64,000 nucleotides of DNA, taken from the IMG/VR virus record IMGVR_UViG_3300029522_000074; one strand, written 5' to 3'. Below, one piece after another: positions 1 through 64,000 of the stretch. The first letter of the stretch is position 1. Every line of letters starts with the position of its first letter. The notes below the pieces were generated by a model. It had not been told where the DNA came from. It saw nothing but the letters and a program-made list of their open reading frames with translations, and made no database searches. Made by a program: the position numbers and the translations under genes. The stretch comes from a virus. Taxonomy: Duplodnaviria > Heunggongvirae > Uroviricota > Caudoviricetes.

Positions 1-18
1 TGGGTGCTTTCTTGAATA

Positions 19-234
19 TTATAATTCTTCTAAGTCTGCAAGATTATGTCTGAATCTTGTTCGACTATTGGTTTTACTGTCTACAACAGTATATTTCCCT
101 TTCTCTTCATTGATATAGAATCCATCTTTGTTTACTTTTGATGTTTTCCATTTATAGCCTTCGTTTTCACATTCTTTCCATGCCACCTTTTCGGCATTTA
201 CTGAATACTGCCTTTTAAGTTCTTCTTTGTTCAT
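19..234 (-). CDS. Hypothetical small phage protein (about 71 aa)
   Basis: ORF track 19..276; GGAGGG RBS places the start at ATG 234 (MNKEELK...). Confidence 0.6.
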   Translation of the reverse strand: MNKEELKRQYSVNAEKVAWKECENEGYKWKTSKVNKDGFYINEEKGKYTVVDSKTNSRTRFRHNLADLEEL

Positions 235-286
235 AGTATTAACCCTCCTATATAATTTATATTTTATTTTCGACATTAAATGTCAA

Positions 287-360
287 TGTGCTTGTAGGAA
301 TCGAACCTACTGATAAGTATAATGTTGTTAGCATTATATTATTCACCACATATAAGCACA
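287..360 (-). tRNA. tRNA-like element / degenerate tRNA (anticodon loop CT-AAC-AA, nominally Val), D-arm not canonical
   Basis: Minus strand: acceptor TGTGCTT/AAGCACA, T-arm GTAGG-TTCGATT-CCTAC, stem TATAATG/CATTATA around a 7-nt loop; no clear D-stem, no CCA. Confidence 0.55.
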
Positions 361-1540
361 AATAAGATAAGTAGCCCTCACATCCTCTGTTATATATTCA
401 CTTATTTCCTATTAGGTAGACCTCAAACATTAAATGGTATATTCACTTATTACTTATCATCAGGTGACTAACCCTTATGCAGTCAACAGTTTATTATTTT
501 AATTCGCTCCAACTGTTACGAATACCTTACACTGTTTTATACAAACCGATTGCAAGACATACGGTTTTATCAGTGACATTATTCTCGAACTGATTACAGA
601 ATATACTATCAACCTAGTTACACTAGACAGTAGGATTTATAGGCAGGGATTGTACTGCTCATACCTCATACACGAATGTAGATAGATACATTCAACATTA
701 GTGTTACCACTAATTCTTGTGTATTGTTCCACTAGCAACTTTTCAAATAACCAAGCATAAGTTTTCATCGTTTTACCGAAACGCCAGTCGCTAACTATAT
801 ACTGAGCTATCGAATCATTGTTAATTTTTATGATAGTGAATTGTGTCAATCACTCACTATATTTGTACCAAGATGCTATGTGATAGTGTTTACACACTAT
901 GTATTATGTACTTGCCACCAGCCACCACTTTTCATGCGCTGTTCACCAAGTTTTCCCGAATATAGAGTTTATATTCGCTGACCTAGCCACTTGGGAGTGC
1001 TCCGTAACACCCTTGTCAGCCCTATACGACATCTCCTCGTTTATGGTTCTCGCAAACCACACCCTTGACCGTTCAATCATATGTATTCTTGTAGTGTTGT
1101 GCTGATAGTTTAGAGCAGAACATCTACTTGTCCACAAAACCTGAAGTCTATCGTCACCTACTTATTAACGCACACCTCCTAACTAGGTTGTATTTTGTGT
1201 AAGTGTATTGATGTCGTGTGTAGGTTAATCACACTAGAATACACATACAGTAACCTTTATGCATTGCGTCTTTAAATTTTGGGTGACTTTAATAGACCGT
1301 TTGGGAAGAACTGTCGTACTTCTACGGCTTATCACGGTTTTATTTGTATTGTGTTTAATGTTATGTATTTTTATTGACTTATGGGTTGAGTAAAAAAGAA
1401 CCCTATCTTGACGAAAATGTAAGTCAAAAATAGGGTTGATGATGGAGAACCCATCACAAAATGATGATGTAGATTTTGTGACCTACCCACTCAAAGAGTG
1501 GGTAACGCACTAGGCTTGACACGGTTTATACTCGCCTAGT
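361..1540 (-). ncRNA. Candidate large structured ncRNA(s), family unknown
   Basis: No convincing ORF over 1.2 kb; dense inverted repeats, e.g. TACCCACTC/GAGTGGGTA, CACAAAAT/ATTTTGTG, AACCCTAT/ATAGGGTT, ACTAGGC/GCCTAGT, CGAATATA/TATATTCG, minus-strand GGTTT-GCGA-GAACC. Confidence 0.45.
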
Positions 1541-1544
1541 CGAG

Positions 1545-1973
1545 TTATTTAGCCATACGGCTCTGCTGATTATCCATGAACTTTGTAGCATCTTCGGCAG
1601 ACTTGAACTCGTAAATCTGCACATACTTGTCATCCTTTGCAAGTGCGTCATATGTCTTGTTGCCCTTGCCAAGCTTAGTTGCACCAAAGTCTTCGGTCGC
1701 AGACATCTTGATGGCAAACCTAGCCTTGCTTGACAGAAATGCACCCTTGACTGTACGGACGAACTTGCCATCGCACTCAAGAGAGCCGACAATCCGTGTA
1801 GACTTCTTAGATGCTGTCTTAGGCTCTGACTTAGGTGTTGTGTCTTTAGGTGTCTCTGTCTTAGGCTGTTCAACTGCTCCAAGTCCTAAGAGTTTAGCGA
1901 TTTTCTGTGCTTCTGTAGCGTTAATCTGATAAGCTACTCCATTAACGATAACTGCATTCTTTAATTCTTTCAT
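1545..1973 (-). CDS. Hypothetical Lys-rich protein with a PK/T-rich linker
   Basis: ORF track 1545..1982; GAAAGG RBS before ATG 1973; more GC-rich than neighbours. Confidence 0.75.
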   Translation of the reverse strand: MKELKNAVIVNGVAYQINATEAQKIAKLLGLGAVEQPKTETPKDTTPKSEPKTASKKSTRIVGSLECDGKFVRTVKGAFLSSKARFAIKMSATEDFGATKLGKGNKTYDALAKDDKYVQIYEFKSAEDATKFMDNQQSRMAK

Positions 1974-2199
1974 AATTACCAACCTTTCTGTCTCATCTTA
2001 GAGACTTAAAAAAATATTTTTTGTTCACTGAACTGCTCGTCAGCCGTTCAGCTTGGCTACACCTTATCACAAAAAAATTCTGCTTGTTTCGGTGCAAAAC
2101 TTCCAAAAATGCTTATTTTTCGTGGTTTTGAGTATGGCGAGAATGGGGGTGGCAAAAACGGATTAAACCCTTATGAAATGTAAAACCAGGTATAGCAGG

Positions 2200-2990
2200 T
2201 TTATTTACACACCAAGTCAAAAAATTTTTTATTAAAAATAAATTATCTTATTCTCAATCCATTAAATCCCCAATAAAATCAAGCAAAATCCCAATTTTCC
2301 CATCTCAAATCCCATATCGTACCCCATATCGCTCAAACCTACTAACCAAGCCACTTTCACCCATCTTACAACCCAAAAATCAAACTTTCATTTCATCAAA
2401 AATTCACTCACAAATCCAAAATTATCCTTATTTATAAGCACTTTTACCGATAACCATTTTTAATCCAGAATCATCATTATAATCAATTACATAAATCATA
2501 AATCTCTAATCAACAATAAGGGGGCTACATAAAAACCACATCAAAAAATCTAAAATTACCTATATACATCACAAAAACAGCCAAAAAAATCCAATACAAA
2601 CCATAAAAAAATCCTACTATAACAATACCAAAAATCCCACATCTCATCTAACCTCTTTATCACGCTCATATACAGCCTTTTCATTTCGCCCTATCATTAA
2701 CACCTAAAATCATTTTTACCCACCTAAATGCTCAAAATACAAGGTCAATTTTTTACATCACCAAAATTACATTAACTATCTATATACATTCACATACATT
2801 TACTATAAATAATATTATTAATTCTTGCACCTATACAAAAATCCACTGTCACAGCTCAAATTTCAATTTTTACTCTCTACCCTAACAACTAACCACTTAA
2901 TACATAAAAATCCAAAATAGACTCAAAATCATTAATTTTTCGCCTTATATCCCATGTAAAGAATTTTATATCAGAACAAATTTAAAAAAG
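2200..2990. other. Strongly G-depleted A/C-rich non-coding spacer between divergent gene blocks
   Basis: G is rare on the + strand for about 800 nt; no ORFs; genes point away on both sides. Confidence 0.6.
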
Positions 2991-3035
2991 AGAATATAAA
3001 ATTGTATAAATCACATTTCTAAGGAGGGTTTACAA

Positions 3036-4010
3036 ATGAATACATATTTAATACCAACAACGGCAGCATATTGTTATGAACCATATGATTACATTTATTT
3101 TGTTTATGCTGATACACCACAAGAAGCTTATATAAAAGCATGTACTAAATTACAAGGAGAATATATACCACTTGAATCACAAGAATATGAATCATATCCA
3201 TTTAAATTGTACAAGCCAGATGATACAACTATTTTTCCATTCCATGAATCAAGAAAATATGATATACTTGCAGAAGCATTTAAAAATACAGAAGGAGCAG
3301 AATATATGGCGTATTTCAATGTAAACTGGAATGATTATATAGAAGATATAATTAAAATAGCAGATAAAGAAAATTGGTCTAATGATACATACCCTAATAA
3401 TAAAATTCTTACAAATTATATGGTTCACACATATAAAAAATTATCTTCTGAAAAGAACGTAATTATTAATAATGAATATGCACTATTTAACACAGGACTT
3501 TTTACCGAATTCTATCAACCAATATACGCATATCAAGATAAAAGCAAAAATGGATTAAAGTTTCTTACATCATATGATTTAGGAAATATGAATATTTCTG
3601 ATCGCCCACCAAGAGCAAATTATTTTGATGATCCATCTCTCTTATTATTTGATTGGCACTACGAAATAAACATTAATTATAAACATATATTGAAAGATAT
3701 TAATAATATTGAAAGAATTCCCGAAAAGCTTAAAGATAGCAAAAATATTCTTAACAATCTCAATGGTTCAATAGAAACTATGAAGAAGCGAGTATCAGCT
3801 AATTATAAATTGGCAATACCACAATATTATGAAAATAAGATTCAGTTGTTACTTCCATTATGCTTAGAGGATGATACTACTCCATCATTAGCTTTAACCG
3901 TAACTAAAGTAGGAAATTATTATCAAGGTCACACATGTTTAACACTTGATATGGCATATAATAATGCTCGTCTTATTGCAAAACCAGAATCTAACTGGTT
4001 ATCAATATAA
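3036..4010 (+). CDS. DUF3825-domain protein
   Basis: C-terminal AIPQYY..KIQLLLPLCL...TCLTLDMAYNNARLIAKPESNWL signature; AAGGAGG RBS. Confidence 0.75.
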   Translation: MNTYLIPTTAAYCYEPYDYIYFVYADTPQEAYIKACTKLQGEYIPLESQEYESYPFKLYKPDDTTIFPFHESRKYDILAEAFKNTEGAEYMAYFNVNWNDYIEDIIKIADKENWSNDTYPNNKILTNYMVHTYKKLSSEKNVIINNEYALFNTGLFTEFYQPIYAYQDKSKNGLKFLTSYDLGNMNISDRPPRANYFDDPSLLLFDWHYEININYKHILKDINNIERIPEKLKDSKNILNNLNGSIETMKKRVSANYKLAIPQYYENKIQLLLPLCLEDDTTPSLALTVTKVGNYYQGHTCLTLDMAYNNARLIAKPESNWLSI

Positions 4011-4031
4011 ATCAAATAAATATAAAAAATT

Positions 4032-4062
4032 AACAGGCGGTAATTAAGCTGTCTGTTTTTTT
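4032..4062 (+). terminator. Rho-independent terminator
   Basis: AACAGGCGG-taattaag-CTGTCTGTT followed by a T-run. Confidence 0.7.
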
Positions 4063-4204
4063 ATTGCATAAATTTATATTATTCTCCACTATTCTATTTA
4101 AAAATTCATAAATTCAAATTCATATAAGAGAATAATCTATTGTAAATAATCATCACACCACTCTTGCCAAACAAAAAATAATAAATTTTAAAGGAGGACT
4201 CATT

Positions 4205-4298
4205 ATGGGTGGGTAACTTAACATTAATTACAACAGAAACATTTAATAACTTATCATGTAACTTTTATAGAAATATATTTGATGAATTAGCATATTAA
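4205..4298 (+). pseudogene. Frameshifted remnant resembling the N-terminus of a Bro-N/antirepressor-like protein
   Basis: Strong AAGGAGG RBS then ATG-GGT-GGG-TAA; removing the duplicated GGGT gives MGNLTLITTETFNNLSCNFYRNIFDELAY*. Confidence 0.4.
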
Positions 4299-4598
4299 AT
4301 CACTTCTCAATCTATTTAGGGAGAAAAAATCACACCTCACAGAAAAAATTAGCCACTTTTATCTCATACCCTTATAAGTTATCACCTAAGACATAAAAAT
4401 TGAAATTCACCCTCAAAATCGTTAATTTACTCCACAGATAGGGGGTATGAGAAAACTATATACAAGCTCAAAAAGATAGTATGTGCGTAAGCACAAGATG
4501 TAGCCCTTTGATAAGGGCGGTCTTTTCGCAGCGTTAGCAAGAAAAGAACATCTGTGGGATAGACAATTGAAGAGAATAATATATCAAAGGAGTAATCT

Positions 4599-4994
4599 AT
4601 GATACAAGATGATATATCAAAATATCTTAAACAAAAAGAAAGCAATATTTCAAAGAGCAATCGCAAATCAAGGCACAAACATCAATATAAAGAATGTTTA
4701 ATTCAATTTCCGATTGCATTTACAGGGAAAACATTCATAAACACAAAGTTATATGGATATTGTTCCATCTGTGGAAAAATAGGTTCAGTTAAGAATGGAA
4801 AATTTAAAGCTGAATTAGAGCAATTAGAAAAATCAAGACAAGGTAACAATAGTTTTCTTATTGCTATATCAGGTTAAAAAATATATGAAAGATATCATAA
4901 TAAGTTACCTATATTTTTTATTGAAGATTCATTTGCTGATTATGTTGTTTTAGAAAAAGAGAATAATACAGAGAATAATTCAAAAGGAGAATGA
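4599..4994 (+). pseudogene. Hypothetical CxxC protein interrupted by an in-frame TAA at 4875-4877
   Basis: Frame stays open for 38 more codons after the TAA and ends at the RBS of the next gene. Confidence 0.5.
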
Positions 4995-4998
4995 TATT

Positions 4999-5205
4999 AT
5001 GAAAAAATCAATTTTATTTAAAAGAACAAGAAAATCCGTTGCCAAGAAACTATCTAATCATATTTATATAGATATTATTAATAGCCATGATACAAAATTA
5101 ATAATAGATAACTTCACATTATTAGAACTTATTTATATTGAAAGAGCATTAAAGAAATTGGATTCTATGTCAGAAGAAGAAATTCAAGAATTAAATATAG
5201 AATAA
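4999..5205 (+). CDS. Hypothetical protein
   Basis: ORF with AAGGAG RBS. Confidence 0.6.
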   Translation: MKKSILFKRTRKSVAKKLSNHIYIDIINSHDTKLIIDNFTLLELIYIERALKKLDSMSEEEIQELNIE

Positions 5206-5212
5206 TTTCACA

Positions 5213-5458
5213 TAGGTACATCTCATATGTACCCAAATGAAAACGTTAATCAAAAACACCATGTACCTAAACCAATCAATAACAATCAAACAAAAAATTA
5301 TAGAGCTTGTATGAAGCGTAAGCGAAATACAAGCGTAATATTCTTCTCTTGATAATATGAGTCTATATAGATATTGACCTACACAAATCCACACCTGACA
5401 TGTACCCAAATGAAGAAAATTTTTACTTTTGGGTACGTCATACATGTACCCAAATGAA
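5213..5458. repeat. Iteron/parS-like repeats ATGTACCCAAATGAA
   Basis: Exact copies at 5227, 5400 and 5444; variant at 5261; inverted partial copies at 5213 and 5428. Confidence 0.75.
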
Positions 5459-5595
5459 TTTTTGACAATTTCATATAAATGCAATTTTTAATGTTTGTGC
5501 GAATTCAAATGGAGAATATACTATTAAACCACTTATTACACACTCTCGCACAAAATTGTAACTGTAAATTATGTTTTAGAAGAAAGGATTTTAAA

Positions 5596-6543
5596 ATGCA
5601 ACAGAAAGAATTAAAAATTGATCCTGAATTAAGGGATTTACTACCACCACTTACAGGTGATGAGTACAAACAACTTGAAAAGAATATTGTAGAAAATGGA
5701 TTTGATAAGAATTTTCCTATTATGGAATGGCATGGTTATATTGTAGATGGTCATAATCGCTACTCTATTTGCAAAAAACACAATATTGATTATGTTGTTG
5801 GTACTCTTGGATATGAAACAAAAGATGAAGTTATGGAATGGATGTTGGATATTCAGCTTGGCAGACGTAATTTATCACCTATTCAAAGAATTGCTGTAAC
5901 TGAGAAATATAGACCTATTTACGAGAAACAAGCAAAAGAGAATTCATTAAATAATTTAAAACAGAATCAAACTGCCGACAAGTCAAATTTGACCAATCGA
6001 GAATTTAAATCAACAAATAAGAAACTTGCAGATATAGCAGGTGTTAAACCAACTACATATAAGATGGGTGCAAAAGTTCTTAATTCAGATAACGAAGATT
6101 TAAAGCAGCGTGTTTTGTCAGGTGAAACTTCTATTAGTGCTGGTTATAAGGAATTACAGAATGAAAAGAAAAAAGAACAATTCTCTGATAATCAAAATGA
6201 AGAATATAATATTGAGCAACCAACTACATCATCTTCTATTGTTCAACCTTCTCAAAAAAATCAAGTCAGCGAAGAAGTAAGACAAATATGTGAAGACCTT
6301 AAAACCGAAAAGTCAAAAGAGTATCTTGATTCTATTTGGGATTATAAGATTGATATAATCGAATGTATGAATATTGGATTTGAAAGATTTTATGATGGGT
6401 TTGTTAGTATTCTTAGTGATATGGAAAATCGTGTAACCAAATCAGAATTAGATGAATGTATTGCCAATGCAGAGAATAATATAACGAAACTATTAACTGC
6501 TATTGAGTTAGCAAAAAAAACAACATTAAAAACGGAGGATTAA
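5596..6543 (+). CDS. ParB/Srx-like N-terminal domain protein with HTH
   Basis: LLPPL..DEYKQLE..I...G...PI....IVDGHNRY..C and GRRNL motifs; AAAGGA RBS before ATG 5596. Confidence 0.75.
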   Translation: MQQKELKIDPELRDLLPPLTGDEYKQLEKNIVENGFDKNFPIMEWHGYIVDGHNRYSICKKHNIDYVVGTLGYETKDEVMEWMLDIQLGRRNLSPIQRIAVTEKYRPIYEKQAKENSLNNLKQNQTADKSNLTNREFKSTNKKLADIAGVKPTTYKMGAKVLNSDNEDLKQRVLSGETSISAGYKELQNEKKKEQFSDNQNEEYNIEQPTTSSSIVQPSQKNQVSEEVRQICEDLKTEKSKEYLDSIWDYKIDIIECMNIGFERFYDGFVSILSDMENRVTKSELDECIANAENNITKLLTAIELAKKTTLKTED

Positions 6544-6546
6544 ATA

Positions 6547-7392
6547 ATGAAATTAAAAGACTTAGTAAAAGGAACAAAAGTAACAGACAATAAGATTGCA
6601 CATAAGGAAGTACCAATTGATAAATTGGATGCAATGCTTAATTATCAGAGAGATATTGATATGAAGCGTGTTGAAAGACTTAGTAGTGATGAGTATTTTG
6701 ATGAAAATGAGGTTGATGAAGTAAAGGTTAGCGTTAGAGAAGATGGTTCTATGAAAGTATGTGATGGTCAGCATACTATTGCAATTTTAAAGATGAGAGG
6801 ATGGACGACTGTACCGTGTGAACTTCGTTATGGTTTAACTATTGAGGAAGAGAATGATTGGTTTACCATAACTAATACAAAAGAAAAGCCACAGAATAGA
6901 AAACGCACACTTACATCTCAGATTAATGGTACATATGAAAAAAATAAGATTGAACAGGATTTTAATAATTGCATAAAAGCACTTGGCTTTAAGTTAGATA
7001 TTTTTGGAGAAGAACCAGGAAATGATTATAAAATTAAGTGTCCTGCAAAACTATTAGATATGTATAAGGAATATTCGTCAAGAAATGACGTAGATGGCTT
7101 TATTGAATGTATGGATTTAGTCAAGGGCTGTTGGAATGGAAATTCAAAATCATTGCAGTGGAATTATATTAGGGGAATGTTTGACTTTTATGAAACATAT
7201 AAAGGTATTTTTGACAATAAGAGACTTATTACTTCTGTCGGGAAAAAATCCCCATCTATCATTAAAGAAATTGCAGATAATGATAAATATACAAAGAAAC
7301 CATCTTTAAAATATGCAAAGATTTATGTAAATGAATACAATTCTGGTTTAAATAAGAACAAAAGATTAAAAATGTCCTTATTAGAAGATTAA
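6547..7392 (+). CDS. ParB-like (DUF6551 / DGQH-type) protein
   Basis: YQR and VCDGQHT motifs; GGAGG RBS. Confidence 0.65.
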   Translation: MKLKDLVKGTKVTDNKIAHKEVPIDKLDAMLNYQRDIDMKRVERLSSDEYFDENEVDEVKVSVREDGSMKVCDGQHTIAILKMRGWTTVPCELRYGLTIEEENDWFTITNTKEKPQNRKRTLTSQINGTYEKNKIEQDFNNCIKALGFKLDIFGEEPGNDYKIKCPAKLLDMYKEYSSRNDVDGFIECMDLVKGCWNGNSKSLQWNYIRGMFDFYETYKGIFDNKRLITSVGKKSPSIIKEIADNDKYTKKPSLKYAKIYVNEYNSGLNKNKRLKMSLLED

Positions 7393-7411
7393 CATAGTGA
7401 GGTGATACGTC

Positions 7412-8197
7412 TTGCCAAACTATGTAAAAATTCCACGAGAAATCATCTATGATAAAGATCTCTCATCTAAGCGTGTAATAATCTTCTCATATCTTTGCAC
7501 AAGACGTTCACTTGATGACACGGTGGCATTTTCTACAACAGAACTTTGTCACTGGTCTAAACTGAAACCTAATTACAGAGATGGGAAAATAAATCAAAAA
7601 TATTATGAAGTTCTATTACTTCTCTCTCATTATGGATATTTTGAATCATGTCCTGATTTTGAGAAGTGTCTAAAAGAAAACACCAATTCGGTGAAATATC
7701 AGCAAGTACAACTAAATATTGAAAAATTCGATGTGCCTGATAATTTTGGAATCATTTATTTTGATGAATTGGATAAAATATTGAATTTTAAGGAAGAGTT
7801 AAAAGGTAAAAATATAGACCTTGCGAGAATGTCATCTGCTTATATCTTACTCTTACTTTCCTATATTCGTGTCAATTTGAATCGTATAGAAGATAAACCC
7901 CTCTGTTGCTATCGGTATTTCAAAACGATTTCAGAAGATATTGGACTTTCTGAGAGATATATAGGACGCATAGTTGATATTTTGGAAGAATTAAAAATTA
8001 TAAAATGTCAACCTATGAAGAGAGAAAAATATATTAAAGATGGGAAAGAAAAATATTTAACTACTCCAAAGGTATTTGTTGATTATAGACATTTTATAAA
8101 TGATGAGCATGGTCAAAGAATTGATAATAAATATGATCCATGTGAGGAAATCAAAAAACAAATAGAGATTTTGGAGAACAATAAGTTAAGAACATAA
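7412..8197 (+). CDS. HTH-containing DNA-binding / putative replication protein
   Basis: TTG start after GAGGTG; HTH-like FKTISEDIGLSERYIGRIVDILEELKII. Confidence 0.55.
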   Translation: MPNYVKIPREIIYDKDLSSKRVIIFSYLCTRRSLDDTVAFSTTELCHWSKLKPNYRDGKINQKYYEVLLLLSHYGYFESCPDFEKCLKENTNSVKYQQVQLNIEKFDVPDNFGIIYFDELDKILNFKEELKGKNIDLARMSSAYILLLLSYIRVNLNRIEDKPLCCYRYFKTISEDIGLSERYIGRIVDILEELKIIKCQPMKREKYIKDGKEKYLTTPKVFVDYRHFINDEHGQRIDNKYDPCEEIKKQIEILENNKLRT

Positions 8198-8363
8198 AGA
8201 GATACTGCCACTTACGACAATATCTCTTTACCATAAATTTGCGCAATGAGTGTTACACTAAACACTCTAATTTGCAGTGAGGCTTCTAATTCACTGGTGA
8301 ATTATTGTTAAAAAAGTTACTATAAGAAATGAATACAATAGTAATTCACGTACCTACTATATC

Positions 8364-8525
8364 CTATTTCTTATATGATATGCCATTTTTCGTGATGGCG
8401 ACACGTTCTTTTCCTGAAGTTACAAGTAGCTTCAATTCTTTATACCGTGTAAAACACTTAACACAATATTTAACAAGATTCAAAACTGCGATTATAACAG
8501 CTGGTGTAAGAATAATGATTAGCAA
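8364..8525 (-). CDS. 53-aa small membrane peptide, type I toxin-like (below ORF-track cutoff)
   Basis: AAAGGAGGA RBS, TTG start; MLIIILTPAVIIAVLNLVKYCVKCFTRYKELKLLVTSGKERVAITKNGISYKK. Confidence 0.6.
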   Translation of the reverse strand: MLIIILTPAVIIAVLNLVKYCVKCFTRYKELKLLVTSGKERVAITKNGISYKK

Positions 8526-8542
8526 TATCTACAATCCTCCTT

Positions 8543-8602
8543 TCATAATAAGACACTATTAAAATAGGAAAGATTATAGATTTCACTATTTTTAATGTGC
8601 AT
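8543..8602 (-). CDS. 19-aa leader ORF whose stop abuts the RBS of the 53-aa peptide
   Basis: GGAGGTG RBS; MHIKNSEIYNLSYFNSVLL*. Confidence 0.4.
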   Translation of the reverse strand: MHIKNSEIYNLSYFNSVLL

Positions 8603-8840
8603 AATCACACCTCCGTACCTGATATAAGAATCAGTCGTGACTTTAGTTAATGAGTTACAAGTGTATATACACATCTTAATGATTATACCATATCAGTGAA
8701 TTAGAACAAACCCTCATATTTTAATTTTTTAATAAAACCCTTTTGCAATAAGGGAATATATAAAAGTAACACATAAACCGTATCACACTATATATAAAGG
8801 AGCGATGATATGAACTATTTAACAAGGAGAACAAATATTT

Positions 8841-9092
8841 ATGACAAAGGAAACAGAAAATCATGTAGCAAGAAGAACAATGGAACTTAAGAGAAAGAAT
8901 AAGCTTGTATGCTATCCCAAGCTAGTCGAATCAGATTTCGGTGGCTGTGGAGTTAATATTGCCAGTCGTATAGCGGCAGATTTTAAGTTTGATGAAACCA
9001 AAAAGAGAGAATGTACAACTAGAGATTATAACAAAAAGCTTAAGGCTTGTGAAGAAAGACAAAATTTAAAGGAGGAAGCGGTACATGCTTAG
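8841..9092 (+). CDS. Hypothetical protein
   Basis: ORF with AAGGAG RBS. Confidence 0.65.
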   Translation: MTKETENHVARRTMELKRKNKLVCYPKLVESDFGGCGVNIASRIAADFKFDETKKRECTTRDYNKKLKACEERQNLKEEAVHA

Positions 9093-9423
9093 ATACGAAA
9101 TTATTGCTAATGTTGGTATTAGCGTAGACTTACATAATAATTACACAGTGGTTACCTTGGCAAAATGGAATAAAGAGAAAGAATCTTATTTAGCTACTTT
9201 CTACATTAAACAGACAGATATTGACCATTTAGATCTTATGGATGACCAGATTGAAATAGAGTTTTCTTCTGAGATAAAAACAATCAAGAATGATTTAGTG
9301 AAATATATTGAAATGCTTATAGAAAGAGGAATTATTCAGAGATATATGGACAGATACAAATATGAACTTGATTGTATTGATAGAGGAACTGCTATGTTTG
9401 AGTTAGAGAGAAATGTTAAGTAA
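9085..9423 (+). CDS. Hypothetical protein
   Basis: ORF overlapping the upstream stop; GGAGG RBS. Confidence 0.7.
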   Translation: MLRYEIIANVGISVDLHNNYTVVTLAKWNKEKESYLATFYIKQTDIDHLDLMDDQIEIEFSSEIKTIKNDLVKYIEMLIERGIIQRYMDRYKYELDCIDRGTAMFELERNVK

Positions 9424-9829
9424 ATCAGATTATAGATATTTTAAAAAAGCTAAAATGGCTGCTACCATCTCGGATTATAAAAAAACACATATAGGGTGCA
9501 TAGCCGTTTACCAAGGAAATGTAATAGGAATTGGTTGTAATACAATTAAAACGCATCCTATTCAAAAATATTATAACAGATATAGAAATTCATGGAATAA
9601 GAATGGTATTAAACCGACTTTACATGCTGAAATCAATTGTCTTAATTCTATCCGTCATCTGGATATAAATTTCCAAAAAGTAAAATTATATATTTTTAGA
9701 ACGAGATTAGACAGAGAATTTGGTATGTGTCGTCCATGTCCAAGTTGTATGGCAGCGATTAAAGATTTAGGGATAAAACATATTTACTATACAAGCAACG
9801 ATGGATATTCCTATGAATGTATAAATTAA
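9413..9829 (+). CDS. Cytidine/dCMP deaminase-family Zn enzyme
   Basis: HAE and PCPSC zinc-binding motifs. Confidence 0.8.
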   Translation: MLSKSDYRYFKKAKMAATISDYKKTHIGCIAVYQGNVIGIGCNTIKTHPIQKYYNRYRNSWNKNGIKPTLHAEINCLNSIRHLDINFQKVKLYIFRTRLDREFGMCRPCPSCMAAIKDLGIKHIYYTSNDGYSYECIN

Positions 9830-9846
9830 AAAGAGAGGTTATATGT

Positions 9847-10086
9847 ATGTGCAACATTTGTGGCAATAATCCTTGTCTTATAAGATGTCCAAACTTTCAT
9901 CAGAAATATAATTACTTATGTTGCTATTGTGGTGGGGGTATTTTAAGTGGACAAGATTATCTGAGAAATTCAGAAGGACAATATATACATAGAGACTGTA
10001 TTCCATGTACTGATTATCTTATAGATTGGTTGGGATATCGTGTCGAAACAATGGACGAGGAGGATTATAAAGATGAGAATTATTGA
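9847..10086 (+). CDS. Small Cys-rich Zn-finger protein
   Basis: CNIC..CxxxCP, CCYC and HRDC motifs; GAGG RBS. Confidence 0.6.
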   Translation: MCNICGNNPCLIRCPNFHQKYNYLCCYCGGGILSGQDYLRNSEGQYIHRDCIPCTDYLIDWLGYRVETMDEEDYKDENY

Positions 10087-10348
10087 TAGACTGAAAATAT
10101 TTTTTGATATTGATTACAGTTCAAATAAGGAATATTGGATTCCAATTAATGAGATTAAAATTAGAGAAGAATTTCTTGCTACTCCACCCAATTACAGAAA
10201 ATTCAGGAAGAAAGAAAATACATTCATCAAGTATGGTGAACTGGGGAAGATTATAATTGACAGAAATTATGAATTGATAGACGGATATTGTTCGTATCTT
10301 ATTTGCAAGAAATATGACATAGGTAAAGCTCCTGTGTGGTTTGAATAA
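10073..10348 (+). CDS. Small ParB-like fold protein
   Basis: IIIDRNYELIDGYCSYL motif; GGAGG RBS. Confidence 0.5.
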   Translation: MRIIDRLKIFFDIDYSSNKEYWIPINEIKIREEFLATPPNYRKFRKKENTFIKYGELGKIIIDRNYELIDGYCSYLICKKYDIGKAPVWFE

Positions 10349-10398
10349 TTGTAAATAGAAATTTCATTTAGAGAATATATAAGTGGAGGTAAATTTAT

Positions 10399-10614
10399 AT
10401 GAATAATAATTTTGACAATGTTGAAGAAATGAAAGAATTGATTATAGATGAACTTTCGGAATGTGAATTTGACAGCAATTTCAGATGTGAAGAATGTTCT
10501 GAATTGGAGCAATGTTATTGCAAAGCATCTATAAAATCATCTCATGAATTCGCAGAGAGCTTAGATTATGGTGGATATGATTCTGAAGATGAATTTTGGG
10601 AGAATTTAGATTAA
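10399..10614 (+). CDS. Hypothetical acidic Cys-containing protein
   Basis: ORF with GGAGG RBS. Confidence 0.65.
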   Translation: MNNNFDNVEEMKELIIDELSECEFDSNFRCEECSELEQCYCKASIKSSHEFAESLDYGGYDSEDEFWENLD

Positions 10615-10631
10615 ATATGGAGGTATAACTA

Positions 10632-13499
10632 TTGGATAATACAGGAATTTACATACCATCTATTGATGCAAAGGATATTTATTTATCAGCACATTACATT
10701 GAGGAAAATCCAGAAGGATATAATTTAAAACTCAAAGATGGACAGTATAATTTACGAAAATTTATTAATACACTTGATTACAGTTTGGATCTTATAGAAT
10801 TAAAAGATATTTATTATAGGAAATTTAGAAAACATGATTTTTCATTTAGAATTAAAAAGCACGATTATTCTGTGAATGTAATTAATCTCACATTTAAGTA
10901 TTCCGTTAAAGAATGGAATCAGATGAACAAAAACACTTTTGTAAGACTTGGATATGATTACAGAGAACTTACATTTGAAGATGGAATTGCTAAAAATAGC
11001 GAAGGTGAAATTGTTGGGATTAAGACGAATGAAAAAATTGAAGATCCGATTGATATACCAAAACCATTTGTTAAAAAGCAGGTAAACATCTACGACAAAA
11101 AAGATAAATCTATTGTCAAAGAGATTCAAACTCAGTATCACAAAAAGGGTGAACCAAAGACTATAAAGACAAATGCAGAACTTAGAACTGAGTTGTATAA
11201 AGATGGATTTATATGTAATGGTATTAAATATTGTCGTATGAAACGTTCTACTGGTTCAGCAAGAGTTGGTAAATGTCTCTTTATCAGAGAAGATTTATAT
11301 GAATCAATTTTAAAGTTCAGTTCAGGTAGTCTTAAATACAATCAAGGCGATCCAATTGACTTAGCTGCATATGAGGGATATATTGCTCTTCCATCTAGTA
11401 GTATTATTGATACAATTTCAATTAAACCAGAAAATATTCTTTTAATTGATGACTATGATAGCATATTTAATGAGGATGTAATCGAGACTCACGATGAAGA
11501 TGGATGGCTTAAAACCACTGAAAAGAATTGTAAAATCACAAATACAATTTGGGATGGTCAGTCTCTTATGGATATATCATTATTTGGTGATTATTCAGAA
11601 TATGGTATGCTTCTGCTTAGAAATCTAATGTTCAAGTCTTGTTGTTTTAACTGCAATATCCAACAATGGTTCAAAGATAATAATATAACAGATGTATCTC
11701 AGCTCAATGGTAAAACAAGAGCTACACGCATTGAAGATGTAAAGCTAATTACCACACCTAACAGTATTAAATATTTGAAATTTAGTACATGGGACGAATG
11801 GCTTGACCACTTATATTCTGATTTTGGTGTTGTAAAGCATGATAAGAAAACTCACTTCTTTGGTGGTCGTTTGGTACAGACTCATTATCAATTACTCAAT
11901 ACTCTTCAGATGTCAAAAGATGAAGTAAGGGAATTTTTGCAGGAATCACTCGACTTTGCACAAATGCTTAGAGATAGACCAGAAGTTGTGCGCTATTACA
12001 TTAAATATCCTGATATTGATGAAATGTCACCTATGGATAAACCTATGAGTAGTAAGAATGATGTAGTTTATAACTTAATGTGTGTGAATGATAATTTTAC
12101 AAAAACAAAATACTATCAAGAATTTCTTATTGACTTACTTCGTTCATATTACAAAAATCTCAAAAATGGACATATTTATGTAAATGGTAATTACTCTACT
12201 CTTCTTGGCAATCCAATAGAAATGCTACAACAATCAATCGGTAAGTTTGAAGGAAAAAGTCAAATTGGAATTGGCAACATACATAGTACACGTTTTGAAT
12301 ATAACAAAACTCTTCTTGCTAGTCGTTCACCTCATGTTACAATTGGAAACATTTGGCTTCCATATAATACGGAGAATAAATTGATAGATTGTTATCTTAA
12401 TCTTACAAATGAGATTGTGTGTATTAATTCTATTGGAGAAAATGTATTGCAGAGACTATCGGGTGCTGATTTTGATAGTGATACAGTAATGTTAACAGAT
12501 AATGAAAAACTCATTCGTGCAGCTAAAAGAAATTATCATATATTCAAAACACCAACATCGTTTGTTAGTTCAACAAAAGTTAAAAGATATTATACACCTG
12601 AACAACAGGCAGATCTTGATATTAAAACATCTGTAAATAAAATCGGTGAAATTGTTAATCTATCACAAGAATTAAATTCTTTACTTTGGGATAAGATGTA
12701 TCATGGTGCTACTTATGATGATATTAAGGAATTGTATTATGATATATGTCAGTTAGATGTTATGTCTGGAATTGAAATTGATAAAGCAAAGAAAGAATTT
12801 ATTATCAACAATGGTAAGGAGTTAGACAAGTTACGTGAAAAGTATGATGAGTTTGTGCGTGAATATGAAGAAAATGAAGAAGGCGAATTAGTAAGAGGCA
12901 AAAAGCGTATGCCACACTTCTTCTCTCATATCTCTAAACAAAAAGGATATTACAATCCCGACAAGAAACATTATTGTAAATGTCACACTTCGATGGATTA
13001 TTTGCAGACTATTATTAATGGATTTAAAATTAAGAATCCTTATAAAAAGGATTGGCTTCCATTTGTATCTATATTAGATAACTCTTTATTTAGGACATCT
13101 AGTATAAATCAAAAACAGATAAATCGAATTTATAGTATTTTAAAGAAATACATAAATGAAAGGAAGAATATATTCGCCATTGATTCCGACTCAAAAGAAG
13201 AACGAAATGATAAAGCAAATAAGCTTAAAGTTGATTTAATTGCAGATATTGAATCAGAAACAATTGGTTTTTCAACATTATATCGTTTACTTTCTTCTCT
13301 TGAGGATAAAGAAAATTCTCAAATCAAAAATCTTTTATTAGAAGTTTTGTATCTTTGTGGTAATGATAGCTTTAATAAAGCTATTATCCAATCTAAAAAT
13401 GAAATTCTCCAATTAGAAGGTAATGGATCTGATATTAAATTATTTAATATTGGGTTTAAAATTACAAAAAAACAAGTAAATTCGGAAATTGACAGCTAA
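10632..13499 (+). CDS. yonO: Single-subunit phage RNA polymerase, SPbeta YonO family (RdRP-like double-psi barrel)
   Basis: Catalytic LSGADFDSD motif plus RSTGSARVG, WDGQSL, RSPHV and IEIDKAKK; position upstream of an SPbeta-like structural module. Confidence 0.85.
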   Translation: MDNTGIYIPSIDAKDIYLSAHYIEENPEGYNLKLKDGQYNLRKFINTLDYSLDLIELKDIYYRKFRKHDFSFRIKKHDYSVNVINLTFKYSVKEWNQMNKNTFVRLGYDYRELTFEDGIAKNSEGEIVGIKTNEKIEDPIDIPKPFVKKQVNIYDKKDKSIVKEIQTQYHKKGEPKTIKTNAELRTELYKDGFICNGIKYCRMKRSTGSARVGKCLFIREDLYESILKFSSGSLKYNQGDPIDLAAYEGYIALPSSSIIDTISIKPENILLIDDYDSIFNEDVIETHDEDGWLKTTEKNCKITNTIWDGQSLMDISLFGDYSEYGMLLLRNLMFKSCCFNCNIQQWFKDNNITDVSQLNGKTRATRIEDVKLITTPNSIKYLKFSTWDEWLDHLYSDFGVVKHDKKTHFFGGRLVQTHYQLLNTLQMSKDEVREFLQESLDFAQMLRDRPEVVRYYIKYPDIDEMSPMDKPMSSKNDVVYNLMCVNDNFTKTKYYQEFLIDLLRSYYKNLKNGHIYVNGNYSTLLGNPIEMLQQSIGKFEGKSQIGIGNIHSTRFEYNKTLLASRSPHVTIGNIWLPYNTENKLIDCYLNLTNEIVCINSIGENVLQRLSGADFDSDTVMLTDNEKLIRAAKRNYHIFKTPTSFVSSTKVKRYYTPEQQADLDIKTSVNKIGEIVNLSQELNSLLWDKMYHGATYDDIKELYYDICQLDVMSGIEIDKAKKEFIINNGKELDKLREKYDEFVREYEENEEGELVRGKKRMPHFFSHISKQKGYYNPDKKHYCKCHTSMDYLQTIINGFKIKNPYKKDWLPFVSILDNSLFRTSSINQKQINRIYSILKKYINERKNIFAIDSDSKEERNDKANKLKVDLIADIESETIGFSTLYRLLSSLEDKENSQIKNLLLEVLYLCGNDSFNKAIIQSKNEILQLEGNGSDIKLFNIGFKITKKQVNSEIDS

Positions 13500-13631
13500 T
13501 TACAGTTCTCATATGAGAGCGAAATTAAAGTTACATAGGAGAGGGTAGTTTTCTACTTATTACTTTTATGATTACTGCCCTACTCTATTGTAATATTCTA
13601 TAAATGCGATTATAGCAAAGGAGGAATTACA

Positions 13632-13946
13632 ATACAACAAGGAAAAAAATATTATAATCAAAATGATATTGCAAATGAAATTCGTAATAGGATTGATTGT
13701 TCATCAATAGATGTACTTCGTGTACTTAATTCGTTAGGTGATGTGGTAAAGGATAAATTTAGTGATAGTGATGAATATGTTGAATTAAAAATATTTCCTG
13801 GACTAAAAGTAACTTCAAGATATATACCACTTGAACAATCTAAATCTAATCTTAATTTAAAAAATAATTCTATTTTATCTATTACTTCAGTGTTCACTGA
13901 TGATTTTCGTAAAAAAGTTAGAGAATTACATAATAATTTAGAATGA
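13632..13946 (+). CDS. HU/IHF-like DNA-binding protein, probable ATA start
   Basis: AAGGAGG RBS then ATA at 13632, in frame with ORF 13743..13946; N-terminal helices NQNDIANEIRNRIDCSSIDVLRVLNSL. Confidence 0.5.
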   Translation: MQQGKKYYNQNDIANEIRNRIDCSSIDVLRVLNSLGDVVKDKFSDSDEYVELKIFPGLKVTSRYIPLEQSKSNLNLKNNSILSITSVFTDDFRKKVRELHNNLE

Positions 13947-14074
13947 AATCAGCTTTTCTTAATATCCTGCCCTATGGGGCATTACATAATATTAAAGGTT
14001 TATCTTATAAATTAACCTCTCTTTCTTATATCGGTGGTTATATTATTAAAAAATGGTGTAATCACTGATACTCT

Positions 14075-14146
14075 TCCCATATAGTTCAATGGTAGAGCAA
14101 CGGACTGTTAATCCGTAAGTTACAGGTTCGAATCCTGTTGTGGGAG
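14075..14146 (+). tRNA. tRNA-Asn(GTT)
   Basis: Cloverleaf: TCCCATA/TGTGGGA, anticodon arm ACGGA-CTGTTAA-TCCGT, GGTTCGAATCC; no encoded CCA. Confidence 0.93.
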
Positions 14147-14159
14147 TTATCCTATTTTT

Positions 14160-14945
14160 ATAGGACTGGTCGGTTTCAGATCAGAGAATATTAAATTCTA
14201 AAATAAGCATGGTGACATGTATAAAGTGGTTCTTATCGTATTATAAGGCTGCGACTGTAGTGATATAGTTTGACGGAAAACACATAGGATTTATACCTAA
14301 CCTAAAATCAGAGGGCTACTGCTAATGATATGGTTCGGTAGGTGTCATGAGAAAGGCACTGTTAATTAACACAGAAATGTGGGGATAATCCGTGTATGGT
14401 TGGTGGGAATACCGCAAGTATAACTGCTGGTCAGATTTTGGTAATATTTCTTAAGTTGAAAAACAGGGATAGAATCAAAAAGTAAGGAGATCGCAATCCG
14501 AGCAGGATGGTGATGATTGGGCGGTACTCAAAAGGTACTGATGGTCAAATATACACCTCATCATCCATTTGTAAGTACATACTTTTGGTGAATGAAGAAA
14601 ATTTCTTAATAATAAAAATATCATTTGATTTACTGATAGAAAATAACAAGCAAAAGTGTGTATGACCGCAAAGAGAAAAACAACTTATTGTCCTGTAATA
14701 TGGACACATATAACACTCGCAAGGTGTTATGTGAGAAAGTACAAGTATATGCAACTCTAATAGGCTGCAACCTATGAATCTCGCAAGGAAGAATGTGTAA
14801 AAAGAAAATCTATAACGCTTTGTGGTAAGAGTTTGCCAATTTTTCGCAAAATTGGTGTTGTTGTTACCTACAGTCTAATCGACTGTGTGATAAATTGTGT
14901 CCAACCACAATAGATGGTAACGTGTTAGGTCAATATCTCAGCCTA
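14160..14945 (+). ncRNA. Large ornate ncRNA, GOLLD-like (ROOL is the alternative)
   Basis: About 780 nt without a plausible ORF between two tRNAs; many GNRA-capped hairpins (e.g. ATAACACTC-GCAA-GGTGTTAT, GCATG-GTGA-CATGT, CACA-GAAA-TGTG); terminator directly after. Confidence 0.6.
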
Positions 14946-14955
14946 AAGAAATAAA

Positions 14956-14983
14956 GTCTCATGCGAAAGCATGGGATTTTTTA
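14956..14983 (+). terminator. Rho-independent terminator after the large ncRNA
   Basis: AGTCTCATGC-GAAA-GCATGGGATT followed by a T-run. Confidence 0.75.
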
Positions 14984-14987
14984 TTTT

Positions 14988-15062
14988 GCTCTCTTCGTAT
15001 AGTTTGGTTTAGTACGACTGACTTGTAATCAGTAAACGGCAGTTCAAAGCTGTCAGAGAGCT
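14988..15062 (+). tRNA. tRNA-Thr(TGT)
   Basis: GCTCTCT/AGAGAGC acceptor, ACTGA-CTTGTAA-TCAGT, T-arm GGCAG-TTCAAAG-CTGTC. Confidence 0.85.
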
Positions 15063-15099
15063 TCACTTCTGCTATTCAGCAGAAAATAAATCAAAGGAT

Positions 15100-15264
15100 G
15101 TGAAAATTATTAAACAGATTTCTAAAAGTGAAATTGAAAAATTGTTATCCGAAGGTGTAATTAGAAATACAAGACGAGGATATGTAGACCGGAATGGTGA
15201 ACATATTGGATATTACAAGACTTGTGGTGGAAAGCGTTACATTGAAGATAAATACGTTAAGTAG
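15100..15264 (+). CDS. Hypothetical ~52-aa protein (GTG or ATT start)
   Basis: AAAGGA RBS; IKQISKSEIEKLLSEGVIRNTRRGYVD...EDKYVK*. Confidence 0.55.
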   Translation: MKIIKQISKSEIEKLLSEGVIRNTRRGYVDRNGEHIGYYKTCGGKRYIEDKYVK

Positions 15265-15273
15265 GTTCTGTCT

Positions 15274-15585
15274 ATGAAAAATAGAATTGAGTATAAAGGT
15301 TTTTATATTGACAAGACTGAAAATGGCTACCGTATCTGTAGAAAAGAAGATACAGAAAAACATACTCATCTTTCAAATCTTAATCCATCGTATAAGCTGA
15401 TAGACAATGTATTATCAAATAAAATTCCTACTCGTTGTAGGTGTTATTATTTGGAGTCACATATTCGTTTAAGTTATGATGAAAATTATATTAGGAAGAT
15501 TTGTGAGTATATCAAAGTAAAACAGAATAAAACGAAACAAATGTATTTTAATCCTGGCAGAAAGCATTCTGGTGGGAATTTTTAA
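15274..15585 (+). CDS. Hypothetical protein
   Basis: ORF track. Confidence 0.65.
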   Translation: MKNRIEYKGFYIDKTENGYRICRKEDTEKHTHLSNLNPSYKLIDNVLSNKIPTRCRCYYLESHIRLSYDENYIRKICEYIKVKQNKTKQMYFNPGRKHSGGNF

Positions 15586-15608
15586 TTTTATGGAGGATTT
15601 AAAGGATT

Positions 15609-15818
15609 ATGGCAAATTTTGTTTTTAAGGAAACCAAGCAGACTTCTATGAAGATTGCAGGTATCATTGACACAGATAATATGACTGTTGAAGTAGATGG
15701 CGAAGAAAAGAAACTTGCTACTCTTCTATCGGTATTTAACGGTGGTGGTGTTGAAATAAATGTGAAGGTAAAAGAGGAAAATGAACTCGATGAGCCTACT
15801 GAATCTAATAAAGAATAG
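15609..15818 (+). CDS. YonK-like protein
   Basis: G.ID.D.M.V...L..FNG..V.I.VKEENEL pattern resembles SPbeta YonK; synteny. Confidence 0.6.
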   Translation: MANFVFKETKQTSMKIAGIIDTDNMTVEVDGEEKKLATLLSVFNGGGVEINVKVKEENELDEPTESNKE

Positions 15819-15825
15819 AGAGTAG

Positions 15826-17046
15826 GTGATTATTATATCTGATTTTACAAAATTGGAAAACGAAAATTATCATACATATATATGGCGATTAGATCAGTTG
15901 ATAAATTCTGGGAAATATCATAATTGGAGAGAGATAACACCAATGGTTAATAAAGAATTATTTGGTGATGATGAATCTCAATATAGAGATGAATCTGCTT
16001 ACAGAAAAGCCTGTAAATATGCAAAAGATTTTAAGGAAGCTGGCGTATTTAATTCTGATAATGAGTATTTAAAGGAATTGCAGATTCAAAAACGTGAATT
16101 GGAAAAAGAACGCAAGAAGCTTCATAGCGAAAAGCTTGAATATAATAAGTGGCTTAGAGAAGACGCAAGAGATGAACTTATTGCGGAAAAAATTTGTGAG
16201 GCAATTTTAAATCTTCCCCTTTTAAATATTCCAGAATATATCAAGCCAATTCATAACACTAAAGCATATTGTCTGGTTTTTGGTGATGAACATTATGGTG
16301 CAGAATTTGAATTAAAAGATTTGTTTGGGAATATTATTAATTCATATAGTCCTGAGATATTTGAAGAAAGAATGTATGATTTATTTGACCAAACAGTTGA
16401 AATAATTCATAAAGAAAATATTGATACTCTTAATGTATATTCTATGGGTGATTTTTCGGATGGCTGTCTCAGAGTATCACAGCTTATGAAATTAAGATGT
16501 GGAGTTGTCGATGGTACTATTCAGTATGCAAATTTTATAACTAATTGGCTTAATAATCTTACAAAACATGTTCATATTAAATTCCAAATGACTGATGGAA
16601 ATCATACAGAACTCCGTATGTTAGGTCAACCAAAAGGAACTTTTACAGAAGATAATATGGGAAAAGTTGTAAGAGAATTTATTAAAATTAGATTAGCGGA
16701 TAATCCTAATTTTACTTTTATCGAAAATCCAACAGGTTATATTTATGGACAACTTGCATGTAATACTGTTATGGGAATACACGGTGAAGTACGTGATATG
16801 GAGCGAGCATTAAAAGATTTCTCTAATATTTATAATGTTCCAATTCAGTATTTATTCGCAGGACATCTACATCATTCAAAAGTTGAAGAAATTGGTATTA
16901 ATTCAGAAGTTATAAATGTTCCATCAATTATTGGGGTTGATCCATATTCTCTTTCTTTGAATAAGACTTCAAATGCCGCTGGAAAATTAATTATATTCGA
17001 GCAAAATAAAGGAAAAGTATGTGAATATACACTCAAATTAAATTAG
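15826..17046 (+). CDS. Calcineurin-like metallophosphoesterase (SPbeta YonJ-like)
   Basis: GDEHYG, MGD, DGNH, IHG and GHLHH motifs. Confidence 0.8.
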   Translation: MIIISDFTKLENENYHTYIWRLDQLINSGKYHNWREITPMVNKELFGDDESQYRDESAYRKACKYAKDFKEAGVFNSDNEYLKELQIQKRELEKERKKLHSEKLEYNKWLREDARDELIAEKICEAILNLPLLNIPEYIKPIHNTKAYCLVFGDEHYGAEFELKDLFGNIINSYSPEIFEERMYDLFDQTVEIIHKENIDTLNVYSMGDFSDGCLRVSQLMKLRCGVVDGTIQYANFITNWLNNLTKHVHIKFQMTDGNHTELRMLGQPKGTFTEDNMGKVVREFIKIRLADNPNFTFIENPTGYIYGQLACNTVMGIHGEVRDMERALKDFSNIYNVPIQYLFAGHLHHSKVEEIGINSEVINVPSIIGVDPYSLSLNKTSNAAGKLIIFEQNKGKVCEYTLKLN

Positions 17047-17269
17047 AACTTATTTGCAACAAATATTATATAGAATCAGTTGCAATTAGATAATAAACAA
17101 AACAAATTTTAGTTAATATATGCAAATATTCTGAATAATTTTAAATTATGTAAATATTACGCATATTTTGACTGACGAAGCCACTATTAGAGGGAGTGTA
17201 CCTTATATGGACGCTACCCTCTTTTATATTACAAAGTAAAATTAAGGAAAATAAAGGAGATTTTAAAAC

Positions 17270-17554
17270 ATGGTAAAGAACGAATTAGTAGGCGCAATTG
17301 CAGAAAGAATTGAAGGAGCTAAGAAAGGTGATATTGCTCTTATACTTGATACATACGCAGAGGTTATTACAGATACATTAAAAGCTGATGCTACAGAATC
17401 TGTTCCTGTTGGTAAGCTTGGTAAATTTAAGGTTAAGGATGTACCTGAGAGAACAGGCAAGATTATGTTAGGTGACAGAAAAGGTGAGGAATATATAACT
17501 CCTGCCCATCAGGAAATTACATTTAAGATGAATAAGTCAGCAAAGCAGCTTTAA
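17270..17554 (+). CDS. hup: HU family histone-like DNA-binding protein
   Basis: MVKNELVGAIAE...GKLGKFKVKDVPERTG...PAHQEITFK. Confidence 0.9.
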   Translation: MVKNELVGAIAERIEGAKKGDIALILDTYAEVITDTLKADATESVPVGKLGKFKVKDVPERTGKIMLGDRKGEEYITPAHQEITFKMNKSAKQL

Positions 17555-17566
17555 TTCTGAAGGGGC

Positions 17567-18226
17567 GTGATTACTATAGATACAATAATTATAAATGATA
17601 TACATGAATTAGCTGATTGGACTAATTCAATGTATCATAATGTAGTTTCTTATGATAATTTAAACAGTATAGCAATTGTTGCCAAGTATTATGAAGCAAA
17701 GACATTAATCGAAACTCTTATTACTGAAAGAGGTTTTGAAATTTCAAGTATTAAAGAACTCGGCGATTCTAATGTCAATGGTTATACAGATGAATATATT
17801 ATCACATTATTTGTTAATGAAATTGGTTGTGAGCCTGCAAAAGATAATAATGGATATAAGGACATATGCGGAGAAGCCGTTTATGTTCTTGAGAATTGCA
17901 ATTCTAAGATAATGTCGCATGTTTATGGTGAGAATATATTTGAAGTATATATTGATAATATCAAAGATACTGATGATGACTACGATGAAGATTGTGAGAA
18001 TTGCGATTGTTGTGGTAATGATACTCATTATTTTGATGTAAAATCTGGAACTTATGAGATTAATGGTAAAAAGGTATCTAAGAAAGAATTGTCAAAATAC
18101 TTAGAAAAGAATATCGAAGAAATGTCAAAATGGACTGAAACTGCTTCTTCTATACTTTCTGAATATGAAGCAATTCATAATAGCATTAAGAGAATCTATG
18201 AACTTGATGATTTGTTAAGATTTTAA
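17567..18226 (+). CDS. Hypothetical protein
   Basis: ORF track. Confidence 0.7.
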   Translation: MITIDTIIINDIHELADWTNSMYHNVVSYDNLNSIAIVAKYYEAKTLIETLITERGFEISSIKELGDSNVNGYTDEYIITLFVNEIGCEPAKDNNGYKDICGEAVYVLENCNSKIMSHVYGENIFEVYIDNIKDTDDDYDEDCENCDCCGNDTHYFDVKSGTYEINGKKVSKKELSKYLEKNIEEMSKWTETASSILSEYEAIHNSIKRIYELDDLLRF

Positions 18227-18339
18227 GTAGTAATATGTTGCGCATTAAGGCTTTATTTAGGCGTTAATTAGCAATATGTGGCTAGTTAATAATTAGAATC
18301 TTTGGAGTGTGTTGTGCATACTGCACACTCTTTTTACAT

Positions 18340-18419
18340 GGGTAGGTCGTATAGCGGCAATTACACCTGACTGTAAATCAGGCGCTTCGGCTTCGTTGGT
18401 TCGAGTCCAACCCTGCCCA
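18340..18419 (+). tRNA. tRNA-Tyr(GTA)
   Basis: GGGTAGG/CCTGCCC acceptor, CCTGA-CTGTAAA-TCAGG, long variable arm, GGTTCGAGTCC. Confidence 0.93.
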
Positions 18420-18587
18420 CTAATTTGATGTTTCTGTGAATGGAAACAGAGAATAAATATATGTACTCATGATTGGTGTCATAGCTGATTGTGGGATTTA
18501 TGATGAATATATAAAAATGCGACAAAGAAGCGGTTAGTTAATGATACTACTGCTTCTTTTTTGTTGTTTGAAAGGAAGTGAGATTTA

Positions 18588-19622
18588 ATGGGTAGAAAAA
18601 TACAACACAATAATATTGTTACTGATGAGTTATTAACTCAGTGCAACAAAGAGAATATAGAGTTAGGAAATGACTTTTTGGATTATCTTCGTTCAGTTGA
18701 TAGATCTCCAAATACAATCAATGCATATAGACGTGACCTTTACATTTTCTGGGTGTATTTACTTCAGCATTGTAACAACAAATTCTTTATTGATTTATCT
18801 AAGAGGGATATTGCTCGTTATCAGAGTTTTTGTCTTTCTGAATATAAATGGTCGCCAGCTAGAATGCGTAGAATAAAATCTACTCTCTCTTCTCTTTCAA
18901 ATTATGTCGAAGCTATATTAGATGATGAGTATGAGAACTTTAAACCGATTATACGCAAAATTGAAAATCCTGCAAATGAGAAAGTATTTACTAAAACTGT
19001 GTTATCTGATGAACAAGTACAGGGAATGCTTGATTATTGGGTTGAAAAAGGTAAGTATGACAAGGCTTGTATTTTAGCATTAGCTGCATTTAGTGGCAGA
19101 CGTAAGAGTGAATTACCACGCTTCAAAGTATCTTATTTCGATGACGAAAATATCATATACGGTTCTTTATATAAGACACCTGAAAAGATCCAAACAAAAG
19201 GAAGAGGATCTCGTGGAAAAATGTTAGTAGCATATACACTTGCAAAACCGTTTAAACCATATTTTGATTTGTGGATGAATTATAGAAAAGAACACGGAAT
19301 TGAATCAGAATGGTTATTTCCAAAGAAAGTAAATGGAGAATATATAGATGAACCTATGGATTCAAGCACTCTTGACAGTTGGGCTGATACGTTTAGTAAA
19401 CATTTAGGAGAAGACTTCTATTTCCATAGTCTTCGTCATTTCTTTACAACTTCTTGTTCTCGAAGTGGACTTCCTGATGATGTAATTCAAATGCTAGTCG
19501 GTTGGAATTCGCTTGATATGGTTGCGGTGTACAAGGATATTGATGCAGATGAGCAATTTGCAAAATATTTTGCTGATGGAGAAATTAAAAAGGTTGAACA
19601 AAAATCACTTTCTGATCTTTAG
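18588..19622 (+). CDS. Tyrosine recombinase/integrase
   Basis: SGRRKSE (R), HSLRH, GW and catalytic Y in MVAVYKD. Confidence 0.9.
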   Translation: MGRKIQHNNIVTDELLTQCNKENIELGNDFLDYLRSVDRSPNTINAYRRDLYIFWVYLLQHCNNKFFIDLSKRDIARYQSFCLSEYKWSPARMRRIKSTLSSLSNYVEAILDDEYENFKPIIRKIENPANEKVFTKTVLSDEQVQGMLDYWVEKGKYDKACILALAAFSGRRKSELPRFKVSYFDDENIIYGSLYKTPEKIQTKGRGSRGKMLVAYTLAKPFKPYFDLWMNYRKEHGIESEWLFPKKVNGEYIDEPMDSSTLDSWADTFSKHLGEDFYFHSLRHFFTTSCSRSGLPDDVIQMLVGWNSLDMVAVYKDIDADEQFAKYFADGEIKKVEQKSLSDL

Positions 19623-19634
19623 TTTTATCTAAAA

Positions 19635-20279
19635 TCACTTCTTCTTATTCCAACACTTCTTCACATAACAACCAAATTTAATAATTTTAACCCCTAGAAT
19701 ACCTATCCCTTTAATTATAATCTTAATAAGAAAAATAACTAAGAATACCCCTCCGCATACAAATGCATATTTGTAGACCACATCTTCATTATTAAATAAA
19801 GCTGCAATTATAAATGACATATAAATAATTAGCCCATCTACTCCACAGAAAAATATGAACTTATCGTCTTTAGATAAATACATAACACTCTGTATAAAAT
19901 TAGGTTCAAGATATCCTAATCTTCTGCGTAGATATGAGTTTCTATCATATATGTTATTTTTGAAATTATTGTAGTTATATTTATTATGATTGTCTTTTAA
20001 TATTATATATGTTTTATGAGTGGATCTATCAATATATTTGATATTATAATCATTCATATAAGTTGATATATGATTTATAACATCATCTATAGTATTTTCA
20101 TTATATTCCTTATTATTGTTTAAAATTTTATACAGGGGATAATAAATTCGATTATATGCAATTTTCATATTATCTAATGGAACATTCTTATTATAATTAT
20201 ATTTGGTTACAATAAAGGTAAATATACCTGTTATAAGTGCAGGAAGAATTATTTTTAATATTTCTATAAATGATTCCAT
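19635..20279 (-). CDS. AT-rich membrane protein (moron), about 3 TM segments
   Basis: Hydrophobic N-terminal and two C-terminal segments; opposite strand; GAGG RBS. Confidence 0.7.
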   Translation of the reverse strand: MESFIEILKIILPALITGIFTFIVTKYNYNKNVPLDNMKIAYNRIYYPLYKILNNNKEYNENTIDDVINHISTYMNDYNIKYIDRSTHKTYIILKDNHNKYNYNNFKNNIYDRNSYLRRRLGYLEPNFIQSVMYLSKDDKFIFFCGVDGLIIYMSFIIAALFNNEDVVYKYAFVCGGVFLVIFLIKIIIKGIGILGVKIIKFGCYVKKCWNKKK

Positions 20280-20338
20280 AATTTTACCTCATTATATTTT
20301 TACTTGCATCAGCTAATTATATGTGTTATAATACAAAC

Positions 20339-20455
20339 CAAAAGAAACAAGCAATTATCCGTTAGACGGTTGAGCCAATATAATCAACAATGGCTAAATA
20401 AATATAATATTCAACACATTAATGACCGTGCTTTGGCGAGTGGCGGTCATTTTTG
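20339..20455 (+). ncRNA. Putative antisense antitoxin RNA
   Basis: Promoter TTGCAT-17-TATAAT (20304-20332); terminator AATGACCG...CGGTCATTTTT overlapping the 3' end of the toxin ORF. Confidence 0.6.
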
Positions 20456-20547
20456 TGTTTATCAAGAACTCTAACTAGGTATGTAGAGCAAATTCCGCTT
20501 ACTATACCAGTTACTAATGTAAAAATTAGTAAACCACAAAATGTCAC
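20419..20547 (-). CDS. 42-aa type I toxin-like peptide (Fst/Ldr-like architecture)
   Basis: GTG start with AAGAAGGA RBS; MTFCGLLIFTLVTGIVSGICSTYLVRVLDKHKNDRHSPKHGH. Confidence 0.7.
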   Translation of the reverse strand: MTFCGLLIFTLVTGIVSGICSTYLVRVLDKHKNDRHSPKHGH

Positions 20548-20691
20548 GTATTATCCTTCTTTGTAAGTATTTCCTACATGATGTCACGAGGATATTTATA
20601 TAACAGAACATCACTGCTCTGACGTGACTCAACCACCTAACCATCTCTATCTAGCCAAACAAAGATGTTTGAATAACCGCTTGTCCTCTAC

Positions 20692-20720
20692 ATTATAAAT
20701 CATATGACATTTTCTGTCAA
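20692..20720 (-). promoter_or_regulatory. Consensus sigma-A promoter for the toxin mRNA
   Basis: TTGACA-17 nt-TATAAT on the minus strand. Confidence 0.8.
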
Positions 20721-21122
20721 AATATTCCAAAAATAAGAGAATAATATAACATATAAATCAATCAGAGAATATAAAAATATCTTAAAAAGAAATTCTTTTG
20801 TATGGGTTGAGTCTAACTTGATCCTAGTTTTCTTAATTCTATCGACATCTAGGATAATCGGTTAATTTCAACCTTAGAAATAAGAAGATGTTCGTGCCTC
20901 TCTGCGTTAATGAGAATCCTAATTGACAGATAATAGTCATTAAATCTTATCAATTAATCTTTACTCCGAAGACCGAAAATATATAGAGAATAATCAGTAA
21001 GCATGGATACCTTGTGTGTCTTAGGGTACTTAGTTTGTACCTGAATAATAACTGGATATGTACAGTCCAATATCAGCTAGTTAGTGCTTTATGCTGATCC
21101 AGTGGGTGAGATGCCCACATTA

Positions 21123-21195
21123 GGTCTGTTCGTCTAGCGATCTAGGACATCGCCCTTTCACGGCGGCAACAGGAGTCCGAATCTCCTACAGATCA
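21123..21195 (+). tRNA. tRNA-Glu(TTC), atypical T- and D-loops
   Basis: GGTCTGT/ACAGATC acceptor, TCGCC-CTTTCAC-GGCGG; T-loop TCCGAAT. Confidence 0.8.
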
Positions 21196-21284
21196 TTACG
21201 TAGCTGATACTTAAATGGACAGCGAGGCTATACATTTTTTGTATAGCAACAGAGAGTCACTTCATGAGGTGGCTCTTTTATTAT

Positions 21285-21367
21285 GTAGTATTGGCAGAGT
21301 TGGTATTGCACTGGTCTTGAAAACCAGCATTCCGAAAGATATGGGAGTTCGATTCTCTCACACAGCG
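21285..21367 (+). tRNA. tRNA-Ser(TGA), degenerate acceptor stem (possible pseudo-tRNA)
   Basis: CTGGT-CTTGAAA-ACCAG, long variable arm, GGGAG-TTCGATT-CTCTC; two mismatches in the acceptor. Confidence 0.6.
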
Positions 21368-21478
21368 TACTAAGTGAATTGCGCTTTTATGGTGTTTTAT
21401 AAGTTGAATTTTTATGAGAAGTGGTATTGCTACTGCTTCTCTTTTTTATATTGGAACAAAAGGAAAGAAGGTGAGACA

Positions 21479-22555
21479 ATGGCTAATTTAAGACAAGCCA
21501 AAACTGATGATGAGGTCAAAAAGTTAACAGTAAATAATGTAAAAGGTGCGTATCATGATTTAGCCATTGACTACAACCATTTACTAGATTTGGATTATAT
21601 CTATTGTCCTCATTGTGGAAAATGGAAATCAACTAAAGGTAATGGAAACTTTTATAAATCTAACAAAAGTAAAAGCGGATTTGAGCATTTTGCATGTAAG
21701 GCTTGTATTTTAGATTTGTGTACTGACGTAGATCCTAAAACTGGCGTTAGAACAGACAATAGAGAAAAAACAATTAACACTTTTAGGCAGCTTGATTGGA
21801 AATTTAGCGAAAGTGATTATAACGCACAACTACAAGCTATTAATGAAGGTGTTGGTGAAAAAGTTCGTGGAACGGCTGTTCAAAATCTTATTGTAATGGT
21901 AGCTTCTCTTCCACAGTATAATAACACTTCCTATAAAGACTCTGAATTTTCTGTTGATGATATGGAAAATAATCCAGAAACAAATACAAAGATTGTCCAA
22001 AAAACTCTCAAATCTGCAAAAAAGCGATTTGGAAACAATTATAACAATGAAGAACTTATGTATCTTGAGACGGAATACCAAGATTGGACGACACGTTACC
22101 CCTGTGAAAATAAATCTCAAGAACTTTTATTTAAACGAGTATGTTGTAAGGAACTTGAAATAGATAATGCTCAAAAAAATGGGAAAGATACAAAAGATTT
22201 AGATGCTACTTTGCAGAATTTATTAGGAAGTTTAAATATCAAGCCTAATCAGAAAACTGCATCTGAATTAACTGATAATCTTACATTTGGACAGCTTATT
22301 GATAGATGGGAGCAGGAACAACCTATACCAGAGCCACAAGGAGAATTTAAAGATCCTGATAAAATTGGATTGCTGATTGATGTATTCTTCAAAGGGCACT
22401 TATCTAAGATGATGGGATTAAAGAATGCATTTTCTGCAACATATGAGAAATTTATTTCTAAATATACTGTTAAGAAACCTGAGTATGATGAAGATACTGA
22501 TTCAGAAGCATTATTTGATAAGATATTCGGTCAAAAAGCTGATGAGGAGGTATAA
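21479..22555 (+). CDS. Zn-finger protein upstream of terminase (YonG-like; putative small terminase)
   Basis: CPHC/CKAC motifs; GAAGG RBS before ATG 21479; synteny. Confidence 0.55.
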   Translation: MANLRQAKTDDEVKKLTVNNVKGAYHDLAIDYNHLLDLDYIYCPHCGKWKSTKGNGNFYKSNKSKSGFEHFACKACILDLCTDVDPKTGVRTDNREKTINTFRQLDWKFSESDYNAQLQAINEGVGEKVRGTAVQNLIVMVASLPQYNNTSYKDSEFSVDDMENNPETNTKIVQKTLKSAKKRFGNNYNNEELMYLETEYQDWTTRYPCENKSQELLFKRVCCKELEIDNAQKNGKDTKDLDATLQNLLGSLNIKPNQKTASELTDNLTFGQLIDRWEQEQPIPEPQGEFKDPDKIGLLIDVFFKGHLSKMMGLKNAFSATYEKFISKYTVKKPEYDEDTDSEALFDKIFGQKADEEV

Positions 22556-22557
22556 TT

Positions 22558-24321
22558 ATGCCTCAAGTAAAAACTCAAACAGAGATAGAAAAAGACAAGC
22601 AACAAAAAATAATGGAAACTGTTGCTTGGAGAGCTGGGTATTATCGCAGTAATCCACATAGATATGTTATTGACGTGTTGGGACTATCTTTAAAATGGTT
22701 TCAACAAATTTTGTTATGGTGCATGATGCACTATAACTTCGTTATGTATCTGGCAGCGAGAGGTCAAGGTAAGACATACCTAACCGCCCTCTTCTGCTGT
22801 GTAAGATGTATTTTATTTCCTGGAACAAAAATCGTTGTTAGTTCTGGAACTCTGAAACAAGCTAACGAAGTCTTGCTCAAAATACAAGATGATTTTATGA
22901 AACAGTCTTCCATATTACGTTCTGAAATTGAGAAATGTAATATAGGTCAAAACGATGCTTCTATTTATTTCAAAAATGGTTCATGGATAAAAACTCGTAC
23001 AAGCTCGGAGAACAGCCGTTCAGCCAGAGCAAATTGTATAGTCGTGGATGAATTTCGTATGGTTGATGAAACTGTAATTAATACAGTATTACGAAAATTC
23101 TTAACAAGCCCTAGACAACCTAAATATCTGAGAAAGCCTGAATATGCACATTTGCAGGAAAGAAATAAGGAAATCTATATGTCCAGTGCATATTTTAAAA
23201 GTTCATGGGCGTATAAAAAGGCACAAAGTTATACATTAAATTTCTTTGACGACACGAAGAAATATTTCATCTGTGGATTACCTTATCAAGTTTCAATAAG
23301 AGAAGGTTTGCTATCTCGCTCTCAGTTAGAGGATGAAATGAGTGAAGCTGACTATAATGAGCTTGTTCAACAAATGGAAATGGAATGTTTGTGGTTTGGT
23401 GACACGGATGGTAGTTTATTCAAATTTGATGAACTTACAGCACGTAGACGGTTGAGAAAAGCATTTCCACCATTAAGTTTCTGTAATGACAAGATAACAA
23501 TTCCGAAGTTGACTGCTACAGGTAAAAGAATTTTATCCATTGACGTTGCTCTTATGAAATCTACAAAAAAGAAAAAGAATGATGCTTCGGCTATTTACAT
23601 TAATGATTTAATTCAAGTAAATGATACAGCTTACCAGTCAAATTTTGTTTATGGTGAAACTTTTGAAGGTTTAAAAACAGATGAGTTAGGAATGATTGTT
23701 ATGAAGTATTTTTATGAATATCAATGTACAGATTTAGTTTTAGATACTAACGGTATCGGCTTGGGTGTATATGATTTCATAACAAAGGATCAAATTTGCC
23801 AAGAAAACGGCAAAAGATATAAAGCCATGACATGTATAAATGATAAGGATATGGCTGAACGATGTAAGGTTCGTGATGCAAATAAAGTTGTTTGGTCTGT
23901 AAAGGCTAATGCTAATTTTAACAATGAAATATGTGTATTACTTAGAAACGGAATACAAAATGGAAAAATCAATTTTCTTATTCCTGAACAAGATGCTGAT
24001 AGTTCATTAAAAGAAACTTATAAAGGATATTTTAAGATGTCTCCAACAGAACAGGCTAAATTGAAAATGTCATACATACAAACAACTTTTGCTGTTTATG
24101 AATTAATAAAATTAGATCATGAAGTTAAAAATGGAAATATTAAGGTAAAAGAGGTTGAAGGTATGCGTAAAGATAGATATTCTTCCATCGCCTATTCTTA
24201 CTGGTGTGCTTGTCAGTTAGAACTTAAATTGAAACCCCAAACACAAAATACACAATCTTTAATTAATAAACTCCCTATCCGTCAACCATCACACTCATCT
24301 TCATTTTCAAAACGATTCTAA
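22558..24321 (+). CDS. terL: Terminase large subunit
   Basis: Walker A ARGQGKT, Walker B VVDE, nuclease SIDVA, DTNGIG and KDRYSS. Confidence 0.9.
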   Translation: MPQVKTQTEIEKDKQQKIMETVAWRAGYYRSNPHRYVIDVLGLSLKWFQQILLWCMMHYNFVMYLAARGQGKTYLTALFCCVRCILFPGTKIVVSSGTLKQANEVLLKIQDDFMKQSSILRSEIEKCNIGQNDASIYFKNGSWIKTRTSSENSRSARANCIVVDEFRMVDETVINTVLRKFLTSPRQPKYLRKPEYAHLQERNKEIYMSSAYFKSSWAYKKAQSYTLNFFDDTKKYFICGLPYQVSIREGLLSRSQLEDEMSEADYNELVQQMEMECLWFGDTDGSLFKFDELTARRRLRKAFPPLSFCNDKITIPKLTATGKRILSIDVALMKSTKKKKNDASAIYINDLIQVNDTAYQSNFVYGETFEGLKTDELGMIVMKYFYEYQCTDLVLDTNGIGLGVYDFITKDQICQENGKRYKAMTCINDKDMAERCKVRDANKVVWSVKANANFNNEICVLLRNGIQNGKINFLIPEQDADSSLKETYKGYFKMSPTEQAKLKMSYIQTTFAVYELIKLDHEVKNGNIKVKEVEGMRKDRYSSIAYSYWCACQLELKLKPQTQNTQSLINKLPIRQPSHSSSFSKRF

Positions 24322-24392
24322 TTAAATCACAAAAATTCACACATAAAAATTAAATAAAAAATCTCAAAGAAAAGGAGGTGTTTACTACATAA

Positions 24393-25940
24393 ATGGCACG
24401 ACCAAAAAAAGAGATGTCAGAAACATCTCCTAAAACAACTACTAAGCGACAACCTACGGCTGCTGAACGAAAGCAGTATATGGAAAAGCTTGAAGCACAG
24501 AAACAAAAATTTGCCGAAAGCAAACAGGCATTTAAGCAAGTTCGTGATGTAACCAAAACAGTTCGACAGACAACTATTAGTTCTTATAGTAAAGATGATG
24601 TCATCAGATATTTACAGAACATAGACAGCTATGAATCTGAATTACGTGGATTATCACGTTATCTCTTCTATCGTTCTCAGGTATATTTCAGATTGATTAT
24701 GTATAACGCTACAATGTTTGATTTGAATTCAAGATATGTTGTTCCTACATATAATCCCATTGAAGATAATGATAAAGAAGCAATCCTAAAAGATTATTAT
24801 GAAACATTACAGGTCTTAGACAGGATGGATTTACAGAACAGCCTACTTCCTATGTTAATCAATAATTTTATCGAAGATGTTTATTATGGTTGTTGTTGGA
24901 TAGATGAGACAGGTATTTTCATATTAAAAATACCACCTGAATATTGTAGGATTTCAGGAAAATATTTCACAGGTGATTTTTCATTCAGCGTGGATATGAG
25001 TAATTATAAAAAATTTGAAGATATCCTTGATTTTCTTGGAGAACCATTAAGTTCAATGTATAAAGCTTATGGTGGAGATAGTAAAAACAAATGGCAACCT
25101 ATGCCAGATGAATATGCTTTGTGTACAAAGTCAAGAATGGAGTCTTGGGAAACAATTGTACCAATTTACAGTGGACTATTCATCGACTTAATTGGGTTGC
25201 TTAATTTAGCTGATGTACAAGCTGTAGCAGATGAACAACAGATTTATAAATTGATTACTGCTACTATTCCAACATTATCAGGTGCAACAGATCCCGATGC
25301 ATGGTCAGTTAATATTGACTTAGCTGTGGATTATTACAACAAGATGGTTGAAAGTTTACCTGATTATGTAGGTGCTGCAATTACCCCTATCCCACTTGGT
25401 ACTATTTCATTCTCTGATGACCAATCTACTGACACAACAAAAGTTCAAAAGGCAACAAAGGAAGTTTTAAATACTTCTGGTGGCGCACAGATTTTGAACT
25501 CTTCTACTATTAGTGGAGCTGAAGCATTTCGTTCAGCGACTCGTGCTGATACAGAATTTGCAATTTCAGCATTACTTGGTCAGATTCAAGGTTGGACAAA
25601 TCGTATGCTTGGCTATCAAGTTTCTAATCCTGCCAAAGTAAAATTCTTTGAAGTATCAGCATATACCAAAGACGCATTTAAGGAATCATTACAAAAAGAT
25701 TTACAGTATGATGCAACAAAGATTCTTGCAATCAATGCACTTAATGGTATTAGTGAATTAGATACATTATCACTCGCATTCTTAGGTAATGACATTCTTG
25801 ATTTACCAAATAGATTTAAGATTCTTACTTCTGCTAATACAGTTTCAAATAGCTCTGATGGAACAAAACCAGAGGTTTCTGATACACAGATTTCAGATGA
25901 GGGAAGTGAAACTCGTGACCAGAATAAGAACGATAATTAG
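24393..25940 (+). CDS. Portal protein (YonE-like)
   Basis: 515 aa directly after terL; SPbeta-like gene order. Confidence 0.7.
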   Translation: MARPKKEMSETSPKTTTKRQPTAAERKQYMEKLEAQKQKFAESKQAFKQVRDVTKTVRQTTISSYSKDDVIRYLQNIDSYESELRGLSRYLFYRSQVYFRLIMYNATMFDLNSRYVVPTYNPIEDNDKEAILKDYYETLQVLDRMDLQNSLLPMLINNFIEDVYYGCCWIDETGIFILKIPPEYCRISGKYFTGDFSFSVDMSNYKKFEDILDFLGEPLSSMYKAYGGDSKNKWQPMPDEYALCTKSRMESWETIVPIYSGLFIDLIGLLNLADVQAVADEQQIYKLITATIPTLSGATDPDAWSVNIDLAVDYYNKMVESLPDYVGAAITPIPLGTISFSDDQSTDTTKVQKATKEVLNTSGGAQILNSSTISGAEAFRSATRADTEFAISALLGQIQGWTNRMLGYQVSNPAKVKFFEVSAYTKDAFKESLQKDLQYDATKILAINALNGISELDTLSLAFLGNDILDLPNRFKILTSANTVSNSSDGTKPEVSDTQISDEGSETRDQNKNDN

Positions 25941-25951
25941 GAGATAAAAGG

Positions 25952-26134
25952 ATGGAACAGAATTTTATAAAAACTACAGATGTCTCTACTGCCGAGAAAT
26001 TATCCTCTCTTGGTTTTCAGAGAATAGATATTGCGAATGGTATTTATACCTTTTTGAATTCTGGAAAAATTCAGTTTTCAAATGATGATATAGATAAAAG
26101 AAAAATTCAGTATAGCAATATGCTGAGTATTTAG
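25952..26134 (+). CDS. Hypothetical protein
   Basis: ORF with AGGAG RBS. Confidence 0.65.
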   Translation: MEQNFIKTTDVSTAEKLSSLGFQRIDIANGIYTFLNSGKIQFSNDDIDKRKIQYSNMLSI

Positions 26135-26181
26135 CACTCTCCTATCTGAGTGCTCATGAATAATTCAGAAAGGAGGAAATA

Positions 26182-27957
26182 ATGCAAAAGAAATATTTTA
26201 CAATTGAAGATTTAATTAGTTTCTGTAAGCATAAGAAAATGTATAATTTTTCTTCAAAAGAATCTGGCAAACCACTTTATGTACAGGCGGTTCAAGATTT
26301 TTCTTCTGCTGACATAGAAAAAGCCGAAGATAATAAATTATATGCTAAAGTGCGTGTTTGTCACACATTACTTAATCGTAATGGTAGTTACATATCTGAA
26401 GATTCTATGAAGGCTGCAATGCCAAGTCTAAAATATTCTCCGCTACTTGCGAACATTCATCAATTGGATGATGGCTCTTGGGATTTCCACTCTCACGATT
26501 ATCATATAGAAACAGATGAAGATGGTAATGAAATAACCGTATATGATGAAAAACAGGTTGGTACTTTTACAGCAGACGAACCTTATCTCGAATATGACAA
26601 AGATATGGATAAAACATATGTCGTTGCTCGTGTGGCAATTCCTGAATCATATACTCGTTGTGCAGACATCATTCGTGAAAAAAATGGAACAAAGGTGAGC
26701 TGTGAGCTGATTGTATACGAGTGTTCATACAATGCAAAAGAAAAGTATCTACAATTAGATGATTTTGAATTTGCAGGATGTACTTGCTTGGGATCTGAGA
26801 AAGATGGAACACCTATTGGTGAGGGAATGCTTGGAAGCAAAATTACGCTCGAAGATTTCAGTGAAGAAAATAACAGTCTAATTAAATTTAATGAAAAAAT
26901 GGTTGAATTACAGGCACGACTTGAAAAATTAGAGACTGCTTGTTTTGACAATAAAAACAATTCTAAGGAAGGAGGAAACAACGTCAATATGAATAAATTT
27001 GAAGAGTTATGTCAGAAGTATGGAAAAACAGTTGATGATATTACATTCGATTATGAAAATATGTCAGACGAAGAATTAGTTGAAGCATTTGCAAAAGCAT
27101 TTGATGATACTGATACTACTGATGGCACTACAGATAATACTTCAACGGAAGATACTCCTTCTACAGACGAGGGTGTAGAACCAACTAATGATGAACCAAC
27201 CGAATCTACTAAAGATGATAGCAAGGAGGATTCAACTACAGATGAATCAACTACTACTCCATCAGATGATGATGAAGTCAAGAAGAAAGTAGATAATTCT
27301 GTATCTAATAATACTGTTGAGTATTCATTTGTGAAAGATGGAGAAATCAAAAAGTTTGCTGTATCTTTACAGGATAAAATCTATGCTATCCAGGATTTAG
27401 TAAACGCTACATATGCTGAGACAGATAATACATATTATGGTGTCACTGTTTATGATGATTATGTAATCATGTGTGATTGGTGGTCTGGAAGATATTATAA
27501 GCAGACTTATGATTCTAAGGATGACAACTATTCTCTTACTGGTGACAGAGTTGAAGTATATATTGAGTTTGTTACTGCTGATGAACAGAAAGAACTTGAT
27601 GATATGCGTTCAAATTATGCTGAATTAAAAGCATTTAAGGAAACTGTAGAAAAGAATGAACTTCATGAAAAGCGTGAAGAAATTCTTGCAGATAAGAGAT
27701 ACGAATCTATTTCTACAAAAGATAAAGAAGAAAATTTTGTAAACAAAGATTTTGCCGAGCTTTATAAGAATATGGATAACTACTCTCTTGCTGAACTGGA
27801 AACACAGGTTAAAGTGATTCATTCTGATTTTATTGCAGAACATTCAACTTTTTCTGCATCGACAGAGGAGAAGAAATCAACTTCTAAGAAACAGTTCGCT
27901 AACCCATCTAAAGTTGTTAAATCAAGTAGATATGGAAAATTGTTTCAGAACAAATAA
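26182..27957 (+). CDS. Prohead protease/scaffold (YonD-like)
   Basis: H..LNRNGS and VSCEL protease-like N-terminus; acidic/coiled-coil C-terminus; position. Confidence 0.65.
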   Translation: MQKKYFTIEDLISFCKHKKMYNFSSKESGKPLYVQAVQDFSSADIEKAEDNKLYAKVRVCHTLLNRNGSYISEDSMKAAMPSLKYSPLLANIHQLDDGSWDFHSHDYHIETDEDGNEITVYDEKQVGTFTADEPYLEYDKDMDKTYVVARVAIPESYTRCADIIREKNGTKVSCELIVYECSYNAKEKYLQLDDFEFAGCTCLGSEKDGTPIGEGMLGSKITLEDFSEENNSLIKFNEKMVELQARLEKLETACFDNKNNSKEGGNNVNMNKFEELCQKYGKTVDDITFDYENMSDEELVEAFAKAFDDTDTTDGTTDNTSTEDTPSTDEGVEPTNDEPTESTKDDSKEDSTTDESTTTPSDDDEVKKKVDNSVSNNTVEYSFVKDGEIKKFAVSLQDKIYAIQDLVNATYAETDNTYYGVTVYDDYVIMCDWWSGRYYKQTYDSKDDNYSLTGDRVEVYIEFVTADEQKELDDMRSNYAELKAFKETVEKNELHEKREEILADKRYESISTKDKEENFVNKDFAELYKNMDNYSLAELETQVKVIHSDFIAEHSTFSASTEEKKSTSKKQFANPSKVVKSSRYGKLFQNK

Positions 27958-28042
27958 ATAGAAAATTAAATAATCACTTTTTGTTAGGTCGCTTTTATAA
28001 AGCGGTCTTTTTTATTTTATCAAATTTAAGGAGGAAAAAATA

Positions 28043-28537
28043 ATGGCTTTACGTTATTCAATTGAACAGCATCATGTTTGCTTCCCTACTAAAGTCCTTT
28101 CTGAGCGTGTAGGTAGAACATTAAACATGGTAATTAAGACAGATACAGACAACGGTACTGTATGCGGAAAAGGTAAATATGTATCTTTTGATCAGTATGA
28201 GGTCGCTGACGCACCTACTACTTTTGAAGGGGAAATTCTTGAGCAGGCTGCTGATGGAAACTGGTATGTGGAGGTTAAGAAGATTGATCCTAATGCACCA
28301 GCGATTTTAATTTATGAAGTTCCTACTATTGCAGAAAACTATAACTCTAAGTTTACAGCTACTTCTAACTTCTTTAACGAAGCAAGTGCAAGTAGAACAA
28401 AGACTGTTAGAGGTTTTGTTCTCGGTGTAACAGATGTATATGAGCTTAGTGCAGATGCTTTTGATGGTACACCTGTTGCAGGTAAGAAGGTAACTATCGA
28501 AGCTGGTAGCCAGAAACACAAGGTAGCTACTGCGTAA
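28043..28537 (+). CDS. Head decoration/capsid-associated protein (YonC-like)
   Basis: Small beta-rich ORF directly before the capsid gene. Confidence 0.55.
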   Translation: MALRYSIEQHHVCFPTKVLSERVGRTLNMVIKTDTDNGTVCGKGKYVSFDQYEVADAPTTFEGEILEQAADGNWYVEVKKIDPNAPAILIYEVPTIAENYNSKFTATSNFFNEASASRTKTVRGFVLGVTDVYELSADAFDGTPVAGKKVTIEAGSQKHKVATA

Positions 28538-28556
28538 GAAAGGAGGATAAAATATA

Positions 28557-29669
28557 ATGAGTAGAATGAATTTTACCGCACATGTAATGAATGTGTTTAA
28601 AGAAATGGAAACATCTTATGATGAAATTAAGAACCTTATGTTTGATTTATATAAGGGAGAACTTGATGAGGGTATTTCTAAGAAGGATGCCGAGGATAAG
28701 CTTCGTGAAATGTCTCTTAAAATCTTTGGTTTAACAAAGAATGCTAAGAAGAGAGAGCGTATTCGTGCTTACGAAGAGTTTGGTAGACAGTTCTTTAATG
28801 TTATTGAGGAGGTAACAGACTGGACAGTATCTACAGGTCTTAAAGAGAACGAATGGTTCAATGAGCTTGTAAACTATAGAAATCTTAATGATGGTGATGA
28901 GAACTTATTTAAGAACGAACATGAGGAAGTAATTCTTTCTGTTGCAAGAATGGGTAAGAGACACCATGATACAATGCTCCAGAGATTACCAGAAGGTGAA
29001 ACATACTCTGTTGAGACTGATCTTTATGGTGCTGCTGTTGGTGCTGATATTGATAAGTATTTAATTGGACAGGAAGATTGGACAAAACTTATTGATGCTA
29101 TCACAAAGGCATTCGTTGTTATGGTTCAGGATCTTATCTTCGCAGAAGTTCTTAATGCTCCAAAGAAGCTTCCTGTACAGACAGGTTTCGTTGAGACTGG
29201 TGCTTTAAATACACAGAACAGAGGCAAGTTCAACAAGGTACTTCAGAATGTATCTGTTGCAAATGACAATGCGGAAGTTGTAATTATGGGTACTATGGTA
29301 GGTCTTCAGGAACTTGAAAACCTTGTAAATGTAAACTGGATTGCTGCTTCTCAGAAGGAAGCCGTTGCTTCTATGGGTAGACTTGGTAATTATGGTCGTT
29401 ATCGTCTTGTTGAGATTCCACAGAGATTCGCAAGAAATGATGTAACAAAGACTATGTACGATGATGATACACTTTGGATCTTCGCTTCTGGTGATAATAA
29501 GATGGTTGATATGGTTGATGTTGGTGAAACAATCATTGATGAGATTACTGACAGAGGTGAGGCTAATAGTAATATTGCGGATCTTATGAAGTACGAAGTA
29601 CAGAGAGAACTTGGTGTTGCTACTCGTCTTGGTCGTTACTTTGGTCAGTGGAAGATTACTCAGGACTAA
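28557..29669 (+). CDS. Major capsid protein
   Basis: 370 aa, strong RBS, position after protease and decoration genes. Confidence 0.75.
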   Translation: MSRMNFTAHVMNVFKEMETSYDEIKNLMFDLYKGELDEGISKKDAEDKLREMSLKIFGLTKNAKKRERIRAYEEFGRQFFNVIEEVTDWTVSTGLKENEWFNELVNYRNLNDGDENLFKNEHEEVILSVARMGKRHHDTMLQRLPEGETYSVETDLYGAAVGADIDKYLIGQEDWTKLIDAITKAFVVMVQDLIFAEVLNAPKKLPVQTGFVETGALNTQNRGKFNKVLQNVSVANDNAEVVIMGTMVGLQELENLVNVNWIAASQKEAVASMGRLGNYGRYRLVEIPQRFARNDVTKTMYDDDTLWIFASGDNKMVDMVDVGETIIDEITDRGEANSNIADLMKYEVQRELGVATRLGRYFGQWKITQD

Positions 29670-29740
29670 TTTAATACAATACTTATGTAGGAGGGTATGA
29701 AAATACTCTCCTATTTTATATGGAAAGAAAGGAAATAAAA

Positions 29741-30274
29741 ATGGGTTATACAAAGAAAACTGTCGCAAAAACAGAAGAAACTGTTGAAGCGAAAGTAACT
29801 GAAAAGCCAAAGAAAACTTTTACTGATTCTGACTTTATTTTATGTCGTTCAGTATGTTTTGGCGGTTTAAATATTACATGTCCATCTGGTAATACATATG
29901 AATTTAAGGATTATGGGAAGACTTGCGAAATTAACTACAGAGATTTAGTTACTTTGATTCGTAAGGGTTCTGACCATATTTTCTTGCCTAGATTTATTAT
30001 TGAAGATGATGATTTGTTAGCTGATTTCCCTTCAGTTACAAAAGTATATGACAATATGTATACAGCAGAGGATTTATTAGAAATTTTAGATTTACCTAAT
30101 AGCAGAATGAGAACGGAAATTGAAAAACTTCCTATCGGTGCAAAGGATGTACTTTGTCAGATGGTTGCAGGTGAAATCGCAAATGGACATCTTGATAGTA
30201 TTTCAAAGGTAAGAACCTTAAGTGAGATTTTTGATTCTGATTTTGATTTGATTAGTAAGTTATTCGTTAAGTAA
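29741..30274 (+). CDS. Hypothetical virion morphogenesis protein (YonA-like)
   Basis: Position after capsid gene; AAGGA RBS. Confidence 0.5.
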   Translation: MGYTKKTVAKTEETVEAKVTEKPKKTFTDSDFILCRSVCFGGLNITCPSGNTYEFKDYGKTCEINYRDLVTLIRKGSDHIFLPRFIIEDDDLLADFPSVTKVYDNMYTAEDLLEILDLPNSRMRTEIEKLPIGAKDVLCQMVAGEIANGHLDSISKVRTLSEIFDSDFDLISKLFVK

Positions 30275-30286
30275 AGGAGGCTCACA

Positions 30287-30742
30287 ATGACGCTTCCATA
30301 CGAAACAATTTTTTCACGAACAAGAGGACGAATTTCAGATATGAAAGAACTCTCTCTTGACGAAAACGATTTGCTTGAAATTTATACAGAACGATTAAGC
30401 AATGTAATTGCTAATCCAAGAGTGCGCAGGCTATTCTCTTCTCTCACACTCGATGATGAAATTCAACAGTTGGATTTTGTACTGAATAATTCAGTAGATG
30501 AAACGGCTGATATGAATTTTGTCGTAGGAATTCTTGTACTTGGAATGACGATTGAATGGTTGCAGCCACAGGTTGATTCTATTATGCACACATCAGTAAT
30601 GATAGGTGGTAAGGAAGAAAAGAAGCTACTCGACAATCATAAAAATATGATTGACCGTCTGGATTCCATGAAAACCGAATTGAATAAACGTATTCGTGAT
30701 TACGGATATATGTACAATTCTTATATCAATACGGAGTCCTAA
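30287..30742 (+). CDS. Putative head-tail connector protein
   Basis: Position and size; AAGGAGG RBS. Confidence 0.5.
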   Translation: MTLPYETIFSRTRGRISDMKELSLDENDLLEIYTERLSNVIANPRVRRLFSSLTLDDEIQQLDFVLNNSVDETADMNFVVGILVLGMTIEWLQPQVDSIMHTSVMIGGKEEKKLLDNHKNMIDRLDSMKTELNKRIRDYGYMYNSYINTES

Positions 30743-30743
30743 T

Positions 30744-31109
30744 ATGCAATACATATATGGTGACTTCACAGACAAGCAAATCAATAAAGCAGTTCGTGCA
30801 ATGCATGGCGACATTCACAAATTACTGCTCTATAAAGACAAGACAATTGAAGAGAAAATATTTGAAGATGATGAAGCATTTCTCGTCTTCTTTGAGAATG
30901 TTATGTTTAAATTAGGCGGTACAAAAACCTTATTTAATGACAACGGACTTATGGTAACTCTTATGGCAACCTTACAAGGTGCTATGGATAATTTTAAGAG
31001 CGACCATTTTAGTTACAAAAAATTCCGTAGGGCGATTTTAGATTCTCACGGATATATAAAAGCAATGTTTGAGGAGGTGGGTTGCGATGCCGAGTCTACA
31101 AACAGCTAG
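30744..31109 (+). CDS. Hypothetical protein
   Basis: ORF; GGAG RBS before ATG 30744. Confidence 0.6.
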   Translation: MQYIYGDFTDKQINKAVRAMHGDIHKLLLYKDKTIEEKIFEDDEAFLVFFENVMFKLGGTKTLFNDNGLMVTLMATLQGAMDNFKSDHFSYKKFRRAILDSHGYIKAMFEEVGCDAESTNS

Positions 31110-32352
31110 GCGTGTCGCAAACGCCAAGAACAACGGTGCTAAAACGATTGGTCAGATTTATAAGGAACAGTCTGACGACATGATGAATTGGACGTGGGAT
31201 AATGATAAGCAGAGTAAAAAATGCTATATCTATGATTGGAAACATGACGATTCGCCAGATATAAATGTTGGTATGACATATGAGAATACCACAAAGACAC
31301 CGATTGATGCGAAGATACTTGTAAGTAAGTATGGTTCTATTGATAAGGACTCTCCTACTTTACAGTGTCAGTTCAGACCAAAACAGAAAGAATACTTTAC
31401 AGAAGATGACGAGTTATTCTATATGGAAGAATATAGAAAAAAGTACCAATTAGTTGATATTTTTGTGGGGATGTTTTTGGATATTCCAGATAAAGATGGA
31501 CTTTATCATAAACATTTAATCTGTATGAAAGATGTTGAACAGGACTTTCAGAAGTATTTCATTTTACCTTGCGATTATCTCTTGCAGTGGATACAAACCG
31601 AAGCAGATAAAAGATATAAGAGAAGTATGTGGTGCGTTTTAAAATCACAGTCTAGTTACAACTCAGGAATTTGGGTAGATAACGTGACCGCAAGCCAACA
31701 GAATCAGGAACTTCTGTTTATTCCAACAAATGAAATATCTGATACCATCTATTATGTTTCTGAAGATAACAATAATAACCAACGACTCATTGTAGACATT
31801 CCAAACTACTCGATTGAGAATTGGACACCTAATACATGGGTGGTAAGTAAGGTTGAACGAGTTAATGTCCGAGGAAGGACAAAGCTTACTCTATATCAGA
31901 AACCATTCAATAGCAATACTGATTATATCGAGAAAGATGAAAATGGTATTATCACAGGTCTTTGGGCTAACTATTTTGGTGGTACTGCCCCAACAGATCC
32001 GTCTACTCCAACCACTCCCCCATCTTCTATCACAGCAAGAATCTCAGCATCCACTTCAACTATTAAAGTTGGTGGCTCTTACAAAAATCTTACAGTAAAT
32101 CTATTCAATGATTCCAATGAAGATATTACAACTGAATATGCTGATGCAACCTTTACATGGACTTGCTCTATTGACGATGAAGATTGGACTGATAAAGTAA
32201 CATGGCGAGCTGGTACAGAGTACAACCAAAAGAAAGTAAAGTTTCCTAATGACACTTCCGTTATCGGCAAAATACTGTCTATTAAGTGTGAAATTGTTAA
32301 GGATTACTTGCCGATTAAATCTGAAATTTTGCCGTTGGAATTAATCGAATAG
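31087..32352 (+). CDS. Putative head-closure/neck protein with C-terminal Ig-like region
   Basis: Pro/Thr linker followed by a beta-rich domain; position. Confidence 0.45.
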   Translation: MPSLQTARRVANAKNNGAKTIGQIYKEQSDDMMNWTWDNDKQSKKCYIYDWKHDDSPDINVGMTYENTTKTPIDAKILVSKYGSIDKDSPTLQCQFRPKQKEYFTEDDELFYMEEYRKKYQLVDIFVGMFLDIPDKDGLYHKHLICMKDVEQDFQKYFILPCDYLLQWIQTEADKRYKRSMWCVLKSQSSYNSGIWVDNVTASQQNQELLFIPTNEISDTIYYVSEDNNNNQRLIVDIPNYSIENWTPNTWVVSKVERVNVRGRTKLTLYQKPFNSNTDYIEKDENGIITGLWANYFGGTAPTDPSTPTTPPSSITARISASTSTIKVGGSYKNLTVNLFNDSNEDITTEYADATFTWTCSIDDEDWTDKVTWRAGTEYNQKKVKFPNDTSVIGKILSIKCEIVKDYLPIKSEILPLELIE

Positions 32353-32362
32353 GAGGTGTTTT

Positions 32363-33010
32363 ATGGCAAAAAATAAAATGATAACTAAAAAAGATTTACT
32401 TACAAAACTTCGTGCTTATAAAGAATCTCCTGATGATGATGTGATTCGTATCAAAAAAAAAATTGAAAAGATTTTTCTACAGTGTCCTGAAATATTATAT
32501 GCACTTAATGAAAAAAAACTTGAATCAGAACTTTTTGATGATGACGGAAATATTAATTGGGAATGGAATGAAGAATTAGGTGAATATGAACCACTTGGAG
32601 AATGGGATAATTATATTGGTAGTACAGCAAATATACGTCCATTCTTATTTATTCCTGATACTCAGACAGAAGTTAAACATTATATTTGTTATCAAGTAGG
32701 AACTGATGAAAATGTCAGATATAATCCTACTGAAAAACTTCTTAATATCACATTTACCATTTTTGTACATGGAAATGATAGAGTTGATAAATTAACTGGT
32801 ATACCAAGACATGATTTATTAGCTGCGCTTATTAGGGAGAATTTTGCATGGACTGGTTTTGAAATTGAAAAACCTACACCAATATGTAATAAAGAATCTA
32901 CAACAGATAATAATTATCTTGTTCGTACATTACAGTATCAATGTGTACTTCCAAACGATCTTGTTATTTCTTCAAATGGTACTACTTCTTATAAGAATAA
33001 GAGGTGGTAA
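32363..33010 (+). CDS. Putative tail completion protein
   Basis: Position; AGGAGG RBS. Confidence 0.45.
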   Translation: MAKNKMITKKDLLTKLRAYKESPDDDVIRIKKKIEKIFLQCPEILYALNEKKLESELFDDDGNINWEWNEELGEYEPLGEWDNYIGSTANIRPFLFIPDTQTEVKHYICYQVGTDENVRYNPTEKLLNITFTIFVHGNDRVDKLTGIPRHDLLAALIRENFAWTGFEIEKPTPICNKESTTDNNYLVRTLQYQCVLPNDLVISSNGTTSYKNKRW

Positions 33011-33012
33011 TA

Positions 33013-33861
33013 ATGGATAAAATGTTTTCTAATAATTCTTTTATTCAGCAAACTATAGAACAACAACTTTCAGATGAACAGATTCAAGAAGTTGAAGAAT
33101 TAGGATTCAATCCTTTAAAAATGTATTTTGGTGAAGATTATGTAATAAATGAAAAAATTATAATTCATCAACCATCTATTCAAGACTTTATTGATTCAAA
33201 TAGTGAAACTGATATTTATGGAGTAATTACACCATTTGTATCGAATACAACGGCTTATAGACTTCAACTTTGGGATATGGGCATTGATTGGAATAAAATC
33301 AGTAATCTTGAACTGTTCTCAATTCTCATAAAATCAATAGATTTCAATTATTCAAAATTAATATTTGGAGATATTGATTTTTCCACATTTAAATTATATC
33401 AAAAGCAGGTTAATAGAGATACCGCATTAACTTTATATAGTCAAGAATTAGATTTGGAAATAGACGAAGATACAAGAAATAAGATGTGTAAATATATACA
33501 GTTTATGTTTAACTCTTTCCCACCAGAAGAAGAATTCACATCTAATAAGACACTTAAACAGGATTTGATAAATAAAGATAGGCAGAAATTAATTCAAAAG
33601 AAAAAAGAAGCCTCTGAAAATAAAAATCAGCAAAGTCTTCTATCAATGATTGCTTTTTATCTTAATCATCCTGGTTGTCATTACAAAAAAAATGAATTAC
33701 GTGAAGTCGGATATTTTGAATTTATGTATAACATTCAGCGACTTCAAATTTATGAATCAACTCGTGCCCTATTTGGTGGAATGTATAGTGGTATGTGTGA
33801 TTTAAGTAAAGTGGATAAAAACGAATTTAATTTCATGCGTGATGTAAAAATCACAGCATGA
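33013..33861 (+). CDS. Hypothetical virion-module protein
   Basis: ORF; GAGGTG RBS. Confidence 0.6.
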   Translation: MDKMFSNNSFIQQTIEQQLSDEQIQEVEELGFNPLKMYFGEDYVINEKIIIHQPSIQDFIDSNSETDIYGVITPFVSNTTAYRLQLWDMGIDWNKISNLELFSILIKSIDFNYSKLIFGDIDFSTFKLYQKQVNRDTALTLYSQELDLEIDEDTRNKMCKYIQFMFNSFPPEEEFTSNKTLKQDLINKDRQKLIQKKKEASENKNQQSLLSMIAFYLNHPGCHYKKNELREVGYFEFMYNIQRLQIYESTRALFGGMYSGMCDLSKVDKNEFNFMRDVKITA

Positions 33862-33902
33862 TTTTTTATTTTATAAAAACAATTTTAAGGAGGAATAAAA
33901 AT

Positions 33903-34694
33903 ATGGCTTTTAGATTAGGCGATAAACTTTATAAAGAAATTCTTTATGGCTATGCAGAAGATTTAACTACAACAAATCCTTTATATGTACTTACTCAGTT
34001 ATCAGATGGTAGTGTCGAAGTAACTGCTGAATCTACAGAAGTAAAAGATAAGAATGGTAATTTAGTTAAGAAAATCTGGAAATCAAAGGCTGGTACATTT
34101 TCTGCTAAAAATGCATTCGTTAATACAAACATTATAGCTGCTTCAGCAGGAACAACACCTATTTTTGCTTCTAATGGCAATAAGGTAACAATGCCAAAGA
34201 TGTTCCATGTTAAGAAAGGTACTGATGTTACAATCAAAGATTATGTTGCAGGTAGCGTAAAAGTTGCTCAGTATTTTGGTGATGGTTCTATTGGAAAAAC
34301 ATATACATTGGGTGAAGCGGCAGATACAGAAAAGTTTGCAATAGAGTCTACTTCTGGGAAACTCTCTCTTCCTACAGATGCAGAAGCCGATATGTTCTTT
34401 ATTAAGTATCTTAGAGAATCTGAAACAGGTGCTATGATTCAGAATAAGGCTGATGAGTTCCCAAATTCTGTAAAATTCATTATTAAGGCTACATATTACA
34501 ATCCATGCAAGAAGAATGAATTAAAGGCAGATTATATTGAGTTCCCATCATTCCAGGTGTCTCCTGAAACAACAGTTCCAATTAATGCAGATTCTGCCGA
34601 AATGGATTTTAAGGGAGATCTTGAGATTGATTACTGTGGAACAGATAAGGTACTTTATAACATTTATGATGCTGATGAAGTTGATGCAGAATAA
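33903..34694 (+). CDS. Putative major tail (tube) protein
   Basis: Strong RBS, beta-rich, followed by a hairpin; position. Confidence 0.55.
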   Translation: MAFRLGDKLYKEILYGYAEDLTTTNPLYVLTQLSDGSVEVTAESTEVKDKNGNLVKKIWKSKAGTFSAKNAFVNTNIIAASAGTTPIFASNGNKVTMPKMFHVKKGTDVTIKDYVAGSVKVAQYFGDGSIGKTYTLGEAADTEKFAIESTSGKLSLPTDAEADMFFIKYLRESETGAMIQNKADEFPNSVKFIIKATYYNPCKKNELKADYIEFPSFQVSPETTVPINADSAEMDFKGDLEIDYCGTDKVLYNIYDADEVDAE

Positions 34695-34753
34695 TTTTTA
34701 GAGGGTGGATTATTACCACTCTCTTTATTTATGCAAAGGAGTGAGAACTTAAA

Positions 34754-35095
34754 ATGGCAAATAATAGAATTTGTCTTACTTGTGGTAAACCTTATGAGTA
34801 TTGCGGTTCTTGTCCAAGCAGTTTGAATCTCCCTGTATGGAAAAATATTTTTGATACAGAAAATTGTAAAACTGTGTTTGAGACAGTTAGTGACTATGCT
34901 CAAAATGCAATTACTAAAGAATCAGCAAAAGTAAGATTATCAAAATGTGATGTTTCTGGTGTTTTTAAGGACAATATAAAAAAACTTATTGAAGATATTA
35001 ATAAGGAAGATATTAAAAACACAGATACCAAAGACAACGAGTTTAAAATAAAAAGTGGAAATAAAAAGAAACCTATTTCTACAATAAATGATTGA
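34754..35095 (+). CDS. Zn-binding hypothetical protein
   Basis: CLTCGKPYEYCGSC motif. Confidence 0.65.
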   Translation: MANNRICLTCGKPYEYCGSCPSSLNLPVWKNIFDTENCKTVFETVSDYAQNAITKESAKVRLSKCDVSGVFKDNIKKLIEDINKEDIKNTDTKDNEFKIKSGNKKKPISTIND

Positions 35096-35186
35096 TATAT
35101 GAGAGTGTGAATTTTAGGGAATACATTTTCATATGTTGTGAATTTTGTATTCCCTATTTTTTACGCTTATGGAATGAAAGGAAATT

Positions 35187-35369
35187 ATGAAATTTGACAA
35201 AGAATATTCGACTTCCTATGTAGAAGAAATGAAATTTCTTCGTGATAAGGGGATTCGTTATACATGGGTATACATGAACGAAGATAAAATTTCAGTATGG
35301 AAGTATAAAAAAGAAAAACGATTATGGGATGCTTTATCTGAAATGTATTCTAAATATAACTTAGATTAG
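35187..35369 (+). CDS. Hypothetical protein
   Basis: ORF with AAAGGA RBS. Confidence 0.6.
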   Translation: MKFDKEYSTSYVEEMKFLRDKGIRYTWVYMNEDKISVWKYKKEKRLWDALSEMYSKYNLD

Positions 35370-35380
35370 GTGGTGATTGA

Positions 35381-36487
35381 ATGTACTTAGACAATGCTTC
35401 GACCACTCCATTAAAATCGGAAGTTAAGGATTATATTATATCTCTTTTGGACACATACCAGAATCCATCGTCAATGTATCAGTCTGGTGTTAATGCGAAA
35501 CAAATAATTACCACAGCACGAAATAATGTCGCCAAATTCATTAGTACAGATCCTAAAGACATTATCTTCACATCTGGCGGTTCAGCCAACAATACGCTTT
35601 TTATTAAAGGTTATACTCAGAGAAATGAATGTAGAGTGTTATACTCTCCTACTTCTCATAAATCGGTGTTGAAATGTATAGAATCACTCAAATATAAGTG
35701 TCCACTCAAAGTTGATCACACGGGAAGAATAGATATTCAAGATCTTAAGGAGTGTCTATCATCTGATACAATGAAGAAGCTTGTAGTCATAGAATATGCT
35801 AATTCTGAGATAGGAACTATTCAAGACGTGAAACAGATTATTGAAATGTGTCATTTTTATAACGCAATAATCTATGTAGATTGTACAGGCTCTATTAGTC
35901 AAATCCCTGTAAATATAAGAACTTTAGATGTTGATGGTATAGGATTCTCAGCACATAAACTTGGAGCATTAAAAGGTACTGGTGTTTTATACAAAAAGTC
36001 ATTTATTGAACTTGAACCTCTTATATATGGTTCTCAGGAACAAGGCTTATTTGGTGGTACTGAAAATGTAATAGGTATAGCTGCACTTGGTAAGGCAGTT
36101 GAGAATTATGATTGCTCTTCTATTACATCTAATAATCGTGATTATATCTATAGTTACATTAAAAATAATATTCTAGATTCATATTTGGTTGGAGCTGATT
36201 TGAAGCATAGATTACCACATAATCTATACATATGTTTTAAAGGAATACAGGGTGAATCATTAATGACATTACTTGATATGAACGGATATCAGGTGTCAAC
36301 AGGAAGTGCTTGTACAAGTGGTGATTTAACACTATCTTCTACTCTATTGGCTATCAAAATGAACAAAGAAGATATAAATAGTTGTATAAGAATTACAAGT
36401 GGTAAAGAAGAGATTACTGAACTGAATACGTTTTGTAAAACATTAAAGAGATGTGTAGAAACATTAAGACAATTGAATACAGTATAA
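35381..36487 (+). CDS. iscS: Cysteine desulfurase, IscS/NifS class (PLP)
   Basis: YLDNASTT, IIFTSGGS, SAHK (PLP lysine), GTENV, catalytic STGSACTS. Confidence 0.9.
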   Translation: MYLDNASTTPLKSEVKDYIISLLDTYQNPSSMYQSGVNAKQIITTARNNVAKFISTDPKDIIFTSGGSANNTLFIKGYTQRNECRVLYSPTSHKSVLKCIESLKYKCPLKVDHTGRIDIQDLKECLSSDTMKKLVVIEYANSEIGTIQDVKQIIEMCHFYNAIIYVDCTGSISQIPVNIRTLDVDGIGFSAHKLGALKGTGVLYKKSFIELEPLIYGSQEQGLFGGTENVIGIAALGKAVENYDCSSITSNNRDYIYSYIKNNILDSYLVGADLKHRLPHNLYICFKGIQGESLMTLLDMNGYQVSTGSACTSGDLTLSSTLLAIKMNKEDINSCIRITSGKEEITELNTFCKTLKRCVETLRQLNTV

Positions 36488-36506
36488 TATAAGGAGGATT
36501 AAAATT

Positions 36507-36767
36507 ATGACAGATTTATCATTTTTAACAAATTTTGCAGTACCGATTATTGTTGGTATTTGCCTATGTATAGGTTATGTATTAAAAAATATTGTTACAA
36601 CAGATGCAGTTAATAAGTATATTCCTGCAATCATGGGTGTATTGGGTGTGGTACTTAACGTATGGATGAATATGGCTTTTACACCTGAAATATTACTTGG
36701 TGGTCTTGTCTCTGGTCTTGCTTCTACAGGTTTATATGAAGCATTTAAGAATTTTTTGAAGAAGTAA
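36507..36767 (+). CDS. Holin
   Basis: Three hydrophobic segments; NKYIP and GLASTGLYEAFK motifs. Confidence 0.8.
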   Translation: MTDLSFLTNFAVPIIVGICLCIGYVLKNIVTTDAVNKYIPAIMGVLGVVLNVWMNMAFTPEILLGGLVSGLASTGLYEAFKNFLKK

Positions 36768-36786
36768 GAAGGGATGGTACATATGA

Positions 36787-37260
36787 GTGGGATCTATAGA
36801 AAAACTTACACAAATTGATTATTTATTAGTCATTCTTGGGTTCTTTGCCATCTTATTTGCAGCCAAGGAAATTATCGAAATATTTAGTTATTTTAAGAAG
36901 AAACTTAGATTGAAAACAGGTATTGACGAAGATAAAGAGACAATAGAAAACCGTATTAAAACGCTTGAAAAACACGATAATTGGCAGTATCAGGAAATTT
37001 TAAAGATTTCTAATGGCATTGACGATATTAAAGACAACCTTACTAAAAGGGAAATTAAGGATAAAGCAAAAACAGTTGCTACTCTTCGAGGACAATTGTA
37101 CGGATTACATGAAAAATTTGTAACCAAAGAGTATATTGATAAATCAGGGTTAAAAACATTTATTGAACTTGGAAAGATCTATGAAGCTGCTGGAGGCGAT
37201 GATATTTATCACGACAAATTATATCCTGAAGTAATGGCTTTGCCAATTAAAGAAGATTAA
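36787..37260 (+). CDS. Membrane-anchored coiled-coil lysis-module protein
   Basis: N-terminal TM, coiled coil, C-terminal YEAAGGD. Confidence 0.55.
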   Translation: MGSIEKLTQIDYLLVILGFFAILFAAKEIIEIFSYFKKKLRLKTGIDEDKETIENRIKTLEKHDNWQYQEILKISNGIDDIKDNLTKREIKDKAKTVATLRGQLYGLHEKFVTKEYIDKSGLKTFIELGKIYEAAGGDDIYHDKLYPEVMALPIKED

Positions 37261-37331
37261 ATTTCTACCACAGTAAAAATTTACCATGATAAAATTTGTA
37301 TAAACAAAATATACATATACATATTAACATT

Positions 37332-37529
37332 ATGGACAACAAATTATGGTATTATCGAAATAAAAAGGGGTTAACATTACAGGAATTATCAAGACTTAGC
37401 GGAATATCAGTTGCAGCTCTAAATAAAATAGAGAATGGAAACACAAAGGATATACTTCTTAACAATGCTATTACTCTTTCTCATATTCTTAATGTTGATA
37501 TATATGAATTGTTTTGTATTAAACATTGA
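37332..37529 (+). CDS. XRE-family HTH regulator
   Basis: GLTLQELSRLSGISVAALNKIENG. Confidence 0.8.
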   Translation: MDNKLWYYRNKKGLTLQELSRLSGISVAALNKIENGNTKDILLNNAITLSHILNVDIYELFCIKH

Positions 37530-37539
37530 GAAAGGAAGA

Positions 37540-37722
37540 ATGAGTATGGGAAAAATGTTTTATAACTTAATATGTGAAGAACTATGTATAACAGGTGGTA
37601 AGGTTATATATATTGATACCAATGTTGGAAGTCTTGAAGAAGTACATAAGATAGTAACTGATAATGCTGATAAATACCCAAACGGAAAATGGGAATTATA
37701 CCCTATGCAATTAGCGGTATAA
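37540..37722 (+). CDS. Hypothetical protein
   Basis: AAAGGA RBS. Confidence 0.55.
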   Translation: MSMGKMFYNLICEELCITGGKVIYIDTNVGSLEEVHKIVTDNADKYPNGKWELYPMQLAV

Positions 37723-37806
37723 AAACAATTAAATATAAAAACTTTATGAGAACGAGTCCAATTCAGACTCGTTCTTTTATTTTGTCTAAAAATAAAGGAG
37801 GAACTT

Positions 37807-39078
37807 ATGGCTTATAGAATTATAGATGTGTCAAGCAATAATGGACAGCTTGATTGGGATACAATTAAGTCAAGTATTGATGGTGTAATCATTAGAATTG
37901 GCTATGGCTCAGATATAGAAAGTCAAGACGATTCACAGGCTATTAGAAATATGCAGGAATGTGAAAGACTTGGCATCCCTTATGGTGTGTACATATATTC
38001 TTATTGTCTTAATATAGAAGAAGTAAGAAGTGAAGCTGCACATATATTAAGAATGATTCAGGGATTTAATCCTGTTCTTGGTGTGTGGTTTGATATGGAA
38101 GATGCTGACGGATATAAAAGAAATCATGGACTTGTTCCCGAACAGAACGGTGAACTTCTTACAGACTTTTGTATAGAATTTATGCAGATTGTCAAAGACG
38201 CAGGATATACAACGGGTGTTTACGCAAATTATAGTTATTTTACTAATGTATTAAACGATGGTAGATTAATGTCCTTTGAAGGATTTAACAGATGGCTTGC
38301 ACATTGGGGAATAGATGAACCTTCGATGGATTGTCTGTTGTGGCAGTGTACATCAGATGCTGTTATTGATGGATCTTCGGCAAGAACAGATTTTAACTAT
38401 TATTATGGAGAGTTACCTAATGTTGAACCAGTTATTCCATCTGAACCAATCGAAGACAACTCTGAATCAGATGATATTAAAACAAAATATCATGTAGGAG
38501 ATTATGTGTCATATCATACAATTTATGCGTCTTCTACTTCCGAAAATGGATTAACACCTTCAATTACGGGGGGTACAATTACTAATATCATTGCATCTGC
38601 AAGAAATCCATATCTTATTAACGATGGTACAGGCTGGATTAATGATGATTGTATTGTTGAAAATAATGAAAATACTTCTGAACCAGAATCTTCTGATGAG
38701 GAAGAATCTACAGGTCTTACTCATTCTGTTGGCGAATATGTCACATATTCAGCACTCTTTGCTTCTTCAACTTCCGAAGAACCACTTAACCCACTTTATA
38801 CAGATGGAACTATTACAGCTATCGCTGAAGGTGCGAGAAATCCATATCTCATCGAGAATGGCAGAGGTTGGGTAAATGATTCTGTTATTAATGGCAGTTC
38901 TGCACCAGAAAATACTTACGAAGAACCATCTTATGATACATATGAAGTTGAAAGCGGAGATTGTCTTTCAGCCATTGGTGATAAGCTTGATGTAGATTGG
39001 TATTCTATTGCAGAAGCTAATGGTATAGGAGAACCATATACTATTTATCCAAGTCAGTCTCTTATTATACCTAGATAG
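37807..39078 (+). CDS. Endolysin: GH25 muramidase, two internal repeats, C-terminal LysM
   Basis: IDVSSNNG, FDMED, WQCTS; two copies of VG.YV.Y....ASSTSE...P....GTIT.I...ARNPYLI..G.GW.ND; LysM YEVESGDCLSAIG. Confidence 0.88.
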   Translation: MAYRIIDVSSNNGQLDWDTIKSSIDGVIIRIGYGSDIESQDDSQAIRNMQECERLGIPYGVYIYSYCLNIEEVRSEAAHILRMIQGFNPVLGVWFDMEDADGYKRNHGLVPEQNGELLTDFCIEFMQIVKDAGYTTGVYANYSYFTNVLNDGRLMSFEGFNRWLAHWGIDEPSMDCLLWQCTSDAVIDGSSARTDFNYYYGELPNVEPVIPSEPIEDNSESDDIKTKYHVGDYVSYHTIYASSTSENGLTPSITGGTITNIIASARNPYLINDGTGWINDDCIVENNENTSEPESSDEEESTGLTHSVGEYVTYSALFASSTSEEPLNPLYTDGTITAIAEGARNPYLIENGRGWVNDSVINGSSAPENTYEEPSYDTYEVESGDCLSAIGDKLDVDWYSIAEANGIGEPYTIYPSQSLIIPR

Positions 39079-39260
39079 TATATTAATAATAAAGAAAGTG
39101 TGGTTTCATAGTAATTTTTGAAGCCACACTTATTTTTCAAAAAATTATAAATACACATTCAAAATGTCTTTACTACTATCTAGCCATGTAGTAAGGGCAT
39201 TTTATTTATATGGAGAGTGTGTGGCTAGACCACTCTCCTGCCCCCTTAATCAAGAAAGGA

Positions 39261-39704
39261 ATGAAAGATATAGAAATTATTGATTTGATTTTAAACCAAG
39301 ATGTATTGGAGAAATATAATAAATATTATTTCAAACAACATCCTAAAGCAAGGAAAATTCCTATTGAAAGACCAATGCACCCCTCGATCAACACATGGAT
39401 GATATTACCAAGAATACAGATGAATCAACTTAAACAAAAATGGAAAGATTTTATTGTTTTTTGGATAAAGGACTTAGGTTTACAAGATAAACACTTAGAG
39501 TCTTTTGAGATGATATTTACCACTTATATGCCGACAAAAAGGCGTGTGGATTGTGATAACACAGTTCCTAAATTTATCCTAGATGGATTTAGTGAATCAG
39601 GTTTTATTATTGATGACGATGGGAAGCATTTACATTCTCTTACATTAAAAACAGGATATGATAAGGATAATCCAAGAACGGAAATAAAAATTATAGTGAA
39701 ATAA
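39261..39704 (+). CDS. rusA: RusA-like Holliday junction resolvase
   Basis: PSIN, RRVDCDN..PKFILDG, IIDDD and NPRTEI motifs. Confidence 0.75.
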   Translation: MKDIEIIDLILNQDVLEKYNKYYFKQHPKARKIPIERPMHPSINTWMILPRIQMNQLKQKWKDFIVFWIKDLGLQDKHLESFEMIFTTYMPTKRRVDCDNTVPKFILDGFSESGFIIDDDGKHLHSLTLKTGYDKDNPRTEIKIIVK

Positions 39705-39720
39705 AGGAGAATATTAAGAT

Positions 39721-40116
39721 ATGAACAAAACATTAAAGGTATATCAGATAATTAATGTCAATGCAAGAATTAAAAATGTAATTGAAGGTGACTCAGCAAT
39801 TAATGCTGCATTTAAGTTTAAACTACTCAGATTATATTCAGAAATTCAGGGAGTTGTAAAGGATTTTGAAATGACCAAAGACTCTCTTGTTAATAAGTAT
39901 GGTAAAGATGTTGTTGACGAAAAGGGGGAAGTTGTTCCAAATCAGAAGAGAATTAGTCCTGAAGATGAAAATTGGAAAGAATTTATTAAGGAAATTAATG
40001 CAGTAAGTGATTCTGATGTAGATGTTAATTTCACACCTATCAGTGCGGAAGAATTGTTTAGTATGGGGTTAGATACTGATGCTTGTGCTGATTTAATACC
40101 TATTGTAGAAGAATAA
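39721..40116 (+). CDS. Hypothetical protein
   Basis: ORF with AAGGAG RBS. Confidence 0.65.
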   Translation: MNKTLKVYQIINVNARIKNVIEGDSAINAAFKFKLLRLYSEIQGVVKDFEMTKDSLVNKYGKDVVDEKGEVVPNQKRISPEDENWKEFIKEINAVSDSDVDVNFTPISAEELFSMGLDTDACADLIPIVEE

Positions 40117-40141
40117 AATTATAAAGGAGATAAAAGGAATT

Positions 40142-40786
40142 ATGAATAAGATAACAGTTAAAGAATTTGTTGAGGGATATAATAAGTGTGTAGATTCATT
40201 AAAGAATAGATATATACAGGAAAAGTTAAGCATTATATCTTACTTACCTGTAAATATTAAAGATGCTATTGCAATAATCATTACAGATAGAACTATGTTT
40301 GAACAGAAAAAATATACTGACGAAAATGGTGAAATAAAATTTCGTAAGACTGATAATGTACATGTTAATTCATTTATTCAGTATATGTTATTTGTTAGAG
40401 AAGTTATTGAAAAGTATACAAATCTTGTTTGGAGTAATGACGGTAATTATACAGCGGATTATGATTTATTAAAATCTTCTGGACTTCTTGATAAATTAAT
40501 GATTGGAGAAATTGTGAATGGAAAAGAAATTCCACCACTTATTCCAGCAAGTGAAATATCTGAAATAAGAACTCTTATTGATATGCATAAATCTGATATT
40601 ATGCAAAATGTATATGAACCACACGCATATATTAGTCGTCAGGTTGAAAGGTTTGGGACACTTGCAAATATAACCATAGAACCACTTATAAAGCTTATTG
40701 AACAGAAGATACAGGGAATTCCACAGGAAGATATTACTAAGGTCGTTGAGCTTGTAAGAACTGGTGATTTTAAGGAAGTAGAATAA
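40142..40786 (+). CDS. Hypothetical protein (possible tail assembly chaperone)
   Basis: Position upstream of the tape-measure gene. Confidence 0.5.
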   Translation: MNKITVKEFVEGYNKCVDSLKNRYIQEKLSIISYLPVNIKDAIAIIITDRTMFEQKKYTDENGEIKFRKTDNVHVNSFIQYMLFVREVIEKYTNLVWSNDGNYTADYDLLKSSGLLDKLMIGEIVNGKEIPPLIPASEISEIRTLIDMHKSDIMQNVYEPHAYISRQVERFGTLANITIEPLIKLIEQKIQGIPQEDITKVVELVRTGDFKEVE

Positions 40787-40886
40787 AAAAGCAGTACTAT
40801 ATTTTACATATAATACTGCTTAAATGTCCTTAATTGAGTGAAGATATATGTCGGAAATTCAATTAAGGACTGACAATTATTTTCAC
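40783..40886 (-). ncRNA. Candidate ~100-nt small RNA
   Basis: Minus-strand promoter TTGACA-17-TATATT with extended TG (40893-40921); 12-bp stem GTCCTTAATTGA/TCAATTAAGGAC; terminator AAGCAGTA...TACTGCTTTTTT. Confidence 0.5.
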
Positions 40887-41043
40887 TTGTTAAATATATC
40901 ATTACAATTAAATATTGTCAATATTTTAGGCTCTATGCGTGTCACAGCGTATAGAGCTTTTCTTATGGAGAGTGGTAATACTGCTCTCCTATTTTAGTGT
41001 AAAAATAGTGAAATTATAGTGAATATTTTGGAGGTGATGATAG

Positions 41044-41520
41044 ATGGGTTCATTTAGACTAGATCAGAATTTTATAAATAAGATAGAAAAACAATGTCAA
41101 GAAAAAGCAAAAAATTTAGCACATGAGGCTTCTGAAAAATTAACAAATCATTATATTACATTGCTTGATTGGTATTATGCCGATTATCAACCAAAACTGA
41201 ATAAATACGATGAACCATATTATATTCGTACCTTCAATTTATATAAATCAGCTCACAAATATTATAAAAATGGAACTGATAGATTTTATGGTGGTGTTCG
41301 TATTGATGGTTCTACTATGAAAGATTATTCAGGAATTAGAAATGCTTCAATATCTGGACAGGATTTATTGAGTACATATATCTATAATCCATCTGGTACA
41401 TGGCATGGTGGTGATTGGTATGGTGGTTATGGAGTTACGGCGAGTTTTAACATTTATAACGAAATGCAAAAATATAAAAATAAATTAATAAAAGACATGC
41501 AGAATAGATGCAAAATCTAA
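41044..41520 (+). CDS. Hypothetical tail-module protein
   Basis: GGAGGTG RBS; directly before the tape-measure gene. Confidence 0.6.
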   Translation: MGSFRLDQNFINKIEKQCQEKAKNLAHEASEKLTNHYITLLDWYYADYQPKLNKYDEPYYIRTFNLYKSAHKYYKNGTDRFYGGVRIDGSTMKDYSGIRNASISGQDLLSTYIYNPSGTWHGGDWYGGYGVTASFNIYNEMQKYKNKLIKDMQNRCKI

Positions 41521-41534
41521 TAAGGAGGAATAAA

Positions 41535-44500
41535 ATGGCAAAAGATGGTATAGTAAGTATTGCTATTGATTATAAAAACGAGCTTAATCAAATGATTCGT
41601 GATTATGAATCTGCTTTAACTAAGATGGCTTCAAATGATAAGTTATCAAAAGGAATGAAAGCACAATTTGATAATACAATTGCTGAGTTAAAGCGTTTTA
41701 AGGCAGATATGGAAAAATCTTTTTCTGATTTAAGTATCGGAAAAGTGGATAAAAACAGTTTTAAAGCTTTTAAACAAACTGTTAATAAGAATTTTGAATC
41801 TGTTCGTGCAGAAATTGATAGATTAGATTTAGCTGTTTCAACTATAAATTCACAGATAAAAATACTTGGAAATGGTGTTGATATAAGTAAGATAAGTAGT
41901 CAATTTAAAGATTTTCAAGATTATGTACAGAATACAAATAATGCTATTGATACAATGATTAAAAAACTTGATGGTCAAGGCATTTCATTAATATCATTTG
42001 ATGATAGCGCAATAAATCAAGCAAAGTCTCAGATAAAAGAAATTAATAAATTACTTAAAAGTACAGATGAGTTCAGCGATGCAAAAGGCTCAAAATATGA
42101 ATTATTTGATACAGAACAAGCTCAAGCAGAACTAGATGTTCTTGCCAAAGATTTAAAAAATACTCTTGAATTAATTGAAAAATCTGAATCGGAACTTTCA
42201 AATTTTGATAAAAATAGCATCGGTTTTGAAAAAACTATTAACCAAATCAATATATTGAAATTAAAAGCTGCCGATTTACACGATTCTATTCAACAGTTAA
42301 TAGATATTCCCGATAAAACAGGAGAATATACATTTGGTGATTCAATACTTATTTCTGATGACAATGTTGATAAAAAAGTATCTGAATATGAAAAAATTGT
42401 AAAAGGAACTTTAGATGAAATTCGTGAATCTGCCATCAAAACTCGTGAAGAGTTAGATAAAATCGTAACACCTACCTCTTCCAAAACAGCTTCTGCAAAA
42501 ATATCAGATAAACTCAACCCAAATTCAGCAGAATTAGTAACTGGTGTAACAATTGAAACCACTTCATCTGAATTATGGAAAAAGTTATCTCCTATTATTG
42601 AAGATTTACAAAATATCCTTAATAAAAATCCCGTTGTTGCTCCTGTAAAACTTGTAGTAGCACCAAATGCAGTATCTTCTGAAAAAAATGGTGAAGTTGG
42701 CACTATTAGCAAATCTTATTCGAAGAAGTATCAAAGAGAATTAGCAAAAACTGGTGAAGATGCAGTTATTGATTTAGAGGGTGTTTATAAGAAAACATTT
42801 ACTTCTATAATGGATGAAGCTGTTTCTTATTCTAAGGAAACAATTTCTAAAATTCAAAATATCTTTGAATCTTCTCCTATTAAATTACATTTTGATTTTA
42901 ATGAAGAAGAATTTAAGAAAATATCAGATACACTTCTCTCTTCTGATTCTGATAAAAAGATTGACATTACAGATCAGATTGCAGAATCAAAAAAGGAGGT
43001 TAATGAACTTGCTGAAAAACTTGCCGAAGTTAATGAATTATTAAATTCAGCAGATTCAAAGGATTTTAGTTTTAAAGGGTTTGATAAATTCGCAGAAGAA
43101 ATTTCAAAAAGCCTTGGTCAATTAGTCGAATTACAGTCAATGTTAAAGACATTACAGAATATAGAATCTACTCTCGCTAGAGCATCAGGTGTAAGTAGTG
43201 TCACTGATATTGAAACACAGTGGCAGAATGTATCTAAGTTAATTGAGAATTCTATTAAGTTAGATGGTACTTTTAGAAAAAATGCAAATGTAGATAAACT
43301 TGCTTCAGAATATAACAAGTATCTCAATATGGGTGGTACTAATGAGTTATCATTTATTGGAAAGGTTGGGAAACTTGAAAATAGCAAGAATATTATGGAA
43401 GCTATTCTTTCAAAAGCTAAAGAGCTAAATTCTCAAAAAGTAGATACATCTTCTGTAGATAAAGCAGATGATGAATTGAAATCAGTATCTTCTACTCTCG
43501 ATGACGTTATCTCTCGTCTTGACCATATGATAAATTTGACAAGAGATATTGGTAATACATTTTATAAAATGTTCAAAGACACTTCTGTTAGTGATATAGA
43601 TAAACAGTGGTCTTCTATCGAATCTAAGTTCAAATCTATTGCTGATGAATCTGGCAAAATAAATCTCTCTAAACAGAAAAAAGATATTCAAGAATTAGTT
43701 GAAATGTACCAAAAGTATGCAAATACTGGTGGTATGAAAACTCCTTTTGATTTAACAGATAATGCAGAAACCATTAAAAAAATAAATAAAGTCTATGAAC
43801 AGATGAATTCAAAAAAAAATAGAACTTCTGTTACGAATGAGTCAAAGAATTTCATTAAAGTAGAGGATTCTGTTAATAGTCTCACTTCTGCTATTAATAC
43901 AAAGACTGAAGCTATTAAAACAGAAGCTAATACAATGGAATTAGCTGCAAGAGCTGAAGTCAAATCTATTCAGAAGATTATTGATGCATTAAATCCATTA
44001 ATTGAGAGAATAGAAAGTATTCCTGAATTAAAGATACCAAAAGAAGATACTATTCTTCCACATAAGGAATCGAATATTTCATCGGCTTCCAATCCAAGGA
44101 AAGACGCATTTCCCTCTAATGAAGAAGTAAAACAGAAAGAAAAGTTAGCTGAAGCAACTAGAAAACTTCGTCAAGAAGAAAAACAGTCAAGTCAAGATTC
44201 TGTTAATTCTGCGTTAAAAGATCAAGTTTCTGCATGGAAACAGATTCAATCTATTCGTGAAAAAATAGCAAAGGTTGATAATCCAGATGTTATTAACCAA
44301 CTTCAAGAAACTAAAAGATATTACCAGCAACAGTATTTAGATGCAACTAAAATTCTAAAATCTAATCAAGATTTATACGATGCACAAGGACAGTTAAATA
44401 GGCTTAAACAAATTGAGTTAGAAACAACTGCAAAAATTAGTCAATATCAAAGTAAAAATACTGAAAGTGTTTCAAAGTATAATCAATCTCTTAAAGATAA

Positions 44501-46094
44501 TGCAACTCAAAAATTATCTAATTATAATAACACTTCTAAATATACTCCTGAATTTATTGAACGAGTTAATTCAAAAATCTCTGAAATTGGACAACTTGAT
44601 ATTACGAAACCAGAAGATGTTGCTAGATTAAAAACAATTGACAGTGAAGTTCAGAAAATTGTCGATGATTCAAAGTTATTAGAGAATAAACTTGTTAAAC
44701 AAGATTCTAAGATTGCTGACATTATATCACAGATGAAGATTTTTAGGTCACAAAATACTAATATGTCTTCATCACAAAAACAAGCATTAGATGATGTAAT
44801 TAATTATGCCGAAAAACTTGCAAATACTGGTAAGGTAACTGCCCAACAAATAGAAAAGATAAAAATATCATTTTCTGGATTAAAAGCTGTAGTTGCATCA
44901 AGTGGTAATATGGGTAAAAACTTCTTTAGTCAAATCGGTAATCGTCTTACTGATATGAACAGCAAATTTGTTGCTCAGTTTTTGAGTTGGCAAGATTGGA
45001 TAAGATATATTCAGCAAGGCGTAAATACTATTCGTGAACTTGATACAGCGATGACTGAAGTTAAAAAAGTATCGGATGCAACAGAAACACAATATTCATC
45101 ATTTAGAGACACTATTTCTTCTACTGCAAAAGAGATTGCAACAACAAATAAAGAATTGCTTAATTCTAGTGCAGATTTCTTAAGATTAGGATATAGTCTT
45201 GATCAAGCAAGCGATCTTGCTAAAAACGCCACATTATTTGTTAATGTCGGTGATGGTGTTGATATTACAGAAGCTACCGAAGACATGATTACAGCTATGA
45301 AAGCTTTTGATATCCAAGCTGAAGATAGCATTAAAATTGTTGATGATTATAACCAGATTGGCAACCAGTTTGCGCTCTCTGCTTCTGATATTGGTGAAGC
45401 AATGAAACGTTCTGCATCTGCTCTTGAAACAGGTAATAATAGTTTTGAACAAAGTATCGGTCTTATTACTGCTATGAATGAAATTGTTCAAAATAGTGAA
45501 AACACAGGTAACTCTCTTAAGGTTTTAAGCCTGCGTTTAAGAGGTGCAAAGGCAGAATTAGAGGATATGCAGGAAGACACAGATGGTCTTTGTGATTCAA
45601 CCTCTAAGCTTCGTGAACAAATTAAATCTTTGACTGGTGTTGATATTATGTTAGATGACAATACATTTAAATCAACAACAGACATTATTAAAGAATTAGG
45701 TGCTGTTTGGGATAAATTATCCGATTCTTCACAAGCTGCAACTCTTGAACTTATAGCTGGAAAATCAAGGGCGAATAATGTAGCGGCGTTACTTAAAAAC
45801 TATCAAAGAATTGATGAAGTTATGGAAAGCCTTGGTGATGCCGAGGGTTCAGCAATGCGTGAAAATGAAGCTATAGTTGATTCAATCGATGGACGAATTA
45901 AGAAACTATCTGCTTCTATGGAAGATTTTTGGCAAAAAGCAATAAATACAGATTTTGTAAAAAATATTGTATCATCACTTGATACCATATTAAATCTATT
46001 AACAAAAATCATTGATCAGTTCGGTTTACTTCCAACTATTATTGGTGTTGGTGGTGCTGGTACAGGTATCTTTAAGTTTATTAAGAATTTTGAT
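41535..46094 (+). CDS. Tail tape measure protein, exon 1 (unspliced ORF runs on to stop at 46154)
   Basis: Long coiled coil with TP901-type TMP core (ELDTAMTEVKKVSD...GNSLKVLSLRLRG...AGKSRANNVAALL); AAGGAGG RBS before ATG 41535. Confidence 0.85.
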
Positions 46095-46660
46095 TGGGTT
46101 TTAAAACCTTACACAAAAAACTCTCTCCAACAGTTTTTAGTTGGTCAATCATAGATAAGAGAATAACATAATGGCGTTGTAATCAAGTCTATGGATACAT
46201 GGGATTCTTAATAAAAAACTCTGCAAACACTTTAGCGGAGTATAAACTTTACATGGAGGAATAAATGCTTGAATGCTTGGTAGCTTAACAAACTACCCAC
46301 GGATCACATAACAAACCATAATCCATATAGTTATATTGGATGAGGTTGCGAAAGTAGAAAAAATTGTATATGTGGATATATGAGAATATCAAGGAGACTT
46401 GATAGGTGTCTAAGTATCATTAACAACGGGCAACGAGCAGGACGGTACTCTACATTTTATAATGTTGACCATATATAGAAATGAAAGGTCATATATAGAG
46501 AATAACTATATAAGAGAGCAATCCCCAACGACATACCCATCCTCTAAGTGAGTCATCGCCTTAAGTATGACATTCGCTTATAATGCATAGTGTACATTGC
46601 GATTTCGGAATTCAGTAATGTACTTGAGTGTGTGTTTCACTCAACTAGGAAATTCCAAAA
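46095..46660 (+). ncRNA. Group I ribozyme-like catalytic core
   Basis: P4 TGCTTG(46274-79)/CGAGCA(46434-39), P6 GGA/TCC, J6/7-P7 CAAC-GACATAC(46526-36), P8 GTACATTGC/GTAATGTAC, P7' GTGTGTT(46630-36). Confidence 0.7.
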
Positions 46661-46686
46661 ATAATTTATAAACAGAGAATAATAAA

Positions 46687-46712
46687 ATAGGACTGTCGTG
46701 AGACAGCCCTAT
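46687..46712 (-). terminator. Terminator hairpin between the cargo genes and the ribozyme core
   Basis: ATAGGACTGTC-GTGA-GACAGCCCTAT; T-rich tail on the minus strand. Confidence 0.55.
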
Positions 46713-46751
46713 CATTGAAGTAAAGGAGAATAAATATATAAATGAAGAACA

Positions 46752-46937
46752 TTAATGATGAAGATTGATATTGATATCCTTAGAAGTCATTTCTGCTAAA
46801 CTTCCAGTTTTGGAATCACTGTAGTCTTTGCAGATTTTAGCAATGTAACATTTGCCAACGATTGAAGCTATGTGGCATATTACATAACATATTCCAAGAA
46901 TTATTGAACCGATTATCTCGGCATATAATATATTCAA
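46752..46937 (-). CDS. 61-aa single-TM peptide (type I toxin-like), intron cargo
   Basis: GGGAGGTG RBS, TTG start, hydrophobic N-half, long structured leader. Confidence 0.6.
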   Translation of the reverse strand: MNILYAEIIGSIILGICYVICHIASIVGKCYIAKICKDYSDSKTGSLAEMTSKDININLHH

Positions 46938-47155
46938 TATGTATTTTCACCTCCCTTCTTAGTAAGAATATAAATAAGTAGGGAATATTCTTTTAGCCCA
47001 GAACGGGCAGATATTTATTCCGACTGCCATAAAAATAGACATTGGGACAACCTTCGGTTATAGAGTGTTATGGCACACATCTATGTTGTTTCTCCAATGT
47101 CTATATTTTACCATTGTATTTAATTCAATACAATCCCAGAACAATAGTTCTAATT

Positions 47156-47326
47156 TTATAATTGTGAGTTAATATACTCTTCTCTTTCGGATTTCGTCAT
47201 TGAGAAGAATTTTTCAAATTCTATATCAAGATTTTTGCATTCAATGTTGCATGTTCTGCATATACATTTTATATAATGTGTGTATGTGATTCTATGACAA
47301 TTAGGACAATAATGGATTTTAAACAT
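47156..47326 (-). CDS. 56-aa zinc-ribbon protein, intron cargo (below ORF-track cutoff)
   Basis: AAAGGAG RBS; MFKIHYCPNCHRITYTHYIKCICRTCNIECKNLDIEFEKFFSMTKSEREEYINSQL. Confidence 0.65.
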   Translation of the reverse strand: MFKIHYCPNCHRITYTHYIKCICRTCNIECKNLDIEFEKFFSMTKSEREEYINSQL

Positions 47327-47380
47327 AATCTAACTCCTTTGTGTGGTATCTAAATCAGTCGTATTATTAAATGTTAATCA

Positions 47381-47662
47381 TTACATATTATCCTTTTCAG
47401 TATCGAGCGTTATTTTATCATCGCTTAATGAATATTCTCTATGATAGAATTTAGTAATATCCATATCTAATGCCTCAATTACCCTACAAGCAGTTTGGAA
47501 AGTGGCTGATTCTATTTTACGCTCTCCACTTTCAAATTTTTGATATTGTTGAGGTAGAATTTTTGCTTTCTCGGCAACTTCTTGCTGAGTTAATCTAAGA
47601 TTGATTCTTCTTTCTTTGAGTATGTTAGATGTTGTTAATAATTTAAAAAGTTCTGTTTTCAT
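47381..47662 (-). CDS. XRE-family HTH regulator, intron cargo
   Basis: LTQQEVAEKAKILPQQYQKFESGER; AGGAGG RBS. Confidence 0.85.
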   Translation of the reverse strand: MKTELFKLLTTSNILKERRINLRLTQQEVAEKAKILPQQYQKFESGERKIESATFQTACRVIEALDMDITKFYHREYSLSDDKITLDTEKDNM

Positions 47663-47676
47663 ATTTTCCTCCTATC

Positions 47677-47721
47677 ACATTCATTTGAGTGTATTTTACA
47701 TTCAGGTGAATGTCTTGTCAA
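47677..47721 (-). promoter_or_regulatory. Promoter with two tandem palindromic operators
   Basis: ACATTCA-tt-TGAGTGT (47677-92) and ACATTCA-gg-TGAATGT (47698-713) flanking the -10; TTGACA-17-TAAAAT on the minus strand. Confidence 0.75.
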
Positions 47722-47809
47722 GTACGAAAATACTAAACAAATGTTCTTGTAGATATATGCCAAATATTGGTATATAATGAACAAAATAGTATATTTAATA
47801 GGAGACTAT

Positions 47810-48754
47810 ATGAACAGGGAACATTTTTATCAAAAAACATGGTTTAAAAATTTTATATTAATAATTATACCATCTTTAATATCTGTTTTTGGTGTAATTA
47901 TTTCTTTTGTTCCAGAAAGTGTAAGACCTATATTAATTTTTGCAACAATCATATCTTTGGCAATATTAATTGGATTTGTAATTTATTTTGGAAATCAGGA
48001 TGACGATTTACATAAAAAATTAGAAAATCAACAATTACAAAACCTGACACTTACAAATATTATTGCTCATATGGAAAATTTATATAAAACTAATACATTT
48101 GAGATTTCAAGTTTATCTAATACCTTTGAGGTATGGGCTTCAGCAATTAATTCTTTTGCTAATAATATATTTAAAACTGGAACTATTTCTAATAAAGCAT
48201 GGGATAAAATAAAATATATAGATGATATTTGTGTTTGTTGTAGAAAGTTAATAGAACAATATTGTAACAATACTGATGATTCTAAAGTGTTTGTAAGTTT
48301 TGTTTCTTACACTTTGGATAAAAATGGTGAAGAATGGGTACATATGATATGTCATTCAAGTCCTATTACAATAAGACCTACAGCATATAAAAAGAAAATG
48401 AAATTATCTACATGTAAATATCATTTTGCGGATTTAATTAAAGATAGTTATTCTGGTATTGAAATTGCATTAGATAACAATGAAGTTAGAGCGTTATTTA
48501 AAAAAGTTTCCATAGAAACTGATTTATCCCAATATACTCAATACATTGCTATACCTTTATATTGTAAAAGCGGAAAATTATTGGGAATCTTTCAAATAGT
48601 TACAAAGAATGGTTATATAATTGAAGATTCAAAAGTAAAAATGGAAAAATTCATTACAGATAACATAATACCTTTATCTAATTTAATTATTCTTACTGAT
48701 AAAATATATAAAGGTCTTTACATTACTCCAACAAATATTAATGAGGAGGAATAA
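47810..48754 (+). CDS. Two-TM membrane protein with C-terminal GAF-like domain, intron cargo
   Basis: Two N-terminal TM helices; YIAIPLYCKSGKLLGIFQIV GAF-like strand pattern; TATAAT and GGAG upstream. Confidence 0.6.
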   Translation: MNREHFYQKTWFKNFILIIIPSLISVFGVIISFVPESVRPILIFATIISLAILIGFVIYFGNQDDDLHKKLENQQLQNLTLTNIIAHMENLYKTNTFEISSLSNTFEVWASAINSFANNIFKTGTISNKAWDKIKYIDDICVCCRKLIEQYCNNTDDSKVFVSFVSYTLDKNGEEWVHMICHSSPITIRPTAYKKKMKLSTCKYHFADLIKDSYSGIEIALDNNEVRALFKKVSIETDLSQYTQYIAIPLYCKSGKLLGIFQIVTKNGYIIEDSKVKMEKFITDNIIPLSNLIILTDKIYKGLYITPTNINEEE

Positions 48755-48757
48755 TTT

Positions 48758-49087
48758 ATGGCTAAATATAAAAAAAAAGAAATTCAGATTATCGACATGA
48801 GCAGCCGTTTAAGGGTTAAAATTGTTGAAAGTACATACGAAGAAGAGCGTAGACACGAGGAAGAGTTTGAAGAAATGCAACTTAAAGTTGAGAAAAGAAT
48901 GATTCAATATGAAAAAGATATTCGTAATCTACTCATTGAGGCTAAAACAGAAAGTTGTATAAAGGTTACACCTAAAGATACAGAAAAATATATAAAAAAA
49001 TATAATGATGAATTTTCAGGCAAAAATTCTAATAACATTCAAAGAAGAATACAAATGATTCAAAAATATTTAGAAGAGCAGGACTAA
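48758..49087 (+). CDS. Charged hypothetical protein, operonic with the TM-GAF gene
   Basis: GAGGAGG RBS in the upstream gene end. Confidence 0.7.
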   Translation: MAKYKKKEIQIIDMSSRLRVKIVESTYEEERRHEEEFEEMQLKVEKRMIQYEKDIRNLLIEAKTESCIKVTPKDTEKYIKKYNDEFSGKNSNNIQRRIQMIQKYLEEQD

Positions 49088-49101
49088 TCTCCTGCTCTTT
49101 T
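49075..49101 (+). terminator. Plus-strand intrinsic terminator inside the intron
   Basis: AGAGCAGGA-ctaatc-TCCTGCTCT-TTT. Confidence 0.65.
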
Positions 49102-49128
49102 ATATTACTCTTCTTTTCTATTATCTCA

Positions 49129-49248
49129 TCAGTCTTTATCTTCAGATCCGCTACATTCGTCACTGTGTTCACAGAATTCACAATAACATTCATCTGTATA
49201 ATCACCTGTTTGCCAACATAGTTCTGTTGGAGGCATATCATTGTTCAT
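49129..49248 (-). CDS. 39-aa acidic Cys-rich peptide, intron cargo
   Basis: GAGGAG RBS; MNNDMPPTELCWQTGDYTDECYCEFCEHSDECSGSEDKD. Confidence 0.55.
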   Translation of the reverse strand: MNNDMPPTELCWQTGDYTDECYCEFCEHSDECSGSEDKD

Positions 49249-49330
49249 AAACTCACCACTCCTCTGCTTAAAAATATCTTAATTATACACTTGTTATTTT
49301 ATCAAATTATTATATGTGAGGTGAATCAAT

Positions 49331-49459
49331 ATGAAATTATCTATAAAGATTAAAATAAATGAAATACGAGAACTGAAACCAATTGTTGAGTATATAAAGA
49401 ACTTGGAGAATAATTCTCCCGAACTCAATACAGAGATAGAAATTGAGCTGGGAGAATAA
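49331..49459 (+). CDS. 42-aa hypothetical peptide, intron cargo
   Basis: GAGGTG RBS; MKLSIKIKINEIRELKPIVEYIKNLENNSPELNTEIEIELGE. Confidence 0.55.
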   Translation: MKLSIKIKINEIRELKPIVEYIKNLENNSPELNTEIEIELGE

Positions 49460-49462
49460 TTA

Positions 49463-49690
49463 TTAGTTTTCTTTTATAACTTCAATAATTGAAATTTCTG
49501 ACTTAGAGATGGTAAATGCATTAGTGTCAGAATATAAATGTAAATCATATCCAACTGAATAATGATGATTAAATATTTCTTCATTTTCAAGATTGTATTC
49601 TAATACGCCTTTATGACCATAATAGACCTTATTGATATGGTTGTATTCTTGCACTTTACCATCTTTGTTTTTAATTTTAAATGTATACAT
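49463..49690 (-). CDS. Hypothetical protein, intron cargo
   Basis: GAGGAGGA RBS. Confidence 0.65.
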   Translation of the reverse strand: MYTFKIKNKDGKVQEYNHINKVYYGHKGVLEYNLENEEIFNHHYSVGYDLHLYSDTNAFTISKSEISIIEVIKEN

Positions 49691-49768
49691 AGTATCCTCC
49701 TCTGTAATTTGATATTACTATCATACTACATTAAGGAATATTTTACCATTCGGAACATTAGTTCTTAC

Positions 49769-50179
49769 TTAAAAATCACTCTTACAATTATTGCAGTGCC
49801 ATTGTTTCTTAACCTTTTGTGAGAATATACCAAACATCGCTACCGATGTTACCTTTGATACTCCTGATATTTTCTTACAATTTGTACTATTACAATATGG
49901 ACAATGAACTTTATTCAACCAATCTTGTGCTTGTGCGTTAGCTTGGGCGATTTGCTGTGGGGTAAGGTCGGGAATCGCAGGATTGTTTTCTTTAGTTCCA
50001 TATTGTTTACTTAATTCACACCATAGTTGTTGAGCATCGTCATCTGAACAATTTGTTAATTCTTGAATAAACTTTATTCCTTTTAATGTTTGATTTTGAG
50101 CAATTATCACCAACATTTTTGTTGCTTCCGTGCTTTCAATTTGATTATCAAAATAATATTTTGCTTCTTCGTAATTCAT
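49769..50179 (-). CDS. C-terminal zinc-ribbon protein, intron cargo
   Basis: CPYCNS...WHCNNCKSDF; AGGGGG RBS. Confidence 0.75.
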   Translation of the reverse strand: MNYEEAKYYFDNQIESTEATKMLVIIAQNQTLKGIKFIQELTNCSDDDAQQLWCELSKQYGTKENNPAIPDLTPQQIAQANAQAQDWLNKVHCPYCNSTNCKKISGVSKVTSVAMFGIFSQKVKKQWHCNNCKSDF

Positions 50180-50228
50180 AATAACCCCCTTTTTTTGTTT
50201 TTATTATATCAGACAACACATAAATACG

Positions 50229-53200
50229 CAATTAAAGACTGTTGGAGAGTCTGTTAGCGTTATATCAAAACTTGAAGAAGCTTTAAAAGAAATAGACAAT
50301 ATTGGTACTGTTGGTATGCCTAGAATGGCACAGGTAAACAGATTGTTAAAAGAAACTTTTGCTGACTGTTCCATTGAAGCTGCAAAAATGGCGATTTCGC
50401 AAAGTGCATTAAATAAAGAGCAAATAGAATTGATTTTATCCTCAAAAGGTCTTACAGGTAATATTCTTGAAACCACTACGGCTGAACTTGCCAATGCAAC
50501 TGCTACTAATGCCGTAGCTGTTGCCGAAGGTACTGCTACTACTGCTACTGTTGGATTTGGTACGGCTATTAAAGGATTGGGAGCATCGTTAAAATCACTC
50601 GTTGCCGCTCATCCTGTATTACTTGCTATAACGGCTGCTATAGGTGCAATTTATGCTACCGTAAAAATCGTTGACGCTTGTACGACAAGTTTTGATGAAT
50701 TAAAAGATAAAATATCCAACTTAAAACAAGATGTTTCTGATTCTGAATCAACTTTAAAAGATTATAAAACTCAGCTTGATGAGATAAATCAGAAAATAAC
50801 CGAAATTAATAATCAAGATTCTTTAAGTTTTACAGACGAACAAGAATTAGAAAATCTCAAAAATCAGAAAACCGAGCTGGAAAATATGTATAATATTGAA
50901 AAAGCTCGTCATGATTTAAAACAAAAAGAATTAGAAGATACTGCTAATAAATATTTTGATAAGAAAATAACACCTTCCTTGTCTAAAGAATATAAGGATT
51001 ATTCGGTTGTAGACGAAGATGGATTTGAAAAAAAACTTACAAAACTTGATATAATGAATTTAGCCAAAGAAAGAATGCTTTTAAATCAATCTAGGTTAGA
51101 TACATTAAATGAAGAATATAATGATAAATCAAACCCTTCCAATAAAGAAACTAAAGAGTATGAGAAAAAGAAGGCACAACTTGAAAAAACTCGTGATGAT
51201 GCAAAGACAATTGCGTTAGACATTCAAGAGGAAGCAAAAGATCAAGTTGAAGGCTTAGATTCAACTTCTGATACCTACAAAAAAGTTACAGAAGCTTCGC
51301 AGGAATTATCTGATGCGTTGGCAAGACTGAATAATGACTGGGATAGTCTATCTGATAAAGGTAAACAAGAAAATTTATTTTCTAAGATATCAAAAGATAT
51401 TCAAAATAGTATATCTGATGGATTAGATGATGAATATAACAAAATATCCGATTGGGGACTTGACGAATATACAGATAAGATAAAAGATGGAAGTATTCAA
51501 TCCAAATTTGGCAATGTGGATATGGATAAACGTACTATTATTCATTGGTCTGATGAACTAAAGAAAACATATGCTGACGCATTAGCAAGTTGGGATTACG
51601 ATCCAGAAATAGGTTCTATTGATACAGTATTTGGCGGTTCAGAGCGTTTTGGAGAAGATTTAGATGGTAATGGTTGGGAAGTCGCCTTCACTCCTATTTT
51701 GCCAGATGGAACATTTTTATCTAAAGATACTGTTGAAGAATATATTAATTCTATCTTAACAGAAGCTTATGCTGATGATGGCAAAGTTACAGAAGATGAA
51801 TTGACTGCTATTGATGCTGAAGGTCGTCAGATTGGAGATACATTTGTACAAGGTATTTTCGCTGGTATTGATGATAGTCAAGACTATGACAATAATGGTA
51901 ACTGGGCAGAAGTTGTTGGTCGTCTTATGCATTTTTCTGGAAAAAATGGTGCTGTACAGATATTAAAGAATAATCAAAATTCTTCATCTGATAATATGAG
52001 TGCAATTAAAGATTATCTTTCAACCTTATCTGATGATGATTTAAACATTCTTGCTAATGTGACTTTTGATGAAGACACTACAGTCGAAAGTCTTAAAGAA
52101 GTTATTAAAGCCGCTCAAGAGGAAGCCAACAAAAGTTCAGTAGATTTATCTGTTAAAACATTTGATCCTACTTCTCTTCTTGAAGAATCAGATGATAAGA
52201 CTAAGACAGCAACATTAGCAGACCTTCAGTCAGAAGCAGATTTGCTATCTTCTATTCAGAAGGAAATGTCTGAAACAGGTCGTATCGGTGTTGATTCAAT
52301 GCAGAAAATTATCAAGCAGTATCCAGAAGCAAAAGACGCTTTAGGTCAGTATATGCTTGGTATTATTTCACAGGAAGAGTTGTTTGACCAGTTACAGGGT
52401 GTGTATGAGGATGATAAAAATGCTTATATTTATTCACTTGTTGAGAAGTCTAAGAATGATAGTACGTTCTATTCTAACCTTGTAAATACAAATAATGAGT
52501 TCTTTGCAGGCTTATCTGAAGCGTATAGTGAAGATTTCAGTAACTATAAAAATCTCGCACAAGCTAAACAGAAGATTGATGACCAACTTGTTAAATATCT
52601 TTCTGGTATGTGGGGTAAATTCTATCAGAAGACTATAGATACAGCAACAGGATTAATGTCTTTAAGTTCAAAAACTACTTCTATGGATGATGATATGGAT
52701 TTAGGCTTATATCTGTATCAGAATGGTGCAGATGAAGAGACAAATGCAATTGCTGAAATGCAGAAAATGGTTGATGATTACAATGCTTTACAGAATATAT
52801 CATTTGAGTCTGCTTTTAATGGTATTGATTTATCATGGCAAGGTTTTTCAGGTGACGATTCATCATCTTCCAACAATTCATCCTCTTCACAAACAGAACA
52901 AGATGTGGACTGGATTGAACGCTTAATCAATAAGATTTCTACAGCATATTCACGTTTAAAGAATGTTGTATCAGATACAACAACTACATGGCTCAATCGT
53001 AATAACGCATTGTCAGATTCTATGAGCACACTTGCAGATGAGATAAATGCACAGTCAGATGCTTATGAGTATTACATGAATGCTTTTAATTCTTATGGTC
53101 TTGATGCCTATTATAAGAATCAGATTGCAGATGGTTCTATAAGCATAGATGTTATTTATGATGACGACTTAAAGGACGCTATATCTGATTGTCAGGATTT

Positions 53201-55328
53201 CTATGATAAAGCACAGGACGCTAAGACCGCCGTTCAGGAACTTAATATTGAGTTAAAAGGACTTGCTAAGAGTAGGTTCGATAATGTAGCTTCTGAATTT
53301 GAAGAAAAGATTAATAAGATTGTTGCCGTTAGAGATTTATACAGTAAAGAAGATGAACTTATGAACGAAAAGGGTTGGTTCTCTTCTACCCTACTCAATT
53401 CAGCAATGATTGACCAGGAAAATAAGAATCTTCAAAAACTCGAAGCCGAAAGGGATGCTTTAGTCAATGCATTAAATTCTGCTGTAAATTCTGGAAGCAT
53501 TATGCCTGAATCAGAGGATTGGTATTCTATGCAGTCAGCAATAGATGAAGTTTCTTCAAGTATTTTAGATGCTAAGAAGGCTTTGGTCGAGTATGATAAC
53601 ACCATTCGCCAGATTAATTGGGATGCTTTTGATAGAACTCGTGATGACGTTGAAAACCTTATTACTGAAACAGACTTCCTTACAGAATTACTTAAGGATG
53701 TCGGAATAACTGATGATAATGGTAATATGACCAAAGAAGGTCAGGCTGCTCAGGCATTACTTGCACAGAAATACCAATTATACCTTAATCAAGCAAAAGC
53801 TTATAAAGATGAAATTGCTAAAATTGATGCTGATTTAGCCAATAATCCTTATGACAAAGAGTTACTTGACAGAAAACAAGACCTTATTGATAAGGAACAA
53901 GAAGCTATTAAGTCTGCTATGAGCGAAAAAGATGCCATTAAGAATTTGACTAATGATGCTTATAATGATTTTATTGATAAGCTTGGAGATGCCATTGATA
54001 AATACAAAGAGCTTATGAGTACTATGAAGGACGCTTACGATTATGAGAAATCTATTCGTGAGAAAACGGAAGCTCTTAATGCTTTAGAGAAACAATACTC
54101 TGCTCATCAAGGCGATAATTCTGAGGAAGGTAAGAAGAATATTCAGCAGCTTAAAGACCAGATTAATTCTGCTAAAGATGATTTGAAAGATACTGAATAT
54201 GAAAAGCTTATTAGCGACACTGAGAAAATTTTAGATCAATTAAAAGATAATACACAAGAATGGCTCAATCAGCGTTTGGATCAATTGGATAATCTAATTC
54301 AGGATATTATTGACCAATCTAATGATAATGCTTCTGATATTGCAGAAACTATTACTTCTACTGCTGAAAATTATGGTTATAAACTAAGTGAATCAATGGC
54401 TTCTATATGGAGTACTAATACTGGTAATATAACTAAGGTTCTTGATAATTTCAGCACAAGTTTCATTGATAGCAATTCAAAGATTAAAGATGTTTGTGAT
54501 AATATCAATTCCGCTGTACAGGGATTACTTGCAAATAGTAATGCCGAGGCACAGAGAGTTGCCGATGAGATTGCAAGACAGCAGGCTGAACAGAATGCAA
54601 GTTCTGATGGCGGTTACTCAGGCGGTAATGATTATTCTGGTGATGATTGGAGTGGAAACTGGGATACTGGTTCAGATGATAATGATTCTTCTGGAAGTGA
54701 CGGTGTTGATTGGATATATAGTAAGGATTATTTCGATAAAAATAGTTTAAATATAGACACATCAATCGTAGATCGCCTTAAACTACACGATTATGATTCA
54801 TCATTCGCAGCTCGTAGTCAGTACTACGATCAAATGGGTGGTGAAGGACAGTATTACGCTACTTATGATCAGAACGTGTGGATGCTTGATTGGATGAAAA
54901 GTCATGGTTATCGTAAAGGAACTAAATCAGCAATAAGTGGACTTCATATTTATGATGAAGATGATCCAGGTTCAGAAGTACTTGTTACTAAGTATGGTGT
55001 GCTTCGTCAGTTTGATTCAGGTGATACAGTATTCAATAAAGACCAAGTTGAAAAACTTTGGAATCTTTCTAAAGGAATCACTACACCAAACATGTATATG
55101 GATAATCTTGGTGCTAAGTTACCTGATATCTCTAATATGTCTAACAACCTGTCTAATAAGGTTGATGTCCAATTTGGAGATGTAACTTTATCATTACCTA
55201 ATGTACGAAACTATGAAGACTTTATGAAAGAAGCCCAGAAAGATCCTAAGTTCGAAAAGATGATACAAAACATGACTCTTGGACAGACTCTAGGTAGGAA
55301 TTCATTAAACAAATTAACATTTAGATAA
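50229..55328 (+). CDS. Tail tape measure protein, exon 2
   Basis: Open frame from 50229 (QLKTVGESVS...) into ORF 50316..55328; coiled coil; no SD before ATG 50316. Confidence 0.85.
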   Translation, partial: QLKTVGESVSVISKLEEALKEIDNIGTVGMPRMAQVNRLLKETFADCSIEAAKMAISQSALNKEQIELILSSKGLTGNILETTTAELANATATNAVAVAEGTATTATVGFGTAIKGLGASLKSLVAAHPVLLAITAAIGAIYATVKIVDACTTSFDELKDKISNLKQDVSDSESTLKDYKTQLDEINQKITEINNQDSLSFTDEQELENLKNQKTELENMYNIEKARHDLKQKELEDTANKYFDKKITPSLSKEYKDYSVVDEDGFEKKLTKLDIMNLAKERMLLNQSRLDTLNEEYNDKSNPSNKETKEYEKKKAQLEKTRDDAKTIALDIQEEAKDQVEGLDSTSDTYKKVTEASQELSDALARLNNDWDSLSDKGKQENLFSKISKDIQNSISDGLDDEYNKISDWGLDEYTDKIKDGSIQSKFGNVDMDKRTIIHWSDELKKTYADALASWDYDPEIGSIDTVFGGSERFGEDLDGNGWEVAFTPILPDGTFLSKDTVEEYINSILTEAYADDGKVTEDELTAIDAEGRQIGDTFVQGIFAGIDDSQDYDNNGNWAEVVGRLMHFSGKNGAVQILKNNQNSSSDNMSAIKDYLSTLSDDDLNILANVTFDEDTTVESLKEVIKAAQEEANKSSVDLSVKTFDPTSLLEESDDKTKTATLADLQSEADLLSSIQKEMSETGRIGVDSMQKIIKQYPEAKDALGQYMLGIISQEELFDQLQGVYEDDKNAYIYSLVEKSKNDSTFYSNLVNTNNEFFAGLSEAYSEDFSNYKNLAQAKQKIDDQLVKYLSGMWGKFYQKTIDTATGLMSLSSKTTSMDDDMDLGLYLYQNGADEETNAIAEMQKMVDDYNALQNISFESAFNGIDLSWQGFSGDDSSSSNNSSSSQTEQDVDWIERLINKISTAYSRLKNVVSDTTTTWLNRNNALSDSMSTLADEINAQSDAYEYYMNAFNSYGLDAYYKNQIADGSISIDVIYDDDLKDAISDCQDFYDKAQDAKTAVQELNIELKGLAKSRFDNVASEFEEKINKIVAVRDLYSKEDELMNEKGWFSSTLLNSAMIDQENKNLQKLEAERDALVNALNSAVNSGSIMPESEDWYSMQSAIDEVSSSILDAKKALVEYDNTIRQINWDAFDRTRDDVENLITETDFLTELLKDVGITDDNGNMTKEGQAAQALLAQKYQLYLNQAKAYKDEIAKIDADLANNPYDKELLDRKQDLIDKEQEAIKSAMSEKDAIKNLTNDAYNDFIDKLGDAIDKYKELMSTMKDAYDYEKSIREKTEALNALEKQYSAHQGDNSEEGKKNIQQLKDQINSAKDDLKDTEYEKLISDTEKILDQLKDNTQEWLNQRLDQLDNLIQDIIDQSNDNASDIAETITSTAENYGYKLSESMASIWSTNTGNITKVLDNFSTSFIDSNSKIKDVCDNINSAVQGLLANSNAEAQRVADEIARQQAEQNASSDGGYSGGNDYSGDDWSGNWDTGSDDNDSSGSDGVDWIYSKDYFDKNSLNIDTSIVDRLKLHDYDSSFAARSQYYDQMGGEGQYYATYDQNVWMLDWMKSHGYRKGTKSAISGLHIYDEDDPGSEVLVTKYGVLRQFDSGDTVFNKDQVEKLWNLSKGITTPNMYMDNLGAKLPDISNMSNNLSNKVDVQFGDVTLSLPNVRNYEDFMKEAQKDPKFEKMIQNMTLGQTLGRNSLNKLTFR

Positions 55329-55396
55329 AATATCAACTAAGGCATACCGTAATTGGTGTGCCTTTTATTTAAATTATCTTATACGGAGAATCAATA

Positions 55397-55738
55397 ATGT
55401 CGAAAATAAAAAAAAATAAAGAAAGTAATGAATTGCAGTATTACAAAAGTCACTGCAATCTACTCGAAAAAGAAAACGCAGAACTAAAAGCTAAAATTGC
55501 CAATTATGAAATCACGGTTTCAATGAGTGGTAAAGGCGTTGATGAGAAGGTTAATGACCTCTCTCTGCTTATAAAAAAGGCACTTATATCGAAAAATATG
55601 TACGAAAAACTTTGTAATGAATATAAATCCAAGATTGCTGTTTTGGACGAAAAAATAGCCGAAATGGATTCAATTAAGGCAGGCTATATAAACAAATTGA
55701 ATAAATTTTTCAAAAGTTTATTCAGAATTTTCAAATAA
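55397..55738 (+). CDS. Coiled-coil hypothetical protein
   Basis: GGAG RBS. Confidence 0.6.
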   Translation: MSKIKKNKESNELQYYKSHCNLLEKENAELKAKIANYEITVSMSGKGVDEKVNDLSLLIKKALISKNMYEKLCNEYKSKIAVLDEKIAEMDSIKAGYINKLNKFFKSLFRIFK

Positions 55739-55744
55739 AAAAGG

Positions 55745-56551
55745 ATGGTGAAAGACATGTTTACTGATTTTCAATATGCAAACGAGTTGGCAAGTGATTA
55801 CGGATTAGTTGCGGTTAATTTCGACTCTTCCTCTGGCGGTGCTGAAACTGTCTCATCTGGTTCTAATCTGACATTCAATTCAATTAAATCGGTTGGGCAA
55901 GATATATCTGAATTATATGGAACATCATATGAAGAAGATTATTCTTTCACCATCCAGTTATGTAGATTAGATTATAACTGTGAACCTCTTCCAATAACAC
56001 CAGAAGAATACAGTGCAATCAACAGGTGGCTTAATAGAAAGAGATTTGAACAGTTCAAAATAAATAAAGAAGGCTATGAGAACATATCCTTTTATGGATC
56101 ATTTAATATCCAAGCAATTAAGATTAATGATGATATATATGGAATAGAATGCACGTTTACTTCCAATGCTGCTTATGCTTTTAATGATGGTAACGATTTA
56201 GTTTTCACAAATGTAAAGGAGTTCTGTGTACATGATGATTCAGATGAGATTGGAGAAACTTATCCTTACACGACAATAACTTGTAATGAAGCTGGTAATC
56301 TTACTATAACTAATTCAGCAGATAACGAATTATTTATTATTGAAAATTGTTCACAGGGAGAAAAAATCACTCTTGATAATAAGCATGGAATAATTACATC
56401 TGATAATCTTAATCACAAGATTGCCAATGATTTTAATTACAATTGGTTAAAAATTATAAACACATATAACAACAGAGATAATTACTACTCTTCTACACTT
56501 AATATAAATATAACTATGAATTATCAATCTGTTAGAAAGGTAGGAATTTAG
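55745..56551 (+). CDS. Distal tail protein (Dit-like)
   Basis: Position after TMP; INRWLN, CTFTSNAAYAF pattern. Confidence 0.65.
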   Translation: MVKDMFTDFQYANELASDYGLVAVNFDSSSGGAETVSSGSNLTFNSIKSVGQDISELYGTSYEEDYSFTIQLCRLDYNCEPLPITPEEYSAINRWLNRKRFEQFKINKEGYENISFYGSFNIQAIKINDDIYGIECTFTSNAAYAFNDGNDLVFTNVKEFCVHDDSDEIGETYPYTTITCNEAGNLTITNSADNELFIIENCSQGEKITLDNKHGIITSDNLNHKIANDFNYNWLKIINTYNNRDNYYSSTLNINITMNYQSVRKVGI

Positions 56552-59500
56552 TGCAGAAAATTAATGTAAAAAATTTACTTAGAATGCAGAAAACTGGTCA
56601 AGGCATAAGACCTTTACATATTATTCTAGGTAACAGAAATCTTGAAAAATTTGGCGAAATTATTAATATTCCTGCCGATTCTATAACATATCATCCACAA
56701 TTCAATGTAGTTGACGAATTATCATTTAATGTATATAAAGAAAAAAATGATAATGTTGAAAATCTGTGGGATAAAATCGTTGATTTTAAAACGATATACG
56801 TTAAAGAATATGATGAATGGTTCGAGATTACAGTTGGAACAGACGAATCAGAAAAAAATACAAAGAAACTTGTAACAGCTAAATCGTTGTGTGAAGCTGA
56901 ACTTGGGCAAGTAATTTTACACGACATTGAAATTAATACAGAGGATGATATTGCTCGTGAAGAATACACCGAGCCAACTATATTTTATAACCCTGATAAG
57001 AAAGATAGTTCTTTGCTGGATAGAATTTTTGAAAAAGCACCTGGTTATACAATTGCTCATGTCGATGAAACTCTCTTAAAAATTCAGCGTTCATTCAGCA
57101 TAGATGGTACAAGCATATATGACTTCTTAACAAGCACTCTTTCTCAGGAAATTGGATGTATATTCTTATTTGATTCAAATACAAGAAGTGTCTACGTATA
57201 CGATATGGAAACTTGTTGTTTGGATTGTGGATATAGAAGCGAAGATGTGTTTACAATTTGTCCTGAGTGTGAAGGAACAATTTTACATGAACCATATGGC
57301 AAAGATACATCAATCTTTGTAGATAAAAATAATCTTGGTTCTGAAATACAGCTAACATCGGAAACAGACAGTGTTAAAAACTGTTTTAGAGTTATTGGTG
57401 GAGATGATTTAATTAATGCAACATTGAAGAACATTAATCCTAACGGCAGTAATTATATATATTATTTCAATCAAGATACTTTGTCAGATATGCCAGACGA
57501 GCTACAATCTAAGATAAAATCATATGATGAACTTGTTGATGAATACACTAATAACAAATCTTTTTCCTTAGAAGCTTCTCTTGTAAATCAATATAACGAT
57601 ATTATTGAATATATCAAAAAATATTATCCCGAAACTATATATTCTTCTATTCAACAGCAGTATATAGGTTGGAGTAATATAACATCTGTGTATTATGATG
57701 TCATTGATTTATATTCTTATCTTAATAATTCTATGATGCCGACATGGAAGCAAGAGGATAAAACAGCGGCATCTCAATTAGCTTTGCTTACTCCATCTAA
57801 TTTGTCTCCTGTAGCGGTTACAGATGTAAGTAAGATATCTGTTTACACTGCTAACAATGCAGTTCTTGCGATGGCAAAAGCAATCATTGATACTTCCATT
57901 TATAAGATTGAAATTCTTGATGGTTCTACACTTAAATCTCAAACATGGACTGGTCGCTTCAAATTAACCAATTATTCTGACAGTAAAGACACGGCTGAAA
58001 TGAAAGATGTTATAAGTATTGAAATCAACGATGATTATATTGCTTACGTTAATCAGCAAGTAGATAAAGCGATGGGTAAGGTTAATGATCAAGGTCTTCA
58101 GGATATTTATAATACTAAAGATATTAACAAATTCAAGGAAGAAATTCACAAGTATTCTGCTCAAAGATTGACTTCTTACCAATCTGCTTATCAGTCAGCA
58201 ATTAATATTCTCACTGAACAAGGTGTCGCATCTAATTCTTCTGATCTACACGATTCTATTTATCTCCCATATTATGAACGTTTTATCGCATTAGAGACTG
58301 AATTATCTTATAGAAATTCCCAATTAGACACAATCACAGGACTTGAGAAATATATTGAGGATTTAATATCTAAGACTCATAATGAGCTTGATTTTGAATC
58401 GTATATAGGTGAAGAATATTGGAAATTGTTCACTTATTATAGGCGTGAAGATGATTATAGTAACGAGAATTATATATCTGATGGACTGACCAATACTGAA
58501 TTAATTGATAAAGCTAATGAATTATTGGTAGTTGCCAAGAAAGAATTAGTTAAATCTGGTGAGAAGCAATTCACTATCTCAGGTACATTGCAAAATCTCC
58601 TTCTATTAACTGACAAAGACGGAAACAGAATTTTCGAACCTATTCTTGATGATTTTACTTTGGGTAACTTTATCAGAACTAAGATTGATGGGAAAATTTA
58701 TGTAATGAGATTGGCAGATATTTCAATTTCCTATGGAGATTTAAGCAAATTATCTGTCACATTTTCGGATGCATATAGATATGGAAGTCCAGATGTTAAT
58801 ATAGTTAAAGACATTCTTACAAAATCACAATCTATGGTATCAAGCTACTCTTCTACTGTTAAGCAGGCAAGCCAAGGTGAGAAAGCCAATCTTACATTTG
58901 AAAGATTGCAAAAAGAAGGATTAGATTCTGCTCTCTATAGTGTTCACAACACTAATTCAACTGCAATATTTGATGAGCATGGTATTCTTATTAGAAGTTA
59001 TGACGATGTGATTGATGATTATAAAGATGAACAGGCACGAATTAATGCTAATGAATTTGTATATACGACAGATAGATGGAGAACTGCAATCACTGCATTG
59101 GGAAAGCAAAAATATACTCTTAATGGAGTTACACATGAAAAGTATGGTTTGAATACACAGTTTGTAATATCTGGTCTTATGGTTGCAGGTGATATATATT
59201 CGGCTAATTATTCTAATCTTAATAATGAATTAAAAGGAACACATATAAACCTTGAAACTGGTGGCTTCGAAATGGCTGACGGAAAGTTGATATATGATGC
59301 TAAAACTCAAAAATTAAGTTTAAAGAATGTAGAGTTATCAATTAACTTTAATAATGAAGAAAAAGATATTACAGATATTGTTGGAGATACCATTGTTTCT
59401 CAGACTATGCATTACTTAGTTTCAGACAAGTCTGAAGGAATTACTATAGAGTCTCAAGGATGGACAACAGATATCCAGTATGTGTCTAATGAGAAAAGAT

Positions 59501-60432
59501 ATCTTTGGATATATATAACTAATACCAAGTCAAATGGTGATACTGAAAATACGTCTCCTATAATTTATGGTGTATATGGCAAAGATGGAGAAAAAGGTGA
59601 ACAAGGTATTCAAGGGGATACTGGTTCGTCATATTTTACATGGATAATGTATGCCGATGATACTAACGGTACAAATATATCGGATACCCCACTTAGTTCA
59701 ACTCAATATATTGGTATAGCAACTAATAAAGAAAGCGAAAACAAGAGTAATAATCCTAAAGATTATACTTGGAGTAAATACATAGGAAATGATGGCGTGA
59801 GCGTAACAACTGTAGTTCCTATATATTTTTCGTCCAATTCAAAAGATACTGCACCTATTGCACCAATTAATGTTATTGAAAATAATGATACTGGATATGG
59901 ACATTGGACGTTGGCGACACCACTGTATAACGAATTATATCCTTATTATTATACATGTAACCAAATTTTATACTCTAACAATGTATATCAATGGACTGTT
60001 GTTGTTAGAGATGGTGCAATTGAGAATATTGCCAAAACTGCTTATGATGCAAAAAAAGATACTGAAACCATCTCGGTAAGCATCTCTCAGTTTGATAAAG
60101 ATATCAGTTCTTTGAACACTTTCAGAGAAAGCTCTGATGAAAAAATTAATGACTTATACGAAAAATATAATGATGAAATTGGTGTGATTAATCAGCACTT
60201 TGATTTTACTAAAGATGGTATTTTTATTAGTGCAACCGCTGACTCAGATGTTAAGTTGTGGCTGAGAAATAATCAAATTGTCTTTGTTGATAAATATAAT
60301 AATAAACTAGCTTATTTCACCGATCAAATGCTTAATGTCAATAAGGTTAATACGTCAGATTGGTCGCAAATTGGTAACTTTAAATGGATACCATCTGCAT
60401 CAGGTGGATTAAGATTAGTTAAGGTAAATTAA
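56551..60432 (+). CDS. Large tail-tip/host-specificity protein (Tal-like)
   Basis: 1293 aa after Dit; short collagen-like GKDGEKGEQGIQG, YTWSKY motif, C-terminal GNFKWIP..SGGL. Confidence 0.7.
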   Translation: MQKINVKNLLRMQKTGQGIRPLHIILGNRNLEKFGEIINIPADSITYHPQFNVVDELSFNVYKEKNDNVENLWDKIVDFKTIYVKEYDEWFEITVGTDESEKNTKKLVTAKSLCEAELGQVILHDIEINTEDDIAREEYTEPTIFYNPDKKDSSLLDRIFEKAPGYTIAHVDETLLKIQRSFSIDGTSIYDFLTSTLSQEIGCIFLFDSNTRSVYVYDMETCCLDCGYRSEDVFTICPECEGTILHEPYGKDTSIFVDKNNLGSEIQLTSETDSVKNCFRVIGGDDLINATLKNINPNGSNYIYYFNQDTLSDMPDELQSKIKSYDELVDEYTNNKSFSLEASLVNQYNDIIEYIKKYYPETIYSSIQQQYIGWSNITSVYYDVIDLYSYLNNSMMPTWKQEDKTAASQLALLTPSNLSPVAVTDVSKISVYTANNAVLAMAKAIIDTSIYKIEILDGSTLKSQTWTGRFKLTNYSDSKDTAEMKDVISIEINDDYIAYVNQQVDKAMGKVNDQGLQDIYNTKDINKFKEEIHKYSAQRLTSYQSAYQSAINILTEQGVASNSSDLHDSIYLPYYERFIALETELSYRNSQLDTITGLEKYIEDLISKTHNELDFESYIGEEYWKLFTYYRREDDYSNENYISDGLTNTELIDKANELLVVAKKELVKSGEKQFTISGTLQNLLLLTDKDGNRIFEPILDDFTLGNFIRTKIDGKIYVMRLADISISYGDLSKLSVTFSDAYRYGSPDVNIVKDILTKSQSMVSSYSSTVKQASQGEKANLTFERLQKEGLDSALYSVHNTNSTAIFDEHGILIRSYDDVIDDYKDEQARINANEFVYTTDRWRTAITALGKQKYTLNGVTHEKYGLNTQFVISGLMVAGDIYSANYSNLNNELKGTHINLETGGFEMADGKLIYDAKTQKLSLKNVELSINFNNEEKDITDIVGDTIVSQTMHYLVSDKSEGITIESQGWTTDIQYVSNEKRYLWIYITNTKSNGDTENTSPIIYGVYGKDGEKGEQGIQGDTGSSYFTWIMYADDTNGTNISDTPLSSTQYIGIATNKESENKSNNPKDYTWSKYIGNDGVSVTTVVPIYFSSNSKDTAPIAPINVIENNDTGYGHWTLATPLYNELYPYYYTCNQILYSNNVYQWTVVVRDGAIENIAKTAYDAKKDTETISVSISQFDKDISSLNTFRESSDEKINDLYEKYNDEIGVINQHFDFTKDGIFISATADSDVKLWLRNNQIVFVDKYNNKLAYFTDQMLNVNKVNTSDWSQIGNFKWIPSASGGLRLVKVN

Positions 60433-60449
60433 TATGAAAGGAGTAATAA

Positions 60450-62441
60450 ATGGCACAGTTAATAGTCGAAGGTTCAAATGGTCATCATTATTTTGAGCTT
60501 AATGTTTTTGAAACTTCTTATGACATTTCAAATAATTCAAGCGAAGTATATTATTCCTTAAATCTTGACGAATATAGTGGAGGGTGGAACTGGGATTGGA
60601 GTGGTTCACCAGATAAAATACAAGTACGTGTTACAATTGATGATGAAGATTTTTACAGCAATATTCCTGTATTTAATTGCGAAAAAACCACCATTATATC
60701 TGGATATAAAACAATATATCATAATTCTGATGGAACAAAAAATATTGATTTTAGCTTTGGCGTAAACGACACTACTGGTCAATATTATACTTGTGGTGAT
60801 GCAAGTGGTTCTGGTGATATTGATTTAACCACTATTCCCCGATCCGCATCATGTGAATCATTTTCTAAACCAAATGATTTATCTGGTACATTTTCTGTAT
60901 CATGTGCAACCCAAACAGATTCTTATTATTATAATCTAAGAATCAGTATTCCAAATATAATTAAAATTAAGGATATTGAATTAGGTAATAGAGGAGCTTA
61001 TTCTTTTTCTGCCACTTTTTCTTTTAGTAAATCTGAGAGAGAAAGTATATATAATAGATATAATAATCAGAATTCTGTAACCATAGGAGTTGTTGTTGAA
61101 ACATACTCTGATTCTGGATATTCAAATAAAATTGGCGAAAGTGACGAACTTACGCAAGTTGTAAGTTTTGTTTCGTCAGAGGTGCAACCTGATATATCTT
61201 GTGTAGTTTCAGATCCAACAAATTTTAAAGATGCCGTTGGTGGAGGAAAATTTATACAAAATATTTCTAAGGTTATGATTACTCCGAGTGCCACAATGAA
61301 ATATGGCGCAACTTTTTCAAATGCAAGAGTATCTTTAGATGGAATGACTTATACAAGTAGTTCATTATCTTCAATAACAAGTAACGTTATTAAATTTTTA
61401 TCTCTAAATTCTATATTTGACAATCTTCCATTAACACTAACTATAACAGATTCAAGAAATATATCTTCTACATATTCAACTAATATTGAAGTATATAGAT
61501 ATATATATCCTTATGTAGATATCTTCGAAGCAGTAAGATGTGATGACAATGGAACTCCAAACGAAGAAGGATATAATATAAAATTAAATATTAGTTCATA
61601 TATATATAAATTAAATGACAATACACACACCTTTACGGTCAAAATTAAGAAAGCATCCGATTCTACTTATAATAGTATTGATAAACTTACTGATTTACCT
61701 GGCGTATATGACACTTTGACTGGAATATATAAATTTGAGAATAATGCCATAATTAAAGGTGTGTCTACCGAATATTCATATGATATAGTCTTAATCTTAA
61801 ACGACACTATTAAAGGCGAATCCAGTTGTCATATTAGATTAGGTGTGGGTTATTCTTTAATTGATATTCATCCTTCGGCAAAAGGCGTAGCTTTTGGTAA
61901 AGTGTCGGAATATGAAGCTTTTGAATGTGCTATGCCATCCAGATTTACAAAAGATGTTTTGATTACAGATAATCTTAATGTGGGAGGAACTAGCATAGTT
62001 CAAGATCTTATTGGTGACACAGCAAAATTCACTGATATTAAAATAGATGATGGCTTAGAAATTCCTGTACTCTATGATAAATTAAATCAACGAGCCACAA
62101 CAACATCATCAGATAAAGAGGCATTCCAGCGTTCATGGACTATTAATGGCACTGGTTTATTTATTCTTAATGCCGCAGTATGGACAGATACGACTAGCGA
62201 TTATGGAACTACTGCTTGTGCTATATATGTTAATAGTGCATGTGTTACGGCAAATACACATCGTTATGGAGAATCATCAAATGCCGTTGAATTAGACGCA
62301 GGAGCGACATTTGTGTACTGGTTTCAAAACGTAGAAAATGTAAGTGTATTGCTAAAAGCAGGTTCAACAAAGACTGGAACAAAGACACTTACTTATACCT
62401 CTCAAGGTTTATTTGGTTTAACAGTATTGGAAGCTGCTTAA
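60450..62441 (+). CDS. Minor tail protein, DUF859-like
   Basis: N.S.V, I.HNSDGTK, LTTIPRSAS, RCDDNGT and GVAFGKVSE motifs. Confidence 0.7.
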   Translation: MAQLIVEGSNGHHYFELNVFETSYDISNNSSEVYYSLNLDEYSGGWNWDWSGSPDKIQVRVTIDDEDFYSNIPVFNCEKTTIISGYKTIYHNSDGTKNIDFSFGVNDTTGQYYTCGDASGSGDIDLTTIPRSASCESFSKPNDLSGTFSVSCATQTDSYYYNLRISIPNIIKIKDIELGNRGAYSFSATFSFSKSERESIYNRYNNQNSVTIGVVVETYSDSGYSNKIGESDELTQVVSFVSSEVQPDISCVVSDPTNFKDAVGGGKFIQNISKVMITPSATMKYGATFSNARVSLDGMTYTSSSLSSITSNVIKFLSLNSIFDNLPLTLTITDSRNISSTYSTNIEVYRYIYPYVDIFEAVRCDDNGTPNEEGYNIKLNISSYIYKLNDNTHTFTVKIKKASDSTYNSIDKLTDLPGVYDTLTGIYKFENNAIIKGVSTEYSYDIVLILNDTIKGESSCHIRLGVGYSLIDIHPSAKGVAFGKVSEYEAFECAMPSRFTKDVLITDNLNVGGTSIVQDLIGDTAKFTDIKIDDGLEIPVLYDKLNQRATTTSSDKEAFQRSWTINGTGLFILNAAVWTDTTSDYGTTACAIYVNSACVTANTHRYGESSNAVELDAGATFVYWFQNVENVSVLLKAGSTKTGTKTLTYTSQGLFGLTVLEAA

Positions 62442-62490
62442 AGGAGTATATATTTCATATACTCCTTATTTTATTAGAAAGGAGAAAAAG

Positions 62491-63636
62491 ATGCAAACAA
62501 TTGCTAAAATTTCACTGGATTTGTACAACAAGAACATTGTTAAGGTATCGGCAAAACAATATGATACTGGACGTGGAATCGAAGTTACATGTACACACAA
62601 TGGCATAATATACGATGTTGATACTAATACTACAAGTGCCTTTGTACGATTTAAGAAGCCAGATGGTTTTAATGTCTTTAATCAATGTGAAATTGTAAAT
62701 AATAGAATCATGATTGAATTAACACAGCAAATGTTGGTCGTTCCAGGTAAATGTGATGTAGATGTCATGATTATGCGTAAAGTATATTCATTAGGTGAAA
62801 AGTCGATTGATGATATTATTCAGTTAGATGCACCCATAGTATCAACTATGAATTTTACACTCAATATTGAACCGATTCCTATTGATTATGATGATATTGA
62901 ATCTTCTTATGAATTCGATGCACTCACAGAAGCTTTGGCTCATTTAGACAAACAAGATAAAATCATCAAAGACTTCCAAGACGATTTGAAAAATCATAAG
63001 TTTGTTTTAACAGATGATAAGAATGTAGCAAATGGAATTGCCCCTCTTGATATAAACAAAAAAATTCTTAGTGAAAATATAAATTTTGGTACTACAACTG
63101 GAACTGTGTTTGAAGGTAGTCGTGGTAAGACTGTTGAAAGTAATTTAGATGCACATGTTACGAATAGGAGTAATCCTCATTCAGTAACAAAGTCTCAGGT
63201 AGGTCTTGGAAACGTTGATAATACAGCTGATGCAAATAAATCTGTTAAATACGCTACAAGTGCAGGTTCAACTACTACAGCTACAAAAGCGACACAAGAT
63301 TCAGCTGGTCAGCAGATTAATACAACATACATTAAAAGTTTATCTGTAAGTGGCAAAGTAATTACTTATGCCAAAGGCGATGGAACTACAGGTACTATTA
63401 CTACGCAAGATACAAATACAACGAATACTACGGGTTCAACAAATACATCAAGTAAGATATTCTTGGTTGGTGCTACTTCACAAGCAGCATCTCCCGTAAC
63501 ATACTCTCATGATACGGCTTATGTTGGAACTGATGGATGTTTATATAGCAACAGCACTAGAGTTGTGTCTGAAGTAACGCAATCTACAGAACCAACAATA
63601 CAAAAAACTGGTGATTATTGGATCATCGAGGGATAA
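62491..63636 (+). CDS. BppU-like baseplate upper / tail-fibre protein
   Basis: AKQYDTGR...FKKPDG N-terminus; NPHSVTKSQVGLGNVDNTADANK fibre motif. Confidence 0.7.
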   Translation: MQTIAKISLDLYNKNIVKVSAKQYDTGRGIEVTCTHNGIIYDVDTNTTSAFVRFKKPDGFNVFNQCEIVNNRIMIELTQQMLVVPGKCDVDVMIMRKVYSLGEKSIDDIIQLDAPIVSTMNFTLNIEPIPIDYDDIESSYEFDALTEALAHLDKQDKIIKDFQDDLKNHKFVLTDDKNVANGIAPLDINKKILSENINFGTTTGTVFEGSRGKTVESNLDAHVTNRSNPHSVTKSQVGLGNVDNTADANKSVKYATSAGSTTTATKATQDSAGQQINTTYIKSLSVSGKVITYAKGDGTTGTITTQDTNTTNTTGSTNTSSKIFLVGATSQAASPVTYSHDTAYVGTDGCLYSNSTRVVSEVTQSTEPTIQKTGDYWIIEG

Positions 63637-63656
63637 TTGAAAGGAGGAAATAAAAT

Positions 63657-64000
63657 ATGGCACTTTCATCTGGTTATAAAAAAATAACTAGAACACAAAA
63701 ACAGTCCGATGGAAATTATAAAAAAATTTCTGAATGGACATCTTCTACAAGTGTTGAACGTGATAATGGTGAAACAATAGAAACTTCAGTATCAAAATTA
63801 GAGAGCGATCTATCTTCTCTTTCTAAGACGGTTACGAACAATAAAACTTCGTGGGGAGATAAATACACTAAAAATGAGATTGATAATAAATTTTCTACTT
63901 TGGAAACAAACATTGATTGGAAAGAGAGTGTAGCAACGTATAGCGACATTGCAAAAACGTATCCTAATCCTGCTGATGGATGGACGGTAAACGTAAAAGA
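63657..64000 (+). CDS. Tail-associated protein, truncated by the window end
   Basis: AAGGAGG RBS; MALSSGYKK...DKYTKNEIDNKFSTLETNIDWKESV... Confidence 0.65.
   Translation, partial: MALSSGYKKITRTQKQSDGNYKKISEWTSSTSVERDNGETIETSVSKLESDLSSLSKTVTNNKTSWGDKYTKNEIDNKFSTLETNIDWKESVATYSDIAKTYPNPADGWTVNVK

Follow-up and report, generated by a model that had tools for sequence, protein, structure and literature searches.

IStrons, such as CdISt1, BcISt1 and their relatives, combine a group I intron core at the 5' end with a 3' tail of kilobase size (PMC4227781; review PMC3984707). They are located inside genes and are thought to be harmless because they are spliced out (PMC4227781, PMC3984707), and their 3' flanks vary, with a stem inside the intron close to its 3' end (PMC4227781). 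Group I introns were also described from the tape-measure genes of Bacillus cereus group prophages, where TMP-IVS1, 2, 3a and 3b (Tourasse and Kolsto 2008, PMC2504315) measure between 200 bp and more than 1 kb and either contain a gene for a homing endonuclease or lack one. An earlier note on the DNA studied here knew of no description of a comparable arrangement; as far as the cited parts of these papers extend, both systems precede it. The element lies in a window (the whole stretch of DNA that was analysed) of 64,000 nucleotides. As those parts describe the two systems, it resembles IStrons in having foreign genes in the 3' tail, an apparent 3' splice site far from the 5' core and a location within a gene, and it shares with the TMP-IVS introns the host gene, the phage type and the fitting of different introns to one site through P1/P10. 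It differs from IStrons in that the tail is not an IS200/IS605 or IS607 transposon but a multi-gene, two-strand cassette with its own control-like sites, and in that a long P10 appears to anchor the 3' end to the exon and every copy occupies the same site of a single gene. It differs from the TMP-IVS introns in that the five intron lineages at one codon have inserts of 1.7-5.9 kb with up to six non-endonuclease genes.

The nrdD (sunY) intron of phage T4, which is said to have been described by Michel et al. in 1992, reportedly has a 5' core and an ORF in its 3' part, with a 3' splice site located hundreds of bases from the core through pairings including P10. It is also said to hold one same-strand endonuclease gene in a tail of less than 1 kb and to have a short P10. 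A 5' core and a distant 3' splice site defined by pairings including P10 would be common to both elements, whereas the insert here is kilobases long, lacks an endonuclease gene and has a long P10. Temperate phages (e.g. P2-like) possess a fixed spot between conserved genes that holds changeable, prophage-expressed defence or toxin cassettes; here, in contrast, an intron-like element in an essential structural gene contains the hotspot. Overall, the element is probably a group I-type intron whose 3' splice site is remote and whose cargo comprises several genes, akin to IStrons and tape-measure introns.

It is shown by sequence comparison that the tape-measure (tail-length) gene of this large gut prophage is one gene, interrupted at a codon boundary by an insert of 4,134 bases (46095-50228). 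The two exons and the strands that would guide their joining are as follows.

41508..46094, + strand: tape-measure exon 1, 1529 codons from the first ATG (ORF list)
46090..46094, + strand: exon side of P1, pairs with 46144-46148; its last base is the U of the U.G
46123..46143, + strand: guide strand for the exon-2 start (extended P10), pairs with 50229-50249
46144..46148, + strand: guide strand for the exon-1 end (P1), invariant; G46144 is opposite U46094
50229..50249, + strand: exon side of the extended P10, an identity island across 8 lineages
50229..55328, + strand: tape-measure exon 2, 1699 codons and a stop (ORF list)

Exon 1 encodes a PhageMin_Tail domain (Pfam, 8.8e-20, residues 1202-1418). 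The open frame of ORF 1 continues beyond 46094 to a stop at 46154, and these 20 codons have four different readings among relatives, with frames shifted by indels; the tail is therefore non-coding. Joining 46094 to 50229 gives an open, in-frame reading of 3228 codons (1529 + 1699) from ATG 41508, or of 3219 codons from the next ATG, which is the count behind the about 3219 aa of the earlier note. The coordinates given there for the exon-1 end (46094), for P1 with its U.G (46090-94 with 46144-48) and for G50228 were all correct.

The boundaries were examined in related loci. In nine of 24 loci, the exon-1 match extends exactly to the final residue ahead of 46094, the exon-2 match opens with the codon that follows 50228, and the two matches are 2227-4283 bases apart; a second set of 16 loci has inserts of 2226-5835 bases. 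Relatives have the same RNA of ~560-590 bases at this codon, and what follows it in their 2.2-5.8 kb inserts is unrelated in content. The last insert base, G50228 on the + strand (omega-G), is likewise G in all 20 relatives in which the exon-2 match begins at residue 1, while the sequence immediately upstream of the 3' junction falls into seven unrelated families. The relatives thus back the exact boundaries and the earlier claim of a split tape-measure gene, with insert ends that would behave as splice sites. The gene is unbroken in seven of the 24 loci (L017, L018, L020, L022-L025) and runs 1002-1881 codons past the homologous point; these relatives are only 37-53% identical, have an alignment gap near the junction and do not place it to the nucleotide.

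It could be argued that the insert is not spliced at all, the halves being made as separate proteins and the RNA serving instead as, for example, a regulatory or processing element for the cargo or the late transcripts. The stop at 46154 after exon 1, the ATG at 50316 and a terminator-like site on the + strand inside the insert would suit this explanation. However, no in-frame ATG, GTG or TTG is present from 50229 to ATG 50316, and this ATG, as the earlier note had stated, has no Shine-Dalgarno-like purine run ahead of it. No exon-2 start codon is conserved among relatives: the first one occurs only at codon 63-65 in L011, L015 and L063, and in L059 the first 80 codons of exon 2 include neither ATG nor GTG nor TTG and directly follow a stop, yet protein-level homology still begins at the first codon, as in the other relatives. 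The first eight residues of exon 2 are conserved although the start codon is not. Separate proteins would also not explain why the guide matches the exon ends, why the G is constant or why the boundaries are exact, and distant relatives have an unbroken single gene. We consider this explanation rather unlikely, and we infer that the insert is spliced out.

The pairing between 46123-46143 and 50229-50249 extends over 21 contiguous positions and was recomputed as 19 Watson-Crick and 2 G.U pairs with zero mismatch, as in the earlier note. The guide parts of P1 and P10 are contiguous on 46123-46148, and therefore both exon ends would be placed side by side on one strand. This helix exceeds chance: it is the longest between the first 150 insert bases and 46401-52000, and 200 shuffles of those 150 bases gave longest helices of 11-18 pairs, none of the 200 reaching 21. 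P10 thus lies beside P1 and pairs with the start of the 3' exon, as in group I introns. Moreover, 46090-46094 shows no change in any of the 21 distinct core variants or the 33 distinct 5' junction variants, with the U.G wobble expected of group I introns at the 5' splice site, and the terminal G of this class is constant across the seven unrelated 3' end sequences.

The exon side of P10 has a mean pairwise identity of 0.886 in 8 lineages, compared with 0.35-0.40 just upstream and 0.40-0.56 downstream; this conservation could owe something to an overlapping leftward promoter. Among the relatives seen, only the outer 11 and the inner 5 of the 21 pairs are constant. The middle of the helix is variable, with mismatches and bulges of 1-2 bases, and the perfect 21-pair form is not general. 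Guide-strand substitutions (two C-to-T and one A-to-G, in L010/L122, L050/L140 and L106/L148) keep the pairing in all three cases, and the T-run of the guide has 5, 6 or 7 bases in relatives. Covariation of guide and exon 2 had been suggested in the earlier note as a check; on the exon side, three kinds of change keep a pair and four break one.

The first part of the insert forms a conserved structured RNA with these elements.

46095..46680, + strand: conserved structured RNA, presumed ribozyme core (conservation, RNAalifold)
46097-46108, + strand: core hairpin
46150-46193, + strand: P2
46218-46241, + strand: P2.1
46254-46260 with 46540-46546, + strand: P3
46266-46524, + strand: P4-P6-like domain with two GNRA-type loops
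46525-46539, + strand: 15 invariant bases between P6 and P3'
46545-46580, + strand: P8, in three different complementary versions
46581-46591, + strand: 11 invariant bases between P8 and P9
46592-46623, + strand: P9
46624-46644, + strand: P9.1
46649..46655, + strand: seven bases able to pair with exon 1 at 46085-46091 (RNAalifold consensus)

Core identity is ~95% in relatives with exon-2 identities of only 30-96%. The RNAalifold consensus contains 151 pairs, 18 of them with compensatory changes (both sides altered). Compensatory changes are seen in P5-, P6-, P8- and P9-type helices; P3 and P4 scarcely vary and are consistent with the fold without being proven. Together they give the group I order of P3 around P4-P5-P6 followed by P8 and P9, and the layout as a whole (P1, P2, P2.1, P3 around the P4-P6-like domain, P8, P9) is group I-like and partly backed. 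In the pairing of 46649-46655 with 46085-46091, one-sided changes retain most pairs, and two diverged variants have one mismatch each. A first proposal for P7 was refuted, since compensatory changes support P8 instead.

A canonical P7 with a guanosine-binding pair was not identified in the core. The invariant 15- and 11-base stretches, which are R-like and S-like, form only four Watson-Crick pairs around a bulge, and the remaining P7 candidate consists of these four pairs, the bulge and a possible displaced G-C between G46530 and C46645, the latter directly after P9.1, with all bases invariant. These features, and the lack of an Rfam match, could indicate a self-splicing RNA with the same guide geometry that is not a true group I ribozyme: it might belong to a derived or a novel class, or have a group I core whose guanosine site is rearranged, for example with P7 gaining its last pair only downstream of P9 and P9.1. 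We judge this reading unlikely. The U.G at the 5' site, the terminal G in 20 of 20 loci, the contiguous P1 and P10 and the order of P3, P4-P6, P8 and P9 follow the group I pattern, and the R-like stretch resembles that of the canonical-looking intron in the related locus L019. The search with Rfam RF00028 proposed earlier returned no match at E<=10, either on 5.5 kb or on 641 bases; this null is weak evidence because the core of L019 fails the same low-power test. The earlier assignment to group I therefore stands for the layout and the compensatory changes but not for strict membership, no canonical P7 having been identified.

We further found other introns at the same codon boundary in sister phages (L019, L013, L021 and L016), each with a guide matching its own exons. 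That of L019 has 1749 bases, 6 pairs in P1, 9 in P10 and textbook-looking R and S elements, and that of L013 has 5952 bases with 7 pairs in each helix. Relative to L013, P1 of the L021 intron (5182 bases) has one compensatory change and, in place of the U.G, a C facing an A. In L016, P1 has 6 pairs, RF00028 scores 20.9 bits (E 0.57) against a gathering score of 50, and the insert exceeds 8 kb, a lower bound counted to the end of the fetched locus. AbiH, NsnA-like and MazF-like genes are found in the cargo of the sister introns, and in L019 a different intron of the tape-measure gene has a LAGLIDADG gene (5.2e-29). The sister introns have kilobase tails and a P10 of 7-10 pairs. The earlier proposal that the long P10 locates a remote 3' site is thus backed only in part: no more than the outer 11 and inner 5 pairs are constant, and 7-10 pairs serve sister introns with tails of 5-6 kb.

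The following genes and putative control sites are located between the core and the terminal G.

46686..46713, - strand: terminator-like hairpin closing leftward cargo transcripts just before the core
47156..47326, - strand: gene for a 56-aa cysteine-rich protein, in all seven cargo versions examined
47381..47662, - strand: gene for a 93-aa helix-turn-helix regulator (Pfam HTH_3 1.7e-07; PHROG repressor families)
47777..48754, + strand: gene for a 325-aa protein, N-terminal part hydrophobic
48758..49087, + strand: gene for a 109-aa charged protein
49071..49102, + strand: terminator-like hairpin within the insert, on the strand of the tape-measure gene, with 13 pairs (5 G-C)
49463..49690, - strand: gene for a 75-aa protein, also in L014
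49769..50179, - strand: gene for a 136-aa protein with a C-terminal zinc ribbon, adjoining exon 2
50203..50231, - strand: promoter-like site for the zinc-ribbon gene, putative, from a reading of the sequence

This cargo is a changeable gene set, mostly on the other strand, with its own promoter- and terminator-like sites, and it differs between near-identical cores. No family match was found for the 56-aa protein, and the 325-, 109- and 75-aa proteins belong to no known family; the same pair of genes that includes the 325-aa gene is present in L012. The helix-turn-helix gene is divergent from the next two genes, with promoter-like sites on both strands in 47693-47778. A gene with the C-terminus type of the 136-aa protein, whose Atlas cluster is 'zinc-ribbon family protein' of phage and Bacillota, occupies this position in all window-type cargos and also in three further intron lineages. 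Its promoter-like site combines a TG-extended -10 hexamer (50203-50211) with a weak -35 lying across the 3' junction; the promoter scan missed it because the first hexamer matches at only 3 of 6 positions. The terminator-like element before the core is present at the same place in L004 and L015. The cargo of relatives includes toxin-like or defence genes, where the window has a repressor-type regulator together with two genes outside known families. No IS200/IS605- or IS607-type transposase or TnpB was found in the window cargo (10 ORFs) or in that of relatives (Pfam, PHROGs), apart from a zinc-ribbon match below threshold and, in L015, a single weak match to a PHROG transposase, and no homing endonuclease (LAGLIDADG, GIY-YIG, HNH or similar) is present in window-type cargo.

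Both the window and L004 have + strand terminator-like sites within the insert, and the 21-pair guide exceeds what a cis reaction should require, given the 7-10 pairs of sister introns. These features raise the question of trans-splicing, in which exon 1 with the core and the insert end with exon 2 would be two RNAs brought together by the long guide. We find this improbable, as L015 has no such + strand site, no convincing + strand promoter lies ahead of exon 2 (only 9/12 matches at 49284-49313 and 49386-49414) and no observation requires two RNAs.

The guide arms also form an inverted repeat of 21 bases in the DNA, which, with a changeable cargo, might suggest that a recombinase or a DNA-binding protein uses it to excise or invert the cargo. 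Such an event is very improbable in our view. No recombinase or invertase was found in any of the seven cargo versions, in all of which the conserved cargo genes have the same orientation; the insert ends have no direct repeats; and inversion between the arms would not fuse the frames. The differing guides of other lineages match their own exons, which fits RNA pairing.

The reading we favor, and hold to be probably correct from the sequence evidence, is that 46095-50228 is a group I-type self-splicing intron with its core in the first 560-590 bases and a 3' splice site 3.5 kb away reached through the extended P10. Late transcription would read through the cargo, the core would fold and guanosine would attack at 46094/46095. 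The guide would hold exon 2 so that G50228 enters the active site, and the exons would be joined into a frame for a single protein of about 3,220 residues. For the lysogen we predict independent expression of the cargo genes, and the intron would be a safe parking place inside an essential gene. More tentatively, an intron in the essential tape-measure gene of this gut-prophage clade may have become an exchangeable dock for defence, toxin and regulator cassettes, its 3' site being reached by an extended exon guide over 2-6 kb of foreign DNA that is partly transcribed antisense, and its core having a rearranged guanosine site outside current group I models.

The tape-measure gene is carried by two frames on the plus strand, separated by an insert of 4,134 bases (46095-50228).

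41508-46154, plus strand: exon-1 frame from start to stop, with the codon boundary at 46094 and a PhageMin_Tail domain
50229-55328, plus strand: exon-2 open frame by ORF reading, with its first ATG at 50316

The exon ends, the guide pairings and the G at 50228 described in the earlier note were all found in the sequence. Searching viral contigs with the 398 C-terminal residues of exon 1 retrieved 24 loci. In nine of them the match stops at the final exon-1 residue, and the exon-2 match starts from residue 1, 2227-4283 bases further on. The same insert begins in three others, where the locus ends short of exon 2, and five possess a different insert in the same place. In the other seven, which are only 37-53% identical, the frame continues uninterrupted for 1002-1881 codons. 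The start of exon 2, used as a second query, gave 21 loci, 16 of them with both sides present and inserts of 2226-5835 bases. The base preceding exon 2 is G in all 20 loci that match from residue 1 (20/20), though upstream of this G the sequences belong to seven unrelated families. Mean identity over the first 21 exon-2 bases is 0.886 among eight lineages, compared with 0.35-0.40 in the 59 bases upstream and 0.40-0.56 in the next 63 bases.

The stretch of 20 codons from 46094 to the stop at 46154 shows four different readings in relatives, produced by indels and one base change, and is thus not coding. No conserved start codon of exon 2 was found across the relatives compared. In one relative (L059) exon 2 lacks a start throughout 80 codons and is immediately preceded by a stop, while the first start lies at codons 63-65 in three others (L011, L015 and L063). 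The unbroken relatives align across the junction with a gap nearby, and they support the continuity of the gene rather than the exact junction base. That the two frames are not spliced at all is unlikely given an exon 2 of this kind, even though a terminator-like site on the coding strand inside the insert counts against splicing.

The two exon ends are brought together by one contiguous guide in the 5' part of the insert. Bases 46090-94 pair with 46144-48 to form P1, with U.G at the junction. The adjoining 46123-43 pair with 50229-49 to form P10, in which all 21 positions are paired (19 Watson-Crick and 2 G.U), and base 50228 is G. When the first 150 insert bases were shuffled 200 times and compared with 46401-52000, the longest helix ranged from 11 to 18 and none of the 200 reached 21, which bears out the long guide helix proposed before.

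P1 is invariant in the junction variants compared. The outer 11 pairs of P10 (46123-33 with 50239-49) are invariant in every relative seen, including the third positions of three exon codons that they cover, and the inner five are kept except for a first-base change in two lineages. The guide T-run is 5, 6 or 7 long depending on the copy. Three base substitutions occur in the guide, two of them C-to-T and the third A-to-G, and each keeps the pair. The middle of P10 is loose, with three kinds of exon-side change keeping a pair and four breaking one. A promoter-like site of the leftward zinc-ribbon gene (50203-50231, minus strand) overlaps the 3' junction and the first exon-2 bases, so that the same bases would serve protein code, RNA pairing and promoter. 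This site might contribute to how well the opening exon-2 bases are conserved; it does not explain the guide complementarity. Just 5' of P1, exon-1 bases 46085-46091 can pair with the core end at 46649-46655 (seven bases). This pairing, which relatives largely retain (two diverged variants have one mismatch each), may close the modelled core into one domain.

In related phages, four to five other intron lineages occupy this codon boundary. The guide of each matches its own two exons side by side, which gives independent support for the guide reading.

L019: 1749 bases; P1 + P10 of 6 + 9 pairs; U at the 5' and G at the 3' junction
L013: 5952 bases; P1 + P10 of 7 + 7 pairs
L021: 5182 bases; P1 + P10 of 8 + 10 (7 and 9 paired)
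L016: more than 8 kb, to the locus end short of the 3' end; P1 of 6; weak Rfam match
L009: 4089 bases; P1 + P10 of 4 + 10 pairs; the junction, which is ambiguous, would come after a G

The P1 of L021 differs from that of L013 by one compensatory change and has C opposite A where L013 has U.G. The idea that a long P10 finds the remote 3' site is partly supported: in these sequences a long tail is usual for the site, and a P10 of 21 pairs is not.

A conserved core makes up the first 560-590 bases of the insert. Relatives share it at about 95% identity, with 30-96% in their exon 2. Three sequence anchors match it in viral contigs (30 and 38) and metagenome contigs (34), always in the same gene, after the same exon-1 end and with the same invariant core stretches. 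A 21-base anchor had no match in 185,579 species-representative genomes, an nhmmer search for more distant copies over the fetched loci returned near-identical ones only, and blastn against 50,697 phage records gave nothing except a 46-base match in the cargo. The genome of the window itself holds a single copy. Two metagenome contigs with the core RNA are 1.86 Mb (L097) and 0.97 Mb (L110) in size, which indicates that members of this phage group reside in bacterial chromosomes as prophages.

On 21 distinct variants RNAalifold predicted 151 pairs, and in 18 both partners change. Especially informative were two diverged lineages, L062/L081 and L106/L148. In the consensus model, the helix order of the core is that of a group I intron.

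5' part of the core, plus strand: P1 with the guide, a hairpin directly 3' of the 5' junction, P2 and P2.1, by consensus pairing
46254-60 with 46540-46, plus strand: P3, surrounding a large P4-P5-P6-like domain with two GNRA-type loops
46525-39, plus strand: invariant stretch of 15 bases between the P4-P6-like domain and the 3' strand of P3
46545-80, plus strand: long P8, with compensatory changes in three lineages
46581-91, plus strand: invariant stretch of 11 bases, followed by P9 and P9.1

A first P7 candidate (46530-36 with 46565-71, with a short P8) shared bases with P8 and was dropped, because three lineages keep the local hairpin and its surrounding stem (P8) by compensatory changes while the P7 pairing decays. 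Two further pairings were rejected: that between 46535-39 and the five bases at the intron's 5' end is broken in two variants, whose changes suit the local hairpin, and a 9-pair helix of 46578-86 with the P2 loop has a mid-helix mismatch in about 8 of 21 variants. The remaining candidate, 46531-35 with 46588-91, has four pairs around a bulged A and lacks the guanosine-binding G-C pair, unless C46645, right after P9.1, supplies it. All these bases and C46645 are invariant in every copy, leaving no covariation to read, and the modelled guanosine site may be rearranged.

The Rfam group I model RF00028, to which the earlier note had pointed, found no match on 641 bases of the window region even at E<=10. 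This result carries little weight, because the sister intron L019, with textbook-looking R and S elements (the two strands of P7), likewise gave no match and L016 reached 20.9 bits against a gathering score of 50. The P1 U.G, the terminal G, P10 and the order of P3, P4-P6-like domain, P8 and P9 fit a group I intron. No canonical P7 was found, which counts against splicing and leaves room for a spliced element with a core that deviates from group I, a reading we regard as improbable beside that helix order.

Taken together, the split gene, exact boundaries, U.G, constant G, contiguous guide, startless exon 2, structured RNA and sister introns point to group I-type RNA splicing as the best reading of the sequence, and a probable one. 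Trans-splicing would join the exons from separate transcripts, to which the coding-strand terminator-like site might be suited; we consider it quite improbable. Rearrangement at the DNA level is very improbable. None of the sequencing runs listed for this stretch is an RNA run. Contigs of four runs over 45000-51500 do not contain the 46094-50229 joint; they are probably of DNA and have no bearing in either direction. Among the phage genes, a T7-type RNA polymerase gave no match, with an equally silent control, and RtcB was not found. Other RNA features of the window are as follows.

1477-1545, minus strand: Pistol self-cleaving ribozyme (RF02679), scoring 60 bits (gathering score 34.5)
14075-14146, 14988-15062, 18340-18419, 21123-21195 and 21285-21367, plus strand: five tRNA genes

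The cargo between the core and G50228 lies on both strands.

46686-46713, minus strand: leftward terminator-like hairpin, the first element after the core
minus strand: 56-aa cysteine-rich gene, then HTH_3 regulator
between the HTH_3 regulator and the 325-aa gene: divergent promoter region
plus strand: 325-aa membrane-type gene and 109-aa gene
49071-49102, plus strand: terminator-like hairpin 3' of the 109-aa gene
minus strand: 75-aa gene and 136-aa zinc-ribbon gene (49769-50179), adjoining the exon-2 side

Seven cargo versions were found behind near-identical cores. The small cysteine-rich and zinc-ribbon genes are common to all, and the middle differs, with PemK/MazF-like genes in L006 and L015 for example. 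The L015 gene (267 aa, 10860-11663) is split in L014 (10810-11614) into frames of 134 and 149 aa. Other intron lineages carry GmrSD_N/NsnA/PD-T4-2_A-like genes (L013, L021), AbiH with a CapP-like peptidase (L016), and DUF3800, DUF4760 and LytTR proteins. The region 47381-49087, also present in L012, comprises the HTH regulator divergent from the 325-aa and 109-aa genes, the last two of no known family; it is a candidate new defence or exclusion cassette, since relatives hold toxin-like or defence genes at the same position. The zinc-ribbon protein, encoded on the opposite strand next to exon 2, combines a variable N-terminal portion with a zinc ribbon conserved at the C-terminus. Its gene (L009:12670-13194; L013:14712-15185; L019:9900-10394) is present in every intron lineage whose exon 2 was reached and is the sole cargo in L019; it may play a part in the spread of the intron.

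Window-type cargo yielded no gene for a transposase, recombinase or homing endonuclease. A second interruption of the tape-measure gene was observed in relatives about 240-330 codons upstream of this site (L019:7137-7790; L021:8566-9720; L023-L025 about 8480-9982), at a point where the gene of the window is unbroken; in L019 this separate intron holds a LAGLIDADG endonuclease gene (Pfam 5.2e-29).

The T4 nrdD intron has a remote 3' junction. The consulted parts of PMC2504315 describe prophage tape-measure genes that contain group I introns, different ones being adapted to a single site, and those of PMC4227781 and PMC3984707 describe IStrons with a 5' group I core and a kilobase tail. Against these three, as far as the sources consulted in part extend, the tail here is an exchangeable cassette of several genes on both strands that lacks transposase and endonuclease, P10 is long, and the predicted guanosine site may be rearranged. 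Tape-measure introns and kilobase tails have precedents; in the partial texts our literature search covered we found no description of multi-gene non-transposon cargo in a group I intron, nor of a P10 this long.

If the element splices as proposed, a ribozyme can choose a 3' splice site several kilobases off, across terminators and antisense genes, which would bear on group I splice-site selection and on how trans-splicing and circular-RNA ribozymes are designed. Gene callers would keep cutting such tape-measure genes in two and miss the RNA, because Rfam does not detect the core. The intron would be a neutral cargo bay within an essential virion gene and a new type of hotspot where prophages carry defence and toxin genes, holding AbiH, NsnA/PD-T4-2-like, CapP-like and MazF-like genes in relatives and an uncharacterised regulator with a two-gene cassette here. 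Cargo cassettes without a known family are candidates for new defence or exclusion systems.

Follow-up and report, generated by a model that had tools for sequence, protein, structure and literature searches.

A predicted group I intron in a phage tape-measure gene, with an exchangeable nine-gene island and no homing endonuclease

In the window, i.e., the whole 64,000-nt stretch of phage DNA that was analyzed, a 4134-nt insert (46095..50228, plus strand) splits the gene for the tape measure of a large gut phage into two parts. The first ~580 nt of this insert correspond to a highly structured RNA, and ~3.5 kb of cargo follows. We consider it probable that 46095-50228 is a group I intron that harbors an exchangeable island of nine genes behind its core and encodes no homing endonuclease. 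This predicted intron is carried by at least 39 viral contigs of ~150-kb gut and wastewater phages. The general view of phage group I introns is that they are small and selfish and carry no more than a single endonuclease gene; such introns are already known, and the use of one as an accessory-gene hotspot is what differs here.

The ORFs on both sides of the insert are collinear halves of one tape-measure family, as can be read directly from the profile alignments: positions 152-953 of the PHROG 4211 tape-measure profile align with residues 687-1528 of the upstream ORF, and positions 961-1299 align with the downstream ORF. Exon 1 (41508..46094, plus strand, 1529 codons) was delimited using PHROG 4211, indels in relatives and the P1 pairing; exon 2 (50229..55328, plus strand, 1699 codons plus stop) is covered by PHROG 4211 and has no ribosome-binding site (RBS). 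There are 567 relatives with an uninterrupted tape-measure gene of 2710-5000 aa. The insert length is a multiple of three, and the predicted exons join in frame, with ...FIKNFD followed by QLKTVGES... across the junction. The open frame of exon 1 extends past 46094 into the intron and reaches a stop at 46152-46154; the resulting 20-residue tail differs by frameshift among relatives, which have indels of lengths not divisible by three at 46113-46123, after the exon 1 end. Position 50229 is the exact point where homology of the downstream half to relatives begins, and neither a start codon nor an RBS is found there. We also looked for an RBS upstream of the first ATG of exon 2 (50316) and found none, whereas each cargo ORF has a GGAGG-like site 5-12 nt ahead of its start. 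In one relative (L009), a stop codon directly abuts exon 2. A split intein was considered and rejected: Pfam detected no intein family in either half, and the tail is frameshifted among relatives. It should be noted that in relative L015 this gene is interrupted a second time, by an insert with a LAGLIDADG_2 ORF (E 5e-29); thus, introns occur in this tape-measure gene family.

In group I introns, the 5' splice site follows the U of a U.G pair in helix P1, the intron ends in the omega G, and P10 forms between the first bases of the 3' exon and the guide bases beside those of P1. We placed the splice sites by base pairing of a guide in the insert with the exon ends. The internal guide (46123..46148, plus strand) is one continuous strand, in which the P10 portion (46123-46143) adjoins the P1 portion (46144-46148, GUCAA). 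P1 is a 5-bp helix between UUGAU at the end of exon 1 (46090-46094) and GUCAA, with U46094 opposite G46144, i.e., a U.G pair at the junction. In P10, all 21 guide positions pair with the opening 21 nt of exon 2 (50229-50249; 19 Watson-Crick and 2 G.U pairs), compared to 11 paired positions for the best of 2000 shuffles. An additional exon-intron helix of 13-16 bp, the clamp, pairs 46077-46089/92 in exon 1 with 46200-46216 in the insert, and its 16-bp duplex was equalled in 5 of 1000 shuffles. The last 18 nt of exon 1 (46077..46094), which supply the 5' strands of the clamp and P1, are kept at the nucleotide level in 26/26 aligned copies; the exon just upstream differs.

Comparison to the divergent relative L077 shows that these pairings co-vary. 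Its P1 is UUACU with GGUAA, involving two compensatory pairs with the junction wobble kept, and its P10 also pairs at 21/21 positions, with three compensatory pairs and wobble switches; P1 and P10 together differ from those of the window by five compensatory double changes. The clamp has two compensatory pairs in L077, and compensatory changes are also present in relative L059. The 3' splice site is predicted between 50228 and 50229, exactly where the island had originally been predicted to end. A terminal G (50228 in the window) directly precedes exon 2 in all 24 related inserts for which both ends were available, in seven different upstream contexts, and it is also present in L077, L013 and L015; the sequence just 5' of the site is not conserved among relatives, so that only P10 and this G mark it. 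Among 16 distinct guide/exon-2 combinations, eight pair at 21/21 positions, four have one mismatch and one has two, while in the other three a longer U-run in the guide shifts the register; in L008, no P10 was found. The same P1-plus-P10 layout occurs in two other insert types at this site, those of L015 (6+9 bp, with the junction directly after a stop codon) and L013 (7+7 bp).

The helices P2, P3, P4, P5, P6, P8 and P9-type can be placed in canonical order, with covariation. P2 (46150-46193) and P2.1 (46218-46241), on either side of the clamp strand, come from the covariation fold. P3 (46254-60 with 46540-46) encloses P4/P5 (46266-78 with 46428-39), a P5 extension of ~150 nt with a GAAA tetraloop hairpin at 46347-56, and P6 with three hairpins (46440-46524); one P3 pair is changed from G-C to A-U in L077, i.e., one compensatory pair. 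The segment between P6 and P3' (46525-46539) is invariant in a nine-sequence alignment (A1). Further downstream are the P8 hairpin (46552-56 with 46567-71), the stem of which exists in four covarying versions, an unpaired, invariant stretch (46577-46591), and a pair of P9-type hairpins (46592-46623 and 46624-46644) placed by helix pair counts. In the core fold, 98.1% of cells are paired (RNAalifold, pair counts), and there are 24 compensatory pairs compared to 4.6+-1.6 in shuffles (0/500) and 3-5 when slid. The core is 95.8-100% identical across 13 loci, and adjacent cargo genes have a pS of 0.1-0.4. Judged from these substitution rates, the core is under selection, changing several-fold more slowly than adjoining synonymous sites.

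We searched the core for a canonical P7, the guanosine-binding helix that closes the pseudoknot, together with J8/7, and none could be drawn; the P7' strand originally proposed just before the cargo is therefore not confirmed. The first P7 assignment was dropped, as covariation favors the P8 hairpin instead. The remaining candidate (46529-31 with 46574-76) consists of C-G and G-C pairs with a J8/7 of 0 nt, which is not canonical. L077 has an inserted pair matching this candidate, and both flanking single strands are invariant, so there is no covariation signal; in alignment A4, the invariance of the 22-mer 46523-46544 follows from how the alignment was built. Against the Rfam group I covariance model, the insert had no match, either at the gathering threshold or with E<=10 as the limit. 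The missing match weighs little, because the LAGLIDADG-bearing insert of L015 is likewise missed by this Rfam library.

The nine ORFs of the original prediction are all present downstream of the core, six of them on the minus strand, antisense to the tape-measure gene, and seven are well supported. The cargo start given there, 46660, is approximately correct: in different relatives, core conservation stops at 46672-46717, and a terminator-like hairpin (46686..46713, minus strand) closes the minus-strand cargo genes and marks the start of the cargo. A 61-aa ORF with a TTG start and an RBS (46752..46937, minus strand) has a hydrophobic N-terminus by eye and was found only in the window and L001, plus a distant copy in L016. 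Next to it is a 56-aa zinc-ribbon protein with a CxxC...CxxC pattern (47156..47326, minus strand), present in 10/14 loci, with a pN/pS of 0-0.08 (relatives of >=90% identity). A 93-aa XRE HTH regulator (47381..47662, minus strand; Pfam HTH_3, E 1.7e-7; pN/pS 0.12-0.23) is divergent from a variable slot. The first gene of this slot encodes a protein of 314 aa (47810..48754, plus strand; 325 aa from 47777) that has a pair of membrane helices at its N-terminus, a long helix and a GAF-like domain (AF2 pLDDT 84.5). It has 114 homologue clusters; GAF-named Atlas clusters are at 0.97-0.98, and a Foldseek search with the model gave 23 hits with E<=0.001, the majority of those listed being GAF domains, with a target-normalised TM-score of up to ~0.6. 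Thus, the GAF label suggested from the sequence alone holds at the level of the fold (AF2, Foldseek top matches) and not in Pfam, where GAF is unmatched. The partner gene (48758..49087, plus strand) encodes a helical, charged protein of 109 aa supported by an RBS and by selection, with zero nonsynonymous and six synonymous changes compared to L012; the pair is also found in a Clostridia MAG.

A hairpin between convergent genes (49071..49102) is terminator-like on the plus strand too and is a possible obstacle to plus-strand read-through to exon 2. Beyond it are a 39-aa Cys-rich ORF (49129..49248, minus strand), supported by an RBS and recurring in seven loci; a 42-aa ORF (49331..49459, plus strand), supported by an RBS only; and a 75-aa ORF (49463..49690, minus strand), present in 4/14 loci. 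The last gene (49769..50179, minus strand) encodes a 136-aa protein whose helical N-domain is swapped between relatives and whose C-terminal zinc ribbon is conserved. No other cargo gene is as constant (12/14 loci, 22/24 inserts), and this one is also found in other intron types at the site; the structural search gave no significant match for its product. Purifying selection is measurable in five cargo ORFs (pN/pS 0-0.23, relatives of >=90% amino-acid identity). The original prediction gave several cargo genes their own promoters and terminators. This is only partly supported: the insert has three terminator-like sites versus 1.2+-1.4 in shuffles, and its 38 promoter-like sites represent no excess over 30.7+-5.8 in shuffles. 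However, the two best promoter-like sites (11/12 and 10/12) are located back to back in the region that separates the XRE gene from the 314-aa gene, that of the XRE gene at 47721-47693.

The absence of a homing endonuclease from the island, as originally claimed, is upheld: the nine window ORFs have no LAGLIDADG, GIY-YIG, HNH, His-Cys or PD-(D/E)XK match in Pfam, PHROGs, PADLOC and NCBIfam, and no match to a transposase catalytic family in the same libraries. The comparison covered 26 of the 38 cargo cluster representatives from 24 related inserts, and none of these 26 matched a homing endonuclease or transposase family. The sole transposase-related signal is a below-cut-off zinc-ribbon motif of the IS1595/IS1 type in the 136-aa protein, which has no catalytic domain. 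In PADLOC, the cargo of the window itself had no defence-system match; the only hits were weak HTH ones of the XRE gene, to control-protein and RmrA-like families.

The comparison of the locus across related phages gave the outcome expected for a hotspot: relatives retain the folded core along with the two splice sites, and their cargo is mosaic. There are 19 insert lengths among 24 inserts, from 2226 to 5835 nt. The slot beside the XRE regulator holds the TM-GAF pair in the window and MazF/PemK-like, DUF262/NsnA-like or Bro/ANT genes in relatives, the latter set including PADLOC matches to NsnA (E 1e-33 to 3e-37) and PD-T4-2_A. This mosaic supports the hotspot reading of the original prediction. 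Since the nine small genes differ from phage to phage, the back part of the insert is likely to be a site where toxin- and defence-type genes can be safely housed and swapped.

Under the intron reading, splicing would follow the usual guanosine-initiated two-step route. Exon 1, once cut off, would be held by the long exon pairings, which would then capture exon 2 as it emerges 4 kb later. The island would be tolerated because it is removed from the mRNA. The cargo genes are likely to be expressed from their own signals, given that six are antisense and that the slot beside the XRE regulator has back-to-back promoter-like sites; they probably have exclusion, toxin or defence roles and are likely to be exchanged through recombination between co-infecting relatives. 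We think it unlikely, but worth stating, that a formerly selfish intron now serves as a protected cassette dock, in which parked nucleases and toxins replace the lost homing endonuclease. The guide, over-long with 21 bp to exon 2 and 18 bp to exon 1, would then allow the exons to be joined over several kilobases of transcript, or even with the intervening sequence left untranscribed, and the DUF262/NsnA-like, MazF-like and TM-GAF genes would harm co-infecting phages that have no island, driving the spread of the intron with its cargo.

Three other explanations can be weighed against a cis-spliced intron. The exon 1 plus core and the 3' end plus exon 2 could be separate transcripts spliced in trans, with the 21-bp guide capturing the second RNA, and the island would therefore never be transcribed through in the sense direction. 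The unusual length of the exon-2 pairing is consistent with this model, as are the plus-strand terminator-like hairpin and the six of nine antisense genes between core and exon 2, and the marking of the 3' splice site by P10 and the terminal G alone. Nevertheless, a consensus promoter scan lists no promoter in 50180-50228, and the only candidate identified by eye would start after the terminal G; to our knowledge, natural trans-spliced group I introns are known only from organelles. We regard trans-splicing as quite improbable.

The element could instead be a decayed intron with an inefficient core, spliced at a low level or with a helper, in which cargo has built up during degeneration. A P7 that cannot be drawn canonically and the loss of a homing endonuclease point in this direction; the slow evolution of the core, the maintenance of its helices by compensatory change and its presence in an essential gene of so many viral contigs argue against it, and we find it very unlikely. 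Still less probable, in our view, is that no splicing takes place, the tape measure consisting of two polypeptides and the conserved RNA serving the island as a leader, an sRNA or a regulatory element. Such a model would agree with the missing Rfam match and canonical P7, and with an upstream frame that closes with a normal stop codon. It is at odds with an exon 2 that has no start codon or RBS where its conservation begins, with a guide that co-varies with both exon ends and would be purposeless unless the exons were joined, with the G kept before exon 2 in 24/24 related inserts, and with the uninterrupted tape-measure genes of relatives.

Returning to the cis-spliced intron, one of the closest known arrangements is that of IStrons, in which a group I intron is fused to an IS200/605-type element. 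As in IStrons, foreign genes lie between a group I core at the 5' end and the 3' splice site; unlike in IStrons, the cargo of the window has no TnpA/TnpB-type family match and is a mosaic of unrelated cassettes and not one element. The island resembles phage moron hotspots in its small genes with their own RBSs and terminators, in its mosaicism between close relatives, and in its toxin/defence-type families with a small regulator beside a variable slot. Unlike moron hotspots between conserved genes, this one interrupts the coding sequence of an essential structural gene and would be made harmless by the predicted RNA splicing. Two papers describe phage group I introns with a homing endonuclease gene, such as those of T4 td/nrdB/nrdD, SPO1 and Twort (PMC12908238, PMC3706429), and introns in phage capsid and tail genes (PMC3706429). 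The present insert shares with these endonuclease introns its position in an essential gene, the P1/P10 guide, the U.G junction, the terminal G and the in-frame exons. It differs in having no endonuclease ORF and nine genes on both strands over 3.5 kb with their own signals, in cargo placed after the core and not in a loop, and in a 21-bp P10, an extra 13-16 bp exon clamp and no Rfam match. A giant group I intron of corallimorpharian mitochondria, ND5-717, is reported to harbor many ordinary genes, with an ORF on the opposite strand, and is still removed from the host mRNA (PMC6545197); however, its genes are core mitochondrial ones in an organelle host, compared to strain-variable accessory genes in a phage here.

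If splicing is confirmed, annotators are warned that "split" tape-measure genes with intervening morons may be one spliced gene, and carrying payloads inside essential phage genes becomes a design idea. The insert would be a natural ribozyme that tolerates 2-6 kb of unrelated, bidirectionally transcribed cargo, and the long exon-guide pairings would be the way in which this tolerance is achieved. A whole family of ~150-kb phages keeps the predicted intron in an essential structural gene, and the tail end of this intron is where toxin-, nuclease- and regulator-type cassettes are exchanged.

The insert (46095-50228) is flanked by two long tape-measure ORFs on the plus strand, at 41508-46154 and 50316-55328 (the frame of the latter is open from 50175), in a virus record of 160 kb. 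Both match the tape-measure profile PHROG 4211 collinearly: residues 687-1528 of the upstream ORF correspond to profile positions 152-953, and the downstream ORF to positions 961-1299. Among 3496 candidates, we found 567 uninterrupted relatives, i.e., proteins of 2710-5000 aa with similarity (E<=1e-10) to the end of the upstream half. In BLASTP, both halves match the same single protein in 33 of the 120 relatives listed, and in about a dozen of the 120 the downstream match begins no more than 100 residues after the upstream match. The collinear profile matches together with the uninterrupted relatives therefore point to one gene split by ~4.1 kb. The downstream half lacks a Shine-Dalgarno-like site before its first ATG, and no evidence of a split intein was found in either half. 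The predicted intron is 4134 nt long and the joined protein has 1529+1699 residues; the spliced tape-measure protein (41508-55328) would comprise 3228 residues, with relatives of up to 4.9 kaa.

On the 3' side, similarity with the relatives begins at 50229, and the preceding base is G in five different upstream contexts; at L009, a locus of a relative, a stop codon abuts the start of exon 2. On the 5' side, three lineages carry indels of 1 and 4 nt at 46113-46123, which places the junction upstream of 46112. The strand 46123-46143 pairs with exon-2 nucleotides 1-21 at all positions (P10; 19 Watson-Crick pairs and 2 G.U), compared to at most 11 pairs from exon-2 base +1 onwards when the first 600 nt of the intron were shuffled 2000 times. 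The P1 guide, GUCAA (46144-46148), directly adjoins the P10 guide, forming one continuous strand in the insert, and pairs with UUGAU (46090-46094), with U46094 opposite G46144. The frames joined by this junction read ...FIKNFD before and QLKTVGES... after it. The pairing of 46123-46148 is the textbook P10/P1 arrangement and is decisive for the exon ends. An extra exon-intron helix, here called the clamp, pairs 46077-46092 with 46200-46216 over 16 bp, and was equalled in 5 of 1000 shuffles.

Several other junctions were considered and abandoned. The 5' sites 46073 and 46067, taken from the protein alignment, were dropped, as was 46091, with a 15-bp helix read as P1. Sites 46077 and 46189, defined by the guide GCUUG(A/G), are out of frame or behind stop codons, and this putative guide is the 5' strand of P4/P5. 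Sites 46046/46052 (GGU repeats that can form 6 bp, three of them wobbles, with the guide) were rejected for three reasons: 46053-46067 varies like a coding sequence, with 3n indels and conservative Gly/Ala/Thr codon swaps; lineages whose upstream exon differs are conserved from 46077 on, not earlier; and the terminal ...KNFD lines up with ...KNFG and ...KNVG of other insert types. A helix formed by 46089-96 and exon-2 bases +1 to +8 is disrupted in 2 of 5 variants.

We scanned with a 22-nt core motif and obtained 39 viral contigs, 24 of which include both junctions in their stored sequence; in the 15 others, which are not counted, the insert extends beyond the contig end or the 6-kb flank. All 24 inserts have G before exon 2, and their lengths take 19 values between 2226 and 5835 nt. 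Across 16 distinct guide/exon-2 combinations, P10 is paired at 21/21 positions in eight, with one mismatch in four and two in one; the remaining three carry 1-2 extra U in the guide and need a bulge to keep the register. This U-run (46135-46139) is 5, 6 or 7 long among contigs (L046, L048, L052, L042, L057), a difference that may be real variation or a homopolymer assembly error and that would bulge P10. It should be noted that the guide can also fold on itself at 46127-46144 (CCAAC with GUUGG), and that, compared by eye, 46134-46154 resembles a decayed exon-2 start (QFLVGQS* versus QLKTVGES); these features of 46127-46154 are possibly a trace of the guide's origin, or an alternative inactive fold. 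A second scan, with a 3'-core motif, yielded a more divergent copy, L077, with exon 2 located in the same record. Its P1 is UUACU/GGUAA versus UUGAU/GUCAA in the window, i.e., two compensatory pairs with the U.G retained. Its P10 differs from that of the window at eight positions and is again paired at 21/21; three pairs (+13, +15, +18) have changed in a compensatory manner, and wobbles have switched at +4, +8 and +9. For the clamp, two pairs are compensated in L077 and one in another relative, L059.

The first ~580 nt of the insert were folded using RNAalifold on nine copies and then an explicit model on 26 copies (25 distinct). The model contains 161 pairs, with 98.1% of cells paired, and 24 compensatory pairs, compared to 4.6+-1.6 in column shuffles (none of 500 reached 24) and 3-5 with partners slid. 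The helices can be arranged in group I order, all on the plus strand: P1, P2 (46150-93), P2.1 (46218-41), P3 (46254-60 with 46540-46), P4/P5 (46266-78 with 46428-39, and a large P5 extension including a GAAA tetraloop), P6 (46440-46524), P8 (46552-71) and two P9-type hairpins (46592-46644). A first P7 (46530-36 with 46565-71) was refuted by covariation: in L052, L059 and L077, its 3' strand covaries with 46552-56, giving four covarying versions of the P8 hairpin. The loop GUGUG as P7' pairs promiscuously and was rejected as well. The present P7 candidate pairs 46529-31 with 46574-76 and includes the C-G and G-C pairs expected of P7, with a matching A-U pair inserted in L077, but it leaves no J8/7 strand. 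Because 46523-46544 was the search motif, it is necessarily invariant in the 26-copy alignment; the segment is also invariant in the nine copies retrieved via protein, and the 15-nt strand 46577-46591 is invariant free of that bias. The loop GGAAU (46607-46611) of the first P9-type hairpin is complementary to AUUCC (46652-46656) in the tail after the core, the complementarity is kept in at least 92% of the 26 copies, and a tertiary loop-tail pairing is possible.

In 13 loci, the core is 95.8-100% identical, with the flanking exon there 75-100% identical at the protein level, whereas 10-40% of synonymous sites differ in the cargo genes adjoining the core. A near-identical core next to such diverged synonymous sites is indicative of strong selection on the RNA. 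Rfam returned no group I or group II match for the window, 45800-50600, 46100-46720 or the loci of relatives; an insert of L015 that bears a LAGLIDADG gene likewise escapes Rfam. Judged from sequence, the element is best filed as a predicted group I intron, given its splice-site and guide architecture and well-supported fold, with P7 a candidate only. Elsewhere, the window has a full-length match to the Pistol self-cleaving ribozyme (1477-1545, minus strand; 60 bits versus a gathering score of 34.5) and a loose cluster of five tRNA genes (14075-21367, plus strand).

The nine ORFs described in the original prediction are all present, every one with a Shine-Dalgarno-like site. Family matches were obtained for the XRE HTH protein (47381-47662) and the zinc ribbon of the 136-aa protein, and family-profile searches found no homing endonuclease or transposase catalytic family among the ORFs of the window, as predicted. 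PADLOC matched no defence system in this cargo. The 314-aa protein is predicted (pLDDT 84.5) to have two membrane helices, a long helix and an alpha/beta domain, and its Foldseek matches are mostly GAF domains; the name TM-GAF proposed for it thus holds at the fold level. Its homologues form 114 clusters, and bacterial contigs as long as 1 Mb carry some of these; a search of genome contigs for this family gave one locus only. At L020:2998-4291, in a Clostridia MAG, the TM-GAF gene and its 109-aa partner recur as a pair, with an IS3-like transposase and a 392-aa DNA methyltransferase-like gene as neighbours (names assigned by eye from translations), a neighbourhood of the type known from defence islands. 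The 136-aa protein is a member of a large family without a name, with 656 clusters of which at least one comes from a Lachnospira MAG; its predicted structure, a helical bundle plus zinc ribbon, had no Foldseek match at E<=0.001. Three small ORFs compared to the sequences of solved structures gave nothing below E 0.2. Five ORFs are under purifying selection (pN/pS 0-0.23 versus relatives at >=90% amino-acid identity), and the 39-aa and 42-aa ORFs are weakly supported as genes. The best promoter-like pair, in back-to-back orientation, lies between the XRE gene and the variable slot, and terminator-like hairpins occur at 46686-46713, 49071-49102 (also terminator-like in the plus orientation) and 49405-49419. 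The terminator-tail motif was rejected as a repeated cassette border, with only 2 copies in the genome.

Comparison of 14 loci (first set) and 24 inserts (second set) bore out the expectation of a conserved core and splice sites with variable cargo, the cargo being mosaic across both sets. The 136-aa zinc-ribbon gene, which adjoins the 3' splice site, is found in 12/14 loci and 22/24 inserts; its C-terminal domain is kept and its N-domain swapped among relatives, and distant copies occur in other intron types. The 56-aa zinc-ribbon gene (10/14) and the XRE gene (7/14) make up a semi-constant frame. The variable slot, flanked by the XRE gene and the Cys-rich ORF, is occupied by the TM-GAF pair (window, L012/L033), MazF/PemK-like proteins of 231-272 aa (12/24 inserts), Bro-N/ANT proteins (4/24), DUF262/GmrSD_N proteins (L011, L013, L016, L053; PADLOC NsnA, E 1e-33 to 3e-37), or DUF3800, LytTR and DUF4760 proteins and several of no known family. 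No known homing endonuclease was detected in the 26 cluster representatives scanned of 38 (>=70 aa, second set); the 12 others are mostly short singletons (11 of 70-79 aa, some overlapping other ORFs), together with the L033 representatives of 325 and 109 aa, the window counterparts of which were scanned. Contigs from four sequencing runs were DNA-like, as from relatives, and revealed only more cargo mosaicism.

In other relatives (L013:9213-15164, L015:8718-10466, L008 and L016), inserts of other types, unrelated in sequence, are found at the same codon position (after ...G), all with cargo that includes a distant zinc-ribbon gene copy. At this site, L015 has a P1 of 6 bp and a P10 of 9 bp, with the junction directly after a stop codon, and L013 has 7 bp for each; the P1/P10 search in L008 gave nothing convincing. 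Elements resembling a canonical P7/J8-7 were seen by eye in the same-site insert of L015. A second interruption of the gene, absent from the window, lies between exon-1 probe residues 185 and 186; it is seen in L015 (6995-8000), with a LAGLIDADG_2 ORF (E 5e-29), and in L016 (8580-10003), with a 384-aa ORF that has weak DUF5889/DUF2726 matches.

Introns are known in phage capsid and tail genes, according to passages of PMC3706429, and a group I intron of a phage generally holds a single endonuclease gene or lacks one, according to passages of PMC12908238 and PMC12880540. The open-access full texts searched yielded no phage case in which a group I intron carries several genes other than an endonuclease. 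The nearest precedent is the mitochondrial ND5-717 intron (PMC6545197), a group I intron that is packed with ordinary genes; there, the genes lie in P8 and removal is by back-splicing.

Overall, the observation of a predicted intron with a nine-gene island and no homing endonuclease is confirmed, and its reading as a landing pad is supported. Splicing would most probably proceed by read-through across the island; the plus-strand hairpin at 49071-49102 and six antisense genes oppose easy read-through, which leaves a trans-splicing variant as a less likely rival. With read-through, the core of the pre-mRNA would fold soon after the first 600 nt are transcribed, P1 plus the clamp would hold exon 1 (18 paired exon bases), and P10, with its 21 bp next to the terminal G, would catch exon 2 ~3.5 kb later. 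The island genes would use their own expression signals, and the island would be invisible to the tape-measure protein because it would be spliced out.
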